Assembly (NCBI GenBank): GCA_009993885.1
Contig: JAACSN010000002.1
Location: forward strand, 69,979 to 133,978
DNA: 64,000 nucleotides
Direction of reading: 5' to 3'
Source: Alphaproteobacteria bacterium
Lineage (GTDB): Bacteria; Pseudomonadota; Alphaproteobacteria; Caedimonadales; UBA9215
In this document: positions 1 through 64,000 of the stretch, piece by piece
Numbering within the stretch: the first letter of the stretch is position 1
Layout: each line of letters starts with the position of its first letter
Made by a program: the position numbers and the translations under genes
The notes under the pieces: model-generated
Database searches by the model: none
Told to the model about the DNA's origin: nothing
The model's input: only the letters and a program-made list of their open reading frames with translations

Positions 1-2
1 TT

Positions 3-1742
3 TTATATTGCAACCCCGTTTGTGCCAACTTATTGGATTTTGAAAAATTTGAGGGCGCTCCCCTGACAGCCTCTATGCTTAGTCAAGAATTTTTAGCTTC
101 AACACAACCGAAAGCTATCATCTTAAACGGAGAACGACGCCTTTATCACTTCCAAGAAAAAGAGTTTACGGCAGAAATAAAAATGGGTTTTGGAGAAGAC
201 CTGACAAAAGTCTATGCCCAAGAGAAAAAGCTTCAAAACCACTTAGCCTCTTATCGTGAAGTGCTCAATTCCCTTTCGGCAGGCGTCACTATTTATGATG
301 GCGAGCAGAACATGCGCTATTTTAATCAGGCTTATATGAAGATGTTTGATTTTGATGAAAATTGGCTCAACAAAGATCCTTACATCGGAGAAGTTCTTGA
401 TGATTTACGCGCAAGACGTCTTCTAACGGAATATGCCGATTATAATGCGTATAAACAAGAACAAATCAAAGCCCTGAAAAGTTTAATTGATCCTATTGAA
501 ACGCTCAATCACTTACCGGACGGTCGTATCATTCGTATTATTTCATCTCCTCATCCTATGGGTGGTAGTTTTTATATCTTTGAAGACCTCACAGATCGTT
601 TAAATCTTGAAGCAAAATACAACACCCAGCTTGCCGTGTATAACGCAACTCTTGACAATCTTTTTGAAGGTGTCGCAGTATTCGGCATTGATAACCGACT
701 CCAATTTTCGAACAAGGCTTTTGCAAAACTTTGGAATATTGACCCTTTAATGATGCGAAAAGGAGAACGTCTTTCCCTTTTGGCAGACCAAGCAAAGCAC
801 CTTCTTGATCCTAAAAAAGATTGGGAACAGTATAAAAATCGTGTCATGGAAATTGTAACGGATCGCCGACCCAAAAAACGTAAAATTCATCGTCAAGACG
901 GTAGCACCATTGAATTTTCCTATGTTCCTCTTCCCGACGGCTCTAATTTGATGAGTTACTATGACGTCACCGATCATACAAAACTGGAAACAGCTCTTGA
1001 AGAGCGAAAAATCGCCCAGAAAAATGCCGATCGGCTAAAATCTGATTTCATTTCAAAAATGTCCTATGAAATGCGAACGCCTTTAAATGCAATTATCGGC
1101 TACTCGGAACTTTTGTCAAAGGAATATGCAGGCAAATTAAATCACCAACAAAAAGTCTATTGCTCGGATATTTTAACATCTTCAACACGCCTCTTAAGCC
1201 TTGTAAATAACATCCTGGATCTTGCGATGATTGAATCCGGACATATTCAACTTAAAAGAGAAAGTTGTGATTTTTGGGCGTTATTTGATGAAACCCTTCA
1301 AAACTATAATCGTCAATGCGACCCTCTTTCAGGTACTTTAAAAACAACGATCCCCCTTGAAAAAGCCATTATACAAGGGGATAAAAAACATCTAAAACAG
1401 GCTCTTGAGACCCTGTTTATGCAGGTAACCTCGGATATTGAGTGTAATAACGACGTCACCTTCACAATGCAGCAAGATGAAAAATCTGTGATCGTTGAGA
1501 TGACTCTTCCCGTCTATAGCAAAAAGAATCCAAAAAAGGCACAAGATGACCCTAATACGATTTTGATGCGTCACCTTGCACCCGGAAAAACCTTGGGGAT
1601 ATCCCTTGCCCGTCATATTATCGAAGCTCACGGGGCAAGCCTGGAGCATATCACGAGTAACCCGGAAGAGACACAAATCAAACTGAGTTTCCCCCTAAGT
1701 CAGGTCGGCAAAATTCCTCTACGGGCTATTGGGAATGCTTAA
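3..1742 (+). CDS. DivL-like PAS-domain pseudo-histidine kinase; the 5' end is probably outside the window
   Basis: The track ORF 33-1742 starts at TTG, but the frame stays open back to base 3. There are two PAS-like segments (VTIYDGEQNMRYFNQAY, VAVFGIDNRLQFSNKAF). The HisKA H-box reads SYEMRTPLNAIIGYSELL, with Tyr (TAT 1065-1067) where the phospho-His is expected. The C-terminal ATPase region has no clear DxGxG box. Confidence 0.7.
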   Translation, partial: LYCNPVCANLLDFEKFEGAPLTASMLSQEFLASTQPKAIILNGERRLYHFQEKEFTAEIKMGFGEDLTKVYAQEKKLQNHLASYREVLNSLSAGVTIYDGEQNMRYFNQAYMKMFDFDENWLNKDPYIGEVLDDLRARRLLTEYADYNAYKQEQIKALKSLIDPIETLNHLPDGRIIRIISSPHPMGGSFYIFEDLTDRLNLEAKYNTQLAVYNATLDNLFEGVAVFGIDNRLQFSNKAFAKLWNIDPLMMRKGERLSLLADQAKHLLDPKKDWEQYKNRVMEIVTDRRPKKRKIHRQDGSTIEFSYVPLPDGSNLMSYYDVTDHTKLETALEERKIAQKNADRLKSDFISKMSYEMRTPLNAIIGYSELLSKEYAGKLNHQQKVYCSDILTSSTRLLSLVNNILDLAMIESGHIQLKRESCDFWALFDETLQNYNRQCDPLSGTLKTTIPLEKAIIQGDKKHLKQALETLFMQVTSDIECNNDVTFTMQQDEKSVIVEMTLPVYSKKNPKKAQDDPNTILMRHLAPGKTLGISLARHIIEAHGASLEHITSNPEETQIKLSFPLSQVGKIPLRAIGNA

Positions 1743-1841
1743 GGATAGTGACTTGGAAAGATGCTCAATAAAGACCGAGGGCAACAAAGATCCGGTAAAC
1801 CTTAGATAATATTGATTATTTTTAGCGCTTTATCGTCTTTC

Positions 1842-2594
1842 CTACTCTCTACTTTGAAAAGTATCACCCAAATAAACGCGTCTAACATCCTCGTCTGCAA
1901 TAATTTGATCCGGTGTGCCTTCCATCAAAACACGACCTTCGGTTATGATATAAGCACGATCAACAATGCCTAAGGTCTCGCGCACATTATGATCTGTGAT
2001 CAGGACACCGATATCGCGTTCCTTCAAATGAGAAATAAGCTCTCGTATATCTTGAACAGCAATAGGGTCAATACCGGCCAGAGGCTCATCCAATAAAATA
2101 AAATGAGGTTGACCGGCAAGGGCTCGGGCGATTTCAACGCGGCGACGCTCGCCGCCTGAAAGAGTCAAGGCCTGTGATTTTCTCAAATGAGAAATCATAA
2201 ATTCACCTAACAAATTGTCCAGACGATCTTCACGGGCAACAGGATCACTTTCATAGATTTCTAAAACAGAGCGGATATTATCTTCAACATTCATCCCTCG
2301 AAAAATAGAAGCTTCTTGAGGAAGATAACCGATGCCGAGGCGGGCCCTGCGATACATCGGCAAATGGGTAATATCCGTATTATCAAGATAGACCTTGCCG
2401 TGTGTTGGAGAAACAAGACCGGCAATCAGGGAAAAAGTCGTGGTTTTCCCGGCTCCGTTAGGTCCCAAAAGCCCAACGGCTTCACCCCTTTGAATGTGTA
2501 AATTTACATTTTGAACCACGGGGCGTTTACCGTAGGTTTTGGCGGCGCCAATGACCGTCAAACCAACGGTTGTGTCAAATTTTACTTGATCCAT
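1842..2594 (-). CDS. lptB: LPS export ABC transporter ATP-binding protein LptB
   Basis: Walker A GPNGAGKTT, ABC signature LSGGERRRVEIARAL, Walker B ILLDEP. It lies immediately downstream of lptA. Confidence 0.9.
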   Translation of the reverse strand: MDQVKFDTTVGLTVIGAAKTYGKRPVVQNVNLHIQRGEAVGLLGPNGAGKTTTFSLIAGLVSPTHGKVYLDNTDITHLPMYRRARLGIGYLPQEASIFRGMNVEDNIRSVLEIYESDPVAREDRLDNLLGEFMISHLRKSQALTLSGGERRRVEIARALAGQPHFILLDEPLAGIDPIAVQDIRELISHLKERDIGVLITDHNVRETLGIVDRAYIITEGRVLMEGTPDQIIADEDVRRVYLGDTFQSRE

Positions 2595-2595
2595 A

Positions 2596-3462
2596 TTAAG
2601 TCGTCTTTTTCTTTACTTTTGTGCGTTTTAAAATTTTAGGGCTTAAAATCGCTTGAACTTGTTTTCCGGGCTCGCGGGTATCTTGATCCTGAAAGAGCTG
2701 ACTTTGTCCCGATGCCATATCGTAGCGTCCGTAATTTCCACGCAATTGCCCCTCAACCCGTGTAATCACGACATCATCAAAGAGTTCTGCCACTTGAGTG
2801 GTGTTAGCATACACCCCTCTCTTTGCTTTTGCAATTTCCGTTGGCGTTGAAATGAGCACATTTCCGTGGGCTTCTACCCGATCAAAAGAAAACTTTCCCG
2901 TAGCATCCTTTGTGAAATAAACATTAAATACATCGGCTTGCATCAATTTATCCTCCCGCTTAACCGTAGAACGACCAACGGTTTTTGCCATCTGAGCTTT
3001 TTCATAAAAAATCACTTGAGCCCCCCCTGAAATCAGAGTTTGTGCGTCCCTTAGGATAGGATTCCCTTCTAAAATCAGCTTGCCTTTTTCTTCTTGATAA
3101 AGAGCATAATCGCCTTTGGCTTCAACGCCGCCTTGCTTAGTTCCTCCGGTATCAAAAAAATGAACGTTACCGATAGCTTCAATTCTTTCAACATCTTGCC
3201 GTGGATTTTCATCGGATTTTTCCACCTTGGAAGACGATTCGTTTTTAAAGTAAACAACAAGCTTTTCAGATTTTAAAACGCTATTTCCCTTAGTTGAGAC
3301 CACTGGGCCCAAGGCCGTGCAACGCTTTTTATCTTGAGAACAAATCATGCCGTTTTGAGCAGTAATTTCAAGGGGAGCCTTACCCTGAGACTCGAAAGAA
3401 AACGCTTTAAGAGAGCTCGTCAACGCACAACAGCACAAAAAGAAAAAGGTCAAAATTTTCAT
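2596..3462 (-). CDS. lptA: LptA/OstA-family periplasmic LPS transport protein
   Basis: Has an N-terminal signal peptide and a repetitive beta-rich OstA-like sequence. It sits between lptC and lptB, with abutting or overlapping junctions. Confidence 0.65.
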   Translation of the reverse strand: MKILTFFFLCCCALTSSLKAFSFESQGKAPLEITAQNGMICSQDKKRCTALGPVVSTKGNSVLKSEKLVVYFKNESSSKVEKSDENPRQDVERIEAIGNVHFFDTGGTKQGGVEAKGDYALYQEEKGKLILEGNPILRDAQTLISGGAQVIFYEKAQMAKTVGRSTVKREDKLMQADVFNVYFTKDATGKFSFDRVEAHGNVLISTPTEIAKAKRGVYANTTQVAELFDDVVITRVEGQLRGNYGRYDMASGQSQLFQDQDTREPGKQVQAILSPKILKRTKVKKKTT

Positions 3463-4115
3463 CAGTTAATCTCTTTTTTCTCTGTCGGTTTAGAATGAAT
3501 AGTCAGGCGAGTCGGGCCTTTGAAATGGAGTTCTTGAGATTTTTTATCCAGATAAAATCCGTCTTTTGCCGCAATTTTTCCTGCAGGACCGGTGCCTTGA
3601 ATCGGGTCTTTCCCCGTCACACTTTGTGTTTTCAAATCAACTTTGGCTTTTTCCGTCTCAAAGACATATCCGTCATTGGTTTCAAGCTGAACATTCCCTT
3701 CATAGGCAAAGGTTTGTTTTTCTTGATTTAAAAGCCCTGTATCGGATTTCAACTTAATTTGCTGCCCCTTTGATCCCACAATTTCGCAACACGGTTTTTC
3801 AAGAAGGGCTTTAGAGTTTTCTATTTGAGTTGCATTCTGAGCTTCTATTTTATAAGGATTTCCCTTGGAATCCGTCGAGTTCATACGCGGATTCAACACT
3901 TTGTTACGGGTCACGAGATTACGTGCTTTATCGGGAATGCCTTCAATTTTCTTTTCAAAAAAAGTTTCAAAAGACGACCATAATAAGACGGCTAAGACGG
4001 CCAAGAGGGCTGCAACAGGTAAAAAGCGCCTTAAAATTCTCACACGCCCCGTATGTTTTTTGCTCCGCTTTAAAAGAGAAGCCGTTGTTCTTTTTTCTCT
4101 TTTCTCAACTACCAT
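3462..4115 (-). CDS. lptC: LptC-like membrane-anchored LPS export protein
   Basis: Has a single N-terminal TM anchor (FLPVAALLAVLAVLLWSSF) and a beta-rich periplasmic part. Its position between kdsD and lptA matches the conserved kdsD-lptC-lptA-lptB order. Confidence 0.6.
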   Translation of the reverse strand: MVVEKREKRTTASLLKRSKKHTGRVRILRRFLPVAALLAVLAVLLWSSFETFFEKKIEGIPDKARNLVTRNKVLNPRMNSTDSKGNPYKIEAQNATQIENSKALLEKPCCEIVGSKGQQIKLKSDTGLLNQEKQTFAYEGNVQLETNDGYVFETEKAKVDLKTQSVTGKDPIQGTGPAGKIAAKDGFYLDKKSQELHFKGPTRLTIHSKPTEKKEIN

Positions 4116-4118
4116 AGG

Positions 4119-5138
4119 CTATTGAATCCCCGCACGTAAACAATCATGAATATGAAGAATACCAATGGGTCGCCGATCGGTTTCTTGGTCGCTTTTCACA
4201 ACAAAAAAGCTTGTAATACCCGCTTGATTCATACGAGCCAACGCTTCTTCGGCAAGGATATTTTCGTGAATAACACGAGGGTTTTTCGTCATGATATCAA
4301 CAACTTTAGAGGCCATCAAGTCGCGACCCATGTGACGACGCAAATCACCGTCGGTTACCATACCCGATAAAGCTCCGGCTTCACTTAAAACACCGACACA
4401 ACCAAATCCTTGAGAAGTCATTTGCAACAATGCCTCTTCCATGGGGGCATCTTGTCGAATTAAAGGCATTTTTGGAGCCCTGTGCATTAACTTTTCAACA
4501 CGCATTAAGCGTTGCCCGAGCTTGCCTCCGGGATGCAAAGAACTAAAATCGGTAGCCGAAAAACCTCGACGTTTTAAGGCAGCGGTTGCAAGGGCGTCCC
4601 CTAAGGCAATCATCATCGTCGTAGAAGTTGTCGGTGCTAAACCAAGGGGACAAGCCTCTTCTCGTTTCGGCAAAACCAAAGAGACATCTGCCGTTTGATC
4701 CAGCGTTGATCCTCTATTTGACGTGATACCGATAAGCCTGATACCGTGACGTTTGGCGTAAGCTAAAATATCGGAAAGTTCAGAAGTTTCCCCGGAATTT
4801 GAAAGAGCCATAATCGTATCATTTGCCGTGATCATACCGAGATCACCATGACTTGCCTCTGCGGGATGAACAAAAGTGCTGGGTGTACCCGTCGAAGCCA
4901 ACGTAGAAGCAATTTTATTTCCTACATGGCCGCTTTTTCCCATCCCCGTAATAATAACCCGATCTTTTGTTTTAAAAATAAGATCAACGGCTGCGGTGAA
5001 TTCCGCCCCTAAAGATTTTGATAAAGCCTCAAGAGCCTGAGATTCAAGGGAAAGAACACGGCGGGCTTCCTCAATGTCGGTTAAGTGCACACTGAGGTTT
5101 TCATTTGTTTTCGGGAGGGAGCGAGGCATAAAATTCAC
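4119..5138 (-). CDS. kdsD: Arabinose-5-phosphate isomerase (KdsD/KpsF; SIS plus tandem CBS domains)
   Basis: SIS motif ITGMGKSGHVGNKIASTLASTGTPS, a C-terminal CBS pair, and Kdo/LPS gene context. Confidence 0.85.
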   Translation of the reverse strand: MNFMPRSLPKTNENLSVHLTDIEEARRVLSLESQALEALSKSLGAEFTAAVDLIFKTKDRVIITGMGKSGHVGNKIASTLASTGTPSTFVHPAEASHGDLGMITANDTIMALSNSGETSELSDILAYAKRHGIRLIGITSNRGSTLDQTADVSLVLPKREEACPLGLAPTTSTTMMIALGDALATAALKRRGFSATDFSSLHPGGKLGQRLMRVEKLMHRAPKMPLIRQDAPMEEALLQMTSQGFGCVGVLSEAGALSGMVTDGDLRRHMGRDLMASKVVDIMTKNPRVIHENILAEEALARMNQAGITSFFVVKSDQETDRRPIGILHIHDCLRAGIQ

Positions 5139-5197
5139 AACTATAGTTATTAAAAAAGAAAGGCTCTTACTTTAATAGCATGTATGCCTGCTAAAAA

Positions 5198-5824
5198 TCA
5201 ACTATGACTAAAGACTTGAAGGTCTTCATATCCCAACAAATCAAGCCGAGCAACGGTTGGAAGAAAATCAAAGCATTTTTGAGCCATCTCAAGACGTCCT
5301 TCCCGTTTAAGGATGGAATCTAATTTTTCCTTCAAAGCATGCAAATGCAACACATCGCTTGCGGCATAGGCAAGTTGCTCTTTTGTGAGATTGGGATCTC
5401 CCCAATCGGACGATTGAGATTGTTTTGAGAGCTCGATCCCTAAAAGATCGCTGCACAAAGATTTAAGCCCTTGGCGAGGCGTGAAATTACGTACCAGCTT
5501 TGAAGCGATTTTCGTACAATAAACAGGTTGAGTTAGAACCCCCAAATAGTGATACAAAATAGCGATATCAAAGCGCCCGTAATGATAAATCTTTGTGATG
5601 GAATTATCTGCTAAAAGAGCTTTCAAATTGGGGCAGTCGTAAGAAAAATTCTCATTCAATTGAACCACATGAGCCGTACCGTCTCCGGCGGATAACTGCA
5701 CCACACACAAGCGGTCTCGATGGGGATTCAACCCCATTGCTTCCGAATCAATAGCAACGCTCCCCGTAAATTTTACAGTGTCGGGCAAATCACCTTTGTG
5801 GTGATGAATTTCAAGACGTGCCAT
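5198..5824 (-). CDS. Short RNase D-like 3'-5' exonuclease (DEDDy family)
   Basis: Exo motifs IAIDSEAMGL (DxE), HYGRFDIAILY and YAASDVLHLH (Yx3D). The 208-aa short form is common in alphaproteobacteria. Confidence 0.75.
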   Translation of the reverse strand: MARLEIHHHKGDLPDTVKFTGSVAIDSEAMGLNPHRDRLCVVQLSAGDGTAHVVQLNENFSYDCPNLKALLADNSITKIYHYGRFDIAILYHYLGVLTQPVYCTKIASKLVRNFTPRQGLKSLCSDLLGIELSKQSQSSDWGDPNLTKEQLAYAASDVLHLHALKEKLDSILKREGRLEMAQKCFDFLPTVARLDLLGYEDLQVFSHS

Positions 5825-5882
5825 ATCTTAAGAGATCTCCATAATGTCAATTAATCCAGTATACCGGAAAAACCTACAGGTT

Positions 5883-7172
5883 TTAAGCCACCTTTGCAAT
5901 TTCTGCCAGCGCCTTTTTTGCATCGGAATCACTGATATGTTTTTGAGACTGAAGCTTTAGGCGCAAACTATGCCGAATGTTCTCTTTTTGCTCCGGCGTC
6001 GCCTCCAAGCGATGGATCATATTTTTAATATGCAACCCCATATGTCCTTGGATAATACCTTCGGATACAAGGGCTCTGAGAGCCCCTAAGTTTTGCAGCA
6101 AACCGACACCGGCAATCAAACAAGACAACTCGTTAGAACTTGGATTTCCCAGACATTTCAAGACCAACTGCGCCGTCGGATGGCGGCGTGTGACGCCTCC
6201 TACCGTCCCGACGGCAATGGGGCCTTTAAAGGTTCCAACCAAATCAGCACCTTGCATCTGCCATGTTGCCAGCGGTGCGTAAGAGGACGTTGCATCCTTC
6301 GTTGCTCCATAACTGTGCAACCCCGCTTCAACGGCTCGCCAGTCATTTCCCGTGGCAATCACAACAGCATCAATGCCGTTCATAATCCCTTTATTGTGGG
6401 TTGCCGCTCGATAAGGATCACATATCGCGAAATGAGACGCTTCTTCAATTTTATGTCCCAGTTCGGGATCAATATTTTCAAGAACAAGGTTAGCCGTTAT
6501 AAGTTTTTGATCGGTTAGGTTAGAGAGAATGCAAAGGGTCACCTTTTCATCGGTTTTTGCTTCAATATAGGGTTTTAAAAACTCACAAACTTGGGTGACT
6601 TGATTGGCTCCCATAGCCTCACAAGGATTAAGGCGGACGTGCAAAACGCCCATAACGCCCGAATCCTTTTGACGAGACAAGAGACGGAGATTAATGTCCG
6701 TCACCCCTCCTCCTCTTTGAAAAAGAGTAGCCGCAGGCCCCTTATTTGCAAGGTCAATCCATTCTCGAGTGGCGTCCCGAACGTGCCGTTGAAACCTTTC
6801 AGGATCCTTTAAGCTTGCAATTTGGATTTGCCCGATAACGGTTTGATCTTTTTGATCGCCGTTTATATGAGCTGTCAGCCGGCCGGAGCGCTCAACCCAC
6901 GAGGCCGTTTTATTGAGCGCCGCCACAACGGATGTTTCTTCTATTGCCAAAGGCACACAATAGGTTTCGCCGTTCATTGTAAGAGATTTTACAAGCCCTA
7001 GGGGAAGAGCAAAATAACCGAAGGGAGCTTCAATAAAGGCTTCGGCAAGCTCTAGATTTTGAGCCGGTGTTTCCAAAGCTTCTTTAATTTCCAAAAGGGA
7101 TAAACCTGTTTTTTCAACAAGGTAGTGCAAACGGTCTTCCAGGGTATAGCACGAGAATGCCTTAGGAGGCAT
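5883..7172 (-). CDS. mvaA: HMG-CoA reductase, class II
   Basis: Class II motifs AIEETSVVAA, CEAMGANQV and GTVGG. The ~430-aa soluble form has no membrane domain. Its start overlaps the mvaS stop by 11 nt (ATGCCTCCTAA). Confidence 0.85.
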   Translation of the reverse strand: MPPKAFSCYTLEDRLHYLVEKTGLSLLEIKEALETPAQNLELAEAFIEAPFGYFALPLGLVKSLTMNGETYCVPLAIEETSVVAALNKTASWVERSGRLTAHINGDQKDQTVIGQIQIASLKDPERFQRHVRDATREWIDLANKGPAATLFQRGGGVTDINLRLLSRQKDSGVMGVLHVRLNPCEAMGANQVTQVCEFLKPYIEAKTDEKVTLCILSNLTDQKLITANLVLENIDPELGHKIEEASHFAICDPYRAATHNKGIMNGIDAVVIATGNDWRAVEAGLHSYGATKDATSSYAPLATWQMQGADLVGTFKGPIAVGTVGGVTRRHPTAQLVLKCLGNPSSNELSCLIAGVGLLQNLGALRALVSEGIIQGHMGLHIKNMIHRLEATPEQKENIRHSLRLKLQSQKHISDSDAKKALAEIAKVA

Positions 7173-8337
7173 GGCGGAACCCTCGCTTATTTTGCAACAA
7201 TTCAGCAGCCGGAAATCCGCTTTTCACGGCCTGATTGCGCGTCCTGAAAGAGTCATAATCTTGAGCGCTTAACCGAGTCCTTTGAGAAAAATCCTCCTGA
7301 AGATCCTGAGCCCACGCCGCCGCCTGTGCCTCGGGTCCTGCGGTTAAGAGTTGTAATTCCGCACCACAGCCGGAACCGTAGGAAAAGGCACTAATTTGCT
7401 CGCCGATTCGTCGACCGCAAAGGTTTTGGGCAACAGAAAACCAAAGACTTGCCGTCATAGAGTTGCCGATTTTTTGATTCCAAGTCAGATGGGGTGCAAC
7501 CTTTTCAAGGAAAAGCTCTTTTGCCTTGTTCGGATTTCCTGCGGTAATTTCAGCTTTCTCACAAAGAACACCCAAGGCTTTTTGTACCATTTTAGGAAAA
7601 GGCGTATGAAAACTCATCCCCTTAATATTTTCAAGGAAATTCCCAAGGGTTTGGTTTGTGTCCTCACAATAGGCTTGAAAGCAAGCCAAAGCACCTTGGT
7701 TATAACATTCAAGACTTAAGGGGCCGTCCACATGGGGGTAAGGCTCTCCGACAGGGCGCCAAAAATCATCGGCAGGACGACTCCAAGAATGGGAACAAGG
7801 ATCCATTTCAGCGATTAAAGGCTCATCCACAATCATGGCAACGGCTCCGGCACCTTGGGTCGGCTCTCCGGGGCTTCTCGCCTCGTAAAGGGTATCATCC
7901 ACAGCAATCACAAGGGCTGCTTTTCCTTTTGAGGCCGGCGAACAGCGCCACTCATAGGCCTGACGTAAAGCAAGGGTTCCGCCAAGGCACGCATGCTTTA
8001 CTTCATAGGAACGCAGCGCGCCTGACAATCGCAACTCTCGAGCCACCCATTTGGTCAAAGGAGCACTCATATCTAATCCGGATTCGGTTCCGATAGCCAA
8101 AAAACCAATTTGATCGAGCCCCCCCTTTCGGCGCATAAGTGCGCGCCGCGCAGCCCCAAGGGCAAGGTCAACAACCGTGTGTTGGTCAAGGCATAAAGCC
8201 ATTTCACGGCAACCCAGACCGATTTCGTACTTATTCGGATCTGTATTTCGTAAGTGTGCAAAATCCTTTAAATCTAAAAAGAACGATGGAATTTTCAAGC
8301 CAAGAGAGGCAATACCGACGGGTTCGGATAGGCGCAT
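7162..8337 (-). CDS. mvaS: HMG-CoA synthase
   Basis: Thiolase-fold condensing enzyme with the catalytic-Cys context EVKHACLGGTLAL. It is ~390 aa and directly coupled to mvaA. Confidence 0.85.
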   Translation of the reverse strand: MRLSEPVGIASLGLKIPSFFLDLKDFAHLRNTDPNKYEIGLGCREMALCLDQHTVVDLALGAARRALMRRKGGLDQIGFLAIGTESGLDMSAPLTKWVARELRLSGALRSYEVKHACLGGTLALRQAYEWRCSPASKGKAALVIAVDDTLYEARSPGEPTQGAGAVAMIVDEPLIAEMDPCSHSWSRPADDFWRPVGEPYPHVDGPLSLECYNQGALACFQAYCEDTNQTLGNFLENIKGMSFHTPFPKMVQKALGVLCEKAEITAGNPNKAKELFLEKVAPHLTWNQKIGNSMTASLWFSVAQNLCGRRIGEQISAFSYGSGCGAELQLLTAGPEAQAAAWAQDLQEDFSQRTRLSAQDYDSFRTRNQAVKSGFPAAELLQNKRGFRHAS

Positions 8338-8671
8338 GAACGGTCTCGTTAGATTTAATGGGTTTGCATTTTAGAACCCTCTACCTATTGACCTTTAAAA
8401 TGTGTTACAAAACCGACGACCTATTTTTAAGGAGATAACTTAAAAAATAAGGAGATGGCACACTTATAAAGAGAATCGGCAAGTTCTACAAATCATAGGT
8501 TGGCGGAAAAGTATCTGCTTTGCACGTCGCATTGGGAGATGCTTTTTTACCACAGCTGCTTAAGGTACCGCAAAGCGCGCAAAGAGCCACACTTAAAACA
8601 GCCCTAAAAAAATAGGGTTTCATTAACTTCATTTCTTGCCTCTTGTTCATTAGTTCTCTATTATTTTTACC

Positions 8672-9334
8672 ATGATCACGACAAAAATAAAATCCCTCCT
8701 CTGTTTGTTTTTACCGAAACGTCTTCTTTGCGGAAAGATATACCTCCTTCTCTGCACGGTATTTTGCACCCTGCCTTTTTCAGCACAAGCCCTGCCCGAA
8801 CGCTATACTGTAATCTCTCGGGAGACTCTGCCTAATTTCTATTTTTTCGAGGATCAGCCTTGGGTCACTCCTCCCAAAAAACTTTATTTCAATGACTTTC
8901 TGGAGGAAAAAAAAGTTGTTATTCTGCATCTTTGGGCAACGTCATGTCCCTCATGTGTTTCCGAATTAAAACAGCTGGAAAAGGCAGCAACAGACTATAT
9001 GAATCAACCTGTTACTTTTATCGCTCTGTCTTTGAATGATCCGCGATCAGGGGTTTTGCGAAACTATTTTAACCGTATCCCCTATACCCGTCTAAAACCC
9101 TATCACAATGCAAGCAGTACACGTCCGGCTATTAAAGGCCTACCGACAACCCTTTTCTTTAACAAAAACGGTCAGCTCATCGGTCGCATTGAAGGGGCTG
9201 CAAAATGGCAAGATGAAGAAATGAAACGATTACTCCAACGCCTTATGAACGAAGAACTCCCCAAAGCCACCCCCCTTAACCTCAAAGGATTTTTTGACCC
9301 ATGGATCGACTCCCTCAAAAATCTTTTTTCTTAA
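8672..9334 (+). CDS. Membrane-anchored TlpA/ResA-like thiol:disulfide oxidoreductase (thioredoxin fold)
   Basis: Has an N-terminal anchor or signal and the CxxC motif in LWATSCPSCVSEL, followed by a GLPTT-type cis-Pro loop region. Confidence 0.7.
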   Translation: MITTKIKSLLCLFLPKRLLCGKIYLLLCTVFCTLPFSAQALPERYTVISRETLPNFYFFEDQPWVTPPKKLYFNDFLEEKKVVILHLWATSCPSCVSELKQLEKAATDYMNQPVTFIALSLNDPRSGVLRNYFNRIPYTRLKPYHNASSTRPAIKGLPTTLFFNKNGQLIGRIEGAAKWQDEEMKRLLQRLMNEELPKATPLNLKGFFDPWIDSLKNLFS

Positions 9335-9408
9335 GAAAGCTCTGCAGACTTGCGTTTTGCCTTTTTTTCTTTAAAATTGTCGATATCGCACATTCAGGAG
9401 CTTCCCCC

Positions 9409-10383
9409 ATGACTACAATCTCCCACTTTAAAGTCGCTATTATCGGTTCCGGCCCCGCCGGCTATACGGCTGCTATTTACACAGCCCGCGCCAACCTTAA
9501 GCCGATTATGTTTACAGGCCTTCAACCGGGCGGACAATTGACAATTACAACGGATGTGGAGAATTATCCCGGATTTGCAGACGCCGTTCAGGGGCCTTGG
9601 TTAATGGAGCAGTTTAAGGCTCAAGCCGAAAATGTCGGTGCGACGTTGCTGCCGGAACATGTCGAAAACGTAGACTTCTCAAAACGCCCTTTTACCCTCA
9701 CAACAGATACCGATAAAACTTACACCGCTGATAGCGTCATTATCAGCACCGGTGCTCAAGCTCGCTGGCTTGGCCTTGAAAGCGAAACCAAATTTCAAGG
9801 CTACGGTGTATCGGGCTGCGCAACCTGCGACGGCTTCTTTTACAAGAATCAAGAAATTGCCGTAATCGGCGGAGGCAATACGGCTGTTGAAGAAGCTCTT
9901 TTTCTTACAAATTTTGCCTCAAAAGTAACCCTTATCCACCGACGAGACGAACTCCGAGCTGAAAAAGTTATGCAAGACCGCCTCCTTAACCACCCCAAAA
10001 TCCAAGTGCTTTGGGATCATACCTTAGAAGAAGTCATAGGCAATGACAATCCTAAGTCTGTCACCGGTCTTAAAGCAAAACATGTGAAAACAGGCGCTGT
10101 CACGGAACTAAAAGTTTCCGGTATTTTCATTGCCATTGGCCACGATCCGGCGACGAAACTCTTTAAAGGACAAATTAACCTTGATGCCGAAGGCTACATC
10201 ATTTGCCCTCCCGGAACAACAAACACGAATATTGACGGGGTTTTTGCTGCCGGAGACGTTCAGGACAAACTTTATCGTCAAGCTGTTACAGCTGCCGGGC
10301 AAGGGTGTATGGCAGCTCTTGATGCCGAACGCTACTTAGCAGCACTTGAAACACCTTCAGAACTTAAAACAGCTTCAAAATAA
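9409..10383 (+). CDS. trxB: Thioredoxin-disulfide reductase
   Basis: FAD motif VAIIGSGPAGYTAA, redox-active CATCDG and NADPH motif VIGGGNTAVEEA. I chose the internal ATG at 9409, which is preceded by CAGGAG, instead of the track start at 9301. Confidence 0.9.
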   Translation: MTTISHFKVAIIGSGPAGYTAAIYTARANLKPIMFTGLQPGGQLTITTDVENYPGFADAVQGPWLMEQFKAQAENVGATLLPEHVENVDFSKRPFTLTTDTDKTYTADSVIISTGAQARWLGLESETKFQGYGVSGCATCDGFFYKNQEIAVIGGGNTAVEEALFLTNFASKVTLIHRRDELRAEKVMQDRLLNHPKIQVLWDHTLEEVIGNDNPKSVTGLKAKHVKTGAVTELKVSGIFIAIGHDPATKLFKGQINLDAEGYIICPPGTTNTNIDGVFAAGDVQDKLYRQAVTAAGQGCMAALDAERYLAALETPSELKTASK

Positions 10384-10809
10384 AATTTCCGTCTTTAAAA
10401 GAAACGTCCTCCTATCAAAGGGGGGCATTTCATCAACAGGATTTCTTTCCTTTCAAAAATACTCTCTTTGTGCTGTAAAAATAAATTCCCTTTCTTTTTC
10501 ATAAAAATTTTTTTTTGCATATTTTTTTTCCGATTTATTAGAATCCTTTAAAAACTTAAGGATTTTTGAAGCAATTTTAGGTCTTCCTACAAAGGCTAAC
10601 TCTTTGACATCCCTTGCGAAAAGGAAATTCGAGACTATTTTTCAGTCTCTTTTCTATTAGAAATAATTGTTTCTAAAATTAACCTTCTGTTAACATCTTT
10701 TTTTGCTTTTTAATTAAAAAAATCCATAATATTTACTTCTTTTTAATAAAGTTGCTGTTTAATGAAACTATGCAATAAGGCAAAACCCAGAAAAAAATAG
10801 GGGGAAAAC

Positions 10810-12708
10810 ATGACAACTATACAACAGAAACTGGAAGTAGTACGTCCGCCACGGGTGAAAATCAGGTATGATGTTCACACAGCAGGGGCTATCGTCGTTA
10901 AAGAACTACCGTATGTTCTTGGCATCATGAGCGACCTGTCTTGCCAATCAGAAGTGCCAAAAGCACCATTCCGTGATCGCAAGTTCGTTGATGTTAGACC
11001 GGATACCTTAACAGATATCATGGAATCTATTCGTCCGAAGGCAATTTTCAATGTTCCGAATCGTTTTACAGAAAAGGGAAAAATTTCCATTGATCTTCTT
11101 TTCTTAACCATTGATGATTTCGAGCCCATTTCCATCATCAATCAAGTTCCCGAGATGAAAGTAAAGTTTGAATCACGTGTTAAACTGAACGATCTTCTTG
11201 CGAAACTTGACGGTAACGCCGATTTGAACGTCGTTATGGATGCGGTTCTTGCCGGTGAATCCAAAACAGCGGATCAAATTGTTGAAGAAGGAAAAATGAT
11301 TCGTGAAGACGCTCAGAAAGCTTATGCTCTTGAACTTGTCGAAGAATTCTTGACTAAAATTGCGAAAGCCGGCGAACATAGCAGTGCTATCACAGCCGTT
11401 AGTGCGGAAGTTGGCCAAATTGACCTAGACCTCTCAGAGCAACTGGACGAAATTCTTCATGCTCCGGAGTTCCAAAAAGTCGAAGGCACATGGCGCGGCT
11501 TGTTCTATCTGGTAACAGGAACGGACATCGGCGCACGTGTTAATGTTCGTTTGTTCAATACCACAAAACAAGAATTGGCTTACGACCTTGAAAAAGCTGT
11601 TGGTTTTGACCAAAGCCAGCTCTTTAAAAAAGTCTATGAAGAAGAATACGGTACCTTTGGCGGTAATCCTTATTCCTTCTTGATGAGTGACTTTGAATTT
11701 AGCCGTACGCAATTCGATATCGAACTTCTTGGTAAAATTTCAGAAGTGTCAGCCGCTGCCCTTGCTCCTTTCATTGCAGGCGCAAACCCCGGTTTGATTG
11801 ATCTTGATACCTTTACGAACCTCGGAAACATTCGCGACGTTGCGACAGTCTTCCAAAGCACAGAACTCGGTAAATGGATGAGCTTCCGTGAGACAGACGA
11901 ATCTCGCTATGTAGCCCTTACTCTTCCTCACGTTTTGTCCCGTGCCCCTTATGGCAAGGACACAAATCCTGTGGACGGTATGAACTACGAAGAGGGCGTT
12001 GACGGAACAGACAACAGTAAATTCTCTTGGATGAGCTCTGCTTGGGCCATGGCCTTGAGAATTCTTGAAGCCTGTAACATGCACGGCTGGCCTGTGGCAA
12101 CACGGGGTGTTGAAAACGGCGGTCTCGTTCGAGGTCTTCCTTACTACACCTTTAAAACAACAGACGGTGATGTTGCTTTGAAATGCCCGACTGAAGTTGC
12201 AATTACGGATCGTCGTGAAAAAGAATTGTCAGACCAAGGTTTGATCGCTCTTGTTCACTGTAAGAACCGTGACTATGCGGCCTTCTTCGGATCACAAACC
12301 ACTCATAAGCCTCTGTTGTATAATACGGACGAAGCCAACTCTAACTCACAGTTATCTGCTCGTTTGTCTTACATCATGGCTGCCAGCCGCTTTGGTCACT
12401 ATATCAAAGTGATGATGAGAGATCGCATCGGTAGCTTTATGGAACGTGAAGATGTTGAAAGATATCTTAACGGTTGGCTTGCCCAATACATCTTGCTTAA
12501 TGCCCGCCCAACGGAAGGTATGAAAGCCAAGTATCCTTTGAAAGCAGGTCGTGTAGATGTGGTTAATGTGCCCGGAGATCCCGGAAACTATAAAGCGGTC
12601 GTGTTCTTACGTCCACACTTCCAACTTGAAGAATTAACAGCATCCCTTCGCTTGGTTGCAGATTTGCCCAAACCTTACCACGAGCAAATCTTGTCCGATC
12701 TGGCTTAA
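10810..12708 (+). CDS. tssB-tssC: Fused T6SS contractile sheath protein (an N-terminal TssB/VipA module joined to TssC/VipB in one ORF)
   Basis: Residues 1 to ~150 match TssB (RVKIRYDVHTAGAIVVKELPYVLGIMSDL; DRKFVDV; LFLTIDDFEPISIINQVPEM). The rest matches TssC (LDEILHAPEFQKVEGTWRGL; EEEYGTFGGNPYSF; APFIAGANP; RYVALTLPHVL; PTEVAITDRREKELSDQGLIAL; LRPHFQLEE). The ORF is uninterrupted, with GGGGAAAAC upstream of the ATG. Confidence 0.85.
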   Translation: MTTIQQKLEVVRPPRVKIRYDVHTAGAIVVKELPYVLGIMSDLSCQSEVPKAPFRDRKFVDVRPDTLTDIMESIRPKAIFNVPNRFTEKGKISIDLLFLTIDDFEPISIINQVPEMKVKFESRVKLNDLLAKLDGNADLNVVMDAVLAGESKTADQIVEEGKMIREDAQKAYALELVEEFLTKIAKAGEHSSAITAVSAEVGQIDLDLSEQLDEILHAPEFQKVEGTWRGLFYLVTGTDIGARVNVRLFNTTKQELAYDLEKAVGFDQSQLFKKVYEEEYGTFGGNPYSFLMSDFEFSRTQFDIELLGKISEVSAAALAPFIAGANPGLIDLDTFTNLGNIRDVATVFQSTELGKWMSFRETDESRYVALTLPHVLSRAPYGKDTNPVDGMNYEEGVDGTDNSKFSWMSSAWAMALRILEACNMHGWPVATRGVENGGLVRGLPYYTFKTTDGDVALKCPTEVAITDRREKELSDQGLIALVHCKNRDYAAFFGSQTTHKPLLYNTDEANSNSQLSARLSYIMAASRFGHYIKVMMRDRIGSFMEREDVERYLNGWLAQYILLNARPTEGMKAKYPLKAGRVDVVNVPGDPGNYKAVVFLRPHFQLEELTASLRLVADLPKPYHEQILSDLA

Positions 12709-12742
12709 GGCTCATGCAATAAAAAAATAAAGGAGAAAAATA

Positions 12743-13345
12743 ATGGCACAAGTACTAACAGAACAAGCCGTAGGTCTACCGCTAGAAAGGATTTCCGGCA
12801 CAGCACACGGCTCTGAAGCCTGGGCTAGCAACCGTGTCGGCGAGCAATATGCCGGCGCAACGAAATCCGGTAATGTCTTTTGTAAGATTGAAATCGCCGG
12901 AAACGTTGTGACTAAGTCTGAAACGGAAGGATTTGAAGAGTGGACGACCCTTGCCTCTATGAATATCTTGGATATCGTGCGGCAAACCAATCCTAATCCG
13001 ACCAACGATAAAATCGAATCAGGTCGTGTGATTGTTCAAAACACACCTCTTTTGATTCCACACGAAGGAAACTCCATTGACCTTGCAAAGGCTCTCATTG
13101 ACGGATCACAAGTTAATGTCTATGTCACACGTATCGGTCACTTCAAAGGAGAGCAAAGATTGCCTATTGAAGAGTACACTTTTACAAACTGTGCAATTCA
13201 AAGGCTTCAGGATAAAGGAGATATGCTCTCTGTTACTTTCCGAGCAACAATCATCAAGAAAATTATCAACTCTTATGATAAAGAAGGAACAAAGCTAGGT
13301 ACTGCCGAGTTCACTTATGATCTTGCTCTAAACAAAGTTGAGTAA
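12743..13345 (+). CDS. hcp: Hcp-like T6SS inner-tube protein with an N-terminal extension of ~40-45 aa
   Basis: An AAGGAG RBS lies upstream. From about residue 45 the sequence follows the Hcp pattern (VFCKIEIAGNVV..E..EW; a later block EYTFTNCAIQRLQ; C-terminal SVTFRA...EFTYDLALNKV). It occupies the position between the sheath gene and tssE. Confidence 0.6.
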   Translation: MAQVLTEQAVGLPLERISGTAHGSEAWASNRVGEQYAGATKSGNVFCKIEIAGNVVTKSETEGFEEWTTLASMNILDIVRQTNPNPTNDKIESGRVIVQNTPLLIPHEGNSIDLAKALIDGSQVNVYVTRIGHFKGEQRLPIEEYTFTNCAIQRLQDKGDMLSVTFRATIIKKIINSYDKEGTKLGTAEFTYDLALNKVE

Positions 13346-13375
13346 TAAACTATCCGTATCCGCTTATCATTATGT

Positions 13376-13415
13376 GGGCTTGAAAATCTTAAAAAGGGTT
13401 TTCAAGCCCCTTTCA
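13376..13415 (+). terminator. Perfect 11-bp stem hairpin after hcp (a possible partial terminator or attenuator)
   Basis: GGGCTTGAAAA (13376-13386) pairs with TTTTCAAGCCC (13399-13409) across a 12-nt loop. Only a short, weak T-tract (CTTTC) follows. Confidence 0.5.
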
Positions 13416-13488
13416 TGAAAAGCTTTTTAGAGAGGTAAAGTCTATGAATATCCGACAGAAAAAAAAGAGATTTGAAAAAGGAGCCCCG

Positions 13489-13932
13489 ATGCCCCTTTTT
13501 GATCGTTTAATTGACGAAGAACCTCACATTCGCAATGAACTTATTACAAAGAATTTCCTGCATGATGAAGAACTTCAACTTTCCATCGGTCAAGAACTCT
13601 CTAATATTTTAGACACCAGAATTGGTTCGGATGTAGATTGGCCGGAAGACTCGGATCATGACGCTGTGTTCTTGCCCGAGCAGTTTGGCTTACGAGACTA
13701 TGCGGGACTTTTTGCTCAATCGGACAGCGGCAAGCGAGAAATTGCCTCTCACGTTCGAGCAGCGATCTTACGCTTTGAACCTCGTTTACAAAACCCGCGG
13801 GTTCAAATTACCGAAGCTCATGCAGAAAGGTTTGATGTGACCGTTGCGATTACCGGAGATGTTGTCATTGATGACATCCGCAAAAAAGTTCAGTTTCCCA
13901 TGATCTTGCACAACATTATGACACGCGTCTAA
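13489..13932 (+). CDS. tssE: T6SS baseplate wedge protein TssE (gp25/GPW family)
   Basis: Motifs PLFDRLIDEEP, ELSNILDTRIG, FGLRDY and AILRFEPRLQNPRV. I prefer the ATG at 13489, which is preceded by AAGGAG; the alternative start is 13444. Confidence 0.8.
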   Translation: MPLFDRLIDEEPHIRNELITKNFLHDEELQLSIGQELSNILDTRIGSDVDWPEDSDHDAVFLPEQFGLRDYAGLFAQSDSGKREIASHVRAAILRFEPRLQNPRVQITEAHAERFDVTVAITGDVVIDDIRKKVQFPMILHNIMTRV

Positions 13933-14025
13933 TATGCCCGCCCCCTCATCATGCTCTTTTGGCGACATATAGTCATTCCAAACGCTTCCCGGACGTCCTC
14001 GTCGGCGTCTGCCTTTTTAAAAAGA

Positions 14026-15243
14026 CTACAAATCGTGCGAAATCTTTTGAGCCCTCTTTAGAACGACGGCCATTAATACACCGGCAGCTCCCAACCAGGT
14101 CATCCACCACTTATGCCAAATACTGTGAGAAAGACTTAAAATAACAAAGGACATAACAGAAAATAGCATCGCCCAAGCTGTCGCCTGACGACTTTCTAAT
14201 TTCGCGATAGAGCGAAAAAGCATAAAATGTAACACAGCCAAAATAAGAGCGCCCACACCGCCAAGCTCAAGCCAAAGTTGCATAATATGGTTATGGGGAT
14301 GGGACGGTAGGATATCGCTTCCCTCAAAGGTTGTAAGCCCGTCTGTCGGAAACCCCCGTGAAGTCGAGGCTCCCCACCCTAAAAATGCCTTTTCCCAAAT
14401 CTGTTTTGTGATGAAATCCCAAATGTAAAGGCGATGGGCAAAGGAGGATAGGCCGGAAGTAAACCACAAGGCTTTTAGATCCAGCGCAGGAACCAAAAAA
14501 TGAAAAATAAAAGGCAGGCTTAAACATAAAAAGGCTGATAAATAAGCACTAAACATGGGAATAAAATAGGAAAATCGATACCCTAATCCGGCAGCAATTC
14601 CCGCAATAATAAGACCGAATACCCCCGCTTGGTAATCGACTTGATAAGCGAGCAGAATAGAAAAGAGCACCAATAATAAAGCTATACCTTTTTGCCTAAG
14701 GTGCAAATGCCTATAGGCCGCAAGAGGAATAGCAACAACTAACAAAAGAGCACTATTTGGCTTTAAAGTAGACCAGCCGTATCCCAGAAGAACCTTAAAG
14801 GTCTTAAAAAAGAGCGGTATTTGCAAAAACAACAAGAAAATACTCAGAAAAACAAGACCTGTTAGCACTTGCATCGCCCAAGAAAATGATCGTCGGCTCA
14901 AAGAATGTAAATGTGTAAAAAGAACGGCAATTAAAAAAAGAGTTGCCGTTTGGGACAGGCTTGCTTTAAAGCTTTGCAAAGGTTTTATCGACCACGCAGA
15001 CGAGAAAAAAGACCATAACACTAAAACCGTGAAAACAAAAAAAACAGGATGTTTTAAGACACGGTACAGATCCTTTGCAAACGCTCTTTTATTTTGGCAA
15101 AAAAGGGTTAAAACAACCCCGGCACTCCACAAAAGGGCAACGGTGAAATGGCGCAAAGAAACGACAGTAACCGGCATCCCGAGGGAAAAGAGCATAATAA
15201 AGAATTGCTGAAGCGGACTAAAGGTTTTAAAGTGATTTATCAT
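14026..15243 (-). CDS. O-antigen ligase / Wzy_C family polytopic membrane protein
   Basis: Has about 10-12 predicted TM segments and a periplasmic loop with SHPHNHIMQLWLELGGVG, which is typical of the RfaL/Wzy_C family. Confidence 0.7.
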   Translation of the reverse strand: MINHFKTFSPLQQFFIMLFSLGMPVTVVSLRHFTVALLWSAGVVLTLFCQNKRAFAKDLYRVLKHPVFFVFTVLVLWSFFSSAWSIKPLQSFKASLSQTATLFLIAVLFTHLHSLSRRSFSWAMQVLTGLVFLSIFLLFLQIPLFFKTFKVLLGYGWSTLKPNSALLLVVAIPLAAYRHLHLRQKGIALLLVLFSILLAYQVDYQAGVFGLIIAGIAAGLGYRFSYFIPMFSAYLSAFLCLSLPFIFHFLVPALDLKALWFTSGLSSFAHRLYIWDFITKQIWEKAFLGWGASTSRGFPTDGLTTFEGSDILPSHPHNHIMQLWLELGGVGALILAVLHFMLFRSIAKLESRQATAWAMLFSVMSFVILSLSHSIWHKWWMTWLGAAGVLMAVVLKRAQKISHDL

Positions 15244-15281
15244 ACTTAGGTTAAAAAATTTCCAACAAGGTTAAAGACATA

Positions 15282-16151
15282 ATGCGCACGCTTCATCATA
15301 AAAATCGAGCTGTTTTCAAACTGCAAGGGCCTGATACACTCTCCTTTTTGCAAGGTATTATAACCAACGACAGTGAAACCTTACCGGAAAAAAATATTTT
15401 GTACACCGTTATGCTGACACCGACAGGACGTTTCCACTTTGAATTTTTTCTCTATCAGGGCAATGAAAACGGCAATAGCTGTGTTTACCTTGATACCCCC
15501 GCCCCCTTTGCAAGCGATCTTTTTAAACGGATGCGCCTTTTTAAATTAAGGGCTAATGTGAGCGTAGAGGATATCTCTGATAAAGCGCACGTGGCCACCT
15601 ACCATGACGCCCCTCCTCCGGAAAAGAGCTTTGCTTTTCAAGATCCTCGCCACCCGAACTTAGGGTATCGCGGCCTTGTCTTTAAGAATATCACAGAAGA
15701 AAATCAGGAAGATGACGCCTTTTACACACGCCTTTGCCTAAAAGAATGTATCCCCCGCGCCGGAGTCGAGCTCATTCCTGAAAAAACCATTCCTCTCGAA
15801 GCTAATCTGGAGGAACTCAACGCGCTGTGCTTCACAAAAGGTTGCTATTTAGGCCAAGAACTCACTGCGCGCACAAAGCACCAAGGCATGGTTCGCAAAA
15901 AGCTCTACTCTGTTTTAATTGACGGGCAGATAAACGATGAAATGCTTGAAAAAGGTATAACAATTTATGACGGCGACCGTAAAGTCGGAGTCCTTTTATC
16001 CTATGGTAATGACCTTGGCATTGCAAAGCTTCGCATTGAGGATGTTAAAGAAGGCCAAGGAAAGCCTAAGGTTTGGCAGGGTATTTCAACAGAAACCAAA
16101 ACAGAGTGCTGTAAAATAACGCACATCCCAGATAAAGCATCCCCAAAGTAA
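15282..16151 (+). CDS. ygfZ: YgfZ/CAF17 folate-binding protein (Fe-S cluster repair / tRNA modification)
   Basis: Carries the signature motif TKGCYLGQELTAR and has GcvT-like fold length. Its C-terminal ~25 aa overlap the convergent downstream gene. Confidence 0.8.
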   Translation: MRTLHHKNRAVFKLQGPDTLSFLQGIITNDSETLPEKNILYTVMLTPTGRFHFEFFLYQGNENGNSCVYLDTPAPFASDLFKRMRLFKLRANVSVEDISDKAHVATYHDAPPPEKSFAFQDPRHPNLGYRGLVFKNITEENQEDDAFYTRLCLKECIPRAGVELIPEKTIPLEANLEELNALCFTKGCYLGQELTARTKHQGMVRKKLYSVLIDGQINDEMLEKGITIYDGDRKVGVLLSYGNDLGIAKLRIEDVKEGQGKPKVWQGISTETKTECCKITHIPDKASPK

Positions 16152-17061
16152 AAGGATCCCTCATATTAAAAATAAACGCGGTAAATCCTTGAAGCACAAG
16201 GAGTCCTGCATAAAGACTTGTTACTTTTAAATGAGGCCACCCTTTAAGGTTTAATTGGTGAAAGAAAAATCCTTTATGGGGGGTTGTTACAGATTTACGC
16301 TGCAGTAAGCGCAAAGCAACGGTGGCGCTAATGTCAAAAAGGACGGGGAAAAATAAGTATCCCATGACCAAAACAGACTCTGAAATATCTTGAAATTCCA
16401 ACAACAAAAAGCTTGGCAAACAAAACCCTGTAAAAAAAGTCCCGACATCCCCTTGGATAATTTTCCCCTTATAATTCCAATATAAAAAGCCTAAAAGACC
16501 CGGCACAAGTGCCAGGTACAAAACCGATGTCGTAGAGAAAAAGAGGAATGCAAAAAGAGACACGATTAAAGCAGCTGTTCCGGCAAGTCCGTTAAGCCCG
16601 TCAAAAAAATTATAAGCGTTCACAAACCCCCCCAGTAAAATGAGCAGAACTATAAATTTTAGACTCAAGAGGTCAACGTATGGAAAAACATTTATTATCA
16701 CAAGGGCACTGACGGTTAATTGGACAGCCAAGCGCTTTAAGAAAGAAATTTCAACAACTTCATCCACAAAGCCCATAAGACCTAAAAACATTCCCCCTCC
16801 GAGAATCCACAAAACGGGGGGTGTAATCAAAGGCGCCACATAAAAATGGTATGCCGTAATGAATGTTAAAAACCCACAGATAATCGCGACACCTCCTGAT
16901 GTCGGGATAGGTTGTACGTGGGAAGATCTCTCTTTGGGATGATCCAAGATATTTAACATCATCATGCCGTGGGTTACGACAAAAGAGACAAATCCTGCAC
17001 CCAATAAGGAAAAAAGAACTTCTAATTCGCTTTCAAAACCTGTGGAAGTTACTAAAAACAC
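16066..17061 (-). CDS. Glycosyltransferase family 4 (MraY/WecA-type polyprenyl-phosphate sugar-1-phosphate transferase)
   Basis: Polytopic membrane protein with the motif NAYNFFDGLNGLAG. Confidence 0.8.
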   Translation of the reverse strand: MFLVTSTGFESELEVLFSLLGAGFVSFVVTHGMMMLNILDHPKERSSHVQPIPTSGGVAIICGFLTFITAYHFYVAPLITPPVLWILGGGMFLGLMGFVDEVVEISFLKRLAVQLTVSALVIINVFPYVDLLSLKFIVLLILLGGFVNAYNFFDGLNGLAGTAALIVSLFAFLFFSTTSVLYLALVPGLLGFLYWNYKGKIIQGDVGTFFTGFCLPSFLLLEFQDISESVLVMGYLFFPVLFDISATVALRLLQRKSVTTPHKGFFFHQLNLKGWPHLKVTSLYAGLLVLQGFTAFIFNMRDPFTLGMLYLGCALFYSTLFWFLLKYPAKP

Positions 17062-17066
17062 GTTAC

Positions 17067-17687
17067 TTACCTCTTATTAAATTGCTGCACTTGATGGCGC
17101 GTTGCATTGGGCAACCCAAGAATCGCCGGAATATTAGGATCCTTGGAATCAAAAAATGTATAAGACAGGGTAATGGTCTCAACATCCTTACAATTCGGAT
17201 CATTCATAATAGCAGGATCAATAAAAAATTGAACCGGCATACTGGCTGTTTCATGGGCATTGATTATCTGCTCTTCAAAACAAAAACAATGGATTTTATT
17301 AAAATACTGAGCCGCCTTGTCAGGGGTCACGTTATAGGTTGCAATACCTGTAAAATCTTTGGACGTTCTATTAGTAACTTCATAAAACCCGAGACCTGTT
17401 TCTCCGACATAAACTGTTGTTGCAACCCGAAGGGGCTTAAAGTCCCAAGGCAAGTCTCGATGGACGTCCGCGTTAAAGCGAACGATTATAACGCGATCAA
17501 CCGAATACCCCGCCCCTTGAAGAGCAATTTTAACGGTGCCGCCGTAACCGGTTCGTTGACAAAAAATACGATAAAGGGGAACGGATGCAAAAGACAACGC
17601 CAACATAGCAAAAACAAGAGAAAATAAAATAATCGCCCCATGGCGATTGCTTTGTTTTAGAGGGGGAGTCGTTTTCTTTTTTACCAC
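17067..17687 (-). CDS. ctaG: Cytochrome c oxidase assembly protein CtaG/Cox11
   Basis: Has an N-terminal TM anchor, the copper-binding CFCF motif (IHCFCFEEQ), a GTG start, and cta cluster context. Confidence 0.85.
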   Translation of the reverse strand: MVKKKTTPPLKQSNRHGAIILFSLVFAMLALSFASVPLYRIFCQRTGYGGTVKIALQGAGYSVDRVIIVRFNADVHRDLPWDFKPLRVATTVYVGETGLGFYEVTNRTSKDFTGIATYNVTPDKAAQYFNKIHCFCFEEQIINAHETASMPVQFFIDPAIMNDPNCKDVETITLSYTFFDSKDPNIPAILGLPNATRHQVQQFNKR

Positions 17688-17828
17688 CTACAAGCCTTTG
17701 ATTCGAACCATAGCCAGACCATAAAAAACCAGCACAAGAACAAACAAAAAAACCATGAAAGCAAAGTTTCTGGATTTTAAGTTTTTATTTTGAGGATCCT
17801 TAGTTTGAGACCTTTTATTATGAGACAT
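17688..17828 (-). CDS. Small (46 aa) single-TM protein between ctaB and ctaG
   Basis: This ORF is not in the track because it is under 60 aa. It reads MSHNKRSQTKDPQNKNLKSRNFAFMVFLFVLVLVFYGLAMVRIKGL. Its TAG stop abuts the GTG start of ctaG. Paracoccus has an unnamed small ORF at this position. Confidence 0.4.
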   Translation of the reverse strand: MSHNKRSQTKDPQNKNLKSRNFAFMVFLFVLVLVFYGLAMVRIKGL

Positions 17829-17848
17829 AATCGGATTTTCCTTATTGA

Positions 17849-18841
17849 TTATACAAATAAGACATCAAGGATCAAAAAAGTAAAGAGGGCAAAAAGATAA
17901 AAGATCGAATAGCCGAATAACTTCATGCTATGGGAAGGTTTATCGGACATAAAAAGTCTCACGGTCAAATAAAGATAGACGGCTCCTAAAATTGAAGCAG
18001 TACTTAAATAAAAGAAACTGAGGTTTTTCACCAATAACAGACTAAAACTAGATAAAACCAATAATACCGCATAAACCAGAATCCGGTATTTCGTATGTTT
18101 TATACCTGCCGTAACGGGAAGCATAGGCACCTTAGCCAATTTATAATCTTTGGAACGGTAAAGAGCCAACGCCCAGAAATGAGACGGCGTCCATAAAAAG
18201 ATAATAGAAAATAACAGCCAAGGCTCAAAAGCATTCATATCCCCTGTTGCAGCAACCCACCCTATAACGGGGGGAAAAGCACCTGCAGCGCCCCCTATTA
18301 CAATATTTTGAGAGGTATACCGCTTTAATAAAACCGTATAAATAAAGGCATAAAAGAAAATGGAAAACGCCAAAAGAGCCGCAGCCAAAGCATTTGTGGC
18401 CATAAAAAGAACCAAAACAGCTGTCGCAGACAATAAAATAGCAAACGAAAGAGCGTCATTGGGTGAAATCAACCCCTTTGGGATAGGGCGATTTTTTGTG
18501 CGTAACATCACGCTATCAATATCTCGATCATACCACATATTAAACGCTGCAGCACCGCCGGAGCCCATGGCAATCGCAAAGATCACAATGCAATTAAGAA
18601 ACGGATGTAAACTGCCGGGTGATAAAAAAAGGCCGATCGCTGCAGTATAAACCACAAGTAAAAGAACCCCCGGTTTTAAGAGAGTAATAAAATCCCTTGC
18701 CGTGGCTTCACGGGAGTCAAGCGCGAAAAGCTCTCCTTCTTTCCCCTGAGCATCTCCCTTATTTTCCCCTTTATCTTTAAGCGCAGTCACAGAAGAAGCA
18801 ACAAGAGAAGATGCCTTTTGAAAGGTAGCTGTTTTTGTCAT
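17849..18841 (-). CDS. ctaB: Protoheme IX farnesyltransferase (heme O synthase)
   Basis: UbiA-family polytopic protein with the motif NMWYDRDIDSVMLRTKNRPIP. It has an N-terminal extension of ~45 aa. Confidence 0.85.
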   Translation of the reverse strand: MTKTATFQKASSLVASSVTALKDKGENKGDAQGKEGELFALDSREATARDFITLLKPGVLLLVVYTAAIGLFLSPGSLHPFLNCIVIFAIAMGSGGAAAFNMWYDRDIDSVMLRTKNRPIPKGLISPNDALSFAILLSATAVLVLFMATNALAAALLAFSIFFYAFIYTVLLKRYTSQNIVIGGAAGAFPPVIGWVAATGDMNAFEPWLLFSIIFLWTPSHFWALALYRSKDYKLAKVPMLPVTAGIKHTKYRILVYAVLLVLSSFSLLLVKNLSFFYLSTASILGAVYLYLTVRLFMSDKPSHSMKLFGYSIFYLFALFTFLILDVLFV

Positions 18842-18963
18842 GATTTAATTAACGTCTTTCACTTTTAATCGTTCTCCCATCATAAGCAAAAGAGGATTTT
18901 TTTAGAACCCTCTCTTTTTTACCCTCCTAAAAAAAAGAGGCCTTGTTAGAAAGAAGAAAAATC

Positions 18964-20583
18964 CTAGTTAATTTTGGGCAATGTTTCAAAGGTATGAAAT
19001 GGTGCCGGTGAGGCTACAGTCCATTCAAGGGTTGTAGCACCTTCTCCCCACGGGTTGGCTCCAATTTTTTTACCCCGCGTGACGGTATGGATCGCCACAA
19101 AAATAAAGAATAAGGAAGCAATACCGCTTAAAAAACCACCAAGGCTTGAAATATAGTTCCAACCGGCAAATGCGTCAGGATAATCGGGAATACGACGCGG
19201 CATACCGGCCAGACCAAGAAAATGCATGGGGAAAAAGAGCATATTGACGCCGATAAAGGTTAAAACGAAATGAATACGTCCAAAAGTTTCGTTATACTGG
19301 CGACCTGACATTTTACCAATCCAATAATAAAATCCTGCAAACATTGCAAAGAGTGCTCCCATGGACAATACATAGTGAAAATGCCCCACCACATAGTAGG
19401 TATCATGGAGAGTAATATTCACCCCTCCGTTAGCCAATACAATGCCTGTCAACCCCCCCAAAGTGAAAAGGAAAATAAAACCGATAGCAAAAAGCATAGG
19501 CGTTTTAAAACGAATAGAACCTCCCCACATCGTTGCAATCCAACTGAAAACCTTAATACCTGTGGGCACACCGATAATAAGGGTAGCTGCTGTAAAATAA
19601 GAATTGGTATCGGCACTCATCCCGACGGTGAACATATGGTGAGCCCACACAATAAAACCAAGAAATCCTATACCGACCATGGCATAGGCCATACCGAGAT
19701 ATCCGAAAATCGGTTTTTTAGAAAACGTTGAGATCACATGGCTGATAATACCAAAACCGGGTAAAATCATAATGTAAACTTCAGGATGGCCAAAAAACCA
19801 AAATAAGTGCTGAAACAAAACAGGGTCTCCCCCGCCGGCAGGATCAAAAAAAGTTGTGGCAAAATTACGATCCGTAATCAACATAGTAATACCGCCGGCC
19901 AACACAGGAACCGACAGCAAAAGCAAAAAGGCGGTGACAAGAAGAGCCCAAGCAAACAAAGGCATTTTATGCATTGTCATACCGGGGGCTCGCATATTAA
20001 AAATGGTCACAATAAAGTTAATGGCTCCTAAAATCGAGGATAAACCCGCAATATGTAAACCGAACAAGGCAAAGTCCACTGCCATATCTCCGTGCCCTAA
20101 AAGACCGCTAAGGGGCGGGTAGGCCGTCCATCCGACACCGGCGCCGGCTCCAATAGCCGTGGAAAGACTTAGCATAATCAAAGACGGAATAAGCAACCAA
20201 AAACTAATATTATTCATACGCGGGAAAGCCATATCCGGCGCCCCAATCATCAGCGGAACCATCCAATTCCCAAATCCCCCGATAATCCCGGGCATGACTA
20301 CAAAAAAGACCATGATTAAGCCATGGGCTGTAATCACAACGTTGTAAAATTGTTTTAAATCATCGGTTCCCGCAAGAAGGGCTGTACCCGGCTCCATTAA
20401 TTGTGCCCGAATCAGCATAGAAAAACCACCGCCCACAATGGCGGCAACAATGGAAAAAATGATATACATTGTTCCGATATCTTTATGGTTCGTCGATAAA
20501 ACCCAGCGCCTCCACCCTGTCGGGGTATGATGATCATCATGGCCTTTGGCACTCTTAGCTGTTGCCGTATGAAGGTTTGACAT
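18964..20583 (-). CDS. ctaD: Cytochrome c oxidase subunit I
   Basis: Highly conserved motifs are present: [30 protein letters not shown]. Confidence 0.95.
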
Positions 20584-20662
20584 TATTATTCCTTTTTAAA
20601 CAATATAATATATTTCTACGCTGCTCTCCGGGGAAGGCAATCTGCTTCTTTCATAGAAAGCT

Positions 20663-21562
20663 TTATAGGGTTGAGGTCATAGCGGGCTCTTTGTCCGCTT
20701 TACCCACACTTTTTTTCGCTTCAATCGGAGCAACAAGGGCGGGCGTCACAACACCTGCAGGCTCAACCGCGGTCTCGCTCCCCGGCAAAGAACCGCCCTC
20801 ACCCTTTACCCAAGCTTCAAACTCTTCTTTAGGAACAGCCCGCACAGCAATGGACATATAACCGTGATCCTTACCGCAAAGCTCCGAACACTGCCCGTAA
20901 TAAATACCGGGCTTCGTAATGCGAACCCATGTTTCTCGCAAACGCCCCGGGATTGTATCTTGCTTAATACCAAAAGAAGGCACGGCCCAACTGTGAAGCA
21001 CATCAACGGATGTTCCAAGGATACGCACGTTTGTATCAACTGGTAAAACCACTTGCTTATCAACATCAAGATTTCTTATTTGTCCCTCTTTAAGTTGATC
21101 TTTGTTAAGCATAAAAGAATCAAATGAAATATTATGATCGGGGTATTCGTATTCCCAATACCACTGGTGTCCGATAACCTTAAGGGTCATATCTGCTTTT
21201 TCTGCCTTATCCATAAAGTAGATCAATTTAACGGACGGAAAAGCGATACTTGCGACAATGACAACTGGGACAAGGGTCCACAAAATTTCAAGAGGCACAT
21301 TATGAGTTCGCGTTGAAGGTGTCGGATTTTTCTTTTCCCGGAAGCGAAAAAGGGTAATAGCCAACATTACCGTTACAAAGATCAAGATCGGTGTGATGAT
21401 CCACATCAACATAATGTGCATTTCATTAACACGTTCCATCACAGGGCTCGCGGCTTCTTGATACCACATCTGCCAGTCCTTCGGGATACCGTCCGCATAA
21501 GCAAAAGGGATCATCATAATGGAAAAAAGAAAGATTTTTATTGTTCTTAAGATGCTCATCAA
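20663..21562 (-). CDS. ctaC: Cytochrome c oxidase subunit II
   Basis: Has two N-terminal TM helices and the CuA site HSWAVP...CSELCGKDHGYM. A low-complexity C-terminal tail of ~45 aa follows. Confidence 0.9.
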   Translation of the reverse strand: MMSILRTIKIFLFSIMMIPFAYADGIPKDWQMWYQEAASPVMERVNEMHIMLMWIITPILIFVTVMLAITLFRFREKKNPTPSTRTHNVPLEILWTLVPVVIVASIAFPSVKLIYFMDKAEKADMTLKVIGHQWYWEYEYPDHNISFDSFMLNKDQLKEGQIRNLDVDKQVVLPVDTNVRILGTSVDVLHSWAVPSFGIKQDTIPGRLRETWVRITKPGIYYGQCSELCGKDHGYMSIAVRAVPKEEFEAWVKGEGGSLPGSETAVEPAGVVTPALVAPIEAKKSVGKADKEPAMTSTL

Positions 21563-21735
21563 AGGGTCTCAAATTATAGCTTTTAACAACATTTTAGCTG
21601 TTTTCCGACTTTCTTCAAGGGTTCATATAAATTTAATTCACTTTTTACACAACTTTAAGAGGCAGTCTACGATTTATCTTGACCTCAAGCTTCTTTTCTT
21701 TAACGCTATAGTTAAGATAACAGGGAGGTTCTCAT

Positions 21736-23145
21736 ATGATTAAAGCACTATCTAAAACGCTATTTATTACTTTTTTTCTCTTTAATTTCATCAAAATCAA
21801 CCCTCTTTATGCAAGCTCAGAAGAAAAATTAGACAAAAAAACAGTTCCTTTTCATTTTAAACTGGGCGCCGGTGATCCTACGGTAGCAAACGATAACGGC
21901 ACTGAAGCCAATTTATTCATGTTTAATATACCCTGCGTGGTGTCTCCGGATACGTCAAAGTGGTTCCCTTTAGGGTTCGATACGACGCGTACTGTAAAAC
22001 ACCATATGGGTGCTCTTCCAAGCCTGTCTCTCAACCCGACTACGAATATTTTTTTAGAGCACCTCCAATTGGCTTTCTTACCGCAAATTAAAAAGGGAGG
22101 AAGACTCTCACAAGAAGAAACCATTTTCTCTAAAACCTTTAATAGGCTCATGCCAAATGATCCGACAGGTCATGTCGGATGTCACTTTTATATGCCGGAA
22201 GAAATAGCAGAGGGCGCCGGAATCGTCTTACTTTTACCCGGCAGTAAAGGCGCACGGTTTTCTGAAATTGATCGTGCATTAGCCTATGCAAGGCAAGGGA
22301 TACCCTGCCTCATTCCTGACTTTATCTCAACAGCCAAAACAAATAAAACACTCCGCGGGAACTCTACTATTCAAAATCAGCTTGCGGTCAGTTTTTTTGG
22401 AAACGCCCTAAGTATCCTTTTGCTCCATCATGTTCTCCAAGACTGGGATGCTATCGACCCGACAAAAATTGTTTGGGACTGTGAATCTATCGGTGCAACC
22501 CAAGCGCTTCTTGCTCTTTCCCCGGAAGTTATCGCCAAATTCGAAGAAGATTTTATTCCCCCTACCTTTATAGCCCTGAATGATTTTGCCCCTGTTTTAA
22601 TAACAAGCGGCATACAAGACTCTCCTTTTTGGACTATTCCTAAAACGATTTGGGGCGGGACGGCAGACGAATTTACGCCTCTTTCACAGATTGAAGACTT
22701 TTTAAGTCGTGGTCCTGAGATACAAGCAACAACCCTTATAAAACATGACGGTTACCATGATGCACGCTCCCTTGATGAGGATACACTCCATCAAGAAGGC
22801 GGCACCTATGAGCTTAAAGATGCAACGAATTATACGGGACTTTGTGCTTATATGACACCCTCTGTAGACGAGGTCAGAAAAACCGTTGAGGGCCTCGACA
22901 TTGGCGCAGAGGAAGGGGAGATTATGGGCGCACTTGAAATCCCTTTTAATAACTCCAGGCTCCATTTAGAATTAGAAAATGTCGACCTTGCCCCTCAAGA
23001 AGTAGCGCGTCGTGTTACTCAATTACCGAAGGGGGCAATTTTCGGCCCTACATCAAAGGAAAAAGCTGATGAATTGCGAAGTGAGGTCATAGCTGCTGTT
23101 CTGAAATACGCCAAGCCTTCTCTTGAAGACGCAATAGACTTTTAA
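21736..23145 (+). CDS. Hypothetical secreted protein (469 aa)
   Basis: Has a GGAGG RBS and an N-terminal signal peptide (LFITFFLFNFIKINPLYASS). I recognise no motif securely, and a possible hydrolase-like core is only a guess. Confidence 0.5.
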   Translation: MIKALSKTLFITFFLFNFIKINPLYASSEEKLDKKTVPFHFKLGAGDPTVANDNGTEANLFMFNIPCVVSPDTSKWFPLGFDTTRTVKHHMGALPSLSLNPTTNIFLEHLQLAFLPQIKKGGRLSQEETIFSKTFNRLMPNDPTGHVGCHFYMPEEIAEGAGIVLLLPGSKGARFSEIDRALAYARQGIPCLIPDFISTAKTNKTLRGNSTIQNQLAVSFFGNALSILLLHHVLQDWDAIDPTKIVWDCESIGATQALLALSPEVIAKFEEDFIPPTFIALNDFAPVLITSGIQDSPFWTIPKTIWGGTADEFTPLSQIEDFLSRGPEIQATTLIKHDGYHDARSLDEDTLHQEGGTYELKDATNYTGLCAYMTPSVDEVRKTVEGLDIGAEEGEIMGALEIPFNNSRLHLELENVDLAPQEVARRVTQLPKGAIFGPTSKEKADELRSEVIAAVLKYAKPSLEDAIDF

Positions 23146-23163
23146 GCTTTCAGAAGTTAAAAA

Positions 23164-23187
23164 AGCCTCCCTTTTTTAGGGGGGGGC
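23164..23187. terminator. GC-rich hairpin between convergent genes
   Basis: AGCCTCCC TTTTTTA GGGGGGGCT forms an imperfect stem, flanked by an A-run on the left. Confidence 0.4.
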
Positions 23188-23215
23188 TCTATAAAACACT
23201 TCCCGATTCTTTAGC

Positions 23216-24568
23216 TTAGTGGGCTGACTCTTTCTTAGCTAAGTAATGTTCTAACCAATGAATATCATATTCGCCGTTAATCACATCAGGATTCTTAGCT
23301 AAATCTTGGTGCAGGGGAATAATCGTTTGAATACCGTCAATAACAAATTCTTCCAAAGCGCGGCGCAATCGACGCAAGCACTCTGCCCGATCAGTGCCTA
23401 GGACAATTAACTTAGCAACAAGGCTATCATAATGAGGCGGCACACGATATCCGCCATAAAGAGCACTATCAACACGCACACGCAAACCACCCGGAGGATG
23501 GTAAGCTATAACCGTTCCGGGGCTGGGTGCAAAGGTCTGCGGATGCTCGGCATTAATACGACATTCAATGGCATGGCCGCAAAAATGAACCTCTTTTTGA
23601 GTGAGGCGAAGTTTCTCACCGGCGGCAATACGAATTTGCTCTTGAACGATATCAACGCCCGTAATCATTTCCGTTACGGGATGTTCAACTTGAACACGCG
23701 TATTCATTTCAATAAAAAAGAACTCTCCTTTTTCATACAAAAACTCAAAGGTCCCGGCGCCTCGATAGCCGAATTTCTTACATGCATTTGCACAAAGCTC
23801 ACCCAAGGTTTTACGTTGTTTTTCAGAAATAGCGGGACTGGGAGCCTCTTCCCATACTTTCTGGTGGCGACGTTGCAAAGAACAATCCCGTTCACCAAGG
23901 TGAATGGCATTTCCATGCTCGTCGGACAAAACTTGAACCTCAATATGGCGAGGTGTTTCTAAGAACTTTTCAATGAAAACTTCATCATTACCGAAGTTTG
24001 CTTTCGCTTCGGTTTTTGCAATGGTAATGGCTTGACGCAAATTCTTCGGATCTCTCACAATTTGCATACCCTTACCGCCGCCACCGCCGGAAGCTTTCAC
24101 AATGACAGGGTAACCGATAGTCTCGCAAATTTTATCCACATCGTCTTGAGGCGTCACGCCCCCGGAAGACCCCGGAACAACGGGAATACCAAGGTGCACC
24201 ATGGCTTCTTTTGCTAAAATTTTATCTCCCATAACCCGAATATGTTCCGGCTTTGGCCCGATAAAAATAAAACCGTGTTCTTCAACCATGGCTGCGAACT
24301 CGGCGTTCTCGGATAGAAAACCGTACCCCGGGTGCACGGCATCAGCCCCTGTTACCGTCGCTGCAGACAAAATAGCATGCATATTCAAATAGCTGTCCTT
24401 TGAGGAAGGCGGCCCGATACAAACACTTTCATCGGCCAACCGCACATACATCGCGTCAGTATCGGCCGTTGAATGGATAGCAACGGTTTTAACACCCATT
24501 TCATGACAAGCACGATGGATACGAAGGGCAATTTCACCCCGATTAGCAATGAGGACTTTTTTTATCAT
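23216..24568 (-). CDS. accC: Acetyl-CoA carboxylase biotin carboxylase subunit
   Basis: [24 protein letters not shown] and [15 protein letters not shown] chose the start at the MIKK Met; the track ORF begins 5 codons earlier. Confidence 0.95.
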
Positions 24569-24641
24569 GGTCTTATCTCTCAAGCCCTAGAAACAGAAAA
24601 GTAAGCCCGAAAGGCTAAACTTCCTATTCTAGGCAAACAGT

Positions 24642-25118
24642 TTATTCAATAATAAGAAGCACTTGGTCAAATTCAACCGGGTCGGCGTCTTGCAACAAAA
24701 TCTGTTTCACAACGCCGTTTTTATGAGCCTTGATTTGATTCATCACTTTCATCGCTTCGATAATCAAAACACTATCACCCGCCTTAACCGCGTCTCCGAT
24801 CTTAACAAAAGGATCAGCACCCGGAGCAGCCGACAAATAAGCATTACCGACCATAGGAGACTTCAAAGCACCGGGATGGTTTGATAAATCTATCGGGCCC
24901 GTCTCTTCTGCTACGGTAGGAATCGGCGTAACTGCGGAAGGAGCTGCTAAAGCCAACGGCGCTGCAGAAGCCTGCATGGTTTGCATAGTGATTTGGCGAG
25001 CAACGCGAATGCGACACTCTCCTTTTTCATATTCAATTTCCGTTAGGTCTGTTTCGTTAAGAATTTTAGCGAGTTCACGCACAACATCTTCATTAATGGA
25101 AGGGTCATCTTTTGACAT
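24642..25118 (-). CDS. accB: Biotin carboxyl carrier protein
   Basis: Has the biotinylation motif IIEAMKVMNQI, an Ala/Pro linker and an accB-accC arrangement. I chose the start at MSKDD (25116-25118). The track's 38-codon extension would overlap the MFS gene. Confidence 0.9.
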   Translation of the reverse strand: MSKDDPSINEDVVRELAKILNETDLTEIEYEKGECRIRVARQITMQTMQASAAPLALAAPSAVTPIPTVAEETGPIDLSNHPGALKSPMVGNAYLSAAPGADPFVKIGDAVKAGDSVLIIEAMKVMNQIKAHKNGVVKQILLQDADPVEFDQVLLIIE

Positions 25119-25165
25119 AGGGTGTCTACCTTTTCTTAAATAATGATGTAGTTTTATACCAAATT

Positions 25166-26464
25166 CTAAACGGTTGCAACAGTCCCTTGAGGAAGGCCTG
25201 TCGAGGTGCCGCCACTTAAAGGTCCCGGGCATTTTTCAGCCTTTGATTTTTTACCGGCATGGCGAATAACTTCATTACGAATAACCAAAGCAATCAAGGC
25301 AAGGCTAGAAGCAGACAGACCGAATATAAAGGCATAATTTAAAGACATATCCGCAAAGTGCCCCGCCATGAATCCGGCAAAAACAGCAATGACACCTGAC
25401 AAGAGGTAATAGAGTCCGAGAGCTGTACCGATAATTTTTTCAGGCACTTCATCCGCGATGATTGCCGCAAAAAGAAGCTGGGATGTTCCCCGTTGCGCCC
25501 CCCAAAAAACAACCCCGACGAGAGCAAGGAAAAGCCCCCCTTCAAAGATGAAGCAAATGTTTGCAACAACAAGAGCAATAAAAGAAAAGTACAACATACG
25601 AGAACGATCAATGCGATCCGAGAGCCTTCCAATTGGCAAACAAGCAAAGGCAGATATTAAGTTAAAAAGGCCTATGGTCGACATGTAAAGCCACTTAGGC
25701 GCACCTAATTCTTGCATGCGAAGAATCAAAAAACCGTCACTAAAACGCGCTGCCATAAAGATCGTTGCGATCACAACAAGACTCCAATAACGGGCTTTTA
25801 ATCCTTTAAAGTCGCTCTTTTTTAAACCGCGCCTTTTTTGCTCAGGATGGGCTTCCATTTTCTCTACACGCTTTTCTTTCATATAATAAAGCAACACAAC
25901 CAAAGAAAGGAAGCACGGTACAAAACCGATCCATAACAAGAAACGATAGTCATCGGTAAAAATAATCAACCCGCCGATAATGAAAGAGCCGAGAGCACAC
26001 CCAAAAGTTTTAAGAGACATCATTAGACCCAAGGAGGAACCGCGCTTTGCAGCTGTCACTTCTTCGGCACAATAAGCATCCCGAGGTGTTGCCATAATAC
26101 CGTTGGCAATACGCTCAATAACCTTTGATACCATGATCATTCCGGCACCACCTGCCAGGATAAAAATGGGTTTTGAAATTGTGGCCATAGCCACTCCGAT
26201 AACTAGGGGCGGCTTTTTACGCCTAAAAAAATCTCCGGCAAATCCGGAGGCTAACTTGGCAAAAAAGGAGAGACCCTCCGAAACACCCTCCATAATACCG
26301 AGGGATATAAAACTAAGGCCTAAAACTTGTGTAATATAAAAAGGAGAAATTGAAAAAACCATTGTGGTGGAAATAGCAATCAACATCATCGAGATACTAA
26401 CTGCCCAAACTCCCTTCGGGAGACTCTTTGCCGTTTGAAAGAGATTTGTCGAATTCGAGGCCAT
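25166..26464 (-). CDS. MFS transporter
   Basis: Has ~12 TM segments and an MFS-like loop motif, GRLSDRIDRSRM. Confidence 0.8.
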   Translation of the reverse strand: MASNSTNLFQTAKSLPKGVWAVSISMMLIAISTTMVFSISPFYITQVLGLSFISLGIMEGVSEGLSFFAKLASGFAGDFFRRKKPPLVIGVAMATISKPIFILAGGAGMIMVSKVIERIANGIMATPRDAYCAEEVTAAKRGSSLGLMMSLKTFGCALGSFIIGGLIIFTDDYRFLLWIGFVPCFLSLVVLLYYMKEKRVEKMEAHPEQKRRGLKKSDFKGLKARYWSLVVIATIFMAARFSDGFLILRMQELGAPKWLYMSTIGLFNLISAFACLPIGRLSDRIDRSRMLYFSFIALVVANICFIFEGGLFLALVGVVFWGAQRGTSQLLFAAIIADEVPEKIIGTALGLYYLLSGVIAVFAGFMAGHFADMSLNYAFIFGLSASSLALIALVIRNEVIRHAGKKSKAEKCPGPLSGGTSTGLPQGTVATV

Positions 26465-26671
26465 GTAATAGGTTCCTTAGCCAGTTTCGTCTTCATCATA
26501 GCGGGTCTTCTCACCATCGAAAAGACTCTATTACTTATGTAGGGATAACCCGTACAAAAAACAAGCTTTTTTTTTGCACATCTTTTGTGTTATATATAAA
26601 GTTTCCTACACGGAAAACCCTCTAATTTTCCGAAAAATATGCCCTTCTGAGATGTCTCAAAATAAGATACA

Positions 26672-27247
26672 ATGGCTTACATTCCACAAGAGAATAAGCA
26701 TATGTTTTTATCCGACATAAAAATTAGAGACCTCTTAGAAAAAGGGGATCTTTTCATCACTCCTAAACCCGCTGAAAAAGACATCCGCCCGAATGCAATT
26801 CGAGTACATCTTTGCCATACGCTCATTAAATACGACGATCAAACGGTTGACCCCGGCAAAGATATCGAAATTAAGCACTCAACCATTGATTTAACCCGTC
26901 AACCGTACACCCTCAAACCGGGAGAGTTCATCTTAGGCTCGACAATAGAAAGCATCAAAACGCCTCGCAATCTTTGCGGGTTTTTAGACGGCCGAAGTAC
27001 CCTGGCTCGCCTCGGCTTAAATATTCACATCACAGCCGCGGTCACCGACGGACTTTACGAAGACGCCCGAACCATCACCTTAGAAATTCAAAACGCGGGC
27101 AATATGCACCTTGTGCTCTCTCACAAGATGGCCATTGGCTCTTTGCTTTTTGCAGAACTGGACCAGCCCGTCGGCCAAAGCACCCACGGACGGTATAAAG
27201 GACAAAAAGGTGCAACCGTCGCTAATTTGAAAGATCAGTTGACTTAG
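26672..27247 (+). CDS. dcd: dCTP deaminase
   Basis: GFLDGRSTLARLGL and LEIQNAGN are motifs typical of Dcd/dUTPase-fold enzymes. An alternative start is at 26702. Confidence 0.85.
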   Translation: MAYIPQENKHMFLSDIKIRDLLEKGDLFITPKPAEKDIRPNAIRVHLCHTLIKYDDQTVDPGKDIEIKHSTIDLTRQPYTLKPGEFILGSTIESIKTPRNLCGFLDGRSTLARLGLNIHITAAVTDGLYEDARTITLEIQNAGNMHLVLSHKMAIGSLLFAELDQPVGQSTHGRYKGQKGATVANLKDQLT

Positions 27248-27293
27248 AAATAGAAATTCATAGAAACTTATAAAAAAAAACAGGGAAAAAATT

Positions 27294-28019
27294 ATGTTTT
27301 ATAAAGTTATTTTCGCAATCACTCTTGTTATCTCTCTTATATCCGACGCCTCACTCAATGCTTCTTCTAGCGTGCAGCCTGAGGATGAAGTCCTCTATAA
27401 AAAAGCCGTAAATCTTAGACAGCTGGGAAATCTTACGGATGCTAAAGAAATTTTCAATGGCCTCCTCTTTTCTAATGCTCCGGAGCTTGTGAGGAAATCA
27501 ATGCACAATCTAGGCACAATATCCTATAGGCAGGAACTTTATGAAGAAGCGGCCTGTTGGTTTTCAAGTGCATCACAATTTTCCTTAGAAAAATTAAAAG
27601 AAACATTCCAACCCTCTCTTAATAATCTCGATACTCTCAGGAAATTGGGTTTGATCTCCAAAGAAGTAACTTTTATCGGCTCTGATTCCTGTTCTATTCG
27701 TTGGAATTGGTCGAGACAGTTTCTTTTAAAAAACGGTAACACCCTAAATCATAGGTGCAATAGAATTGAAATAACCGAAGGTTACGGAGATATCCCAAAA
27801 AACCAAAAGCTACCTACTTTTATAATAACGGAAGATATTATTTCTTTACCCGGCTCGGTTTTGGCCGGCATTCAATTAAAAACTCTCCTTGTCTTATCTT
27901 ACAACATGACAGAAGAAAACTTCGAATTAGCTTTACGGGAAGCAGGACTTTATGCAGGGGAAAATCACTCGACCATGCTTGCCCATATTACCAAATTTAG
28001 CTACGAACTCGGTCTTTGA
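27294..28019 (+). CDS. Hypothetical secreted protein with a TPR/Sel1-like N-terminal region
   Basis: Has a signal peptide (VISLISDASLNASS) and TPR-like helices (YKKAVNLRQLGNLTDAKEIF...EEAACWF). Confidence 0.5.
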   Translation: MFYKVIFAITLVISLISDASLNASSSVQPEDEVLYKKAVNLRQLGNLTDAKEIFNGLLFSNAPELVRKSMHNLGTISYRQELYEEAACWFSSASQFSLEKLKETFQPSLNNLDTLRKLGLISKEVTFIGSDSCSIRWNWSRQFLLKNGNTLNHRCNRIEITEGYGDIPKNQKLPTFIITEDIISLPGSVLAGIQLKTLLVLSYNMTEENFELALREAGLYAGENHSTMLAHITKFSYELGL

Positions 28020-28026
28020 AAAATGC

Positions 28027-29454
28027 TTAAGAGCGGAGCATTTTTTGAAGAAGATCCACATCTTCCCCAATGGATCTTTCTTCTTGCATAAGCTCTTTAA
28101 CTTTTTTAACTGCATGCATAACCGTTGCGTGGTCTCTCCCCCCAAACTTTCGGCCGATTTCCGGCAAGGAGGCTTCGGTTAAAATCTTAGAAAGGTACAT
28201 GGCAACTTGACGAGGGCGCGCAATAGTACGTGTCCGTTTTGCAGAATGCATATCGGAAACCTTGATGTGATAATGTTCGGCAACTTTACGCTGAATTTCA
28301 TCAATGGTCACACGGCGGTCATTTGCCCGCAAAATATCCCGTAAAACCTGCTGAGTTGATTCAACAGTGATAGCCCCCCCGACAAGACCGGCATGAGCCA
28401 CAATACGATTCAAAGCTCCTTCAAGCTCTCGGATATTCGAGGCAATCTTATGGGCTAAAAATTCAAGAACAGAGACGGGAATGTTACCGGCCTTCAGTTG
28501 CTCGGTCTTTGATTGCAGGATTCCCAAGCGCAGTTCATAAGTGGTGGGATGAATATCCGCAACCAATCCCCAACCAAGACGAGACCGCATGCGCTCTTCA
28601 AGACCGGGTAAATCCGTTGGGGATTTATCCGCTGAAATAATAATCTGATGATTCTGGTCGACGAGGGCATTAAAGGTATGAAAAAATTCTTCTTGGGTTG
28701 ATTCTTTACCGCTAATAAATTGAAAATCATCAATCATGAGCACATCAACAGAGCGAAATTTTTCTTTAAAAGAAACCATATCCTTGAACCGCAAAGCGCG
28801 GATGAATTGGTACATAAACTTTTCAGCAGATAAATAAACAACGCGACGCTTCGGATGACATGTTTTAATATGCCAGGCAATCGCGTGCATCAAATGAGTT
28901 TTACCAAGACCTACCCCCCCATAAATAAAGAGAGGATTAAAGTGCACCTGCAATGATTCGGCCACCCGAAGGGCTGCCGCATGAGCCAATTCATTAGATT
29001 GCCCCACAACAAAATTTTCAAAGACGTAACGGGGTTCAAGGCGTGAACCAATTACTTCTCCCTCAACAAAAGAAGAGGAAGAGGATATGCTTGCGCCGGC
29101 TCCATTGGGCGTTGTCGCAAGAATCTTCTCAATTTTTAAGGTCTTATCAACAACGATATCCAATTGCAAAACAATGGAATTCAAAGATTGAAGGAGCTCG
29201 AGAATTTTCTTAGAACAGTTGGTAGAAACCCAATCCCGCATAAAAGCGGTCGGAGCAGCAATCACAAAACGACCGCCGGTGAATTCTTTAAATGCAAGGG
29301 GAGAAAGCCAACTTTTATAAGTGGCTTCGCCAAATAGTTTGGGGAAAGTTGATTTAAGGGAATTCCAAAGCTCGGTAAAAGAATCTTGCGACGCCGTTAA
29401 CCGGGCGCTATCCTCTTTTATTTTCGCATCATCATAAGCTTTTCGAGCTGTCAT
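28027..29454 (-). CDS. dnaA: Chromosomal replication initiator DnaA
   Basis: Walker [15 protein letters not shown], Walker B LMIDDFQF, and the C-terminal DNA-binding helix [11 protein letters not shown]. Confidence 0.95.
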
Positions 29455-29555
29455 CTTATTCTTTTTATACCTATATATTTAAAAGCTTATAAAAAAAACA
29501 GCTCTCAAAAGAGTGCAAAAACGCCCTTTTAAGGGTACGTCAGATCTTTTATAGC

Positions 29556-29819
29556 TTAGGCGAGATTCTTTACGCGAGTCGCAAGTCTTGAAATTTTACG
29601 AGAAGCTGTTTTCTTACGCAAAACACCTTTTGTCACACCGCGTTGTACTTCCGGTTGCGCAACGCGAAGAGCCTCTGCCGCGATCTTTTTATCACCGCCT
29701 GTTAAAGCTTCCTCAACCTTACGAATAAAAGTACGAATACGTGAAATACGAGCATGATTGCGTGCGTTACGCTCTACATTTTGACGATTTCTTTTTTCTG
29801 CAGACTTAATGTTTGCCAT
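29556..29819 (-). CDS. rpsT: 30S ribosomal protein S20
   Basis: [21 protein letters not shown] is a typical S20 N-terminus. Placement of rpsT upstream of dnaA is common in alphaproteobacteria. Confidence 0.9.
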
Positions 29820-29846
29820 GGTTAGATCCTACTTAAAAATTTAATA

Positions 29847-29855
29847 TGTGGATAT
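29847..29855. promoter_or_regulatory. DnaA-box-like 9-mer (8/9 match)
   Basis: TGTGGATAT, whose reverse complement is ATATCCACA, compared with TTWTNCACA. Confidence 0.25.
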
Positions 29856-30032
29856 CTTATAGCGCACCTAAAGGCCATCGTCAAGAATTAAGACAGTCCT
29901 TAACGATTATCTCGCAAATTTAGACCAAAGGGTTCCAAGTAGGCTTTGCCTCACCGTTACGAGAGCTTATGGCTCGCCACACAGAGCACAAAGAGATATT
30001 AACCGAGTTAGAGAGAAAATTACACTGATAGT

Positions 30033-30041
30033 TTTTCCACA
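30033..30041. promoter_or_regulatory. DnaA-box-like 9-mer (matches TTWTNCACA)
   Basis: TTTTCCACA lies in the divergent rpsT/peptidase intergenic region. Confidence 0.3.
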
Positions 30042-30081
30042 TTCAGCAACTCTTTAATTCCTTTGGAAACTCATTGGGAGT

Positions 30082-32073
30082 TTGTTACTATCAACCAAAA
30101 CAAAAACGGATCCCATAATGCCTTCTCAATCCCGGACTCCTTTAATTTCTCGTAGAACGTTTTTTGGTAATCCCGACCGTATGTGTGTACGCTTAAGTCC
30201 CGACGGGACAAAAATCGCTTATATTGCTCCCTACAACGAGGTGATGAATATTTGGGTTTCTCCCCGTGATAAGCCAAATGAAGCTCAAGTGATCACAAAA
30301 GAATCCACGCGTGGCATCATGAGCTTTTCTTGGGCTCATACCAACGACAAAATTCTCTATCCAAAAGATAAGGAGGGCGATGAAAATTGGCACATCCACT
30401 GTGTTGATATCTTAACACACGAAGATAAAGACCTCACGCCTTATGGGGCTGTAGCCGCTCGTATCTCAAAGATCAGCCCTCACTTTCCGACAACAGTTCT
30501 TATTGCTGTGAATGACCGTACGCCGGAGCGCCACGATACCTACGAGGTTGATATTCTTACCGGTCGGCGCAAGCTTGTGTATGAAAACAATGAATTTGTC
30601 GGCTTCTTATTTGATGATCAATACAATCTGCGTTTTGCCATGCGCTTGTTGCCCGACGGCTCTAGCCAATTAGACCGTTACCGATCCGGAGAGTTTACAA
30701 AGTTTGATCACGTACCCTACGAAGATGTTTTGGGAACAAATCCCCTTGATTTTAATAAAGCAGGCGATAAGCTTTATGCATTGGATAGTCGGGGGCGTGA
30801 TACAACCGGACTTTACCTTGTGGATATTGACACCGGTCAAAAAGACTTGCTGGCCGAGCACCCTAAGGCAGACATTTCAGATATCTTTATTCATCCGACC
30901 ACAAAAGAATTTGAAGGGTGGGCAGCGACTTACTTAAAGAAAGAATGGATTTTTATAAATGAAGCCGTCAAAGACGATATAGCTTTATTACAAAAGAATG
31001 CTCGGGGCGTTATCGAAGTTTTAAGCCGTGATCAAGCAGATCGGTACTGGATTTTGGTAGACCTTCAAGATGCAGGCCCCTCAGAATATTATCTTTATGA
31101 TCGACAATCCCAAGAAAAATCCCATTTATTTTCATCACAAAAAAGTCTTGAAGGCCTTAAACTTTCTCCCATGCACCCCGTTGTTATTAAGGCTAGAGAC
31201 GGACTTGAGATGGTTAGCTATTATACCTTGCCACGGGAATGCGATCCCAAAGGACAAGGAGATACCCGACAATCTGTCCCCCTTGTTTTAATGGTTCACG
31301 GAGGCCCCCAAGCAAGGGACTCATGGGGCTATAATCCGACAACTCAATGGCTTGCTAATCGAGGATACGCTGTCCTTTCTGTGAATTACCGAGGATCCAC
31401 CGGTTTTGGAAAAGCCTTTACCAATGCAGGGGACGGAGAATGGTCAAAGAAAATGCACGATGATCTTATTGATGCTGTAAATTGGGCCGTTGAGAGGGGC
31501 ATTACAACCAAAGACCAAATCGCCATTTATGGCGGTAGTTACGGGGGCTATGCAACCCTTGTGGGTCTGACCTCAACCCCCGATGTTTTTGCCTGTGGTG
31601 TTGATATCGTTGGCCCCTCAAACCTTAAAACCTTGATGGAAACGGTTCCCGCCTATTGGAAACCCATCCTTGATATGTTGAAAAAACGCATCGGGGGTGA
31701 TCCGGAATCCGAGACAGGCCTTGCGGAATTAGCCGCAAGGTCACCCGTTCATAAGGCCTCTAACATCAAAAAACCTCTTCTCATAGCGCAAGGCGCCAAT
31801 GACCCCCGCGTTAAGCAAGCCGAGTCTGATCAATTTGCCTCAGCCCTTAAAGCAAAAGGCATTCCGGTGACCTACGTTTTATATCCGGATGAAGGACATG
31901 GTTTTTCACGGCCCCCCAATAAAATGAGCTTCTTTGCCTTAACAGAAGCTTTCTTGCAAGAGCATTTAGGAGGACGAGCCGAACCCATTGGCTCTGACCT
32001 TGAAGGATCCACTTATCAACTCTTAGAGTCAGGGCCTGAAATTTCTAAGGCTTTAAATCTGAAAGTAAGTTAA
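30082..32073 (+). CDS. S9-family serine peptidase (prolyl oligopeptidase / dipeptidyl aminopeptidase type)
   Basis: An N-terminal beta-propeller-like region is followed by a C-terminal alpha/beta hydrolase domain with the nucleophile motif YGGSYGGY, and later GANDPRV and DEGHGF. An alternative start is at 30115. Confidence 0.85.
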   Translation: MLLSTKTKTDPIMPSQSRTPLISRRTFFGNPDRMCVRLSPDGTKIAYIAPYNEVMNIWVSPRDKPNEAQVITKESTRGIMSFSWAHTNDKILYPKDKEGDENWHIHCVDILTHEDKDLTPYGAVAARISKISPHFPTTVLIAVNDRTPERHDTYEVDILTGRRKLVYENNEFVGFLFDDQYNLRFAMRLLPDGSSQLDRYRSGEFTKFDHVPYEDVLGTNPLDFNKAGDKLYALDSRGRDTTGLYLVDIDTGQKDLLAEHPKADISDIFIHPTTKEFEGWAATYLKKEWIFINEAVKDDIALLQKNARGVIEVLSRDQADRYWILVDLQDAGPSEYYLYDRQSQEKSHLFSSQKSLEGLKLSPMHPVVIKARDGLEMVSYYTLPRECDPKGQGDTRQSVPLVLMVHGGPQARDSWGYNPTTQWLANRGYAVLSVNYRGSTGFGKAFTNAGDGEWSKKMHDDLIDAVNWAVERGITTKDQIAIYGGSYGGYATLVGLTSTPDVFACGVDIVGPSNLKTLMETVPAYWKPILDMLKKRIGGDPESETGLAELAARSPVHKASNIKKPLLIAQGANDPRVKQAESDQFASALKAKGIPVTYVLYPDEGHGFSRPPNKMSFFALTEAFLQEHLGGRAEPIGSDLEGSTYQLLESGPEISKALNLKVS

Positions 32074-32075
32074 GT

Positions 32076-32140
32076 ATAGGAGGCTTTGAAGACTGCATTA
32101 AGCAACTTACTCTCAAGCCTCCTATGATTTGTTCTTTCTT
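32076..32140 (+). terminator. 11-bp perfect inverted repeat followed by a T-rich tract
   Basis: ATAGGAGGCTT (32076-32086) pairs with AAGCCTCCTAT (32115-32125), and GATTTGTTCTTTCTTTT follows. The loop is unusually large (28 nt). Confidence 0.45.
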
Positions 32141-32236
32141 TTAGATTCCGGTCTCTATATATCTTTGCCGGAATTGCGTCTTGGATAAACGTAAGCGCTT
32201 CATGAATGCTCTCTATGCTTCATAAAGAACTTACGG

Positions 32237-33424
32237 TTAGCAATTCATCCCGGCGGCAAATCCTGAAGCCCAAGCCCATTGAAAATTATAGCCGCCAAGC
32301 CAACCGGTGACATCGACCACTTCGCCGATGAAATAGAGACCGGGAACACTTTTGCAACCCATTGTTTTTGAAGATAGCTCATTGGTGTCTACGCCGCCAA
32401 CTGTCACTTCTGCCTTTTGGTACCCTGCACTATCCGCTATCCCGACTCTAAAATTATGAATCCGTTCCGCAATCTCCAGCAGACTTTCTTTTTTAAGGTC
32501 GGTGATGCTCTTATGATAGTCGGGTGTTGTGGCAAGACTCTCAACAAGGCGGTTAGTGAGGTGGGTTTTTAGATAGTTTGCCGGCGTTTGCTTGTTGTTT
32601 TTACGGACGGTAAATTCTTGAGCCAAATCAAGATCCGGAAGCAAGTTTATGATGATCTCCTCATCCTTAAACGTCTCAAGGTAAGAAGAAATCTGCAAGA
32701 TCGCCGGGCCGCTCAAGCCCTTGTGGGTGAACAATATATTCTCACAAAACTTTGTTTTTTTATGGGAAACCGCGGATGAATTCGACAGTCCGCTGAGAGA
32801 GGCAAAAAAGGGCTTGTCTTGATCAGATACAAAAAGGGGAACCAGAGCCGGGCGGGGGGGGATGATGTTCAGGCCGAATTTTGCGGCAACACGATATCCG
32901 AAATCACCGGCTCCGATTTTAGGAATAGCCAAACCACCGCTTGCGATGACGAGTGAGTCGCTTTGGAAAAGATCAGTTTCGGTATCCAGCTCAAAGCAAT
33001 CTTTTTTCGAAACACTGCGAACGTGGCAATTCATCTTTATTTCAACTTGGTTTTCTCCACACAAATCCAAGAGCATTTTAATGATTTGCTTGGCCGAGCC
33101 GTCACAAAACAACTGCCCTAGTGTTTTTTCGTGATAGCTAATGTGATGAGATTCAATAAGTTTAATAAAGTCGTGTTGGGTATAACCCGCGAGAGCCGAT
33201 TTCATAAAATGGGGGTTTTGGGAGATATAATTTTGAGGAGACGCGTGTAAATTTGTAAAATTACATCGGCCTCCGCCTGAGATCCTTATTTTTTCCCCAA
33301 CCTTATCTGTGTGTTCAATAAGGAGCACTTTCCGCCCCCGAGCACCCGCTTGAACGGCTGCCATGAGACCCGCCGCCCCTGCGCCGATAATTACCGCATC
33401 ATATTTGCTCGTCGTCTTTGTCAT
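32237..33424 (-). CDS. HI0933/YhiN (BaiN-like) NAD(P)/FAD-dependent oxidoreductase
   Basis: Has the Rossmann motif DAVIIGAGAAGLMAA, GGRCNFTN, and a C-terminal GEVVDVTGWLGGYNFQWAW. Confidence 0.85.
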   Translation of the reverse strand: MTKTTSKYDAVIIGAGAAGLMAAVQAGARGRKVLLIEHTDKVGEKIRISGGGRCNFTNLHASPQNYISQNPHFMKSALAGYTQHDFIKLIESHHISYHEKTLGQLFCDGSAKQIIKMLLDLCGENQVEIKMNCHVRSVSKKDCFELDTETDLFQSDSLVIASGGLAIPKIGAGDFGYRVAAKFGLNIIPPRPALVPLFVSDQDKPFFASLSGLSNSSAVSHKKTKFCENILFTHKGLSGPAILQISSYLETFKDEEIIINLLPDLDLAQEFTVRKNNKQTPANYLKTHLTNRLVESLATTPDYHKSITDLKKESLLEIAERIHNFRVGIADSAGYQKAEVTVGGVDTNELSSKTMGCKSVPGLYFIGEVVDVTGWLGGYNFQWAWASGFAAGMNC

Positions 33425-33505
33425 GTCTGTTTCTCTTTAAGCACGGTGGTAGCAATGTGGAATTTTTTTCCTGAAGTGATTAAACTCACTGTCAGGATTT
33501 TTTCT

Positions 33506-34081
33506 TCACCGGTATATTTTGAAGCGCTCTTGCCATTTGTCCTTATAAATCGCGGCAAGGCTTTTGTCATTAATATAAAGCATGTTTTCGGAATTTCTGA
33601 CGTTGGCGGCATTAGAAAAATTGTACGAGCCTGTTATGAGACGGGCGCCGTCCACGATGATAGTTTTATTGTGGGCAATGCCTTGCACGTCATCCACCTT
33701 TGTTTTGATACCGGCTTTAGTAAGGCGGTGGATTTGCGAATATGGTGCTTTGAGCTGACTTCGGTCAAACAGGATTTTTACAGTGATCCCCTTCCTATGA
33801 GCTTCAATCAAAGCATCAGAAATGGGCAAGGAAGTAAAGCTGTAGGCTTGGACAAGGATTTCTTGTTTGGCTGTCTTTATGGCGTGCACAGCTAGCTTCT
33901 CGCACTGTCCTTCAGGGGAGAAACAAACATTGAGGGTTGGGGACTCGGTTTCCGAGGAAAAAACCGTCGGTAACTGACCTTCGTAATAAAAATATCCTGA
34001 GGTAAACCCAAACAGAAAGAGCAAAGGCATAATGCCTAGGGTTGATGTCGCGCTCTTACGGTGTATTTTTTTAGCGGTCAT
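33506..34081 (-). CDS. Secreted single-HKD phospholipase D-family protein (Nuc endonuclease / Rickettsia Pld type)
   Basis: Has an N-terminal signal or anchor (LGIMPLLFLFGFTSGYF) and one HKD motif, HNKTIIVDGARLITGSYNFSNAA. Its ~190-aa size is typical of Nuc-like proteins. Confidence 0.8.
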   Translation of the reverse strand: MTAKKIHRKSATSTLGIMPLLFLFGFTSGYFYYEGQLPTVFSSETESPTLNVCFSPEGQCEKLAVHAIKTAKQEILVQAYSFTSLPISDALIEAHRKGITVKILFDRSQLKAPYSQIHRLTKAGIKTKVDDVQGIAHNKTIIVDGARLITGSYNFSNAANVRNSENMLYINDKSLAAIYKDKWQERFKIYR

Positions 34082-34107
34082 TTTATTCCTTCACAATTAT
34101 TCTCTGG

Positions 34108-35523
34108 TTATAACCTTTTTTTTGTAAACCAAAGAACAAGATCATCATCTAGGCGAACTGTATCGCCTGGTTTTGGAAATGAGTAGTCACATGTGATGCC
34201 TTCTCCATCGGGAATATAGCCACGCTTTACGTACAGTCTTTGTGCAGCACCATAATCCTTATAAAGGCCAACACCTATACCGATAGTAGAGGACCGTTCA
34301 GCTGCTTCCTTTTCTGCAACATCTAGCAATTGAGACCCTATGCCTTTGTTTCTAAAAAGAGGTAATACGTTAAGGTCCATAATCTCTGGAATATTATTTT
34401 CTTGAAATGGTCTATACTGAGATTGCCACTTAAGGGTAATATACCCTGCGCAATTGCTTCGATCATAAGCAACCCAACATACTCTTTCACCTGATTTTTG
34501 TTCTGCAAGGTAAGTTTCAAAAGTTGATTTTGGTTTTTCAAGCCTTTGAGATTTAAATCTAGAAACTAATTGATCAACATCTGAGTCGGTTAATTCTCTT
34601 ATTTCAAAATTTTTTTTCTGGGGAAAATTACTCTCTACCCATTGAAAAACAGTTGTGTCTTTATCGACCTTAAACAAATGACTCTTGCTGCCATAACCTG
34701 CATGAATTTCTTTCAGCTCAACCGATTTTGGAATAATCTCTCGGATTTTACATAGGTCGTCTTGGATTCTTTGAGTATGAAGAACAGCTTTTAATTCAAT
34801 GCCAAAATCTGATGTTGGTTTTACTCCTGGGGAATCAAAGATTCTTAATTCATGCTCATGCTTCCAAATGTCAAGTTTATTGCCAAAGTTTCCCATATCA
34901 TTGAAATCTTTTTCAGCCCATCTAAGCGCACCTATGTTTGTTTGTTCACAACGGAGCCTATCAACATAATTCACTGCATTTATTAAGGAGCCTTTATCGA
35001 CTTCTTGCTCATATAGCAAAGCCAATCCTTTTAGGCTGTCGGCGTAATATGCATAGAGTAGTTGTGCCCAAGGTGTTTGAAAAATTTTGATATCGGAGCA
35101 ACTAAAAATACCAACAGATGTGTACGCAATGTTTTCAACAAGGAAACGTAACCATTTTTCAAAATCTTCATCTGTAAACTGTCTGTCAAAGCATTGAAGA
35201 AAACCCTGAAAATCATCAAAAATTTCAGAAAAGTCCTTTATAGACTGGCTTGTATATCTGCTCATTTTAAGGTTTTCAACAAGAGCAGCACGATCTGAAT
35301 GATCACCAAAAAGTTTTTCTACAACCTTTTTGATCCGATCTCTTCCCTGCTCATAGGCATCAATATAATCCGGTGCCATGTAATAAAATTCGTTGTAATC
35401 ATTTAATTCATAGGCAGTGGAAAACTTGATGGTCTTGTTTTTTAGGGAGCGATATGTGTTTTCATTCCAAGGCACAAATTTAACAAATAATTGAGTGTTT
35501 TTATTCATTTTTATCTCTCGCAA
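34108..35523 (-). CDS. Two-domain protein: an N-terminal DUF2971-like domain fused to a C-terminal GNAT acetyltransferase
   Basis: The N-terminal ~300 aa show the DUF2971 pattern (LFVKF...KTIKFSTAYELNDYNEF; VGIFSCS...WAQLLYAYYADS; WKHEHELRIF). The C-terminal ~165 aa show a GNAT core (VLPLFRNKGIGSQLLDVAEKEA; AQRLYVKRGY). Confidence 0.7.
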   Translation of the reverse strand: MREIKMNKNTQLFVKFVPWNENTYRSLKNKTIKFSTAYELNDYNEFYYMAPDYIDAYEQGRDRIKKVVEKLFGDHSDRAALVENLKMSRYTSQSIKDFSEIFDDFQGFLQCFDRQFTDEDFEKWLRFLVENIAYTSVGIFSCSDIKIFQTPWAQLLYAYYADSLKGLALLYEQEVDKGSLINAVNYVDRLRCEQTNIGALRWAEKDFNDMGNFGNKLDIWKHEHELRIFDSPGVKPTSDFGIELKAVLHTQRIQDDLCKIREIIPKSVELKEIHAGYGSKSHLFKVDKDTTVFQWVESNFPQKKNFEIRELTDSDVDQLVSRFKSQRLEKPKSTFETYLAEQKSGERVCWVAYDRSNCAGYITLKWQSQYRPFQENNIPEIMDLNVLPLFRNKGIGSQLLDVAEKEAAERSSTIGIGVGLYKDYGAAQRLYVKRGYIPDGEGITCDYSFPKPGDTVRLDDDLVLWFTKKRL

Positions 35524-35619
35524 TCATCAATTTCTTCAAAACATTCTGCCCCTTTTTTCGTCAAAAGGCCACTATGGAACTCTTGGTTTGCTATCATTTC
35601 TTTGAGCTCTATGAGCCCG

Positions 35620-35915
35620 CCGAGGAAGAGGGGCGTTAGGACGAATTTAATTGCGGCTAAGCGCAGTAAAGAACTGTTAGCCCCCGTTTTTATAAGGGGG
35701 TCAACGTCGGCGGCTTGGTTCAACCAATGGTTCGAGGAGCACCTTTTGAAAGAATTGAACCTTCATGCCACAGTCCTTACGGATAATGCCGCCTTTCATA
35801 AAAAAGAGGAAATCCGTGCGTTAGCTGAAAAGAAGGACGCAAGGTTTTGTTCTCACCGCCCTATCCTCGGGAATTTAATCCCCTTGAACAAGATTTTGCC
35901 ATGACCCTAAACACC
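35620..35915 (+). pseudogene. Decayed IS630/Tc1-mariner-type DDE transposase C-terminal remnant
   Basis: LIAAKRSKELLAPVFIRGSTSAAWFNQWFEEHLL...VLTDNAAFHKK matches the IS630 catalytic region. The final block PPY.REFNPLEQDFA is readable only after a frameshift and is cut off by the hsdR 3' end. There is no N-terminal half, and I saw no inverted repeats. Confidence 0.6.
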
Positions 35916-38900
35916 CCGGTACTTCTCGAAGAACAATTTCAGTTTTTCAAGAACAATCATCTTTTTCTTAGATCGCATATTATCCTTATCAAACATAGAG
36001 ACAGGCGGTAAAATGCTTGCAAAACCTGTTCCGGTCGGTTTTAGCTCACCATCCCGGAAGGCATTTGCGATAAACTTCTTAGTTTTTTCCGGCTTGAGGT
36101 TTTCCTCTTTAATAATTTTATCGAGTTCCTCAGCTCTATTTTTATCGGTAAAGGAATGCCAATCATTATCAACATCAGAGTGAACGTTGAGGGTATTAAT
36201 AAATCGCTCAATTAATTCTTTTTTGCTCCGCAGTTCAAGACTTGAATCCATCGCCCTGCCAATGGTAGTCATAATATCTTGATCATCCATACGAGATTTA
36301 TGATATTGGGCGACAAGCTGAAGAATATAATCAATGTTGACGGTAACTTGCTTAACCAGCTCTATTTCAAATTCAATGTCATCATTTATGTTTTCTTTAT
36401 TAGACTCATTGTAGCGACGATGCTTATCATAGAGATCAAGATAAGCACTCTGATAGTCTTGGAAATCCCGCTCTGATAGAATTTCATTTCCGGAAAATTC
36501 ATCAAAGGATGTCAGAATATTACGAAGCCTTAGAATTGCGCCCCAAAGTTTAATAAAATCCTTTTCAGCTTGTTCTCCTTCAATAAATACCGGCAGCGGG
36601 AAAAAATCTTGGAGCTCTGTTATTAAATCAACATAACCTTTTTGAGGCTTGCCGTCTTTTTCCCAGCCGTTGTAATACTCGTCAAACGATTTTAATAGAA
36701 CAACACCGCCGGCTTCTTTATTGCCGAAAATAGAAAGGGCGTCGTTTGTGGCTTGTTCAAGGTCTCGAAAACAAATGATATTTCCGAATGTTTTCACCGA
36801 GTTTAAAATACGGTTTGTTCTTGAGAAAGCCTGAAGAAGCCCATGGTGGCGCAGACTCTTATCTACCCATAATGTATTCAGGGTCGTCGCATCAAACCCC
36901 GTCAAAAACATATTAACGACGATCAGCAAATCGATTTCTCTATTCTTCATACGTTGAGAAAGGTCTTTGTAGTAATTTTCAAACTTATCTGCACCGGTAT
37001 TGTAGCTTGTACCAAAATGCTTGTTATAGTCACCGATCGCCATATCCAAGAAGTCACGGGATGATTGATCTAAGTTACCTGTATCAAAGTCTTCATCAGG
37101 GAGGATTCCATCCTCATCATCTTCTTCATTTGCTCCAAAACTAAAGATGGTAGCTATTTTTAATCCTGAATCTCGTGACTTAAATTCAGTGTAGTATTTC
37201 TTCGCCACTTCAATCGAACTAACCGCAAAGATTGAATTGAACCCCTTAAGGCGTACTTGATTTCTAATTTCTTTGATTTTCTCTGTGGAACTTTTATCTT
37301 CACTTGAAACGACCTCAGCAATGTTGCTGAGCTTACTGAAGGAATAACTACCGACATTGCGCTTGGTCTTTTGTTCGAAATGCTCAAGGATATAATTGGT
37401 GACTTGTGAGATGCGTTTCGGTGAATTGGCTGCAGCTTCCATATCAATAGCCTGAACTTTTTTATCCTTCACCCCCTCTTTCATTTTTAGGGTGTTGGTG
37501 TACTCAACTCTAAAGGGCAATACGTTTCCATCATTGATCGCATCAACAATAGTATATGAATGGAGTTTTTTCCCAAAGGCTTGCTCTGTTGTTTTCAGGT
37601 GCGGATTACCGCCGGAAGGGGAATTTGCCGTAAAAATGGGTGTACCTGTAAAACCAAAGATGTGATATTTCTTGAACGCTTTTGTGATAGCCCTGTGCAT
37701 CTCACCAAATTGGGATCGGTGACATTCATCAAAAATCAAAACAATATGCCCGTCAAAAACGCTGTGCCCCTTATGGGCAGAAATAAAATTGGCGAGTTTT
37801 TGAATGGTAGTGATAATGATTTTGGCATTCGGATTAGCCAGCTGTTTCGTTAGAACAGCTGTACTAATGTTAGAGTTGGCCGACCCCTTTTGAAACTTAT
37901 CGTATTCCTTCATAGTTTGGTAATCGAGGTCTTTACGGTCAACCACAAATAGCACCTTATCTATACCGTCAAGGCGGGTGGCAAGCTGTGCAGCTTTAAA
38001 GCTGGTGAGTGTTTTACCACTGCCTGTGGTGTGCCAGATATAGCCACCTGCATCAATCGTGCCGAGCTGTTTATGATTGGTGGACATGGCAATGCGATTC
38101 ATAATCCGCTCGGTCGCTGCAATCTGATAAGGGCGCATGACAAGCAAGAGTTTGTCAGAGGTGAAAACACAATATTTCGTTAGAATTGAAAGCAGTGAGT
38201 GCTTAGAGAAAAATGTCTTGCCGAAATCTACAAGGTCAGAAATACGCTTGTTCCTGGCATCTGTCCACCAGCAAGTGAATTCAAAGCTATTGCCGGTTTT
38301 CTTGCCGGACTTTCGGCCTTTCTGTTCTTTCAGGTGCGCGTTGTGGGTCGTATTAGAATAGTATTTGGTATGCGTGCCGTTGGAAATCACAAACAGTTGC
38401 ACATAGTCAAATAAGCCGCTATCTGCCCAAAAGCTATCTCGTTTGTAACGGTTGATCTGGTTAAAGGCTTCGCGGATGGCGACGCCTCGTTTTTTCAGCT
38501 CTACATGTACCATGGGCAAGCCGTTAACGAGGACAGTGACATCATAACGGGTCTCGCGTGCACCTACGGCCTCATACTGGTTAATAACCTGCACGCTATT
38601 GTTGTGGATGTTATCCTTGTCCAGAATACGTACATTTTTGGTCGAGCCGTCATCGCGCTTAAGGTTGAAAATATAATCTTCCTGAACCTTGGCGGTTTTC
38701 TCTTCAAGGCCTTCATTTTTATTGGCCAAATAGTTGCTTAAAATCTGCTGCCATTCATTTTCTGAAAACTCAATGTCATTGAGTTTTGAAAGCCGAGCAC
38801 GCAGGTTTTTCAGCAAGTCATCATTTTTGGTGATATTAAGGTATTCATAGCCATTTATCTCAAGCAGGCGAATAAACTCAAGCTCTAACTCATTTTCAGA

Positions 38901-38990
38901 TTGGTAGTGTGTTGCCACCTTTTTGTCGGGGATATATTCGGCAACAACCGTGCTATTCGGATTTTCGGCAATGGTGTTATAGGTGCACAT
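35907..38990 (-). CDS. hsdR: Type I restriction enzyme R subunit (helicase/endonuclease)
   Basis: 1027 aa, with SF2 helicase motifs (HTTGSGKT, DECHRSQ, TGTPIF), an N-terminal nuclease region, and an ATG overlapping the hsdS stop. Confidence 0.95.
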   Translation of the reverse strand: MCTYNTIAENPNSTVVAEYIPDKKVATHYQSENELELEFIRLLEINGYEYLNITKNDDLLKNLRARLSKLNDIEFSENEWQQILSNYLANKNEGLEEKTAKVQEDYIFNLKRDDGSTKNVRILDKDNIHNNSVQVINQYEAVGARETRYDVTVLVNGLPMVHVELKKRGVAIREAFNQINRYKRDSFWADSGLFDYVQLFVISNGTHTKYYSNTTHNAHLKEQKGRKSGKKTGNSFEFTCWWTDARNKRISDLVDFGKTFFSKHSLLSILTKYCVFTSDKLLLVMRPYQIAATERIMNRIAMSTNHKQLGTIDAGGYIWHTTGSGKTLTSFKAAQLATRLDGIDKVLFVVDRKDLDYQTMKEYDKFQKGSANSNISTAVLTKQLANPNAKIIITTIQKLANFISAHKGHSVFDGHIVLIFDECHRSQFGEMHRAITKAFKKYHIFGFTGTPIFTANSPSGGNPHLKTTEQAFGKKLHSYTIVDAINDGNVLPFRVEYTNTLKMKEGVKDKKVQAIDMEAAANSPKRISQVTNYILEHFEQKTKRNVGSYSFSKLSNIAEVVSSEDKSSTEKIKEIRNQVRLKGFNSIFAVSSIEVAKKYYTEFKSRDSGLKIATIFSFGANEEDDEDGILPDEDFDTGNLDQSSRDFLDMAIGDYNKHFGTSYNTGADKFENYYKDLSQRMKNREIDLLIVVNMFLTGFDATTLNTLWVDKSLRHHGLLQAFSRTNRILNSVKTFGNIICFRDLEQATNDALSIFGNKEAGGVVLLKSFDEYYNGWEKDGKPQKGYVDLITELQDFFPLPVFIEGEQAEKDFIKLWGAILRLRNILTSFDEFSGNEILSERDFQDYQSAYLDLYDKHRRYNESNKENINDDIEFEIELVKQVTVNIDYILQLVAQYHKSRMDDQDIMTTIGRAMDSSLELRSKKELIERFINTLNVHSDVDNDWHSFTDKNRAEELDKIIKEENLKPEKTKKFIANAFRDGELKPTGTGFASILPPVSMFDKDNMRSKKKMIVLEKLKLFFEKYRGV

Positions 38991-40150
38991 TATGCAGCCT
39001 CCTTAAAGGTGAGGAGTTTATTGCGGTAATATTCATATTGCTGACGACGGGCCGTGATTTCCGCAGGCAATCCGTTGGAAATATCGTTCACCAACGCGTC
39101 AAATTTATCGAGAATTTCAACAATACGTTCTTGCTCTTCAAGGGGTGGGATAGAGACTATTGGCGCTTGTAAAATATGGTATGACACAAATGGCTGAGAG
39201 CCACTGTTTGCCTTCGATCTAAAATCCTGTAGTAGCAAGAGATAGTAGCCATATTGTGATATTACTTCTTCAGATTTCATCCTACAGATTACCCCATTAT
39301 ATGTTACAAAATGTTTTCCCTTGCCCCAATTGACAATGCCAGCGTATGCACCAATGTGACCAATCACAGGTGAATTTTCACTGTTGTATTCATTATGGCT
39401 ACCGACAATTCCATTGCTGCCATAGACAGAATATTCCCCTCCAATTTTAGGAATAGTATTCCCTGTTCCATATTGAAAATCATATATATCTCCTAGAGGA
39501 ATTTTTTTAACACCTTCCCCATCAAACCTCAGTAATTCATCTCGATAGTGGGTGTATTGTTGTTGACGCGCCTCCAGCTCTGCCTCCAGCTCTGCCTCCA
39601 GCTCTGCCTCCAGCATGGTAAACTTATCAAGAATGTCAATAATCTCTTGCTGTACCGGCAGAGGTGGAACGGGAAACTTAAAGCGCTTGAAACCTACCAT
39701 ATTAACAGAGGAAAAACTTGACTTTTCTGTATTTGCAAGGCACCAATTATCAAGTACAAAGCAGTAATAGTAGACAAAGCGCATATCCAGTTTCGTAGAA
39801 AACTCCGGTTTCAGAGAAAGAGATGTAAACCTTTGATTTGATAAGTGCGGCACTGTGATTAGGGCGTGTTCGCCTATGGTTGCAGAAGTTGCGATAATAA
39901 TTGAATTGGCTGGGAACAGTCGGCCACCTTTCACAGCCTCTTTTGTAATTTGTTGTAATGATTCGCTTAAAATTGTTCCGTTCTTGCGAATGTCATCCAT
40001 TCGAAACCAAGGCACAGTTCCATCTATCCAAAAAATTTTATTTGATTTGGAAGGCGTATATCCGTTTTTTGTCTCAAAAATCTCTTGAAGCCCTTTATAC
40101 ACCACTCCATCAGGACAGTGCTTATTGATCAACTCATCAATTCTGCTCAT
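38990..40150 (-). CDS. hsdS: Type I R-M specificity subunit HsdS
   Basis: Two target-recognition domains are separated by a central conserved helix (QQEIIDILDKF...RQQQYTHYRDELL), with a matching distal helix (EEQERIVEILDKF...RRQQYEYYRNKLL). Confidence 0.9.
   Translation of the reverse strand: MSRIDELINKHCPDGVVYKGLQEIFETKNGYTPSKSNKIFWIDGTVPWFRMDDIRKNGTILSESLQQITKEAVKGGRLFPANSIIIATSATIGEHALITVPHLSNQRFTSLSLKPEFSTKLDMRFVYYYCFVLDNWCLANTEKSSFSSVNMVGFKRFKFPVPPLPVQQEIIDILDKFTMLEAELEAELEAELEARQQQYTHYRDELLRFDGEGVKKIPLGDIYDFQYGTGNTIPKIGGEYSVYGSNGIVGSHNEYNSENSPVIGHIGAYAGIVNWGKGKHFVTYNGVICRMKSEEVISQYGYYLLLLQDFRSKANSGSQPFVSYHILQAPIVSIPPLEEQERIVEILDKFDALVNDISNGLPAEITARRQQYEYYRNKLLTFKEAA
39571..39614. repeat. 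12-bp tandem repeat (about 3.7 copies) inside the hsdS central conserved region
   Basis: CCTCCAGCTCTG occurs three times, followed by a partial copy. On the coding strand this encodes LEAELEAELEAELEA. Confidence 0.9.
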
Positions 40151-41718
40151 TAAGCTTTTCCTTCCAGATCCGCCACGATGGCGTCAATCCGGGTGCGGAG
40201 CTCATTTTGACGACTGACGATCCCTTCAAGGCGTGTATTAAGTTCTGTAATATCGATGATTTCGCGGTCGTCTTTGGGGGCAACATAGGTGCCGACACTG
40301 ATATTATAATCCTTTTCCTCAATCTCTTTATGCGCCACAAGGCGGGAGAAGTGTTCATGGGTTTCTCGGCCGGTGTAACACGCTAAAATTTTCTTTATAT
40401 GGTCATCATTCAGCTTGTTTTTCGCCGAGCCGCGCGCAAATTCTTTGGTGGCATCGATGAAAAGAACCTTACTGTCGGACTTGTTCTTTTTCATTACCAA
40501 AATACAGGTGGCAATGGGTGTTCCGAAGAACAAATCCGCCGGTAATTGGATCACCGCATCAATATAGTTGTTATCAACCAGGTATTTTCTAATTTTCTGT
40601 TCCGCTCCGCCACGATACATCGCGCCGGGGAAGGAAACAATGGCCGCCGTTCCGTTTGTGGCCAGCCATGAAAGAGCATGCATCACAAACGCTAAATCCG
40701 CCCTTGATTTTGGAGCAAGAACACCTGCGGGCGTAAAACGATCGTCATTAATAAGAAGCGGATTCGCATCCCCATCCCATTTGATAGAATACGGCGGATT
40801 AGAGACGATGGCCTCAAAAGGTTCGTCGTCCATATGGTGCGGGTCAGTTAGAGTGTCACCATGGGCAATATCAAATTGCTCATAATTAATATCATGCAAA
40901 AACATATTGATACGGCAAAGGTTGTAGGTCGTGATATTAATTTCCTGACCAAAAAAACCATTACGAATATTTTCTTTTCCTAACACCTTTGCAAATTTCA
41001 ACAGAAGCGAACCCGAACCGCAGGCAGGGTCATAGACTTTATTTACTTCTTTTTTGCCGGCAATAGTAATACGTGCCAACAGTTCGGAAACCTCTTGAGG
41101 GGTGAAAAACTCGCCTCCGGATTTACCGGCATTGGCGGCATACATGGTCATCAAATATTCATAGGCATCCCCAAAAATGTCGATGGAATTGCCATTATAA
41201 TTTCCAATAGGGAGGTCGCCTATAGCTTTTAAGAGCTTAACTAATTTTTCATTACGCCTTACAACCGTTGCACCAAGCTTATTGCTGTTGACATCCAGAT
41301 CATCGAATAAGCCTTTCATATCGCTTTCGCTGTCTGTTCCTTGGGCGGATGCCTCGATGTTCTTGAAAGTAGTTTCAAGGGTTTCATTTAGATTGGCATC
41401 GTTGGCGGCTCGCTTGCAGACATTTTCAAACAGCTCACTCGGATGAATGAAAAAACCTTTTTCTTCGAGAATAGGCTCACGTGCGCGTTCTGCTTTGCTG
41501 TCACTCAAGGCAGCATAGTTAAAATTGTGCTCGCCGGCTTCTTTTTCCTTTTTATTAATGTAGGAACTTAGATTTTCCGAGATGAACCGATAAAAAAGAA
41601 TTCCGAGAACATATTGTTTAAAATCCCAACCGTCAACGCTACCGCGCAGATCGTTCGCAATGCGCCATATTGTGGAATGTAGTGCCGAACGCTCTTGTTC
41701 TTTCCTGTTATCAACCAT
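40150..41718 (-). CDS. hsdM: Type I R-M N6-adenine DNA methyltransferase subunit
   Basis: Has the HsdM N-terminal domain, the SAM motif DPACGSGS and the catalytic NPPY (VSNPPYSIKW). It overlaps hsdS by 1 nt. Confidence 0.95.
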   Translation of the reverse strand: MVDNRKEQERSALHSTIWRIANDLRGSVDGWDFKQYVLGILFYRFISENLSSYINKKEKEAGEHNFNYAALSDSKAERAREPILEEKGFFIHPSELFENVCKRAANDANLNETLETTFKNIEASAQGTDSESDMKGLFDDLDVNSNKLGATVVRRNEKLVKLLKAIGDLPIGNYNGNSIDIFGDAYEYLMTMYAANAGKSGGEFFTPQEVSELLARITIAGKKEVNKVYDPACGSGSLLLKFAKVLGKENIRNGFFGQEINITTYNLCRINMFLHDINYEQFDIAHGDTLTDPHHMDDEPFEAIVSNPPYSIKWDGDANPLLINDDRFTPAGVLAPKSRADLAFVMHALSWLATNGTAAIVSFPGAMYRGGAEQKIRKYLVDNNYIDAVIQLPADLFFGTPIATCILVMKKNKSDSKVLFIDATKEFARGSAKNKLNDDHIKKILACYTGRETHEHFSRLVAHKEIEEKDYNISVGTYVAPKDDREIIDITELNTRLEGIVSRQNELRTRIDAIVADLEGKA

Positions 41719-41904
41719 TACCTGCTCTCTCTTTTAGACTGCTCATTAATCCGTTTATCAATTTCGCTTTTACGGAATCTCCAAGATCCCCCCACTTTAA
41801 AACCCCGTAACTTACCTTCAGACACAAAGCGATAAGCTGTCTTTTCGGCTATTTTAAGGTAGGGCCGATAGCTCTTTGACGATTAAAATTTCATCGTCAG
41901 TCAT
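41718..41904 (-). pseudogene. Frameshifted excisionase/MerR-type HTH DNA-binding gene coupled to hsdM
   Basis: The ATG at 41904 gives MTDDEILIVKELSALP and then a stop. The next frame continues YLKIAEKTAYRFVSEGKLRGFKVGGSWRFRKSEIDKRINEQSKRESR, and its TAA overlaps the hsdM ATG (TAATG). Confidence 0.55.
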
Positions 41905-42109
41905 GTTAATTAGTCCCTAGATTAGGAATTATAATTGAAAGTACTAGAAAATTGAGTAAGCTTCAAGTAGCGGGGTATCACAGAACAACAGGCCGACTAC
42001 TACAAAGAAACGCTTAGAGCATGAAGCTGCCTACCTCCGGCATCAAAAAGATAGGGCTCCGGATCGGCATTAACCTTCAAAAAAGGGTTTAACGTTAATA
42101 TAAGCATGG

Positions 42110-42961
42110 GTGCGGTTAATGGGCGAGGTAGCGATTAATACAATAAATAATATTCTCATAAACAATGAGCTTCTCTTTAGATTTGGCTCCTTTATGTTTA
42201 TTCTTTTACTTATGCTGGGATTAGAGCGCCTTATTCCCTGTCGCCCCAATACGGCTAAAAAGACAACACGATGGATTGCCAATCTGGGCATGGCCGCCCT
42301 AAGCATCTTGATCATTCGCCTGTTATCCGTTCTAACTTTGCTCCTTATGCCCGTTGCTTTTGCGCTTTTCCTCCAAGATCACCGACAAGGGCTTTTTTAT
42401 TGGCTTGACCTCGGCCCTCTTGCGGCTTTCTTTCTAACACTCCTAAGCTTAGATCTTGTCATCTACGGGCAGCACGTGGCTTTTCACCGAGTGCCTCTTT
42501 TATGGCGCGTGCATCGTGTGCATCACACAGACGTGAATTTAGATGCCACCGGCGGGGTGCGCTTTCACCCTCTGGAAATATTGATCTCTCTTCTCTTAAA
42601 GCTTCTAGCCATCGGCCTTTTGGGTGCTTCTGCAAGCGGAGTCATTGCCTTCGAGATTATCTTAAACGGAACAGCCCTTTTTAATCATAGCAATATTAAG
42701 CTTCCAAAAGGCCTTGATCAATTTTTACGTTTCATTATTGTAACCCCGGATATGCACAGAGTGCACCACTCGGTCTTTCCGGCGGAAACAAATAGCAATT
42801 TCGGATTTAATCTTCCGTGGTGGGATCGGCTGTTTCAAACCTATAAAGCACAACCCCTAAAAGGACACCTCAACATGGACATCGGCTTAACGGACTTTCC
42901 GGTTGAAAAGAAGCTCACCTTGCCGAAGCTTCTTATCTTACCCTTCAAGAAAAGACCTTAG
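42110..42961 (+). CDS. Fatty acid hydroxylase / sterol desaturase superfamily membrane protein
   Basis: Has histidine boxes (HVAFHR, HRVHHTD, HRVHHS) and multiple TM helices. The true start may be an internal Met. Confidence 0.8.
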   Translation: MRLMGEVAINTINNILINNELLFRFGSFMFILLLMLGLERLIPCRPNTAKKTTRWIANLGMAALSILIIRLLSVLTLLLMPVAFALFLQDHRQGLFYWLDLGPLAAFFLTLLSLDLVIYGQHVAFHRVPLLWRVHRVHHTDVNLDATGGVRFHPLEILISLLLKLLAIGLLGASASGVIAFEIILNGTALFNHSNIKLPKGLDQFLRFIIVTPDMHRVHHSVFPAETNSNFGFNLPWWDRLFQTYKAQPLKGHLNMDIGLTDFPVEKKLTLPKLLILPFKKRP

Positions 42962-43732
42962 CAGCCTTTCTACTTCATCAAACTGTGCCTCTACCCCCCA
43001 AGGCGTATTAATGAAATAAAGCCCCGTACCAAAAAGACCCGATACCTCCTTTGGACGGGCATAGCGAAAAACACGATGATCACACTTTGGAAACGAAATG
43101 TCATCAAGAGCTCGGATCATCGCCTTATAATATCCCGCTTCCAGCATAGGGTACCAAAGCGCTATAACCGCTTGAGGCCACTTTTGATGAAGTTTTTTAA
43201 TAAAAGAAACGCAGTCTTGATATTCGGTTTTAATTTCATAGCTCGGATCAATAAGAACCAACCCTCGGCGCGCCTTCGGAGGCGCAATGGCGAGCACTCC
43301 CTCATATCCGTCACGAAAATGAATATGCACATTTTCATCCCTAAAATTACGATGAAGGTATTTAATTTCTTGGGGGTGCAATTCCATAAGATATAAGTCG
43401 TCTTGAGGGCGTAAGATTTCTTTTGCAAAAGCCGGCGACCCCAAATAAATATTTGAGCCTCGACACCTTTGAGCGGCCAGAAGCGTACGCATATAAGGAT
43501 GGTCTTTTGGAAAGATATTCGCTTTTTGCAGAGCTTTAATACCTTTCTCCGCTTCCCCCGTTTTTTGAGAATCTTCCGAGTCTAAATCATAAACTCCTCG
43601 CCCCGAATGTGTCTCGACGTAACTCAAAGGCCGCTCTTTTCGGACTAAGTGCGTCAGCAGCACGCTCAACAAAGCATGTTTATGAACATCGGCCAAACAC
43701 CCTGCATGGTAACTGTGTTGATAGGATAGCAT
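42938..43732 (-). CDS. rlmJ: 23S rRNA (adenine2030-N6)-methyltransferase RlmJ
   Basis: The N-terminus MLSYQHSYHAGCLADVHKHALL matches the RlmJ signature, and a DPSYE motif is present. Confidence 0.85.
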   Translation of the reverse strand: MLSYQHSYHAGCLADVHKHALLSVLLTHLVRKERPLSYVETHSGRGVYDLDSEDSQKTGEAEKGIKALQKANIFPKDHPYMRTLLAAQRCRGSNIYLGSPAFAKEILRPQDDLYLMELHPQEIKYLHRNFRDENVHIHFRDGYEGVLAIAPPKARRGLVLIDPSYEIKTEYQDCVSFIKKLHQKWPQAVIALWYPMLEAGYYKAMIRALDDISFPKCDHRVFRYARPKEVSGLFGTGLYFINTPWGVEAQFDEVERLLRSFLEG

Positions 43733-43826
43733 TCAAAAAATTCCCTAAAAATTGATGCCGATTTATACCATGAATTCTTAAAAAAAGATGTTACAATTTT
43801 AAAAGATCATTACACGGGAGAATAAA

Positions 43827-44147
43827 ATGAAAAACCTTTACAAAGCAATCGCAGTGACACTTATCGCCTTTCCCCCCTTAAGCGCCAACGGAGCAGAGTC
43901 TAAAAATCAATTAACCTGTGAAAAGCTCAACAGCCCCCTTATTCATAACGCTTCCGGAATTGTAACACCCTATTGCAATCCTGCAGAAATTGCTTGCCGC
44001 GCCCTTGATTTCCTCGAAGAGCGTCCCAAAAATGATAAATTAAGACTGGATGTAGAAGATAATCTTAGAAAAGAAGTGCGCCACAAATTAGATTTATGCG
44101 AGATCGCCCTACGTAAAACAAAGCCCAAAGCTCTACCGGAGCGTTAA
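43827..44147 (+). CDS. Small secreted Cys-containing hypothetical protein (106 aa)
   Basis: Has a GGGAGA RBS, the signal peptide AVTLIAFPPLSANGA, four Cys residues, and a strong terminator downstream. Confidence 0.45.
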   Translation: MKNLYKAIAVTLIAFPPLSANGAESKNQLTCEKLNSPLIHNASGIVTPYCNPAEIACRALDFLEERPKNDKLRLDVEDNLRKEVRHKLDLCEIALRKTKPKALPER

Positions 44148-44185
44148 TTCGACAAAAGGCAGCAAAGGAAGACATTCTGATAAGC

Positions 44186-44219
44186 AAAAAAAAGCCTCTG
44201 ATTTCTCAGAGGCTTTTTT
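44186..44219. terminator. Bidirectional rho-independent terminator
   Basis: The sequence is AAAAAAAA GCCTCTGA TTTC TCAGAGGC TTTTTT. It lies between the convergent small ORF and rpsD. Confidence 0.8.
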
Positions 44220-44236
44220 AATAAAATTAACTTAAC

Positions 44237-44851
44237 CTAGCGAGAGTAAAACTCGATCACAAGGCTTGGTTCCATTTGAACAGGGTAAGGCACATCGGAA
44301 AGCTTTGGCCCGCGAACATAAGTTGCTTTATGACCTTTGTCTTCGGATGTAATGTACTCGGGGATCTCACGCTCGGAAGACTTTAAAGCCTCCATGACAA
44401 GAGCCATTTCACGTGATTGTTCACGAAGTTCAATCACATCACCGTCTTGCACACGATATGAGGGAATATTAACGCGCTTGCCGTTTATTTTTATGTGACC
44501 GTGGTTCACAAGTTGGCGTGCTGCAAAAATTGTCGGAACCAATTTCATACGGTATACAACGGCATCAAGACGACGTTCGAGAAGTTGCACAAGGTTTTCA
44601 CCCGTATCACCCTTACGACGAACAGCCTCTTTATAAATACGACGAAATTGTTTTTCCGTAATTTCACCGTAATAGCCTTTAAGCTTTTGTTTTGCACGCA
44701 ATTGAATACCGTAATCGGAAATCTTTTTACGCTTTTGTCCATGGGGACCGGGCGCATAGCTACGTGTGTTTACGGGACTTTTTGCACGACCCCAAAGGTT
44801 CACACCAAGGCGGCGGTCAATTTTGTGCTTTGATTGAATACGTTTTGTCAT
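44237..44851 (-). CDS. rpsD: 30S ribosomal protein S4
   Basis: [22 protein letters not shown] is a typical S4 N-terminus. I chose the internal Met; the track ORF adds 17 unsupported codons. Confidence 0.95.
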
Positions 44852-44921
44852 TTCTTTCCACTTCAAAATTATAGAATGATCAGTGAGGGCAATATACCGC
44901 ACTACCCTATTTTGTCAATGC

Positions 44922-45665
44922 TTATTTTCCAGAACTCTGTGCAGAGCGCGTTAAAGCCGCAATAACGCCGCGCAAGCTCCGCACTTCTTGGGAGGTTAAA
45001 GAAGCTCGTGCAAACATATTGCGCAAATTCCGTTGCATAAGGTCACGCTTATGATCTACTTGAAAATATCCTCCGATTTCCAAAGCTCCCTCAAGGTGTT
45101 CATAAAAGGCAAACAGCTCTTCCCGAGGTGCTTCTTGGTCATCACGCTCCCACAAAACATCTCGAGCCGGCGCATCGCGACGACCTTGATACATTTCATA
45201 GGAAATTAAAATAACCGCTTGCGCGAGATTAATAGAGCTAAAATCAGGATTCAACGGAACGGTTATAATCTTATCACAAAGAGCAATCTCATCATTATCC
45301 AACCCGCATTTTTCAGAACCGAATAAAAGCCCTACCTTCTTACCGGAATTAACGAAAGCATTAACCTCAACGGCCGCCTCCCGAGGAGAAATAGCTTCCT
45401 TAATCATATCCCGAGGACGAGCCGTTGTAGCATAAACGCCCTGCAAGTCCGCAAAGGCCTCTTGAGCCGTTTTAAAAACAACGGCTTTTTCAAGTACCCT
45501 GTCCGCCGATGCACTTAAAGCACGCGCGTCACTATCTAACCAGTTAGCCTGCGGATCGATCAAACGCATTTCTGTGAGGCCGAAATTCAGCATCGCCCGT
45601 GCACAAGCCCCTATATTTTGACTTAAAGTCGGTCGCGAGAGAATAACAACGGGTTTATAATTCAT
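44922..45665 (-). CDS. SpoU/TrmH-family RNA 2'-O-methyltransferase (TrmJ-like)
   Basis: Has SPOUT motifs (NIGACARAM, LLFGSEKCGL, ITVPLNP...SINLAQAV). Confidence 0.8.
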   Translation of the reverse strand: MNYKPVVILSRPTLSQNIGACARAMLNFGLTEMRLIDPQANWLDSDARALSASADRVLEKAVVFKTAQEAFADLQGVYATTARPRDMIKEAISPREAAVEVNAFVNSGKKVGLLFGSEKCGLDNDEIALCDKIITVPLNPDFSSINLAQAVILISYEMYQGRRDAPARDVLWERDDQEAPREELFAFYEHLEGALEIGGYFQVDHKRDLMQRNLRNMFARASLTSQEVRSLRGVIAALTRSAQSSGK

Positions 45666-45795
45666 ATCTTAATTTCCTGGAAAAATTATGAGTCCCATCC
45701 TATGGAAAAATTCGGTTAAAAGCAACAAAGCTTTAAAAAGGGATAAAACTCATGTACCATAATGGAAGAAATATTTTATATAAACTAGGCCGGCG

Positions 45796-46341
45796 ATGCA
45801 AAACTCTCTCTTTTCAACCCCTCGCTTTTTCCTCTTTTTAATTGCATTCGTCACCACAAGTGCCCTTGGAGCTGCCTATATAGGAGAATATTTCTTTGAA
45901 CTCAAGCCGTGTGTCTTGTGTCTCTATCAACGATATATTTTTATGGTTACGTTAGCGACCGCCCTTTTAGGTACGTGCCTTTCAAACGCTCAAAAACAAA
46001 TTTCTGTGATTTTCATTTCCGCCCTTCTCTTTTTTGCGAATTTTGGCACGGCAACCTATCAAGTCCTTGTGGAGAAGAAAATTTTAACACTGCCCGCCCT
46101 TTGCCGCGGCATTGAAATCAACACACAAACCCAAACCTTTGCTCAATTCCAACAAAACCTTGCCAAAGCAGGCAACCATATCCCCTGCGATCAAATTTCC
46201 TTCGAACTCTTCGGCATTTCCATGGCAGGCTATAATGCGCTTTTCACCCTGTTATCGGCTCTTGCCTGTTTGGTCATCGCCATGATGCTTTATGCGCCCC
46301 TTAGCCAACAAAAAAAGGCCCCTTGCCATGACGCCGAATAG
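45796..46341 (+). CDS. DsbB-family disulfide bond formation protein
   Basis: Has four TM helices, CxxC in PCVLCLYQRY, and a second Cys pair in the periplasmic loop. Confidence 0.75.
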   Translation: MQNSLFSTPRFFLFLIAFVTTSALGAAYIGEYFFELKPCVLCLYQRYIFMVTLATALLGTCLSNAQKQISVIFISALLFFANFGTATYQVLVEKKILTLPALCRGIEINTQTQTFAQFQQNLAKAGNHIPCDQISFELFGISMAGYNALFTLLSALACLVIAMMLYAPLSQQKKAPCHDAE

Positions 46342-46864
46342 TCCGTCCCAAAATGATAAGGTTCACGCTATGATTCGAGTAGATCATGCAGGGGAGTATG
46401 GAGCCGTGCGCATTTATCAAGGCCAGCTGGACGCCCTCAAAGGCTCTCCTTGCCAAGAAACAATTGCTCATATGCAAGACCAAGAACGTGTGCATCTTGC
46501 AACATTTGACAAATTTATCCAAGATCGTCGCGTGCGCCCGACGGCTCTTTCCCCCTTATGGCATGTTGCCGGTTATGCCATGGGTTACCTCACAGGGCGT
46601 TTGGGCGAAAAGGCCGCCATGGCCTGTACCGTTGCCGTTGAAGAAGCCATCGATGAACATTATGCAGCCCAAGAGGCGACCTTAAAAGAGATGGGCACCG
46701 AGCCCGAGCTTTATAAAACGGTTGTCCGATTTAGGCAAGAAGAACTGGAACACCGTGATATCGGCTTAAATCACGGTGCAGAACAAGCGCCTGCCTATGC
46801 CCTTTTAACCGGAGCTATAAAACGTGCGTCCAAACTCGCCATTTTTCTCTCAAAAAGAATTTAA
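46328..46864 (+). CDS. coq7: Demethoxyubiquinone hydroxylase (COQ7 family di-iron carboxylate)
   Basis: MIRVDHAGEYGAVRIYQGQ, and ExxH motifs (ERVH, ELEH). I chose the start at the internal Met, which overlaps the dsbB-like gene by 14 nt. Confidence 0.85.
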   Translation: MTPNSPSQNDKVHAMIRVDHAGEYGAVRIYQGQLDALKGSPCQETIAHMQDQERVHLATFDKFIQDRRVRPTALSPLWHVAGYAMGYLTGRLGEKAAMACTVAVEEAIDEHYAAQEATLKEMGTEPELYKTVVRFRQEELEHRDIGLNHGAEQAPAYALLTGAIKRASKLAIFLSKRI

Positions 46865-46879
46865 CAAAAAAGTCTGACC

Positions 46880-47485
46880 ATGATTGATGCTTACATTCGC
46901 CCCTTCATAGATCCTCCTCTAACAAGGGTTGGCGTTCTTGTGGCAAAAACTAAAATTTCAGCTAATACGGTAACCTTAATCGGGTTCATATTCGGGCTCA
47001 CGGCCATGCTCTCCATTGCCCTCGGATATCCGGCTCTTGGGGGCTTCTTCTTCATTATCAATAGAATAAGCGACGGTCTTGACGGGGGCGTTGCACGAGC
47101 AACAAAAATGAGTGATTTTGGAGGCTACCTTGATATTATGTCGGATTTTATTATCTACCCCGGTCTTCCTTTGGCTTTTTGTTTTTACGACCCGACCTTT
47201 ATACTTCCGGCGGCTTTCCTTATTTTTGCCATGGCCGGAGCCATGACCTCGTTTTTAGCCTATGCCATTCTTTGTGCAAAAAATAACATTACCGACGATG
47301 CCCGAGGCAAAAAATCATTCTACTACCTTGGCGGTGTTTGCGAAGGCTTTGAGACGTTCCTTTTCCTTGGCCTTATGTGCTTTTTTCCACAGTCTTTTCC
47401 TACGTTAGCGCTAATTTTCGGAGTTCTTTGCCTGTGCACGACCGTCGGGCGTATTCTCCAAACGCAGGCCGCGTTTAAAAACTAA
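46880..47485 (+). CDS. CDP-alcohol phosphatidyltransferase family protein
   Basis: The motif DGLDGGVARATKMSDFGGYLDIMSD matches DGx2ARx8Gx3Dx3D. Confidence 0.8.
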   Translation: MIDAYIRPFIDPPLTRVGVLVAKTKISANTVTLIGFIFGLTAMLSIALGYPALGGFFFIINRISDGLDGGVARATKMSDFGGYLDIMSDFIIYPGLPLAFCFYDPTFILPAAFLIFAMAGAMTSFLAYAILCAKNNITDDARGKKSFYYLGGVCEGFETFLFLGLMCFFPQSFPTLALIFGVLCLCTTVGRILQTQAAFKN

Positions 47486-48358
47486 AGATTCTTGAGACCA
47501 AAAGCTTTCCCACCCGTGCCAATGATCAACATCAGGCACTTGAACCGATTGAACGGTCGGTATCCCTTGAAAATAACGCAGATAAGCTCGGGAGACTTCC
47601 AAAGGCACAATTGTATCCTTCAAACCGCTGTAATGGCGTTGAGGAATATATCTTAATTCCTCGAGATACGCCGAACTATTAAGAGAAAATGTCAAGGGGC
47701 TTGAGTCATGGAATTCCGACCAAGTTTTGTGATCAAGAACACCGGCAAAAGTCACAACTTCCCGAATATCATGCTTTCCCTGTCGGTAGCGCTTTGCAGC
47801 CGTTAACAGAGCCATAAGAGCCCCTCCCGAATAACCGAACAAGGATATTTTAGTATTCGGATAAAGCAGATGCAGTTGATCGATAATATCATCATAGGTT
47901 TCAATGGTCTCCGGTGAGAACCGCGCAAAAGTCCAGCTATAAAGCCCAAGGCGGCCGTCTTCAATATAGTGCCCCGGACGTCCAAGATATACCTTGGTAG
48001 CAGGGGTTCGATCCGCCACAGCAAGGAGCAATCCCGTCGGTTCGACAGGTGTCGGATCTAATGAAATATGAAATCTTGAAGCCCATGCAAGGCCGTCGCC
48101 CTCAATATAAACATGCAACTCAGAGCCTTCTTTTTGAAGGGCTACGTTTTGTTGTCGAGACCCGAGAAGGGCAAAAATTTTATGATGTTTTGTTTGAAAT
48201 ACATAGGGGTTTAAGCGGTTTTCCGCTGATATTTTTTGAACGGTTTCTAAACAACGATCTCCATAGTGTGTTTCACACCCGAAAAGAAAAAAAAGAGCCG
48301 AAACCACAAAACATTTTCTATAAATCTCGATCATAAAAAAAATATCTCTGTAAAGCAT
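47411..48358 (-). CDS. Alpha/beta hydrolase, probable lipoprotein
   Basis: Has a lipobox-like FFLFGC and the nucleophile elbow FGYSGGA. It overlaps the convergent upstream gene by 75 nt. Confidence 0.65.
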   Translation of the reverse strand: MLYRDIFFMIEIYRKCFVVSALFFLFGCETHYGDRCLETVQKISAENRLNPYVFQTKHHKIFALLGSRQQNVALQKEGSELHVYIEGDGLAWASRFHISLDPTPVEPTGLLLAVADRTPATKVYLGRPGHYIEDGRLGLYSWTFARFSPETIETYDDIIDQLHLLYPNTKISLFGYSGGALMALLTAAKRYRQGKHDIREVVTFAGVLDHKTWSEFHDSSPLTFSLNSSAYLEELRYIPQRHYSGLKDTIVPLEVSRAYLRYFQGIPTVQSVQVPDVDHWHGWESFWSQESLVFKRGLRLENTPDGRAQAKNSEN

Positions 48359-48432
48359 TGTCTTTCTTAAACTATATAAAGCTCTCTAAAAGAGAGCAAG
48401 GTATAAATAGAGGTACGAAAAACGTATCAAAT

Positions 48433-48462
48433 AAAAAAAAGCAGCGCCCGAAGACGCTGCTT
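48433..48462 (-). terminator. Rho-independent terminator of the OMP gene
   Basis: On the minus strand, the GCAGCG/CGCTGC stem is followed by a run of 8 U (the forward A-run at 48433-48440). Confidence 0.7.
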
Positions 48463-48489
48463 GTTATTTTTAAGACCTAAGTTGATCAA

Positions 48490-49740
48490 TTAGAATTGAT
48501 AACGAAGGCGAACGTTAACGTTATGAAGTTTAACGTCATCAGCTTTCTTAAAGCCGTATTCAAGACCGCCTGACCAGTTACGTCCTGCCATTAAGGAAAG
48601 TCCGCCACCGACACCATACCAGTTATCGGAGTTTTGTTTTGGCTTCTTATAACCTGTTGCAGCATTGTTAATACCGTCATCAAGACCTGTACTTGTCATT
48701 GTGAAGTCATGGTCATAAGTTACAAAGATATAAGGCGTAATAGCTTTGGTAACTTGGTAACCAGATTGCAAGCGAACGAACAAGCGGCTGATGGTTGTAT
48801 CTTGCTTAGAATAACGATCGCCATTGCTTTCGGTATATCTATCTTGACTATCACGGCCATAGGTATAACCAAGACGTCCCAACAGAGCAAACTTATTGAT
48901 AACTTTATGGGCGTTACCGGCAAAACTTCCGTACCAACGGTTAGAATCGGTTTTTGCTGTTACGGTTGTACCGCCGACAGGTGTACGCTTACGATCTTTG
49001 TTAACACGCATATAACCGAAGATAGCATCAAAGTCCAACCAATCTGCAGCCATAACATTCAAATAAGGTGCAACACCGAATGCATGATCGCCCTTGATTT
49101 TACCATGGTTAAAGTCAGTTGTACCGTTTACATAACCGTAAGTTAACGCAAGACCGGCAAGGAAACGATCGTTAAATTTGTAGTCACCGCCAAGAGCCAA
49201 TGTCCAAAGATTTGCATCCCACTTACCGCCGGATGTCGAATCGTCAATGCGTGTATAGTCAAAACGTGACCAAACGCCAAACGGATTGTCAACAGATCCG
49301 CCGTTTACACCGGCATTGGTATCAAGAAGACCCACAGATGTAGAACCTGCACCGCCGTTACGACCTGTACGAGTATCAAGACGTGCAGAGATAATATCGG
49401 TTACGGCAGCAATAGAAACACGTGTTAGTTTTTCTTCCGTTACAACCAAGCTGCTTTGGTTACCGGCAGTGTTACCTGCATAAACGCTGTCGCCTGCGAT
49501 ATAAACATAACCTTGGAAGTCTTGCCCGTTTAATGCAACATTTGGATCGCCTTGATAAACATAGGCACCTGCTTGGAATCTGGCGCCTGCATTCTGCGCG
49601 TCTATAATCTCTTGTTGTGTCCAGCTAGCAACTTCCGCTTGAGTATAAACGCGACCTTCACGATTTCCTTCAGAAAAAGCAGGTGTTACCGAGGCAACAA
49701 CTGCTAAAGCTGTCAGAGCCTTAACTATATTTCTTTTCAT
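48490..49740 (-). CDS. Outer-membrane beta-barrel protein (autotransporter-beta/porin-like)
   Basis: Has the signal peptide ALTALAVVASVTPAFS, alternating beta-strand patterning, and a C-terminal RLRYQF with terminal Phe. Confidence 0.75.
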   Translation of the reverse strand: MKRNIVKALTALAVVASVTPAFSEGNREGRVYTQAEVASWTQQEIIDAQNAGARFQAGAYVYQGDPNVALNGQDFQGYVYIAGDSVYAGNTAGNQSSLVVTEEKLTRVSIAAVTDIISARLDTRTGRNGGAGSTSVGLLDTNAGVNGGSVDNPFGVWSRFDYTRIDDSTSGGKWDANLWTLALGGDYKFNDRFLAGLALTYGYVNGTTDFNHGKIKGDHAFGVAPYLNVMAADWLDFDAIFGYMRVNKDRKRTPVGGTTVTAKTDSNRWYGSFAGNAHKVINKFALLGRLGYTYGRDSQDRYTESNGDRYSKQDTTISRLFVRLQSGYQVTKAITPYIFVTYDHDFTMTSTGLDDGINNAATGYKKPKQNSDNWYGVGGGLSLMAGRNWSGGLEYGFKKADDVKLHNVNVRLRYQF

Positions 49741-49866
49741 TAATTTTTCCTCGTAATTTTTTATAAACGAAACACACTCTAAAAAATGCGTGCCTATCCA
49801 TCAACATAAGCCCCTTATATTATAAATCAAAACCAAAAACTCTTCTCCGACTAAATTAGGCAAAAA

Positions 49867-49884
49867 TGTGATTTTTTTATCACA
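49867..49884. promoter_or_regulatory. Perfect palindrome TGTGAT-N6-ATCACA in a divergent promoter region
   Basis: The sequence is TGTGATTTTTTTATCACA. It lies between the OMP gene and the large Wzy_C-like gene. Confidence 0.35.
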
Positions 49885-49975
49885 CAAAGACCCTCTCAAA
49901 GAGAGCTCATTGAAAAAATATAATTTTCCGATAGGATGGGGAAATCTATCTCCATAAATGTAAAATATAAAACAG

Positions 49976-52123
49976 GTGTGCCCTATGCCCTCTTCTGCTC
50001 CTAAAACACCAAGCAACACACCTTGCAAAACCTCTCTATCTCAACCGGCAACACTTTTTTCCATTTTTACAATCTTTCTTTTTACACTCGTCCTTGCCGT
50101 TCCTCTTTTAGGTCTGCCTCCCTTTCGTTACGGCTGGTATACGCAACTCGAGCTCCTAACCGCCGGCTTCTGGTTCACCGGAGGCCTTGCAGCCCTATGG
50201 AATATTGCTCTTTTCAAAAAAAAGAGCCCCCTGGCAAGATACCTGTGGTCTATGCCTGTTGTTTGGAGCTGGATCCCCGTTATCATCCTCTCTACGATCG
50301 TTTCTTTTTTCCAAATAGCTCCCTTACAGTCTTGGTCCGGAAGTCCCCAGCTGGGAGACGGCATAGCAACTTTCCTCAGTCTTCTTTTTTTATCCCCCCT
50401 TTTTGTTCTAGTAGGTCGGCAACATAAATTAAAACCGTGGCTCTTGTGGGTCCCGGCAGCAGTTGCGATCCCCTTATCCGTTCTCACGATACTTGGCGCT
50501 TACGGCACCCCTGTTCATTCTTTAAGATTTTGGGAATGGGCGCCGATGTTTTTCCCCGATTACATCACTTTCTTTGCCTTATCCCTTGGCGTTATTTATT
50601 GGTATACGAGGCCTTATTTCGCAAAAAAATACCTCTTAGATATCTTCTTTACGCTCATCATCGGACTGATTATTTTTTATGCAAAGAACACGACAATTTA
50701 CATAGGGCTTGCTCTCTCTCTTTTTACCTATGGTGTTCTGAAACTCCCCCTTTTCAAAACAATCCCCGCCGAAAAAAGACTGGCCTATTATGCAGGGGCA
50801 GGCCTTTTGACCTTAACCCTCCTGATTTGCCTGACAAATTTTGTAAGGGACGATTTACCCGCAACTTTCTCAAGCCTTATTAGTCGAGCTCATATCGGTC
50901 AATTTACTTTTATTCAATACTTTTACGGCGACATCACCGCTTCAAAAATACTCTCGTTTCTTTTTGGGAACGGTTGGGGCGATTATAATAATGCCGCCGT
51001 CTCCAATCTTAGCCTTACCCAAGATTTCCAACTCTTTACAGGAGATACACATCAATCAACCCTAGAATTTGTTTACCGAGACCAAGTCAACAGTCACAAT
51101 ATCTTCCTTGAATATTTTCTGGCTCTTGGGTTTGCGGGCTTCCTCCTTTTTTGCTACCTCCACTACAAGATCATCTCGAGCTTAAGAAAATCCTATCTCT
51201 TTATCGGCACCGTCTTTATTATTACCCTTGGAACATTGCTCATTTTCTGGTTTCAACTTCCCCATACTCTTATTGCCGTCACATCGGCCTATTGCCTCCT
51301 TTTTTCAAAAACACCCTCGGCAAAACAACATAACTCGGCAAAACAACATAATAGCTGCCTTAACAAATTTCTCCCCTTGGGAGCTCTTTTTTCAGCAGCA
51401 ATTCTCTTTACCTTTTCTTTGGCACAAGGCCTCTCGGCTTACCAATATACACAGAAAGTTTCCGGCAGATTAAGCAACGACCTTTTCCAAAAAATTGAGG
51501 AGGTCACAACCACAAAATGGCTGTTATATGATCACCTAACCGGTGCCCACCGCTCAAGACAAATCCTTCAAGGCCTTTGTGGGGATATTTTTATTTACCT
51601 GTCAAAATCCCCTAATCCTAAAACACAAGAAGCCGGAGAAAACCTCCTAAAAATCACCGCACATCTTCAAAAGGACATTCCTGAAGGAAGTAGCTTCACC
51701 TCTCTTATCCTAAGCCTCAATAGCTTATCCAAGTTTGCAAACCATCCTACAACAAAGCCCCTTTTTGATACGGATCCTCGTTATGAAAAAGCATGGCATG
51801 AAACAGCGCAACTCGTCGCCCGCCGTCTTCCCTATAGATCGGACTTATTCACCCCTTATTTTTCATACCTTCTTACAACAAAGCAGGGAGACGACCTAAA
51901 AAAACTAGCCGCTTACTTTATTTCAAAAAAAAGGACAGACCCCTTGGCTCACTGGTTTTTAGGGGCCTATTATTTACAAGATCCTTCAGAATTTGACAAA
52001 GGCATTTGCTTAATGAAACAAGCCCTTGATAACGGCATCGCAAAATATATTCCCTTACCGCCGAAACAAATTGAGCAAATCCAACAAGCAGCCTCACAGA
52101 TCCAATGCTATAAACTTTTATAG
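49976..52123 (+). CDS. Large polytopic Wzy_C/O-antigen-ligase-like membrane protein with a C-terminal soluble helical domain
   Basis: The first ~440 aa contain many TM helices and a loop with SHNIFLEYFLALGFAG (Wzy_C-like). The C-terminal ~250 aa is soluble and helical. Confidence 0.65.
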   Translation: MCPMPSSAPKTPSNTPCKTSLSQPATLFSIFTIFLFTLVLAVPLLGLPPFRYGWYTQLELLTAGFWFTGGLAALWNIALFKKKSPLARYLWSMPVVWSWIPVIILSTIVSFFQIAPLQSWSGSPQLGDGIATFLSLLFLSPLFVLVGRQHKLKPWLLWVPAAVAIPLSVLTILGAYGTPVHSLRFWEWAPMFFPDYITFFALSLGVIYWYTRPYFAKKYLLDIFFTLIIGLIIFYAKNTTIYIGLALSLFTYGVLKLPLFKTIPAEKRLAYYAGAGLLTLTLLICLTNFVRDDLPATFSSLISRAHIGQFTFIQYFYGDITASKILSFLFGNGWGDYNNAAVSNLSLTQDFQLFTGDTHQSTLEFVYRDQVNSHNIFLEYFLALGFAGFLLFCYLHYKIISSLRKSYLFIGTVFIITLGTLLIFWFQLPHTLIAVTSAYCLLFSKTPSAKQHNSAKQHNSCLNKFLPLGALFSAAILFTFSLAQGLSAYQYTQKVSGRLSNDLFQKIEEVTTTKWLLYDHLTGAHRSRQILQGLCGDIFIYLSKSPNPKTQEAGENLLKITAHLQKDIPEGSSFTSLILSLNSLSKFANHPTTKPLFDTDPRYEKAWHETAQLVARRLPYRSDLFTPYFSYLLTTKQGDDLKKLAAYFISKKRTDPLAHWFLGAYYLQDPSEFDKGICLMKQALDNGIAKYIPLPPKQIEQIQQAASQIQCYKLL
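51316..51351. repeat. Perfect 18-bp tandem duplication inside the Wzy_C-like CDS
   Basis: CTCGGCAAAACAACATAA occurs twice and encodes SAKQHN-SAKQHN at the TM/soluble domain junction. Confidence 0.9.
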
Positions 52124-52130
52124 ACTCACA

Positions 52131-52163
52131 AAAAAAAGCCCCGAAACTATCGGGGCCTTCTGC
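52131..52163. terminator. Hairpin terminator between convergent genes (best oriented for sodB)
   Basis: AAAAAAA GCCCCGA AACTA TCGGGGC. On the minus strand the stem is followed by a U-run. Confidence 0.65.
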
Positions 52164-52183
52164 TTAAAATCCTCTCGAAATCT

Positions 52184-52789
52184 CTAAGCAACTTTTGCCA
52201 AATTCTCCGCTGCGAAATCCCAATTAACCAAATGGTCTAAAAAGGTTGTTAGGTAATCGGGGCGACGGTTTTGGAAATCAAGATAATAAGCATGCTCCCA
52301 CACATCACAGGTAAGCAAAGGTGTTACGCCTTCTTGCGTCAAAGGGGTTTCGGCATTGGCTGTTTTCAGAATTTTAAGAGTCCCTTTTTCAACAACAAGC
52401 CAAGCCCAACCGCTACCGAATTGAGTTGCACCCGCTTGCTTGAATTGGGTGACAAAGGTGTCAAAAGAACCGAAATCCGACGCAATTTTAGCCTCAAGTT
52501 CTCCCGTTGGCTTTCCGCCGCCATTGGCCTTCATAGAGTGCCAATAAAATGTGTGGTTCCACACTTGAGCCGCATTATTAAAAACACCTGCCTTCGAGGC
52601 ATCTCCTGCAACGGCTTTGATAATTTCTTCAAGGGAATGGCCGGCAAGATCCGTCCCTTCAAGAAGGCCGTTAAGATTATTTACATAAGCTGCATGGTGT
52701 TTACCGTGGTGAAAGTCCAAAGTATTAGCCGAGATATGAGGTGCCAGCGCCTCTTTGGGATAAGGTAAATTAGGGAGGGTAATACTCAT
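52184..52789 (-). CDS. sodB: Fe/Mn superoxide dismutase
   Basis: LPNLPY, HHGKHH and DVWEHAYYLDFQNRRPDY. Confidence 0.9.
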   Translation of the reverse strand: MSITLPNLPYPKEALAPHISANTLDFHHGKHHAAYVNNLNGLLEGTDLAGHSLEEIIKAVAGDASKAGVFNNAAQVWNHTFYWHSMKANGGGKPTGELEAKIASDFGSFDTFVTQFKQAGATQFGSGWAWLVVEKGTLKILKTANAETPLTQEGVTPLLTCDVWEHAYYLDFQNRRPDYLTTFLDHLVNWDFAAENLAKVA

Positions 52790-53018
52790 TTTGATGTCCT
52801 TTTCTCAAGTGAATTTAAAGGGAAGATAATAAAATGAGTGTGTCAATCCTGACTAAGAAAGTCAAGAAGGAGAAAAAAAATTTATAGCCTCTTGCATCAA
52901 ATTCCGGTTCGAGATAGTTTATCCCTGTAGAGTATCCCTAGGGACTGTCTCAAAAATCCCAAGTTAAAAAAGAAAAGACTATCCGAGGGTTTTTGGGAAT
53001 AGCTACAAGTATAAAAGG

Positions 53019-53104
53019 GCCCGCGTGGTGGAATCGGTAGACACAACAGACTTAAAATCTGTCGCTCTTAGAGCGTGCCAGTTCGAGTCTGGCCGCGGGC
53101 ACCA
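53019..53104 (+). tRNA. tRNA-Leu (anticodon UAA), CCA encoded
   Basis: Manual fold: acceptor GCCCGCG/CGCGGGC, anticodon stem ACAGA/TCTGT with loop CTTAAAA, long variable arm CGCTC-TTA-GAGCG, and T arm GCCAG-TTCGAGT-CTGGC. Confidence 0.9.
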
Positions 53105-53186
53105 CCTCTTTATCTCCTAATACGTTTTTTTGAAACCTTTAGGGTCATTTTGTTTGTCTCGTTACTTATTCCCCCGTTTTTCCCCG

Positions 53187-54407
53187 TTACTTATCCCAAT
53201 GGGCATTAGCCGGAGACCGCCTTTCGGGAAAAATAGGAGGCAACTTCTTTAATTTGCTAAGGGAAACACCTGTTGCTTTCCCTAATTTTCTAAGGCTGTT
53301 ACCTCTTTCAATTTTAAATTGAGAAAGTCTCCTTCCTGTCCTTGACAACTCAAGAGCAATATCTTCAGGATCTCTAATATCTTGCAACACCTTTTGAAAT
53401 GCCTCTATTCTCTTGGTAATTTCAATTACTTCGCATTTAGTCTCTTCCAAAGAAACTTGTGCAGACTCCTGACCTGTTGCGACTCCTTCGGATATATCCC
53501 CCTCTTCCCTTAATAAGCTTAGAGCCTCAATAGAACGGGACAAAGAAATTATCTTAGCTTGATAAGCCATTAGGCTCTGTCTTTCTTTTTCAATATCGTC
53601 TGCAAGTTGTTCCCTCAATGTCGGCACATCCTGTTTTTTTGCCTGTTCAAGGAGACTTTTCAACTTTTTAATCTCCTCTTCTTCCCGTGCAATTGTCCCC
53701 AAAAAAGTTTGCACTAAAGCCAGAGAATTGGAAAAATCATCTCCCCCTCCTTCAACACCTCCCCCTTCTCGCACGAGTTTTCGACGTTCGTTAATAGCTC
53801 CTATGTTTAAACCATGGGGGGCATCATTATCCAAAAACAGCTCTCGAAAACGAGGGTTTTTAGGATCGGGTTCAATGGTCTTTAATTCTAGGGCTCGTGC
53901 CTCAGCCTCTTCTCGTTCGCGTAATTGTTCGGCAAATGATTTCCGGGGGCTTGTTTGTCCAAAGTCTTCGTACTCTCCCTCACGATAAGAGTGAAATTTC
54001 TTGCGCTCGTGCAATTTGTTTCTTGTTCTTGCAGCTAGCCCCTCAAAAGAAAGCTTTTTCGGCCCCAGCTGAAGCAACGGGACAGGCAGGGGTGTTCGTT
54101 CCTCCGGATCAGGATCACTACTACCATAAGGACTACGACTACTTCCGGCCTTAGACAAAGTTGCCCTTTTTTGACCGAGGCTTTTTATTCCAAAAACAGG
54201 GTTTTGAACAGTGACTTCACAATCCCTTACAATTTCATCACGATCAGGAGAGGCTTTACTCACCCTAGGGAACTCTCTCCACTCTTTTCCATCTCCGTCA
54301 CATGAAGACCCAATAGCAAAATTACAACTCATCATGGCAAAAATACCGAAGAAGAAAGCTATATTTTTCATCTTAAATACCTTAAAAAATAATAAACGAC
54401 TAAACAA
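53187..54407 (-). CDS. Hypothetical secreted/lipoprotein-like charged coiled-coil protein
   Basis: Has a signal-like MKNIAFFFGIFAMMSC (probable start at the second Met), then a charged region rich in Pro, Ser, Glu and Arg, and long heptad-like helices (EEEEIKKLKSLLEQAKK...). I recognise no motif. Confidence 0.5.
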   Translation of the reverse strand: MFSRLLFFKVFKMKNIAFFFGIFAMMSCNFAIGSSCDGDGKEWREFPRVSKASPDRDEIVRDCEVTVQNPVFGIKSLGQKRATLSKAGSSRSPYGSSDPDPEERTPLPVPLLQLGPKKLSFEGLAARTRNKLHERKKFHSYREGEYEDFGQTSPRKSFAEQLREREEAEARALELKTIEPDPKNPRFRELFLDNDAPHGLNIGAINERRKLVREGGGVEGGGDDFSNSLALVQTFLGTIAREEEEIKKLKSLLEQAKKQDVPTLREQLADDIEKERQSLMAYQAKIISLSRSIEALSLLREEGDISEGVATGQESAQVSLEETKCEVIEITKRIEAFQKVLQDIRDPEDIALELSRTGRRLSQFKIERGNSLRKLGKATGVSLSKLKKLPPIFPERRSPANAHWDK

Positions 54408-54449
54408 CTATAGCAAAAAGGTAAATTCTGTCAATTTTATAAAATCGCT

Positions 54450-55574
54450 CTAATAATCTTGATTGTAGCTGCGCCCGAAACGCAAATGACGATGCACCGA
54501 AGCCGAGAACAAAATACCAAAGCCCATAAGCAGCGAAATCATTGATGTCCCCCCATAGGACATAAAAGGGAGAGGAACCCCCACAACGGGCAACAATCCC
54601 ATAACCATACCGATATTGATAAAGACGTAAAAAAAGAACAGAGCGATAAAGCCGATACCGTAAAGTCTCGCATAATAACTTTTACACTCTAGGGTCATCT
54701 TTAAGGCTATTGCAATAATCAATCCGTACAAAAGAATCAAAAGACTTCCCCCAAACACACCGAATTCTTCACTAAAATGGGCAAAAATAAAGTCCGTTTG
54801 TTTTTCCGGCAAAAACTGCAGCTGACTTTGAGTCCCCTTTAAAAAACCTTTCCCCCAAAAACCACCTGATCCAATGGAAATTTTCGATTGCATAATATGA
54901 TATCCGCTGCCAAGGGGGTCATCTTCGGGATTCAAAAAAGTCATGACACGTTTTTTTTGATAATCATGCATATTAAACCACAGAGCCGGCAAAGAGAGAC
55001 CCACAAGCCCTAAAACCGTCATGACCTTCCACATCTGAATCCCTGCCATAAAAACCACAACAGCGCCTGTTGCGGCCAGAATCAACATCGTGCCTAAATC
55101 CGGCTGACGCAAAACAAGTGCACAAGGAAGAGCCACCAATATTAAGGGCCAAAAATAAGTTTTTAAACGGCTAATTTCAAACGGGCTTTTATCGTGGAAA
55201 TAATGAGCTAAAGCCATAATAAGTGTTACTTTCATTATTTCCGAAGGTTGCAAATGAAAGACGCCTAAATCAATCCAGCGCTGAGCTCCCATCCCTATGT
55301 GTCCTTTGATTTCTACAAAAACCAGCAGCAATAGCGACGCAAAATACAAAGTGTAAGAATAGGTTCGCCAAAAACGAATATCTACCAAAGAAATAAGGAT
55401 CATCAAAGAAAAACCGACCGTAAAACGCATAAATTGCTTGGAGGCCCAAGGAGAAATAGTCCCGCCTGCAGCGGAATACAAAGCCACTAGGCCGACAAAA
55501 ACAACAGCAACAACGGACAGTAAAAGATGAGGCTCAATGAGCTTTATTTTTTCAATAACCGTCAAAAACCTCAT
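54450..55574 (-). CDS. rodA: Rod shape-determining SEDS protein RodA
   Basis: Has the SEDS-family polytopic pattern (PSEIMK, QPDLGT, LPEKQTDFIF, PFMSYGGTS) and overlaps mrdA by 4 nt. Confidence 0.9.
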   Translation of the reverse strand: MRFLTVIEKIKLIEPHLLLSVVAVVFVGLVALYSAAGGTISPWASKQFMRFTVGFSLMILISLVDIRFWRTYSYTLYFASLLLLVFVEIKGHIGMGAQRWIDLGVFHLQPSEIMKVTLIMALAHYFHDKSPFEISRLKTYFWPLILVALPCALVLRQPDLGTMLILAATGAVVVFMAGIQMWKVMTVLGLVGLSLPALWFNMHDYQKKRVMTFLNPEDDPLGSGYHIMQSKISIGSGGFWGKGFLKGTQSQLQFLPEKQTDFIFAHFSEEFGVFGGSLLILLYGLIIAIALKMTLECKSYYARLYGIGFIALFFFYVFINIGMVMGLLPVVGVPLPFMSYGGTSMISLLMGFGILFSASVHRHLRFGRSYNQDY

Positions 55575-57430
55575 GTCTCCTCCTCTCGTATTACGCCTTT
55601 TTTCCCGGACATAATTTGTTGTGTTTTTAAAAGAATATCATGACCGAGAGGCGCTGCAACACGACCACCGGCTCCGCCATGCTCTACAACTACTGCAAGG
55701 GCATATTTAGGATTATGAACCGGAGCAAAACCGGAAAAGAGAGCATGATCTCGATGCTCCCAAGGTCGTTGGTCATTATGAATAATACCTTTCTTGCGCT
55801 CTGCCATGGAAATACGCCTCACTTGACAGGTCGCCGTCTTTCCCGCCATGGTAAAATCGGATTCTATAATCCGATTTCGATAAGCCAACCCATAGGGAGA
55901 ATTTACCGTTCGATCTAACCCCTTTCTAATTAAATCAAGGTGCAATTTTTTAATATTGAGGTCTTCAAAGGAAACACTTTCCGAAGACAACAATGTCGGT
56001 TTCACAGCTTTACCCTCAAGATTAGCCAAGCGTGCCGTCATCACGGCCAATTGCAAAGGTGTGGCCAATAAAGCGCCTTGGCCGATGCTCAAGTTAACCG
56101 TATCACCTCGAACCCAGTTTACGCCTTTTACCCGCTTTTTCCAATCGGGCCCCGGAACAAGACCCGCTTTTTCATGGGGAAGCTCAACCCCGCTCTCAAC
56201 TCCGAACCCAAGCTTCAAGGCCATATCTTTAAGGCGCTCTGCTCCGATAAGTTGAGCGACTTCATAAAAATAAATATCACAAGATTGAGCCAAAGCATTC
56301 ACAACGGAAAGCCGCCCATGACCGCCGTGCTTATGCCAACAATGAAAACGATGGGAACCCACATCAATATATCCCTTACAAACAACGGAATGAGTCGAAG
56401 AGACAATTCCAGATTCAAAGGCTGCTAAAGCAACGGCCATCTTAAATAACGATCCCGGAGGATAAAGCCCGTGGATAGATTTATTATGCAAACATCCGTA
56501 AGGGTCGGAAGCAAGTTCTTTCCAGTCTTTTGAACGAATTCCATTGGTAAAGAGATTCGCATCAAAACTAGGAGAAGACGTCAACGCCAAAACCTCTCCG
56601 CTTCTCACATCCAAGACGGCACAGCTACCGCTTTTCTCTTGAGCCATGCGTTCTTGTACATAGTTTTGCAGCTCTAAATCTATTGTTAAGGTTGTATTTG
56701 AACCTGATCTGCTTTCTTGACGCGCTAACTCTTGCACGGTTCTGGTACGTGAATTCACCTCTATACGGCGATACCCTACGCGCCCCCTCAAAGGCTCGTC
56801 GAGTTCTTTCTCAATACCTGATTTTCCAAGGCGAAAATCTGCCAAACGATATAAGGAATTTTTATTCTGATCATCCCGTGAAGGCGTTTGCACATAACCG
56901 ATTAAATGAGCTGTTGCTAAGCCGTAAGGATAAAAACGCGACCAGCCTCTCTCAATGAAACATCCCGGAAAATCTCTCATAGAAGCCTCAAAACGGCACA
57001 CTTCTTTCCAAGATAATCCGTCAACAACCGTTGAAGCTAGAAATTTCGGTTTATAACGCATACTCTCAATCAGATCTTCCATATCCTCTTTCTCTAAAGA
57101 ATAGCGAATAGCAAACTTTTCAAGGGTCTCCCGCACATTTTTTGTTTGATCCGGTACAATCATCAAACGATAGGTTTGGTGATTATCGGCCACAATTTTT
57201 CCGGAACGATCTTTAATTAAGCCCCGCTTTGGCAATAAGAATTGGACTTTTATACGGTTTTCATCGGACAAAGCTTTATAGGTAGAGCCTTTATAACTTC
57301 CTAAGTAGGTCAGGCGCCCGATAAGAGACAACCCTAAAACCCCTTGAATTCCCCCCAATAACAGGGAACGTCTGGAAAAACGTTGCTCTTCGGAAACAAG
57401 GGGGTTTTCTCTCTTTCTTCTCTTAGCCAT
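55571..57430 (-). CDS. mrdA: Penicillin-binding protein 2 (elongasome transpeptidase)
   Basis: Has an N-terminal anchor, SxxK (PGSLFK), an SxD/N box (SCD) and a KTG-like box (GKTAT). It sits in the mreBCD-mrdA-rodA order. Confidence 0.9.
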   Translation of the reverse strand: MAKRRKRENPLVSEEQRFSRRSLLLGGIQGVLGLSLIGRLTYLGSYKGSTYKALSDENRIKVQFLLPKRGLIKDRSGKIVADNHQTYRLMIVPDQTKNVRETLEKFAIRYSLEKEDMEDLIESMRYKPKFLASTVVDGLSWKEVCRFEASMRDFPGCFIERGWSRFYPYGLATAHLIGYVQTPSRDDQNKNSLYRLADFRLGKSGIEKELDEPLRGRVGYRRIEVNSRTRTVQELARQESRSGSNTTLTIDLELQNYVQERMAQEKSGSCAVLDVRSGEVLALTSSPSFDANLFTNGIRSKDWKELASDPYGCLHNKSIHGLYPPGSLFKMAVALAAFESGIVSSTHSVVCKGYIDVGSHRFHCWHKHGGHGRLSVVNALAQSCDIYFYEVAQLIGAERLKDMALKLGFGVESGVELPHEKAGLVPGPDWKKRVKGVNWVRGDTVNLSIGQGALLATPLQLAVMTARLANLEGKAVKPTLLSSESVSFEDLNIKKLHLDLIRKGLDRTVNSPYGLAYRNRIIESDFTMAGKTATCQVRRISMAERKKGIIHNDQRPWEHRDHALFSGFAPVHNPKYALAVVVEHGGAGGRVAAPLGHDILLKTQQIMSGKKGVIREEET

Positions 57431-57914
57431 AAGTTATCCGCCTAAATCGAGAGAAGAAAGTCACAATCCCGTTGAACAAAAGAGGGTAGATTAAAATTGT
57501 AAGAGCGCCCTGAAACAACATAAAAGCATCCGAAAAAGTCAAAATCACCCCATGGGAGAGACTAAAGACAGCCCAATGAGATAAAAACCCATAATCCTTT
57601 AAAAATTTTTTCATCAATAAAATAGAACCCTGCTGCAAAATAATAAGCACAACATGGAATCCTAAAAACGTCTCTAACATCAAGTCCAACCAAAAGCTCG
57701 GTAACAAAAAACAAAACCAAAATCTAGGGGGCAAATAGAGAAGGGCGGCAAAGCAAGCAACGGCATAAAAATGAATGAAGAGCGCCGGGCCTTTAAAAAA
57801 AATCGGTAAAGGAATGAGGGATAAAGCCGCAGCAACAAAAAGACCGATACTCATCAAAAAAGCAAAGAGGGCCTGATTCACATTGCGGGCGAAAAGGGTT
57901 TTTAGACTAACCAT
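57423..57914 (-). CDS. mreD: Rod shape-determining protein MreD
   Basis: A small polytopic membrane protein positioned between mreC and mrdA, overlapping mrdA by 8 nt. Confidence 0.65.
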   Translation of the reverse strand: MVSLKTLFARNVNQALFAFLMSIGLFVAAALSLIPLPIFFKGPALFIHFYAVACFAALLYLPPRFWFCFLLPSFWLDLMLETFLGFHVVLIILQQGSILLMKKFLKDYGFLSHWAVFSLSHGVILTFSDAFMLFQGALTILIYPLLFNGIVTFFSRFRRITYG

Positions 57915-57922
57915 TACACGTT

Positions 57923-58765
57923 TTACTCCCCCTCTCCCCCATGGGATTTTTGAATTTGCACATAATGCAATCCTTTAAAATCTACCAAAGGTGTCACATA
58001 AACTTGATTGTTCCGAACCTTTGAAATGATCCCAATGGGTCTTCCCCTTGGAAAATAACCGTCCACTCCTGAAGAAAAAACAAGCTCACCTTTTTGAATT
58101 TCCTGAGGATTCTTCACAAAATTAAGACGCATTTCTTGATCTTCCCCTCCATAAAGCACTCCCTCTTGACGAGAGTTTTCACACTCCGCCGGGATATGGG
58201 ATTGCGGATCCGTAACCAATAAAACGCGAGAGATTTTACCACCGACTTTGTCCACCTGTCCAATAATCGCATTTTCGCTCAAGACCACATCAAAACGCCG
58301 AATACCGGTTTTTCTCCCTGCCTTTACAAAAAGGGATCGAGATTTTAAAAAAGCATTTTGTCCAAAGCAAGGAGCCGTTATAAACGCCGCATCTCCGTCT
58401 CCTTGTAGGGAGAGTAAATCTCGCAATTCCCTGTTTCTAAGTTCAAGGCTATGGATCTGATTCCTAGAAATCCTTAATTGCAATTCAAGTTGCTCTAAGG
58501 TTCGTGCCTCTTTTTGAATCAAAAGGTGACGATTGAAATTTTCCCGATAGGTTTTAAAATCGGAAAAAGGGCTTTCCATGAGAGACAAAAAAAGCGCACT
58601 TGTATCATAAACAAATTCTGAAAAATTTTGCCTTACACGTTCGCCTTCTAACAAAAGCGCCGCACTCAAAGTAACAACCGCAAAAAACAATAACACCGGC
58701 ATCAAACGAATACGCTTTATATACCGGCGTGTTGTCTTTAGGGACGTTTTACTTATGAGAAGCAT
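57923..58765 (-). CDS. mreC: Rod shape-determining protein MreC
   Basis: Has an N-terminal anchor, a coiled coil (LEQLELQLRISRNQIHSLELRNRELRDLL), and beta-barrel domains with SGVDGYFPRGRPIG. Confidence 0.8.
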   Translation of the reverse strand: MLLISKTSLKTTRRYIKRIRLMPVLLFFAVVTLSAALLLEGERVRQNFSEFVYDTSALFLSLMESPFSDFKTYRENFNRHLLIQKEARTLEQLELQLRISRNQIHSLELRNRELRDLLSLQGDGDAAFITAPCFGQNAFLKSRSLFVKAGRKTGIRRFDVVLSENAIIGQVDKVGGKISRVLLVTDPQSHIPAECENSRQEGVLYGGEDQEMRLNFVKNPQEIQKGELVFSSGVDGYFPRGRPIGIISKVRNNQVYVTPLVDFKGLHYVQIQKSHGGEGE

Positions 58766-58792
58766 GACACAATACCAAATTAAAAGGTCACA

Positions 58793-59845
<1,053 letters not shown>

Positions 59846-60075
59846 TTAAAAAATTAAAATAATTTGCAAATCACGCTCTTTAGAACCCAAAAAATAAAAT
59901 GAGCACATACTATATCTACGACACTTCTTCTTCAAGGTCTACAGGATTTTTCCAAAAACTCGGTAAGGGTTTTTTAGTCTTTCTTCAACACTCCTTAAAG
60001 AAAAATACATCAAGGTGAATGCAAGGCCCTTCCTTAAGGGAGTTCTTTCAAGTGTGTGTGTTGGAGATTTACGCT

Positions 60076-61077
60076 ATGAAACGTACAAACTCACTTTTTC
60101 ACGTCCTGTTTTTCTTTTTATTTCTTTTGAGCTGCCCTACGGTTTTTGCTTCGGACTCTTTGGACGAAATAGAAGAATATCAAAGTTCTTTCGATAGAGC
60201 TTTAACGACTTCTCCCGTTCCCTTTCCCACGGAAGAAATCGTTGATTTAACATCTCTTCCTTTCATGACAATTGATCCGGACGGAGCACAAGATTTAGAT
60301 GATGCTTTATATGTCGAAAAAGAGGGGGAGGACGCTTATCACATCGCCATTGCTATTGCAGACCCCACTTATTATATTCAACCTCACTCCTCCATCGCCA
60401 AAGAAGCCCGCCGCCGAAGTTTTACGATTTACGGGCAAGGAGCCCCTATTCCTATGCTGCCCTCAAAACTTGTGAGAGCCTGCTCTTTAGAACAAGGTAA
60501 AAAACGATCTGCCCTTATTGTGGATTTGTATATTGATAAAAACGGTAATTTTCAGGATGTGCCGACAATTTATAGAGCTTTAATTTGCTCTCAAAATAAG
60601 GTGTCCTACGCGTTTGCGAATGCTATTTATGAGGGAAAATGGTTTAGCCTGATTAACCCCGACCTTAAAAACAGATTATTCTTAGCACAGGAAGCGGCAC
60701 AGGCTCTTAAATCTTATTATTCAAAGGATCGAGAAATCGTGAGGAGTCAAGATGTCGTCAGTGAATTTATGACGGCGGCAAACAACGCAGCCGCCATTGT
60801 ATTAAAAAAAAGAATTGAAGAGTCCGTAATTAAAAAGGCCGTTTTTCGGGCACAAGACGCGGTGGGGAGTCGTGCCCTTTATAGCTCGACAAGTTCCTTT
60901 CACGCCTCCTTTGATTTGGCCTACACCCACTTTACATCACCCGTAAGACGGTACGCCGATATGATGGTTCATTGGCTCCTTTTTTACCCCGGTTATGAAT
61001 TTTCAGATACAACCCTTGACTATATGAATCGTCAACAAGAAGGATTAAAAATTTCAAGTTCTTTTGCCGGCTACTGA
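60076..61077 (+). CDS. Signal-peptide-bearing RNB-domain protein (RNase II/R catalytic domain only)
   Basis: MKRTNSLFHVLFFFLFLLSCPTVFASD is followed by RNB motifs I-IV: IDPDGAQDLDDALYV, IAIAIADPTYYI, FTIYGQGAPIPMLPSKL and HFTSPVRRYADMMVHWLL. No cold-shock or S1 domains are present. Confidence 0.75.
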   Translation: MKRTNSLFHVLFFFLFLLSCPTVFASDSLDEIEEYQSSFDRALTTSPVPFPTEEIVDLTSLPFMTIDPDGAQDLDDALYVEKEGEDAYHIAIAIADPTYYIQPHSSIAKEARRRSFTIYGQGAPIPMLPSKLVRACSLEQGKKRSALIVDLYIDKNGNFQDVPTIYRALICSQNKVSYAFANAIYEGKWFSLINPDLKNRLFLAQEAAQALKSYYSKDREIVRSQDVVSEFMTAANNAAAIVLKKRIEESVIKKAVFRAQDAVGSRALYSSTSSFHASFDLAYTHFTSPVRRYADMMVHWLLFYPGYEFSDTTLDYMNRQQEGLKISSSFAGY

Positions 61078-61355
61078 AGAAATAACATAATCTAATAAAG
61101 AGTTACGCCTCTATTTTAGGGAGGGTATATTTTTTGCATTATTTTTGTTAAAGTATATTTATATATATAAGGCATCGCCCGTGAAAGAAAATAAAAAGAA
61201 CCATGCTGTCTGCCGGAAAATTTTAGAGCCGAAGGGCTTGTTTCCTCCTATGCTCATCGACAAATCTATTGCGTTCCAACACTTAAAAAAGCAAGCAACT
61301 CAAAAAAAATTGCTGCACAAAATCCACTGCCCCCTAAAACAAAGGGAGAAAGAAA

Positions 61356-62651
61356 ATGCCTAATTCTATTTCGTCATTTTTTGCCGGTTTTTCAAAAGGC
61401 AAATTTCCCTTAGGACAATTTACAGAAATCACCCTTATTATCCTTTCTATTTTTGCTGCCTTTTTTATCACTAAATTTTTGATGAAAAAACTTTCCGAGC
61501 CTCTTTTAGAAAAGTTTGAAACAAAATCGCAAAGTTTTCTGGATATTGAAAAAACAACCTTTTCTATCTTGCTTATTCTTACAGCCCTTTTATGGTTCGT
61601 TGATTTAGGTTTTAAGGCATTCCAAGAGAAAACAACGCTGATCAAACCGATTTTTCTTGTTTTATTGTCTTGGGGGACTATTCGAAGCATCACCCACAAT
61701 CTTGATAACTCTCTGCTCAGCCGTTTTGTAAACAATGTTTTATGGCTGACGGCTGCTCTTTTTGTTACGGGATATCTAACCGATTTTTCAGAATTTTTAA
61801 AATCATATTCCTATACCGTCGGTCAGGTTAACCTTTCGCTTCATACTTTTGTTTTTGGCATTATTGTTTTCTCTGTTTTGCTTTGGGTTTCTTCCTTAAT
61901 TACTCACTTTATTAAAAAGCTTCTGGAAAAAAACAAGAAGATTAACAGAACACAAAAGGTTCTCATTATGAAAATTTTGAGAATTGTTTTATATACAACG
62001 GTTTTCGTCTCAAGTTTTCAAGTGATCGGATTTGATTTAACCACCTTAACTATTTTTGGAGGAGCCGTTGCCTTTGGTATCGGTTTCGGCTTGCAAAAAA
62101 TCTTTTCTAATTTAATTAGCGGATTTATTTTATTGTTAGACAAATCCATTCGCCCGGGTGACGTCATTGCTCTAACAGGTGCTAACGGAGAAACCTATGG
62201 CGAAGTGAAAAAATTAGATGCACGGTATGTTTCTGTTGTAACCCGTGACGGGAAAAAACACCTTATTCCGAATGAAACATTAATTTCCGAACGCGTCGAA
62301 AATTGGTCTTATAGCGATGATAAAATTCGCTTGCATATTCCGGTTGGCGTTTCTTACGGATCAGACCTTGATTTGGTCATAAAGCTCATGTTACAAGCCG
62401 CCGATGAGGCCTCGGAACGCATCCTGAAAAAACCGGAACCCGCATGTCTACTCACAGGATTCGGGGATAGTTCCGTTAATTTTGAATTGCGCGTTTGGAT
62501 TAATGACCCGCACAACGGCTGTGAAAGACCCAAAAGCGACGTTCTGCTAAATATATGGGGGAAATTCAAGAAACATAACGTTTTATTCCCGTTTCCTCAA
62601 ATGGATGTTCATCTTATCAAAACGCCGACAACCAACAAGAAAAAAAATTAA
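61356..62651 (+). CDS. MscS-family mechanosensitive channel
   Basis: Has N-terminal TM helices and the MscS core FGGAVAFGIGFGLQKIFSNLISGFILLLDKSIRPGD. A GGGAGA RBS lies upstream. Confidence 0.85.
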   Translation: MPNSISSFFAGFSKGKFPLGQFTEITLIILSIFAAFFITKFLMKKLSEPLLEKFETKSQSFLDIEKTTFSILLILTALLWFVDLGFKAFQEKTTLIKPIFLVLLSWGTIRSITHNLDNSLLSRFVNNVLWLTAALFVTGYLTDFSEFLKSYSYTVGQVNLSLHTFVFGIIVFSVLLWVSSLITHFIKKLLEKNKKINRTQKVLIMKILRIVLYTTVFVSSFQVIGFDLTTLTIFGGAVAFGIGFGLQKIFSNLISGFILLLDKSIRPGDVIALTGANGETYGEVKKLDARYVSVVTRDGKKHLIPNETLISERVENWSYSDDKIRLHIPVGVSYGSDLDLVIKLMLQAADEASERILKKPEPACLLTGFGDSSVNFELRVWINDPHNGCERPKSDVLLNIWGKFKKHNVLFPFPQMDVHLIKTPTTNKKKN

Positions 62652-62713
62652 TGGAGATTCTAAGATACTTTTTGAAGGATTTTATTACTTATGGAAATTT
62701 TGTATCAAGAATA

Positions 62714-62790
62714 TGGTGCACCCTGCAGGATTCGAACCTGCGACCTGCGGCTTAGAAGGCCGACGCTCTATCCGGCTGAGCTAAGGGTGC
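62714..62790 (-). tRNA. tRNA-Arg (anticodon UCU), CCA encoded
   Basis: Manual fold of the reverse complement: acceptor GCACCCT/AGGGTGC, D arm GCTC..GAGC, anticodon loop CTTCTAA, T arm GCAGG-TTCGAAT-CCTGC. There is one mismatch at the top of the anticodon stem. Confidence 0.85.
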
Positions 62791-63193
62791 ACATATTAAC
62801 TTGATTATACATACCTCATTGTTACCAAAAGGTAAAGACCTTGGTCTTTTGATATATAACGGCACAATATCTTGATTGAGCCCCTTACCTTTCCCTTTCT
62901 CTATTACCCGGTTTCCATTTCTGCAAAAGAGACTCTCTTTTACAGGATAGAGCATTTAAAATAGATAAAAATACCGGCTTATAGTATGACTTTTACGGTG
63001 AGTCTCTACATTTCTCAGCTACCGACATAGATATCGTCGCCGGCGTCTGATGCAAACAAAAATCTAACCCGACCGGAGTATAAGCCTTTAATAAACCGAT
63101 GCGATTTCCACGGGTTCTACTTTACCGTCCATGGTCGCTATATTTGCATCATGCTCTGCTTCATGGTCTAATAATTCATTTCTACTCGGCTTT

Positions 63194-64000
63194 CTATTGG
63201 CCATGTAATTGCTCCCTTAATGCTGTTATCATATCTTTTCTTGCTTGCAGTTCATCATATTTTGCCCGTTGATCTGCCGTTGTTTCGGCTGCCGGCGGAT
63301 CAATAAGCCCTTTTTTAATACCGCCGTCAACCGACCCTGTCGATCCGGGAGCCGTTCCGGGAGCTGCTACTTCATTGCCGGCGTTACCGCCGCCCCCTCC
63401 TCCGCCTGCTGCTGCGGGAGGTGCACCGCTTGGAGGTGCCGGTTTTGCAGGAACTAAAATAGCGGCGGCGGCGGCTGCAGCTGCCTCTGCAACGGCCGAA
63501 GCAATTTCTGAGGGAATGTTTGATGCCTCCTCAGCAGCAGCAGCAGCTTCTGCAACTGCCTCTTCTACATCGTCCTCCGCGTCTTCGGCCACGTCTTCCA
63601 CAGAGTCCGCTGCTTCTTCCGCCAGTTCTTCGGCAGGCTCTACAACTTCTTCCACCTCTTCGGCAGCTTCTTCTGCTACTTCTTCCGCATTCTCTGCAGC
63701 TTCCTCCATCTCTTCGGTATCTGCCATAGCCTCGCCAACGGCGCTAATAACTTCTCCGGCAACAATGCCCGCAGCAACAGCAGCAGTGAGGGCAGCATCC
63801 GCTAAACCGGCTAGGTTGCTTGACGGAGCTTCCGAAGTTACTGCCGTATCTTCGACACTTTCTGCCGCATCTTCCGTAGAGACACTTGCCTCATCCGCAG
63901 ATGTCTCGGCAGCCTCTTCCGTCTCTGACGGACTCTCTTCGCCGGCGTCCGTTGTCTCTCCTGCCGAGTCTTCTACAGGCTCTGCAACATCCTCCGCGGG
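63194..64000 (-). CDS. Extremely acidic Ala/Glu/Asp/Val-rich low-complexity protein; the 5' part lies beyond the window
   Basis: The reading frame of track ORF 63194-63727 stays open all the way to base 64000 (269 codons with no stop). The composition is dominated by E, A, D and V, with an A-run, a G-run (AAGGGGGGNAG) and a short ordinary C-terminal helix (DQRAKYDELQARKDMITALREQL). Confidence 0.6.
   Translation of the reverse strand, partial: PAEDVAEPVEDSAGETTDAGEESPSETEEAAETSADEASVSTEDAAESVEDTAVTSEAPSSNLAGLADAALTAAVAAGIVAGEVISAVGEAMADTEEMEEAAENAEEVAEEAAEEVEEVVEPAEELAEEAADSVEDVAEDAEDDVEEAVAEAAAAAEEASNIPSEIASAVAEAAAAAAAAILVPAKPAPPSGAPPAAAGGGGGGGNAGNEVAAPGTAPGSTGSVDGGIKKGLIDPPAAETTADQRAKYDELQARKDMITALREQLHGQ

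What the first reader, a model, noticed from the sequence alone, without database searches (positions are those of the whole stretch)
10810..12708. Single-polypeptide T6SS sheath: an apparent natural TssB-TssC (VipA-VipB) fusion
Seen in the sequence: one uninterrupted 632-codon ORF. Its first ~150 residues read like a complete small sheath subunit (RVKIRYDVHTAGAIVVKELPYVLGIMSDL, DRKFVDVRPDTL, LFLTIDDFEPISIINQVPEM, LNDLLAKLDGN). From roughly residue 165-200 onward it reads like the large subunit (LDEILHAPEFQKVEGTWRGL, EEEYGTFGGNPYSF, APFIAGANP, RYVALTLPHVL, PTEVAITDRREKELSDQGLIAL, LRPHFQLEE). The junction falls at about nt 11250-11400. Established knowledge: canonical T6SS sheaths are built from two separate proteins. 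The free N-terminal helix of TssC is the ClpV docking site exposed after contraction. Phage and eCIS sheaths (gp18 type) are single chains. Inference: covalent tethering removes a free TssC N-terminus. The first ~30 TssC residues seem to be missing or replaced by a linker. That could mean ClpV-independent recycling, fixed 1:1 stoichiometry, or an evolutionary intermediate toward single-chain sheaths. I do not know of a characterised T6SS with this architecture, but I cannot search to confirm novelty.
Basis: partly seen in the sequence, partly recalled or inferred. Interest (0 to 1): 0.8.

Follow-up and report, generated by a model that had tools for sequence, protein, structure and literature searches.

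The report
Natural single-chain T6SS sheath protein
This gene really does encode the two proteins of the bacterial type VI secretion "spring" joined into one chain; the same fusion recurs in many bacteria whose gene clusters lack the ClpV recycling motor, which may help explain why the spring is normally made of two proteins.

Summary
Window 10810-12708 (+) is one intact 632-codon ORF. Residues 5-154 match TssB and residues 152-620 match nearly all of TssC. The two parts abut with no spacer.

It is not an artefact. The identical protein is on record in 73 blocks of the public collection, including two JGI metagenomes and NCBI assembly GCA_009995585.1. All 120 closest homologues are fused as well.

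The gene heads a three-gene unit, tssBC - divergent hcp - tssE, set among housekeeping genes. This fits the scattered T6SS described for Holosporales.

The fusion recurs. It was found in 24 of the 80 best GTDB species loci, in at least four well-supported groups, one of which is made of marine Gammaproteobacteria and includes cultured strains. It is also present in 118 of the top 150 representatives at 50% identity.

clpV lies within the flanks of 32 of 39 split-sheath loci and 0 of 17 fused loci. The ClpV-docking start motif [L/I/V]LD is kept in 35 of 35 ClpV-linked split TssC, while LLD occurs in 0 of 25 fused proteins (TADQIV here).

Fusion alone does not block docking, because other fused sheaths keep LLD and sit beside ClpV-N-domain-TIR proteins.

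No paper describing a natural fusion was found. Verdict: a new variant of a known kind.

The parts
10384..10809 (+). AT-rich 426-bp intergenic region upstream of tssBC. It probably holds the promoter. A G-rich Shine-Dalgarno-like run (GGGGG, 10800-10804) lies 5 nt before the ATG.
   Evidence: Sequence read. The sigma-70-like sites found here are no more frequent than in shuffled sequence, so no promoter has been mapped.
10810..12708 (+). tssBC: a single 632-codon gene encoding a fused T6SS contractile-sheath protomer.
   Evidence: ORF and translation. HMM matches. The identical protein is in 73 collection blocks. All 120 best homologues are fused. AF2 model pTM 0.82. Foldseek matches TssC chains with TM 0.85-0.92 and also TssB chains.
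10822..11271 (+). TssB (VipA) module, residues 5-154. It includes the conserved N-terminal region RPPRVKIRYDV.
   Evidence: TIGR03358 at residues 5-154, model positions 1-151 of 160. PF05591 at 9-153. 9n4v_B residues 5-151. Residues 1-29 have low pLDDT in the monomer model.
11251..11298 (+). Junction, residues 148-163. A short loop (GESKTA) follows the last TssB helix and leads straight into the helix that aligns with the ClpV-docking helix of TssC. That helix reads TADQIVEEGKM here, against the LLDEIM/LLDxI consensus.
   Evidence: The HMM boundaries abut. Alignment to M. xanthus TssC 'LLDEILSEAKL' and A. vinelandii 'LDRIIAEGRM'. Motif comparison. Consensus taken from PMC5924787. Block-mean pLDDT across residues 131-220 is 81-96, with helices 137-147 and 154-160.
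11263..12669 (+). TssC (VipB) module, residues 152-620. It includes the conserved C-terminal region ELTASLRLVADLP.
   Evidence: TIGR03355 model positions 3-473 of 473. PF05943 and PF18945. 9n4v_A chain residues 20-490, E 1e-179.
12743..13345 (+). Divergent hcp (tssD) tube gene, 200 aa, with an N-terminal extension of ~43 aa.
   Evidence: Pfam T6SS_HCP is only weak (E 0.0073) and NCBIfam gives nothing. A profile of the 16 ORFs at this position in the alphaproteobacterial fused loci matches a canonical Hcp profile with hhalign probability 98.2%, E 3e-14, residues 44-199 against 3-163 of 165. It occupies the same position as hcp in related clusters.
13444..13932 (+). tssE (gp25-like baseplate wedge subunit), 162 aa.
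   Evidence: PF04965 GPW_gp25, E 8.4e-14. TIGR03357 TssE equivalog, 73.3 bits against a cutoff of 53.2.
13990..14011 (+). Terminator-like hairpin followed by a T-run, 58 nt after tssE. It may mark the end of the tssBC-hcp-tssE unit.
   Evidence: The number of such sites in the region equals the shuffled expectation, so this is weak evidence.

Best explanation
SHOWN:
- The gene encodes a genuine, conserved single-chain T6SS sheath protomer.
- The complete TssB core is joined directly to TssC from about its 20th residue. The two flexible tails that normally end TssB and begin TssC have been deleted.
- The junction is predicted to be an ordered helix-loop-helix within a helical region.
- The gene sits with a divergent hcp and tssE in a small unit among housekeeping genes. 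This matches the scattered T6SS described for Holosporales-type alphaproteobacterial symbionts.

INFERRED FROM HOMOLOGY:
- The protein polymerises around the Hcp tube on a TssE-containing baseplate, using the conserved N-terminal region of TssB and C-terminal region of TssC, and contracts to fire the tube.

INFERRED FROM COMPARATIVE DATA:
- The fusion arose from a split, i4b-like tssB-tssC pair. Such pairs can sit in the same frame one stop codon apart, so loss of that stop gives a fused protein. The spacer was later trimmed.
- This lineage's sheath is no longer serviced by a cluster-encoded ClpV through the canonical LLDEIM docking helix. Contracted sheath would then be cleared by a general unfoldase such as ClpB, as in Francisella, or simply not recycled.

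MY PREFERRED CAUSAL READING:
- Once ClpV is lost there is no longer any need for a separately threadable TssC, so fusions become tolerated and become fixed repeatedly.
For: The fusion is real and conserved:
- establish the ORF and the family matches.
- 73 collection blocks carry the exact protein.
- the 120 best hits, at 98-48% identity, all carry VipA, VipB and VipB_2 in one chain.
- 24 of the 80 best GTDB loci are fused within a single stop-to-stop ORF.
- 118 of the top 150 representatives at 50% identity are fused.

Fold: pTM 0.82; block-mean pLDDT across the junction region, residues 131-220, is 81-96; TssC chains TM 0.85-0.92.

T6SS context: hcp, tssE, the same order as P. aeruginosa hsiB3-hsiC3-hcp3-hsiF3, and the scattered loci reported for Holosporales (PMC8163844).

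Origin:
- in all 56 split loci tssB and tssC are in frame, and in 42 they are separated by one stop codon.
- relatives keep the full TssB tail, a low-complexity spacer and the TssC N-helix, whereas the window form is close to minimal.
- fused groups with 99-100% bootstrap support sit beside split lineages.

ClpV:
- clpV within the flanks in 32 of 39 split loci and 0 of 17 fused loci. clpV directly after tssG in 20 of 34 split loci and 0 of 5 fused loci.
- in fused clusters tssG is followed by vgrG or tssJ.
- [L/I/V]LD in 35 of 35 ClpV-linked split TssC, and LLD in 0 of 25 fused proteins.
- this helix is the ClpV docking site and sets ClpV specificity.
- the published T6SS gene table for the complete Ca. 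Bodocaedibacter genome has no TssH, yet TssB and TssC are split there. That fits ClpV loss coming before fusion.
- no ClpV- or ClpB-like ORF anywhere in the 64-kb window.
Against: - Genome-wide absence of clpV could not be tested for this organism or for any fused-sheath genome. Only +/-10 kb and this 64-kb window were visible.
- For the alphaproteobacterial groups the T6SS is scattered, so absence from the neighbourhood says little. The informative compact clusters number only 5-7 and belong to one clade, so there are few independent events (about 2-4). The Fisher p-values are not corrected for phylogeny.
- 7 of 39 split loci also lack a nearby clpV.
- Fusion is compatible with a ClpV-N-domain partner elsewhere, so fusion does not itself prove ClpV independence.
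- The helical region around the junction is fully retained, and residues D155 and I157 of the docking helix are kept.
- The in-frame, single-stop pattern may be inflated by the way the locus tool ranks hits.
- No expression or protein data exist for this gene.
Confidence: 0.65

Rival explanations
1. The fused sheath is still recycled by a dedicated ClpV encoded elsewhere in the genome. ClpV would dock either on the altered helix (TADQIVEEGKM) or through an adaptor, as TagJ does in some systems. On this view the fusion is unrelated to recycling.
For: - The helical region around the junction and the position of the helix are retained.
- Docking modes differ between T6SS subtypes, and some need TagJ (PMC5048182).
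- Fused sheaths with ClpV-N-domain partners exist.
- T6SS genes are scattered in this clade, so clpV could lie anywhere in the genome.
Against: - The T6SS gene table for the complete Ca. Bodocaedibacter genome lists no TssH.
- No Holosporales paper mentions ClpV in connection with their T6SS.
- The LLD consensus has been lost independently in each fused group, whereas it is invariant in ClpV-linked relatives.
- Compact fused clusters lack clpV exactly where their relatives have it.
Confidence: 0.15
2. The fusion is selected for its own sake. It guarantees 1:1 stoichiometry and co-translational folding of an interdigitated heterodimer, which would help at low expression or in chaperone-poor symbionts. 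Any loss of ClpV is coincidental.
For: - The fusion is deeply conserved, and in the window clade the linker has been trimmed to an ordered loop, which suggests optimisation rather than drift.
- T6SS transcripts are low in the related Bodo symbiont.
Against: - The fusion also occurs in free-living marine Gammaproteobacteria, so symbiont biology cannot be the general driver.
- Many fused relatives carry long, low-complexity, length-variable spacers of 30-210 aa, which looks more like tolerance than design.
- The vast majority of T6SS keep the split, despite a one-mutation path to fusion. That argues for a cost in ClpV-bearing systems.
Confidence: 0.17
3. Assembly or sequencing artefact, or a recent inactivating readthrough. 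A missed stop or indel would have merged two genes, as appears to have happened in one P. aeruginosa assembly.
For: - A sporadic HsiB3-HsiC3 merger exists in P. aeruginosa CP021775.1, inside an otherwise canonical cluster that has clpV.
- Split relatives are only one stop codon away from fusion.
Against: - The exact 632-aa protein is in 73 collection blocks from independent samples.
- The fusion is conserved from 98% down to 48% identity, with the tails deleted and no remnant of an intergenic region.
- The window clade has 100% bootstrap support and all its members are fused.
Confidence: 0.01
4. The protein is not part of a secretion machine. It would be a sheath-derived polymer used for something else, such as signalling or defence, like the orphan fused sheaths found next to TIR, caspase and STAND genes.
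For: - Such orphan fused sheaths exist.
- Only hcp and tssE accompany the gene in the window.
Against: - hcp and tssE are adjacent in the canonical order.
- Related Holosporales genomes hold the remaining T6SS core genes at other loci.
- No TIR, caspase or STAND genes lie near the window gene.
- The window protein lacks the LLD helix that the TIR-linked forms keep.
Confidence: 0.02

Closest known systems
Canonical two-protein T6SS sheath of the i4b-like type: TssB/TssC of Azotobacter vinelandii (PDB 9n4v) and P. aeruginosa H3-T6SS (HsiB3/HsiC3)
   Same: - Same two families over nearly their full lengths: TssC part E 1e-179 to 9n4v_A, TssB part E 1.4e-35 to 9n4v_B.
- Same fold.
- Same local gene order, sheath-hcp-tssE.
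- The conserved terminal regions and the helical region around the junction are retained.
   Different: - One polypeptide instead of two.
- About 36 residues of TssB tail and about 19 residues of TssC N-terminal tail are deleted.
- The docking consensus LLDxI reads TADQIV.
- No clpV follows tssG, and the cluster is fragmented.
Francisella T6SS-ii sheath IglA/IglB
   Same: - A T6SS of an intracellular bacterium with no ClpV gene in the cluster and no LLDEIM-type docking consensus.
- The sheath is disassembled by the housekeeping ClpB (PMC5924787).
- This is the best functional analogy for how a ClpV-less sheath could still be dynamic.
   Different: - IglA and IglB are separate proteins.
- Sequence similarity is much lower (E 3.5e-57 for IglB, E 8e-8 for IglA).
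- It belongs to a different T6SS class.
Single-chain sheaths of contractile phages, R-pyocins, Afp/PVC and other eCIS (T4 gp18 type)
   Same: - One chain per sheath protomer.
- No ClpV, because the device fires once (PMC5924787).
- Distant fold similarity of the core domains: Foldseek E 1e-6 to 1e-3, TM about 0.3.
   Different: - Not homologous at the level of sequence families.
- They lack the helical TssB-tail/TssC-head region found at the junction here.
- The window protein is a derived re-joining of TssB and TssC inside the T6SS-i radiation, not a retained ancestral single chain.
The Holosporales 'non-standard' T6SS described in the literature (Ca. Bodocaedibacter vickermanii; Holosporineae review)
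   Same: - Scattered loci including a [tssB-tssC-hcp] unit, a divergent Hcp, and no TssH listed (PMC8163844; PMC11909080).
   Different: - In Ca. Bodocaedibacter TssB (513 nt) and TssC (1455 nt) are separate genes.
- Neither paper mentions a fusion.
- The review regards the inner-tube component as apparently missing, whereas a divergent hcp is present here.

Membership tests
TssB / VipA small sheath subunit (TIGR03358, PF05591) | Sequence match to the family model above the curated cutoff, over most of the model | tested here: met
   TIGR03358: 126.2 bits against a cutoff of 97.25, model positions 1-151 of 160. PF05591: 131.6 bits against a cutoff of 24.
TssC / VipB large sheath subunit (TIGR03355, PF05943 + PF18945) | Sequence match above the cutoff covering both the N-terminal domain and the gp25-like C-terminal domain | tested here: met
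   TIGR03355: 619.8 bits against a cutoff of 271.5, model positions 3-473 of 473. PF05943: E 9.6e-115. PF18945: E 1e-42.
T6SS sheath protomer (structure) | The TssC and TssB folds as seen in cryo-EM sheath structures | tested here: met
   AF2 pTM 0.82. Foldseek: 5n8n_B, 9n4v_A, 5urw_1B and 3j9g with TM (normalised to target) 0.85-0.92; TssB chains 0.45-0.74. This is a monomer model only. Assembly was not modelled.
Canonical T6SS-i sheath architecture | Sheath built from two separately encoded polypeptides, TssB and TssC | tested here: not met
   A single uninterrupted ORF, conserved as such across the clade.
Bona fide T6SS locus (as opposed to an orphan sheath) | Co-occurrence with tube and baseplate genes | tested here: met
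   hcp-like gene (hhalign 98.2%) and tssE (TIGR03357 above its cutoff) lie directly downstream. The membrane complex, tssF/G/K/A and vgrG are not in the 64-kb window. Related genomes are reported to hold them at other loci.
ClpV-recycled T6SS | A clpV/tssH gene associated with the system | tested here: not met
   No ClpV- or ClpB-like ORF in the 64-kb window or within +/-10 kb of any of the 24 fused loci, against 32 of 39 split loci. This concerns the neighbourhood only.
ClpV-recycled T6SS | A clpV/tssH gene anywhere in the genome | not testable with these tools
   Only the window and 10-kb flanks can be read. The only indirect evidence is the T6SS gene table of the complete Ca. Bodocaedibacter genome, which has no TssH.
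ClpV-recycled T6SS | The ClpV-docking consensus (LLDEIM / LLDxI) on the TssC N-terminal helix | tested here: not met
   The window has TADQIV at the aligned position. The consensus is taken from PMC5924787. [L/I/V]LD is present in 35 of 35 ClpV-linked split homologues and LLD in 0 of 25 fused ones.
Phage/eCIS single-chain sheath (gp18 / Afp type) | Membership of those sheath families by sequence or by close fold | tested here: not met
   No Pfam or NCBIfam hit to phage sheath families. Foldseek gives only distant matches, TM about 0.3 and 8-12% identity.

The most novel reading that the evidence does not exclude
The two-gene split of the T6SS sheath is maintained by ClpV-mediated recycling. 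Wherever ClpV is lost, the one-mutation path from tssB-stop-tssC to a fused gene is no longer penalised, and single-chain sheaths evolve repeatedly. This would have happened in Holosporales-type symbionts and in a marine gammaproteobacterial clade. These are then naturally ClpV-independent T6SSs, either single-shot or ClpB-recycled, and the marine clade includes cultured members in which the idea can be tested. A corollary follows from the orphan modules. In them a fused sheath (with or without Hcp) is paired with a ClpV-N-domain-TIR protein, which suggests that docking onto the exposed sheath helix has been repurposed as an immune-type switch.
Probability: 0.4. Interest if true: 0.85.

Novelty: new variant of a known kind. 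Interest (0 to 1): 0.68.

Why it matters
Every characterised T6SS sheath is a TssB/TssC heterodimer, while phage and eCIS sheaths are single chains. As far as I know, why the T6SS sheath is split has not been settled.

This gene shows that a covalently joined TssB-TssC protomer is viable and has been conserved over long evolutionary distances. The comparative data link such fusions to two things: absence of a cluster-encoded ClpV, and decay of the ClpV-docking consensus. That turns a structural curiosity into a testable hypothesis about the coupling between sheath architecture and recycling.

It also corrects the picture of the Holosporales T6SS. The sheath is fused in many lineages, and a divergent Hcp is present.

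Finally, it identifies cultured bacteria (Marinomonas transparens C1424, Thalassomonas sp. RHCl1, Planctobacterium marinum K7) in which a natural single-chain sheath could be imaged and manipulated.

Tried and rejected
- **NJ tree of the TssC part of the 150 representatives.** It was star-like, with fused and split tips interleaved, and too divergent to support any claim about monophyly. I replaced it with a bootstrapped tree of 81 taxon-labelled sequences.
- **Extending the docking-motif test to all 150 representatives.** The first script failed. The second gave 7 of 122 fused against 10 of 36 split with an [LIVM][LIVM][DE] start. The N-helix does not align reliably at this divergence, so I treat this as suggestive only.
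- **Falsification attempts on fused proteins that keep LLD.** The contigs for P0179 and P0288 were only ~4 kb, and P0213 was not on record. P0323 and P0212 did give contexts.
- **Metagenome scan with the Thalassomonas TssM C-terminus, to see what lies beyond tssM.** It returned one irrelevant 1.1-kb hit. Whether clpV lies beyond tssM in those clusters remains open.
- **Promoter and terminator scan.** The counts were no higher than in shuffled sequence, so no regulatory claim is made.
- **Internal start at M163.** A purine-rich stretch precedes this codon. I rejected it as a conserved feature because the position is Leu in several clade members, and because an internal start would not release a separate TssB in any case.
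- **Literature searches for natural or engineered TssB-TssC fusions and for ClpV in Holosporales.** The only hits were GFP fusions or unrelated papers. Subscription-only papers are not covered.
Full report
**1. The observation**

Window 10810-12708 (+) is listed as a 632-aa ORF starting at ATG.

Pfam places three domains on it without overlap:
- T6SS_VipA at residues 9-153 (E 2.8e-38)
- VipB at 201-499 (E 9.6e-115)
- VipB_2 at 508-619 (E 1e-42)

The NCBIfam equivalog models are more informative about the boundary. TssB (TIGR03358) covers residues 5-154, which are model positions 1-151 of 160. TssC (TIGR03355) covers residues 152-620, which are model positions 3-473 of 473. The two modules therefore abut with no spacer.

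Against solved structures, the TssC part aligns to Azotobacter vinelandii TssC (9n4v_A) from chain residue 20 to 490 (E 1e-179). The TssB part aligns to 9n4v_B residues 5-151 of 187. What has been removed is the C-terminal tail of TssB (~36 aa) and the first ~19 aa of TssC.

**2. Not an artefact**

The identical 632-aa protein is indexed in 73 blocks of the public collection. These include JGI metagenomes 3300008095 and 3300025839 and NCBI assembly GCA_009995585.1, and the neighbouring genes are the same in each. The 120 best database hits, at 98% down to 48% identity, all carry VipA, VipB and VipB_2 in one chain of 622-762 aa. Where they carry names, these are Holosporales, Holosporaceae or Alphaproteobacteria MAGs.

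**3. Anatomy and context**

An AlphaFold2 model built on a 38-sequence family alignment has pTM 0.82. Apart from a four-residue stretch at 281-284, the low-confidence parts are residues 1-29 and 605-632. From what I recall of the published sheath structures, these correspond to the N-terminal TssB and C-terminal TssC strands that form the inter-subunit "handshake", which would be expected to be disordered in a monomer.

The junction is confidently helical, with block-mean pLDDT of 81-96 across residues 131-220. The last TssB helix (137-147) is followed by a six-residue loop (GESKTA). Then come a short helix (154-160) and three long helices that run to residue 237.

Foldseek matches TssC chains of P. 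aeruginosa, A. vinelandii, M. xanthus, V. cholerae and Francisella with TM 0.85-0.92, normalised to the target. It also matches TssB chains. Phage and eCIS sheaths match only distantly, at TM about 0.3.

Downstream lie two further T6SS genes:
- A 200-aa ORF at 12743-13345. Pfam sees it only weakly as Hcp. A profile of the 16 ORFs at this position in the alphaproteobacterial fused loci matches a canonical Hcp profile at 98.2% probability, E 3e-14.
- tssE at 13444-13932.

The rest of the 64-kb window is housekeeping: mevalonate pathway, thioredoxin reductase, cytochrome oxidase, dnaA, mreBCD-pbp2-rodA, lpt genes and an RND efflux system. It contains no other T6SS core gene and no Clp-type ATPase.

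This agrees with the literature on Holosporales. T6SS genes are reported to sit at four or more loci, one of them "[tssB-tssC-hcp]" (PMC8163844). The system is called "probably non-standard" (PMC11909080). Neither paper mentions a fusion. In Ca. Bodocaedibacter the two sheath genes are in fact separate, at 513 and 1455 nt.

**4. How widespread, and how it arose**

An exhaustive phmmer search of 1.84 billion cluster representatives returned 8269 hits. Of the best 150, 118 contain both a TssB and a TssC part in one chain. A fused query favours fused hits, so this is a lower bound on diversity and not a frequency.

A scan of one genome per GTDB species returned 80 best loci. By a stop-to-stop ORF test, 24 are fused and 56 are split. 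A bootstrapped tree of the TssC parts resolves four fused groups:
- The window clade, with Caedibacter-labelled and other alphaproteobacterial MAGs (100% support).
- Two further alphaproteobacterial/Holosporaceae groups (100% each).
- A marine group (99%) containing Thalassomonas sp. RHCl1, Marinomonas transparens C1424, Planctobacterium marinum K7, and Alteromonadaceae, Algicola, Woeseiaceae and SAR324 MAGs. This group sits beside the large split-sheath radiation.

Two split sequences fall among the alphaproteobacterial groups. The fusion is therefore recurrent (at least two origins, perhaps four or more) and derived.

The route is visible in the data. In all 56 split loci tssB and tssC are in the same frame, and in 42 they are separated by exactly one stop codon. 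The locus tool's ranking may favour such cases. Even so, it shows that dozens of species are one point mutation away from a fusion.

Family members document the intermediate states. Many keep the complete TssB tail, an Ala/Pro/Gly-rich spacer of up to ~100 aa and the TssC N-helix, giving proteins of 680-760 aa. The window clade is trimmed to near the minimum. One P. aeruginosa assembly (CP021775.1) shows a sporadic HsiB3-HsiC3 merger in an otherwise normal H3-T6SS cluster.

**5. The ClpV question**

[quoted passage not shown] That helix sets ClpV specificity (PMC5048182) and carries the consensus LLDEIM (VipB residues 19-24). Francisella lacks both ClpV and the consensus and uses ClpB instead. 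Single-shot phage-like devices need no ClpV (PMC5924787).

Using the P. aeruginosa H3 cluster proteins as probes, I found:
- A ClpV-like ORF lies within the flanks of 32 of 39 split loci that have at least 8 kb downstream, and of 0 of 17 fused loci (Fisher p 3.5e-9, uncorrected for phylogeny).
- In the compact fused clusters the order is tssBC-hcp-tssE-tssF-tssG followed directly by tssJ-K-L-M, or by vgrG and DUF2169/pentapeptide genes, sometimes with a sigma-54 activator upstream. Their split relatives have clpV after tssG (20 of 34 against 0 of 5, p = 0.02).
- At the aligned start of the docking helix, all 35 ClpV-linked split TssC have [L/I/V]LD, and 50 of the 56 split sequences read LLD.
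- None of the 25 fused proteins has LLD. Each fused group has its own replacement: TADQIV or DADKII in the window clade, ILKEMF in the long-linker group, and L(I/V)xRML in the marine group.
- The published T6SS gene table for the complete genome of Ca. Bodocaedibacter lists TssA, B, C, E, F, G, K, L and M, a TssJ-like lipoprotein, two VgrG, an Hcp-like and a PAAR-like protein, but no TssH. Its sheath genes are still split, which suggests that ClpV loss came before fusion.

**6. A natural control found on the way**

A few divergent fused sheaths keep an LLD-type helix. One of them (P0323, LLDQIF) is followed 26 nt downstream by a 334-aa protein. Residues 3-162 of that protein match a profile of ClpV N-domains at E 5e-64, and residues 181-316 are a TIR domain. 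It has no AAA+ modules.

This architecture forms a small family of ~17 clusters at 39-97% identity. In two further, divergent instances it again neighbours a fused sheath gene. One of these has hcp in between and lies in an island with TIR-STAND, HepT/MNT and transposase genes. None has baseplate or membrane-complex genes nearby.

Two consequences follow for the present finding. Second, the LLD helix is retained where such a partner exists, which makes its loss in the window lineage more meaningful.

**7. Best explanation and its limits**

The gene encodes the sheath protomer of a ClpV-less, scattered, Holosporales-type T6SS. It derives from an i4b-like split pair by loss of the stop codon and trimming of the tails. 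Polymerisation and contraction are inferred from the conserved terminal regions and the fold. ClpV independence is inferred from the correlations above.

The main limits are these:
- Genome-wide absence of clpV could not be tested.
- The number of independent fusion events is small.
- 7 of 39 split loci also lack a nearby clpV.
- There are no expression data.

The rival explanations were:
- ClpV encoded elsewhere in the genome.
- The fusion selected for stoichiometry or folding.
- An assembly or sequencing artefact.
- A non-secretory role.

I weighed these above. The artefact is excluded. The others are less likely but remain open.

**8. Novelty**

No paper in the searchable corpus describes a natural TssB-TssC fusion. 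Database annotation simply calls these proteins "contractile sheath large subunit".

I rate the finding as a new variant of a known kind. It is of real interest to the T6SS field because it bears on why the sheath is split, and because cultured carriers are available for experiments.

Noticed in passing
L091:4413-7467; L094:7543-10993; L095:7362-11026: A conserved module: a fused TssB-TssC sheath gene (with hcp in one case) sits next to a ~330-aa protein made of a ClpV N-domain (E 5e-64 against a ClpV-N profile) and a TIR domain, with no AAA+ modules. No baseplate or membrane-complex genes are nearby. The surroundings look like defence islands (TIR-STAND, Pkinase-TIR, HepT/MNT, transposases). 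About 17 protein clusters share the ClpVN-TIR architecture. This may be a sheath-based immune switch. I found no paper on it.
   Followed up: partly
L087:10001-12691: A family of ~896-aa proteins (P0185, 16 cluster members) consists of an unknown N-terminal extension of ~296 aa followed by a fused TssB-TssC. It is flanked by TIR_2, MoxR-like AAA, TrkA_N/RyR, TIR-TPR and SLATT genes, with no tube or baseplate genes within 10 kb. About ten other representatives share an N-terminal extension of ~300 aa. Others carry 450-1400-aa extensions with weak TIR, FGE-sulfatase or VWA hits.
   Followed up: partly
L092:7524-12431: In a Ca. Solibacter MAG, a fused sheath that keeps the LLD helix is preceded by a caspase-like (Peptidase_C14) fragment and a WD40 propeller. 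It is followed by ImpA_N and VasJ (TssA-like) ORFs. No hcp or baseplate genes are present.
   Followed up: no
L011-L086 (the 56 split loci): In all 56 split tssB/tssC loci among the 80 best GTDB hits, the two genes are in the same reading frame. In 42 of them exactly one stop codon separates the two genes. This may be a ranking bias of the locus tool, or it may be a real property of this T6SS subtype. Either way, it gives a one-mutation path to fusion.
   Followed up: partly
L006:6001-8052 (P. aeruginosa CP021775.1): One P. aeruginosa assembly has HsiB3 and HsiC3 merged into a 683-aa ORF. The merger reads through what looks like a frameshifted TssB tail and the intergenic region, in an otherwise canonical H3-T6SS cluster that has clpV and an intact LLDEII helix. 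It is either a sequencing indel or a very recent mutation.
   Followed up: no
P0159, P0165, P0186 (L088:830-3538); P0226, P0240, P0224: Some fused sheaths carry an insert of ~300 aa between the TssB and TssC parts. P0159 is one, and it sits in a normal clpV-less cluster: tssBC-hcp-tssE-tssF-tssG-vgrG-DUF2169. A few proteins of 1100-2150 aa contain two TssB and two or three TssC matches in one chain.
   Followed up: no
window 12743-13345: The tube gene of this clade is present but very divergent and carries an N-terminal extension of ~43 aa. It is detected only by profile-profile comparison. This qualifies the published statement that the Holosporineae T6SS apparently lacks the inner-tube component.
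   Followed up: yes
window 21736-23145 and 49976-52123: Two large ORFs (469 aa and 715 aa) have no Pfam or NCBIfam match. The second lies in the stretch with the strongest negative GC skew of the window (-0.26 at 50-52 kb), next to an autotransporter gene. They could be symbiont-specific secreted proteins or effectors.
   Followed up: no
window 5883-8337: HMG-CoA reductase and HMG-CoA synthase (mevalonate pathway) lie side by side just upstream of the T6SS unit. As far as I know this pathway is uncommon in Alphaproteobacteria.
   Followed up: no

What the first reader, a model, noticed from the sequence alone, without database searches (positions are those of the whole stretch)
10810..13932. 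Orphan three-gene T6SS module (sheath, tube, TssE) embedded among housekeeping genes
Seen: tssB-tssC fusion, an hcp-like gene and tssE lie in one direction, bounded by trxB upstream and a convergent O-antigen-ligase gene downstream. Nowhere in the 64 kb is there a recognisable tssA, tssF, tssG, tssK, tssJ/L/M, vgrG, PAAR or clpV gene. Established: a functional T6SS needs about 13 core components, usually clustered. Inference: the remaining genes may be dispersed elsewhere (a split locus). Alternatively, this could be a reduced contractile apparatus using non-canonical partners, or a decaying remnant. The intact long ORFs and good RBSs argue against decay.
Basis: partly seen in the sequence, partly recalled or inferred. 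Interest (0 to 1): 0.6.

Follow-up and report, generated by a model that had tools for sequence, protein, structure and literature searches.

The report
Sheath-tube-TssE module of split T6SS

Summary
Window 10810-13932 encodes a single-chain TssB-TssC sheath protein (632 aa), a divergent Hcp tube protein (200 aa) and TssE (162 aa). I confirmed the Hcp by profile search and predicted fold. No other T6SS family is detectable in the 64 kb, nor in about 10 kb beyond each end.

The module is not orphan or decaying. The organism is a Holosporales alphaproteobacterium. The literature (PMC8163844, PMC11909080) states that this group keeps its T6SS core genes at four or more loci in a conserved arrangement, including [tssB-tssC-hcp].

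- **Conservation:** relatives carry the same isolated module in different housekeeping contexts.
- **Selection:** dN/dS against a syntenic sister species is 0.03-0.10, like cox1 and trxB.
- **Other modules:** a metagenome contig with the window's composition (tetranucleotide r=0.98) carries an isolated tssF-tssG pair. So does the named genome Ca. Paracaedibacter symbiosus.

The tssB-tssC fusion is real and conserved in this lineage, but it is not unique. Fused proteins dominate the best hits in a 1.8-billion-protein library. I found no paper that discusses the fusion.

Verdict: a new member of a known kind, low to moderate interest. Whether this exact genome has the remaining modules, and whether it has ClpV, could not be tested.

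The parts
10384..10809 (+). AT-rich 426-nt intergenic region upstream of tssBC. It presumably holds the operon promoter. The ribosome-binding site GGGGGA ends 6 nt before the ATG.
   Evidence: Sequence read. A sigma-70-like match lies at 10639-10667, but promoter-like matches are no more frequent than in shuffles, so the promoter is inferred, not shown.
10810..12708 (+). tssBC: single-chain T6SS contractile sheath protein. The TssB part is about residues 4-149 and the TssC part about residues 154-622, joined by only about 4 residues.
   Evidence: Pfam and NCBIfam. PDB sequence search: residues 4-149 align to 9n4v_B 5-151 of 187, and residues 154-622 align to 9n4v_A 20-490 of 493, E 1e-179. Junction alignment. 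dN/dS 0.026 against L086.
12743..13345 (+). Divergent hcp (tssD) tube gene, 200 aa. It has a roughly 40-residue N-terminal extension and a conserved loop at residues 76-99, both modelled with low confidence.
   Evidence: Pfam hit is sub-threshold. Family profile A1 hits PDB Hcp entries 7fcf, 9qpe and 3v4h at E 1e-4 to 5e-3. AF2 model pLDDT 62.7, pTM 0.60. Foldseek against PDB: the best 50 are all Hcp-containing entries, best E 2.7e-8, TM (target-normalised) up to 0.80. The same profile finds the gene right after tssC in canonical loci. dN/dS 0.10.
13376..13409 (+). 15-bp stem-loop in the hcp-tssE spacer, followed by a U-rich stretch. It is a candidate attenuator or mRNA-stabilising hairpin that would lower tssE expression relative to the sheath and tube genes.
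   Evidence: RNA fold of 13346-13443: -29.9 kcal/mol, z = -4.7 against shuffles. The stem is conserved in sister species L086 while its flanks vary. Function is inferred only.
13444..13932 (+). tssE: gp25-like baseplate wedge subunit, 162 aa.
   Evidence: TIGR03357 73.3 bits (cutoff 53.2) and PF04965 51.6 bits. dN/dS 0.032.
13990..14011 (+). Terminator-like GC-rich hairpin plus T-run, 58 nt after the tssE stop, between the convergent tssE and waaL-like genes.
   Evidence: Pattern scan. The number of such sites is not above the shuffle expectation, so this is suggestive only.

Best explanation
This is the tail-tube/sheath/wedge operon (tssBC-hcp-tssE) of a functional but genomically dispersed type VI secretion system. 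The host is a Holosporales (Paracaedibacter/Caedibacter-like) intracellular alphaproteobacterium.

The three products would work as follows:
- Hcp hexamers stack into the inner tube.
- The single-chain TssB-TssC protein polymerises around the tube as the contractile sheath.
- TssE is the gp25-like wedge protein that joins the sheath to the baseplate.

The other core parts are encoded at other chromosomal sites, as in other members of the order. These are the TssF/G/K baseplate, the TssJ-like/L/M membrane complex, TssA and the VgrG spike. The machine is thought to deliver effectors to the eukaryotic host.

Shown here: the identity of the three genes, their isolation from other T6SS genes, their conservation and their purifying selection.

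Inferred: that the rest of the system is present in this exact genome, that the genes are expressed, and that the fused sheath assembles and contracts like a two-chain sheath.
For: Gene identity.

Taxon: the TssBC fragment of 'Holosporales bacterium UBA9215' is 94% identical (L067). Members of the same 90% cluster are named Holosporales bacterium.

Literature:
[quoted passage not shown] They are transcribed in Ca. Bodocaedibacter.
- PMC11909080 says the T6SS is conserved in almost all sequenced Holosporineae genomes.

Same isolated module in relatives, with different housekeeping flanks:
- L001, L002, L003
- L086, fully syntenic
- L087
- L057

Selection: dN/dS against L086 is 0.026 for tssBC, 0.10 for hcp and 0.032 for tssE. 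Controls are trxB 0.038 and cox1 0.020. TssBC is 97.9% identical where Cox1 is 94.8%.

Other modules:
- L094 carries flgI-flgK-flgL-fliW-tssF-tssG-LysR. Its tetranucleotide correlation with the window is 0.981. Window chunks against the rest of the window give 0.954-0.979, and the sister species gives 0.936.
- Ca. Paracaedibacter symbiosus has an isolated tssF-tssG pair.
Against: The remaining core genes were not demonstrated in this exact genome. L094 is linked to it by composition only. My protein-level searches for its TssF failed.

No expression data exist for this organism.

No ClpV/TssH is listed for the Holosporales system in PMC8163844, and the review calls the system 'non-standard'. 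Full functionality is therefore assumed from conservation, not shown.

Promoter and terminator matches are not above chance.
Confidence: 0.85

Rival explanations
1. Reduced, self-contained contractile device: the three genes work with non-canonical partners and the genome has no other Tss core genes.
For: No other T6SS family lies within about 82 kb around the module. Several nearby ORFs have no family assignment at all, and one of them (469 aa) has a homologue directly upstream of tssBC in L087.
Against: Related genomes do hold the other core genes at separate loci (PMC8163844; tssF-tssG in Ca. Paracaedibacter symbiosus). A contig with the window's composition holds tssF-tssG. A sheath, tube and one wedge protein alone have no spike, baseplate or membrane anchor.
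Confidence: 0.07
2. Decaying remnant of a once complete T6SS cluster in a reducing endosymbiont genome.
For: The genome appears to be from an obligate symbiont lineage with streamlined genomes. The module is isolated from other T6SS genes.
Against: All three ORFs are intact and have ribosome-binding sites. dN/dS is 0.03-0.10, equal to essential housekeeping genes. The module is kept intact across relatives down to about 50-60% identity and in different genomic contexts. The exact protein recurs unchanged on dozens of metagenome contigs.
Confidence: 0.03
3. Part of a phage-tail-like particle (eCIS, tailocin or prophage tail) rather than a T6SS.
For: TssE/gp25, sheath and tube are shared by all contractile injection systems. 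A single-chain sheath is the phage/eCIS condition.
Against: The sheath scores far above the trusted cutoffs of the T6SS-specific equivalog models TIGR03355 and TIGR03358. It is about 60% identical to a solved T6SS sheath (9n4v). TssE passes the T6SS equivalog TIGR03357. The tube's best structural matches are all T6SS Hcp. There are no phage, tape-measure, baseplate or tail-fibre genes nearby.
Confidence: 0.02

Closest known systems
Dispersed T6SS of Holosporales endosymbionts (Ca. Bodocaedibacter vickermanii, Paracaedibacteraceae, Caedimonadaceae; PMC8163844)
   Same: Same bacterial order. The same [tssB-tssC-hcp] module is isolated from the other core genes. The Hcp is divergent and recognised only as 'Hcp-like'. 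tssF-tssG sits as a separate pair.
   Different: Here tssB and tssC are one ORF and tssE is appended to the module. The paper lists tssB and tssC as separate genes and does not place tssE in the module. Other Holosporales (L057, L068, L070) have unfused genes.
Canonical proteobacterial T6SS-i clusters (for example the sheath solved in PDB 9n4v, V. cholerae VipA/VipB, Burkholderia clusters L024-L049)
   Same: Sheath domains are homologous end to end (E 1e-179 to 9n4v TssC). The gene order tssB, tssC, hcp, tssE is the same as at the start of many canonical clusters.
   Different: Canonical clusters continue with tssF, tssG, clpV and so on; here the module stops after tssE. Relative to 9n4v, the acidic C-terminal tail of TssB (about 36 residues) and the first roughly 19 residues of TssC are missing. 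The 'LLDxI'-type N-terminal TssC helix that recruits ClpV (PMC5048182) reads ADQIVEEGKMI and is internal.
Other natural single-chain TssB-TssC proteins (Thalassomonas sp. RHCl1 locus L019; many metagenomic proteins)
   Same: VipA+VipB+VipB_2 lie in one polypeptide of about 600-690 aa.
   Different: In Thalassomonas the fused gene sits inside a clustered T6SS locus that also holds hcp, tssF, tssG and tssK homologues within 10 kb. Linker length varies from about 4 to about 55 residues. Some metagenomic versions carry long N-terminal extensions.
Single-chain sheaths of contractile phage tails, pyocins and eCIS; ClpV-less Francisella T6SS-ii (from my own knowledge, not tested here)
   Same: The sheath is one chain, as in phage gp18-type sheaths. 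The system may work without a dedicated ClpV, as in Francisella, where ClpB disassembles the sheath.
   Different: By sequence this is a T6SS-i TssB/TssC, not a phage-type or IglA/IglB-type sheath (IglB scores only 197 bits). Absence of ClpV in this genome was not tested.

Membership tests
Type VI secretion system (T6SS-i) core machinery | TssB/TssC contractile sheath | tested here: met
   TIGR03358 126 bits (cutoff 97) and TIGR03355 620 bits (cutoff 271) in one ORF. E 1e-179 to the solved TssC 9n4v_A.
Type VI secretion system (T6SS-i) core machinery | Hcp (TssD) tube protein | tested here: met
   Sequence models fail (Pfam 17 bits below cutoff; no NCBIfam hit). The family profile hits PDB Hcp. 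The predicted fold matches Hcp in all 50 best PDB hits. The gene occupies the canonical position after tssC. Model confidence is moderate (pLDDT 62.7).
Type VI secretion system (T6SS-i) core machinery | TssE gp25-like baseplate subunit | tested here: met
   TIGR03357 73.3 bits against cutoff 53.2.
Type VI secretion system (T6SS-i) core machinery | TssF and TssG baseplate subunits in the same genome | tested here: inconclusive
   Absent from the window and its flanks. An isolated tssF-tssG pair lies on contig L094, which matches the window in composition (r=0.981), but physical linkage is not shown.
Type VI secretion system (T6SS-i) core machinery | TssK, TssL, TssM, TssJ, TssA, VgrG and PAAR in the same genome | not testable with these tools
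   Only 64 kb plus about 10 kb on each side of this genome is accessible. These genes are reported for related genomes in PMC8163844.
Type VI secretion system (T6SS-i) core machinery | ClpV (TssH) sheath-recycling ATPase and its binding helix at the free N-terminus of TssC | tested here: inconclusive
   No ClpV lies in the window. It is not listed among the components in PMC8163844. The homologous helix segment is present but internal and divergent (ADQIVEEGKMI versus LLDxI). The rest of the genome could not be searched.
Dispersed Holosporales T6SS, [tssB-tssC-hcp] module (PMC8163844) | Host genome belongs to Holosporales (Paracaedibacteraceae, Caedimonadaceae or Bodocaedibacteraceae) | tested here: met
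   94% identity to Holosporales bacterium UBA9215. Cluster mates are named Holosporales bacterium. The next relatives are Caedibacter sp. MAGs. The family within the order was not determined.
Dispersed Holosporales T6SS, [tssB-tssC-hcp] module (PMC8163844) | tssB, tssC and hcp are contiguous and separated from all other T6SS core genes by housekeeping genes | tested here: met
   for the window. The same holds in L001, L002, L003, L057, L086 and L087.
Dispersed Holosporales T6SS, [tssB-tssC-hcp] module (PMC8163844) | tssB and tssC are separate genes, as listed in the paper | tested here: not met
   They form one 632-aa ORF here and in L001-L005, L007, L008, L011, L016, L086 and L087. They are separate in L057, L068 and L070. 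This is a variation within the group, not a defining criterion of the arrangement.

The most novel reading that the evidence does not exclude
In this Holosporales lineage the T6SS sheath has reverted to a single polypeptide. The linker is minimal, and the fusion removes the free N-terminus of TssC and degrades the ClpV-recruiting helix. If the genome also lacks ClpV, the fused sheath would be a natural T6SS that is either single-use, like a phage tail, or recycled by a different route such as ClpB. That would be an adaptation of an injection machine used from inside a eukaryotic host cell.
Probability: 0.25. Interest if true: 0.5.

Novelty: new member of a known kind. Interest (0 to 1): 0.25.

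Why it matters
The T6SS is regarded as the main candidate host-interaction machine of Holosporales symbionts of protists, and no experimental data exist on how it works (PMC11909080).

This locus adds a well-conserved, widely distributed environmental member. It shows by profile and predicted fold that the supposedly missing tube protein of this group is a real but very divergent Hcp.

It also draws attention to natural single-chain TssB-TssC sheaths. These are common in sequence data, yet no paper I could search discusses them. They could be useful for structural work, or for asking how sheaths are recycled without a free TssC N-terminus.

As a genome-scan finding it is not surprising, because the split arrangement is already published.

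Tried and rejected
**1. Protein search for this organism's TssF (failed).**
- A search with the TssF of L068 gave a promising high-prevalence hit, P0110. It turned out to be a 60% GC organism with a tssF-tssG-clpV-vgrG cluster; its tetranucleotide correlation with the window is about 0.
- Cluster listings of 20 low-GC-like TssF clusters contained none of the NCBI accession series (NCP, NCQ, NCT) that mark the window's MAGs.
- A second search with a 16-sequence profile was swamped by a widespread T6SS subtype.

**2. Metagenome scan.** It returned no contig from the JGI samples known to hold the window. One contig (L094) matched by composition, and I used it as indirect evidence only.

**3. Possibility that the flanking large ORFs in relatives were TssM or VgrG.** This was rejected. 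They are Mfd, UvrB, a histidine kinase and a STAND/TPR regulator (L001 1176 aa and 654 aa; L002 1209 aa and 664 aa).

**4. Possibility that unknown ORFs in the window are divergent T6SS parts.** The candidates were the 469, 715, 406, 241 and 942 aa ORFs. None gave a Pfam or NCBIfam T6SS hit. Structure prediction was not spent on them.

**5. Promoter and terminator scans.** Matches were not above shuffle expectation.

**6. Literature searches for a described natural TssB-TssC fusion.** I found only engineered tags on TssB.

**7. Structure prediction of the fused sheath.** I did not attempt it, because homologues permitted for the alignment were not available and the sequence homology is already decisive.
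Full report
**1. What is in the sequence**

Three ORFs lie head to tail on the + strand at 10810-12708 (632 aa), 12743-13345 (200 aa) and 13444-13932 (162 aa).

The first ORF matches Pfam T6SS_VipA (residues 9-153), VipB (201-499) and VipB_2 (508-619). It also matches the NCBIfam equivalogs for the small (TIGR03358, 126 bits) and large (TIGR03355, 620 bits) sheath subunits, both far above their cutoffs. It is therefore a true TssB-TssC fusion.

The third ORF is TssE (TIGR03357 73 bits against cutoff 53; GPW_gp25).

The middle ORF gives only a sub-threshold T6SS_HCP hit (17 bits) and no NCBIfam hit. NCBI annotates it as a hypothetical protein.

Each gene has a Shine-Dalgarno-like motif. The spacers are 34 and 98 nt. 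A terminator-like hairpin follows tssE, though such pattern matches are not above chance in this region.

trxB lies upstream and a convergent Wzy_C/O-antigen-ligase-like gene lies downstream.

**2. Is the middle gene an Hcp?**

I collected 16 homologues: nine from the protein database and seven from the position right after tssC in related loci. Three lines of evidence agree.

- **Profile against solved structures.** The profile hits solved Hcp proteins 7fcf, 9qpe and 3v4h at E 1e-4 to 5e-3 over nearly their whole length.
- **Predicted fold.** An AlphaFold model built from the ten closest sequences has moderate confidence (pLDDT 62.7, pTM 0.60). Its beta core scores 70-85. Its 50 best Foldseek matches in the PDB are all Hcp-containing entries: Hcp structures plus three entries in which Hcp is a fusion partner or sits in a sheath-tube complex. 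The best E is 2.7e-8 and target-normalised TM reaches 0.80.
- **Position in other loci.** The same profile finds the ORF directly after tssC in unfused Holosporales loci (E 1e-27 to 1e-33). It also finds the canonical hcp directly after tssC in many canonical T6SS loci (E 4e-7 to 6e-3).

So the gene is a divergent Hcp. It has a roughly 40-residue N-terminal extension and a highly conserved loop (residues 76-99) that the model does not resolve.

This bears on the statement in the Holosporales review (PMC11909080) that the group apparently lacks some main T6SS components, among them the inner tube protein.

**3. Is anything else of the T6SS nearby?**

No. Precomputed Pfam annotation of all called genes on identical metagenome contigs covers the whole window and about 10 kb beyond each end. 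My own hmmscan runs on 34 window ORFs agree.

Both show only housekeeping genes, a type I restriction-modification system, an autotransporter and a few ORFs with no family hit. The housekeeping genes include lpt, the mevalonate pathway, cox/cta, acc, dnaA and mreBCD-pbp2-rodA.

**4. Whose genome is it?**

The closest genome hit is 'Holosporales bacterium UBA9215', 94% identical over the part present on its contig. The next are Caedibacter sp. MAGs at 59%.

The exact proteins occur in three NCBI MAGs labelled Alphaproteobacteria bacterium, and on about 40 contigs from many metagenomes. Members of the same 90% cluster are labelled Holosporales bacterium. GC content is 43%.

**5. What the literature already says**

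The paper on the Bodo saltans endosymbiont (PMC8163844) reports a dispersed T6SS in Bodocaedibacteraceae, Paracaedibacteraceae and Caedimonadaceae. [quoted passage not shown] The 2025 review (PMC11909080) calls the T6SS conserved in almost all sequenced Holosporineae genomes and the most credible candidate for host interaction. It has no experimental data.

The window's module is therefore the published [tssB-tssC-hcp] unit, here with tssE attached.

**6. Independent checks of that reading**

(a) *The same isolated module recurs in relatives, in different contexts.*
- L001 is flanked by mfd and a histidine kinase.
- L002 and L003 are flanked by uvrB and a STAND regulator.
- L087 is flanked by cox genes and mscL.
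- L086 is fully syntenic with the window.
- L057 is unfused.

(b) *Selection.* Against the syntenic sister species L086, dN/dS is 0.026 (tssBC), 0.10 (hcp) and 0.032 (tssE). The controls are trxB at 0.038 and cox1 at 0.020. TssBC is more conserved than Cox1, at 97.9% against 94.8% amino-acid identity. That is incompatible with decay.

(c) *Other modules.* I could not retrieve this genome's TssF by protein search. A metagenome scan with a TssF profile did return a relevant contig, L094 (CAJDWK010000035.1, 14.5 kb, 41.9% GC).
- Its tetranucleotide profile correlates with the window at r=0.981.
- Window chunks of 14.5 kb against the rest of the window give 0.954-0.979.
- The sister species L086 gives 0.936.
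- L094 carries flgI, flgK, flgL, fliW, then tssF and tssG, then a LysR regulator. This is an isolated [tssF-tssG] pair.

Ca. Paracaedibacter symbiosus (GCA_000757605.1) likewise has tssF-tssG alone among housekeeping genes.

The link between L094 and this genome rests on composition only.

**7. The fusion**

Relative to the closest solved sheath (9n4v), residues 4-149 align to TssB 5-151 of 187. Residues 154-622 align to TssC 20-490 of 493. About four residues replace the acidic C-terminal tail of TssB and the first roughly 19 residues of TssC.

The alignment of fused and unfused sequences shows three linker classes:
- very short linkers in the window, L001 and L002;
- medium linkers in L004, L016 and L019;
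- linkers of about 55 residues in L007, L008 and L011.

A rough neighbour-joining tree of the TssC core has no support values. It places fused and unfused symbiont sequences in one mixed clade and the fused Thalassomonas sequence outside it. This suggests more than one fusion event.

The fusion is not rare. In a phmmer search of 1.84 billion cluster representatives, at least 45 of the 150 best hits cover the query end to end in one stretch. Many more are 600-700 aa in two stretches. All ten that I scanned carry VipA+VipB+VipB_2 in one chain, some with long N-terminal extensions. One caveat applies: representatives may be biased toward the longest member of each cluster.

In Thalassomonas sp. 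RHCl1 a fused gene sits in a clustered T6SS locus with hcp, tssF, tssG and tssK homologues within 10 kb.

I found no paper that discusses natural fusions.

**8. How it most likely works**

*Established knowledge of T6SS.* Hcp hexamers stack into a tube on the VgrG/baseplate. TssB/TssC polymerises around the tube and contracts. TssE is the wedge protein in contact with the sheath.

*Inference for this locus.* The single-chain TssBC does the job of the TssB/TssC heterodimer. Joining the C-terminus of TssB to the N-terminus of TssC restores the single-chain topology of phage-type sheaths (my own knowledge).

*The ClpV-binding helix.* The TssC N-terminal helix that recruits ClpV to contracted sheaths (PMC5048182) corresponds here to ADQIVEEGKMI. 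It is internal and lacks the two leucines seen in unfused relatives such as L068 (SLLDQVIEGGRLA), whose cluster does contain clpV. No ClpV is listed for the Holosporales system in PMC8163844.

Whether this genome lacks ClpV, and how its sheath is recycled, remain open. This is the basis of the 'novel case'.

*The hairpin.* A conserved 15-bp hairpin between hcp and tssE (13376-13409) could lower tssE expression relative to the high-copy sheath and tube genes. This is an inference only.

**9. Verdict**

The arrangement is already documented for this bacterial order, so this is a new member of a known kind.

Two modest additions come out of this work. One is fold-level confirmation of the divergent Hcp. 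The other is the conserved single-chain sheath with a minimal linker, a widespread architecture that I found discussed in no paper.

Not shown: the remaining T6SS modules in this exact genome, expression, and the ClpV status.

Noticed in passing
window 13376-13409: Perfect 15-bp stem-loop in the hcp-tssE spacer, followed by a U-rich stretch (region dG -29.9 kcal/mol, z -4.7). It is conserved in sister species L086 but absent in L087, where the spacer is 12 nt. It may be an attenuator that sets the sheath/tube to TssE stoichiometry.
   Followed up: partly
window 21736-23145 (+); L087 5695-7704: A 469-aa ORF next to coxB has no Pfam or NCBIfam hit and evolves fast: about 60% identity to L086, where Cox1 is 95%. 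In L086 it appears split. Its 669-aa homologue in L087 lies directly upstream of tssBC. It could be a secreted or effector-like protein.
   Followed up: partly
window 62714-64000 and beyond (L089 11733-14667): Just past a tRNA-Arg (62714-62790), a 942-aa gene with no family hit runs off the window end. The last 1 kb has 54% GC against 43% overall. The 8.6 kb beyond the window correlates with the window at only r=0.71 in tetranucleotides. This may be foreign DNA inserted at the tRNA.
   Followed up: no
window 48490-52123: An autotransporter beta-domain protein (416 aa, - strand) lies next to a 715-aa ORF (+ strand). The 715-aa ORF has no family hit and sits in the window's strongest negative GC skew (-0.2 to -0.3).
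   Followed up: no
window 5883-8337: HMG-CoA reductase and HMG-CoA synthase (mevalonate pathway) lie in an alphaproteobacterial symbiont genome. They are conserved in synteny in the sister species L086.
   Followed up: no
window 35491-41718: A complete type I restriction-modification system (hsdM 522 aa, hsdS 386 aa, hsdR 1027 aa) lies next to a DDE_3 transposase fragment, in a small symbiont genome.
   Followed up: no
window 27294-28019: A 241-aa ORF next to dnaA gives only a weak, sub-threshold hit to the SycD/LcrH type III secretion chaperone (TPR) family (18.9 bits, cutoff 104.8).
   Followed up: no
proteins P0388, P0426, P0391, P0403, P0357: Metagenomic proteins of 900-1500 aa carry a complete TssB-TssC fusion at their C-terminus, behind 300-850-residue N-terminal extensions. 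One extension has an FGE-sulfatase domain and one has a weak TIR hit. They could be real multi-domain sheath proteins or gene-calling artefacts.
   Followed up: no
L019 9989-18756 (Thalassomonas sp. RHCl1): A free-living gammaproteobacterium has a fused 650-aa tssBC inside a clustered T6SS locus (hcp, tssF, tssG, tssK). No clpV homologue was seen within 10 kb.
   Followed up: partly
L090-L092 7644-8816: In a 60% GC organism, a gene with the eCIS_core domain (PF13699) sits between tssG and clpV in a tssF-tssG-X-clpV-vgrG cluster.
   Followed up: no
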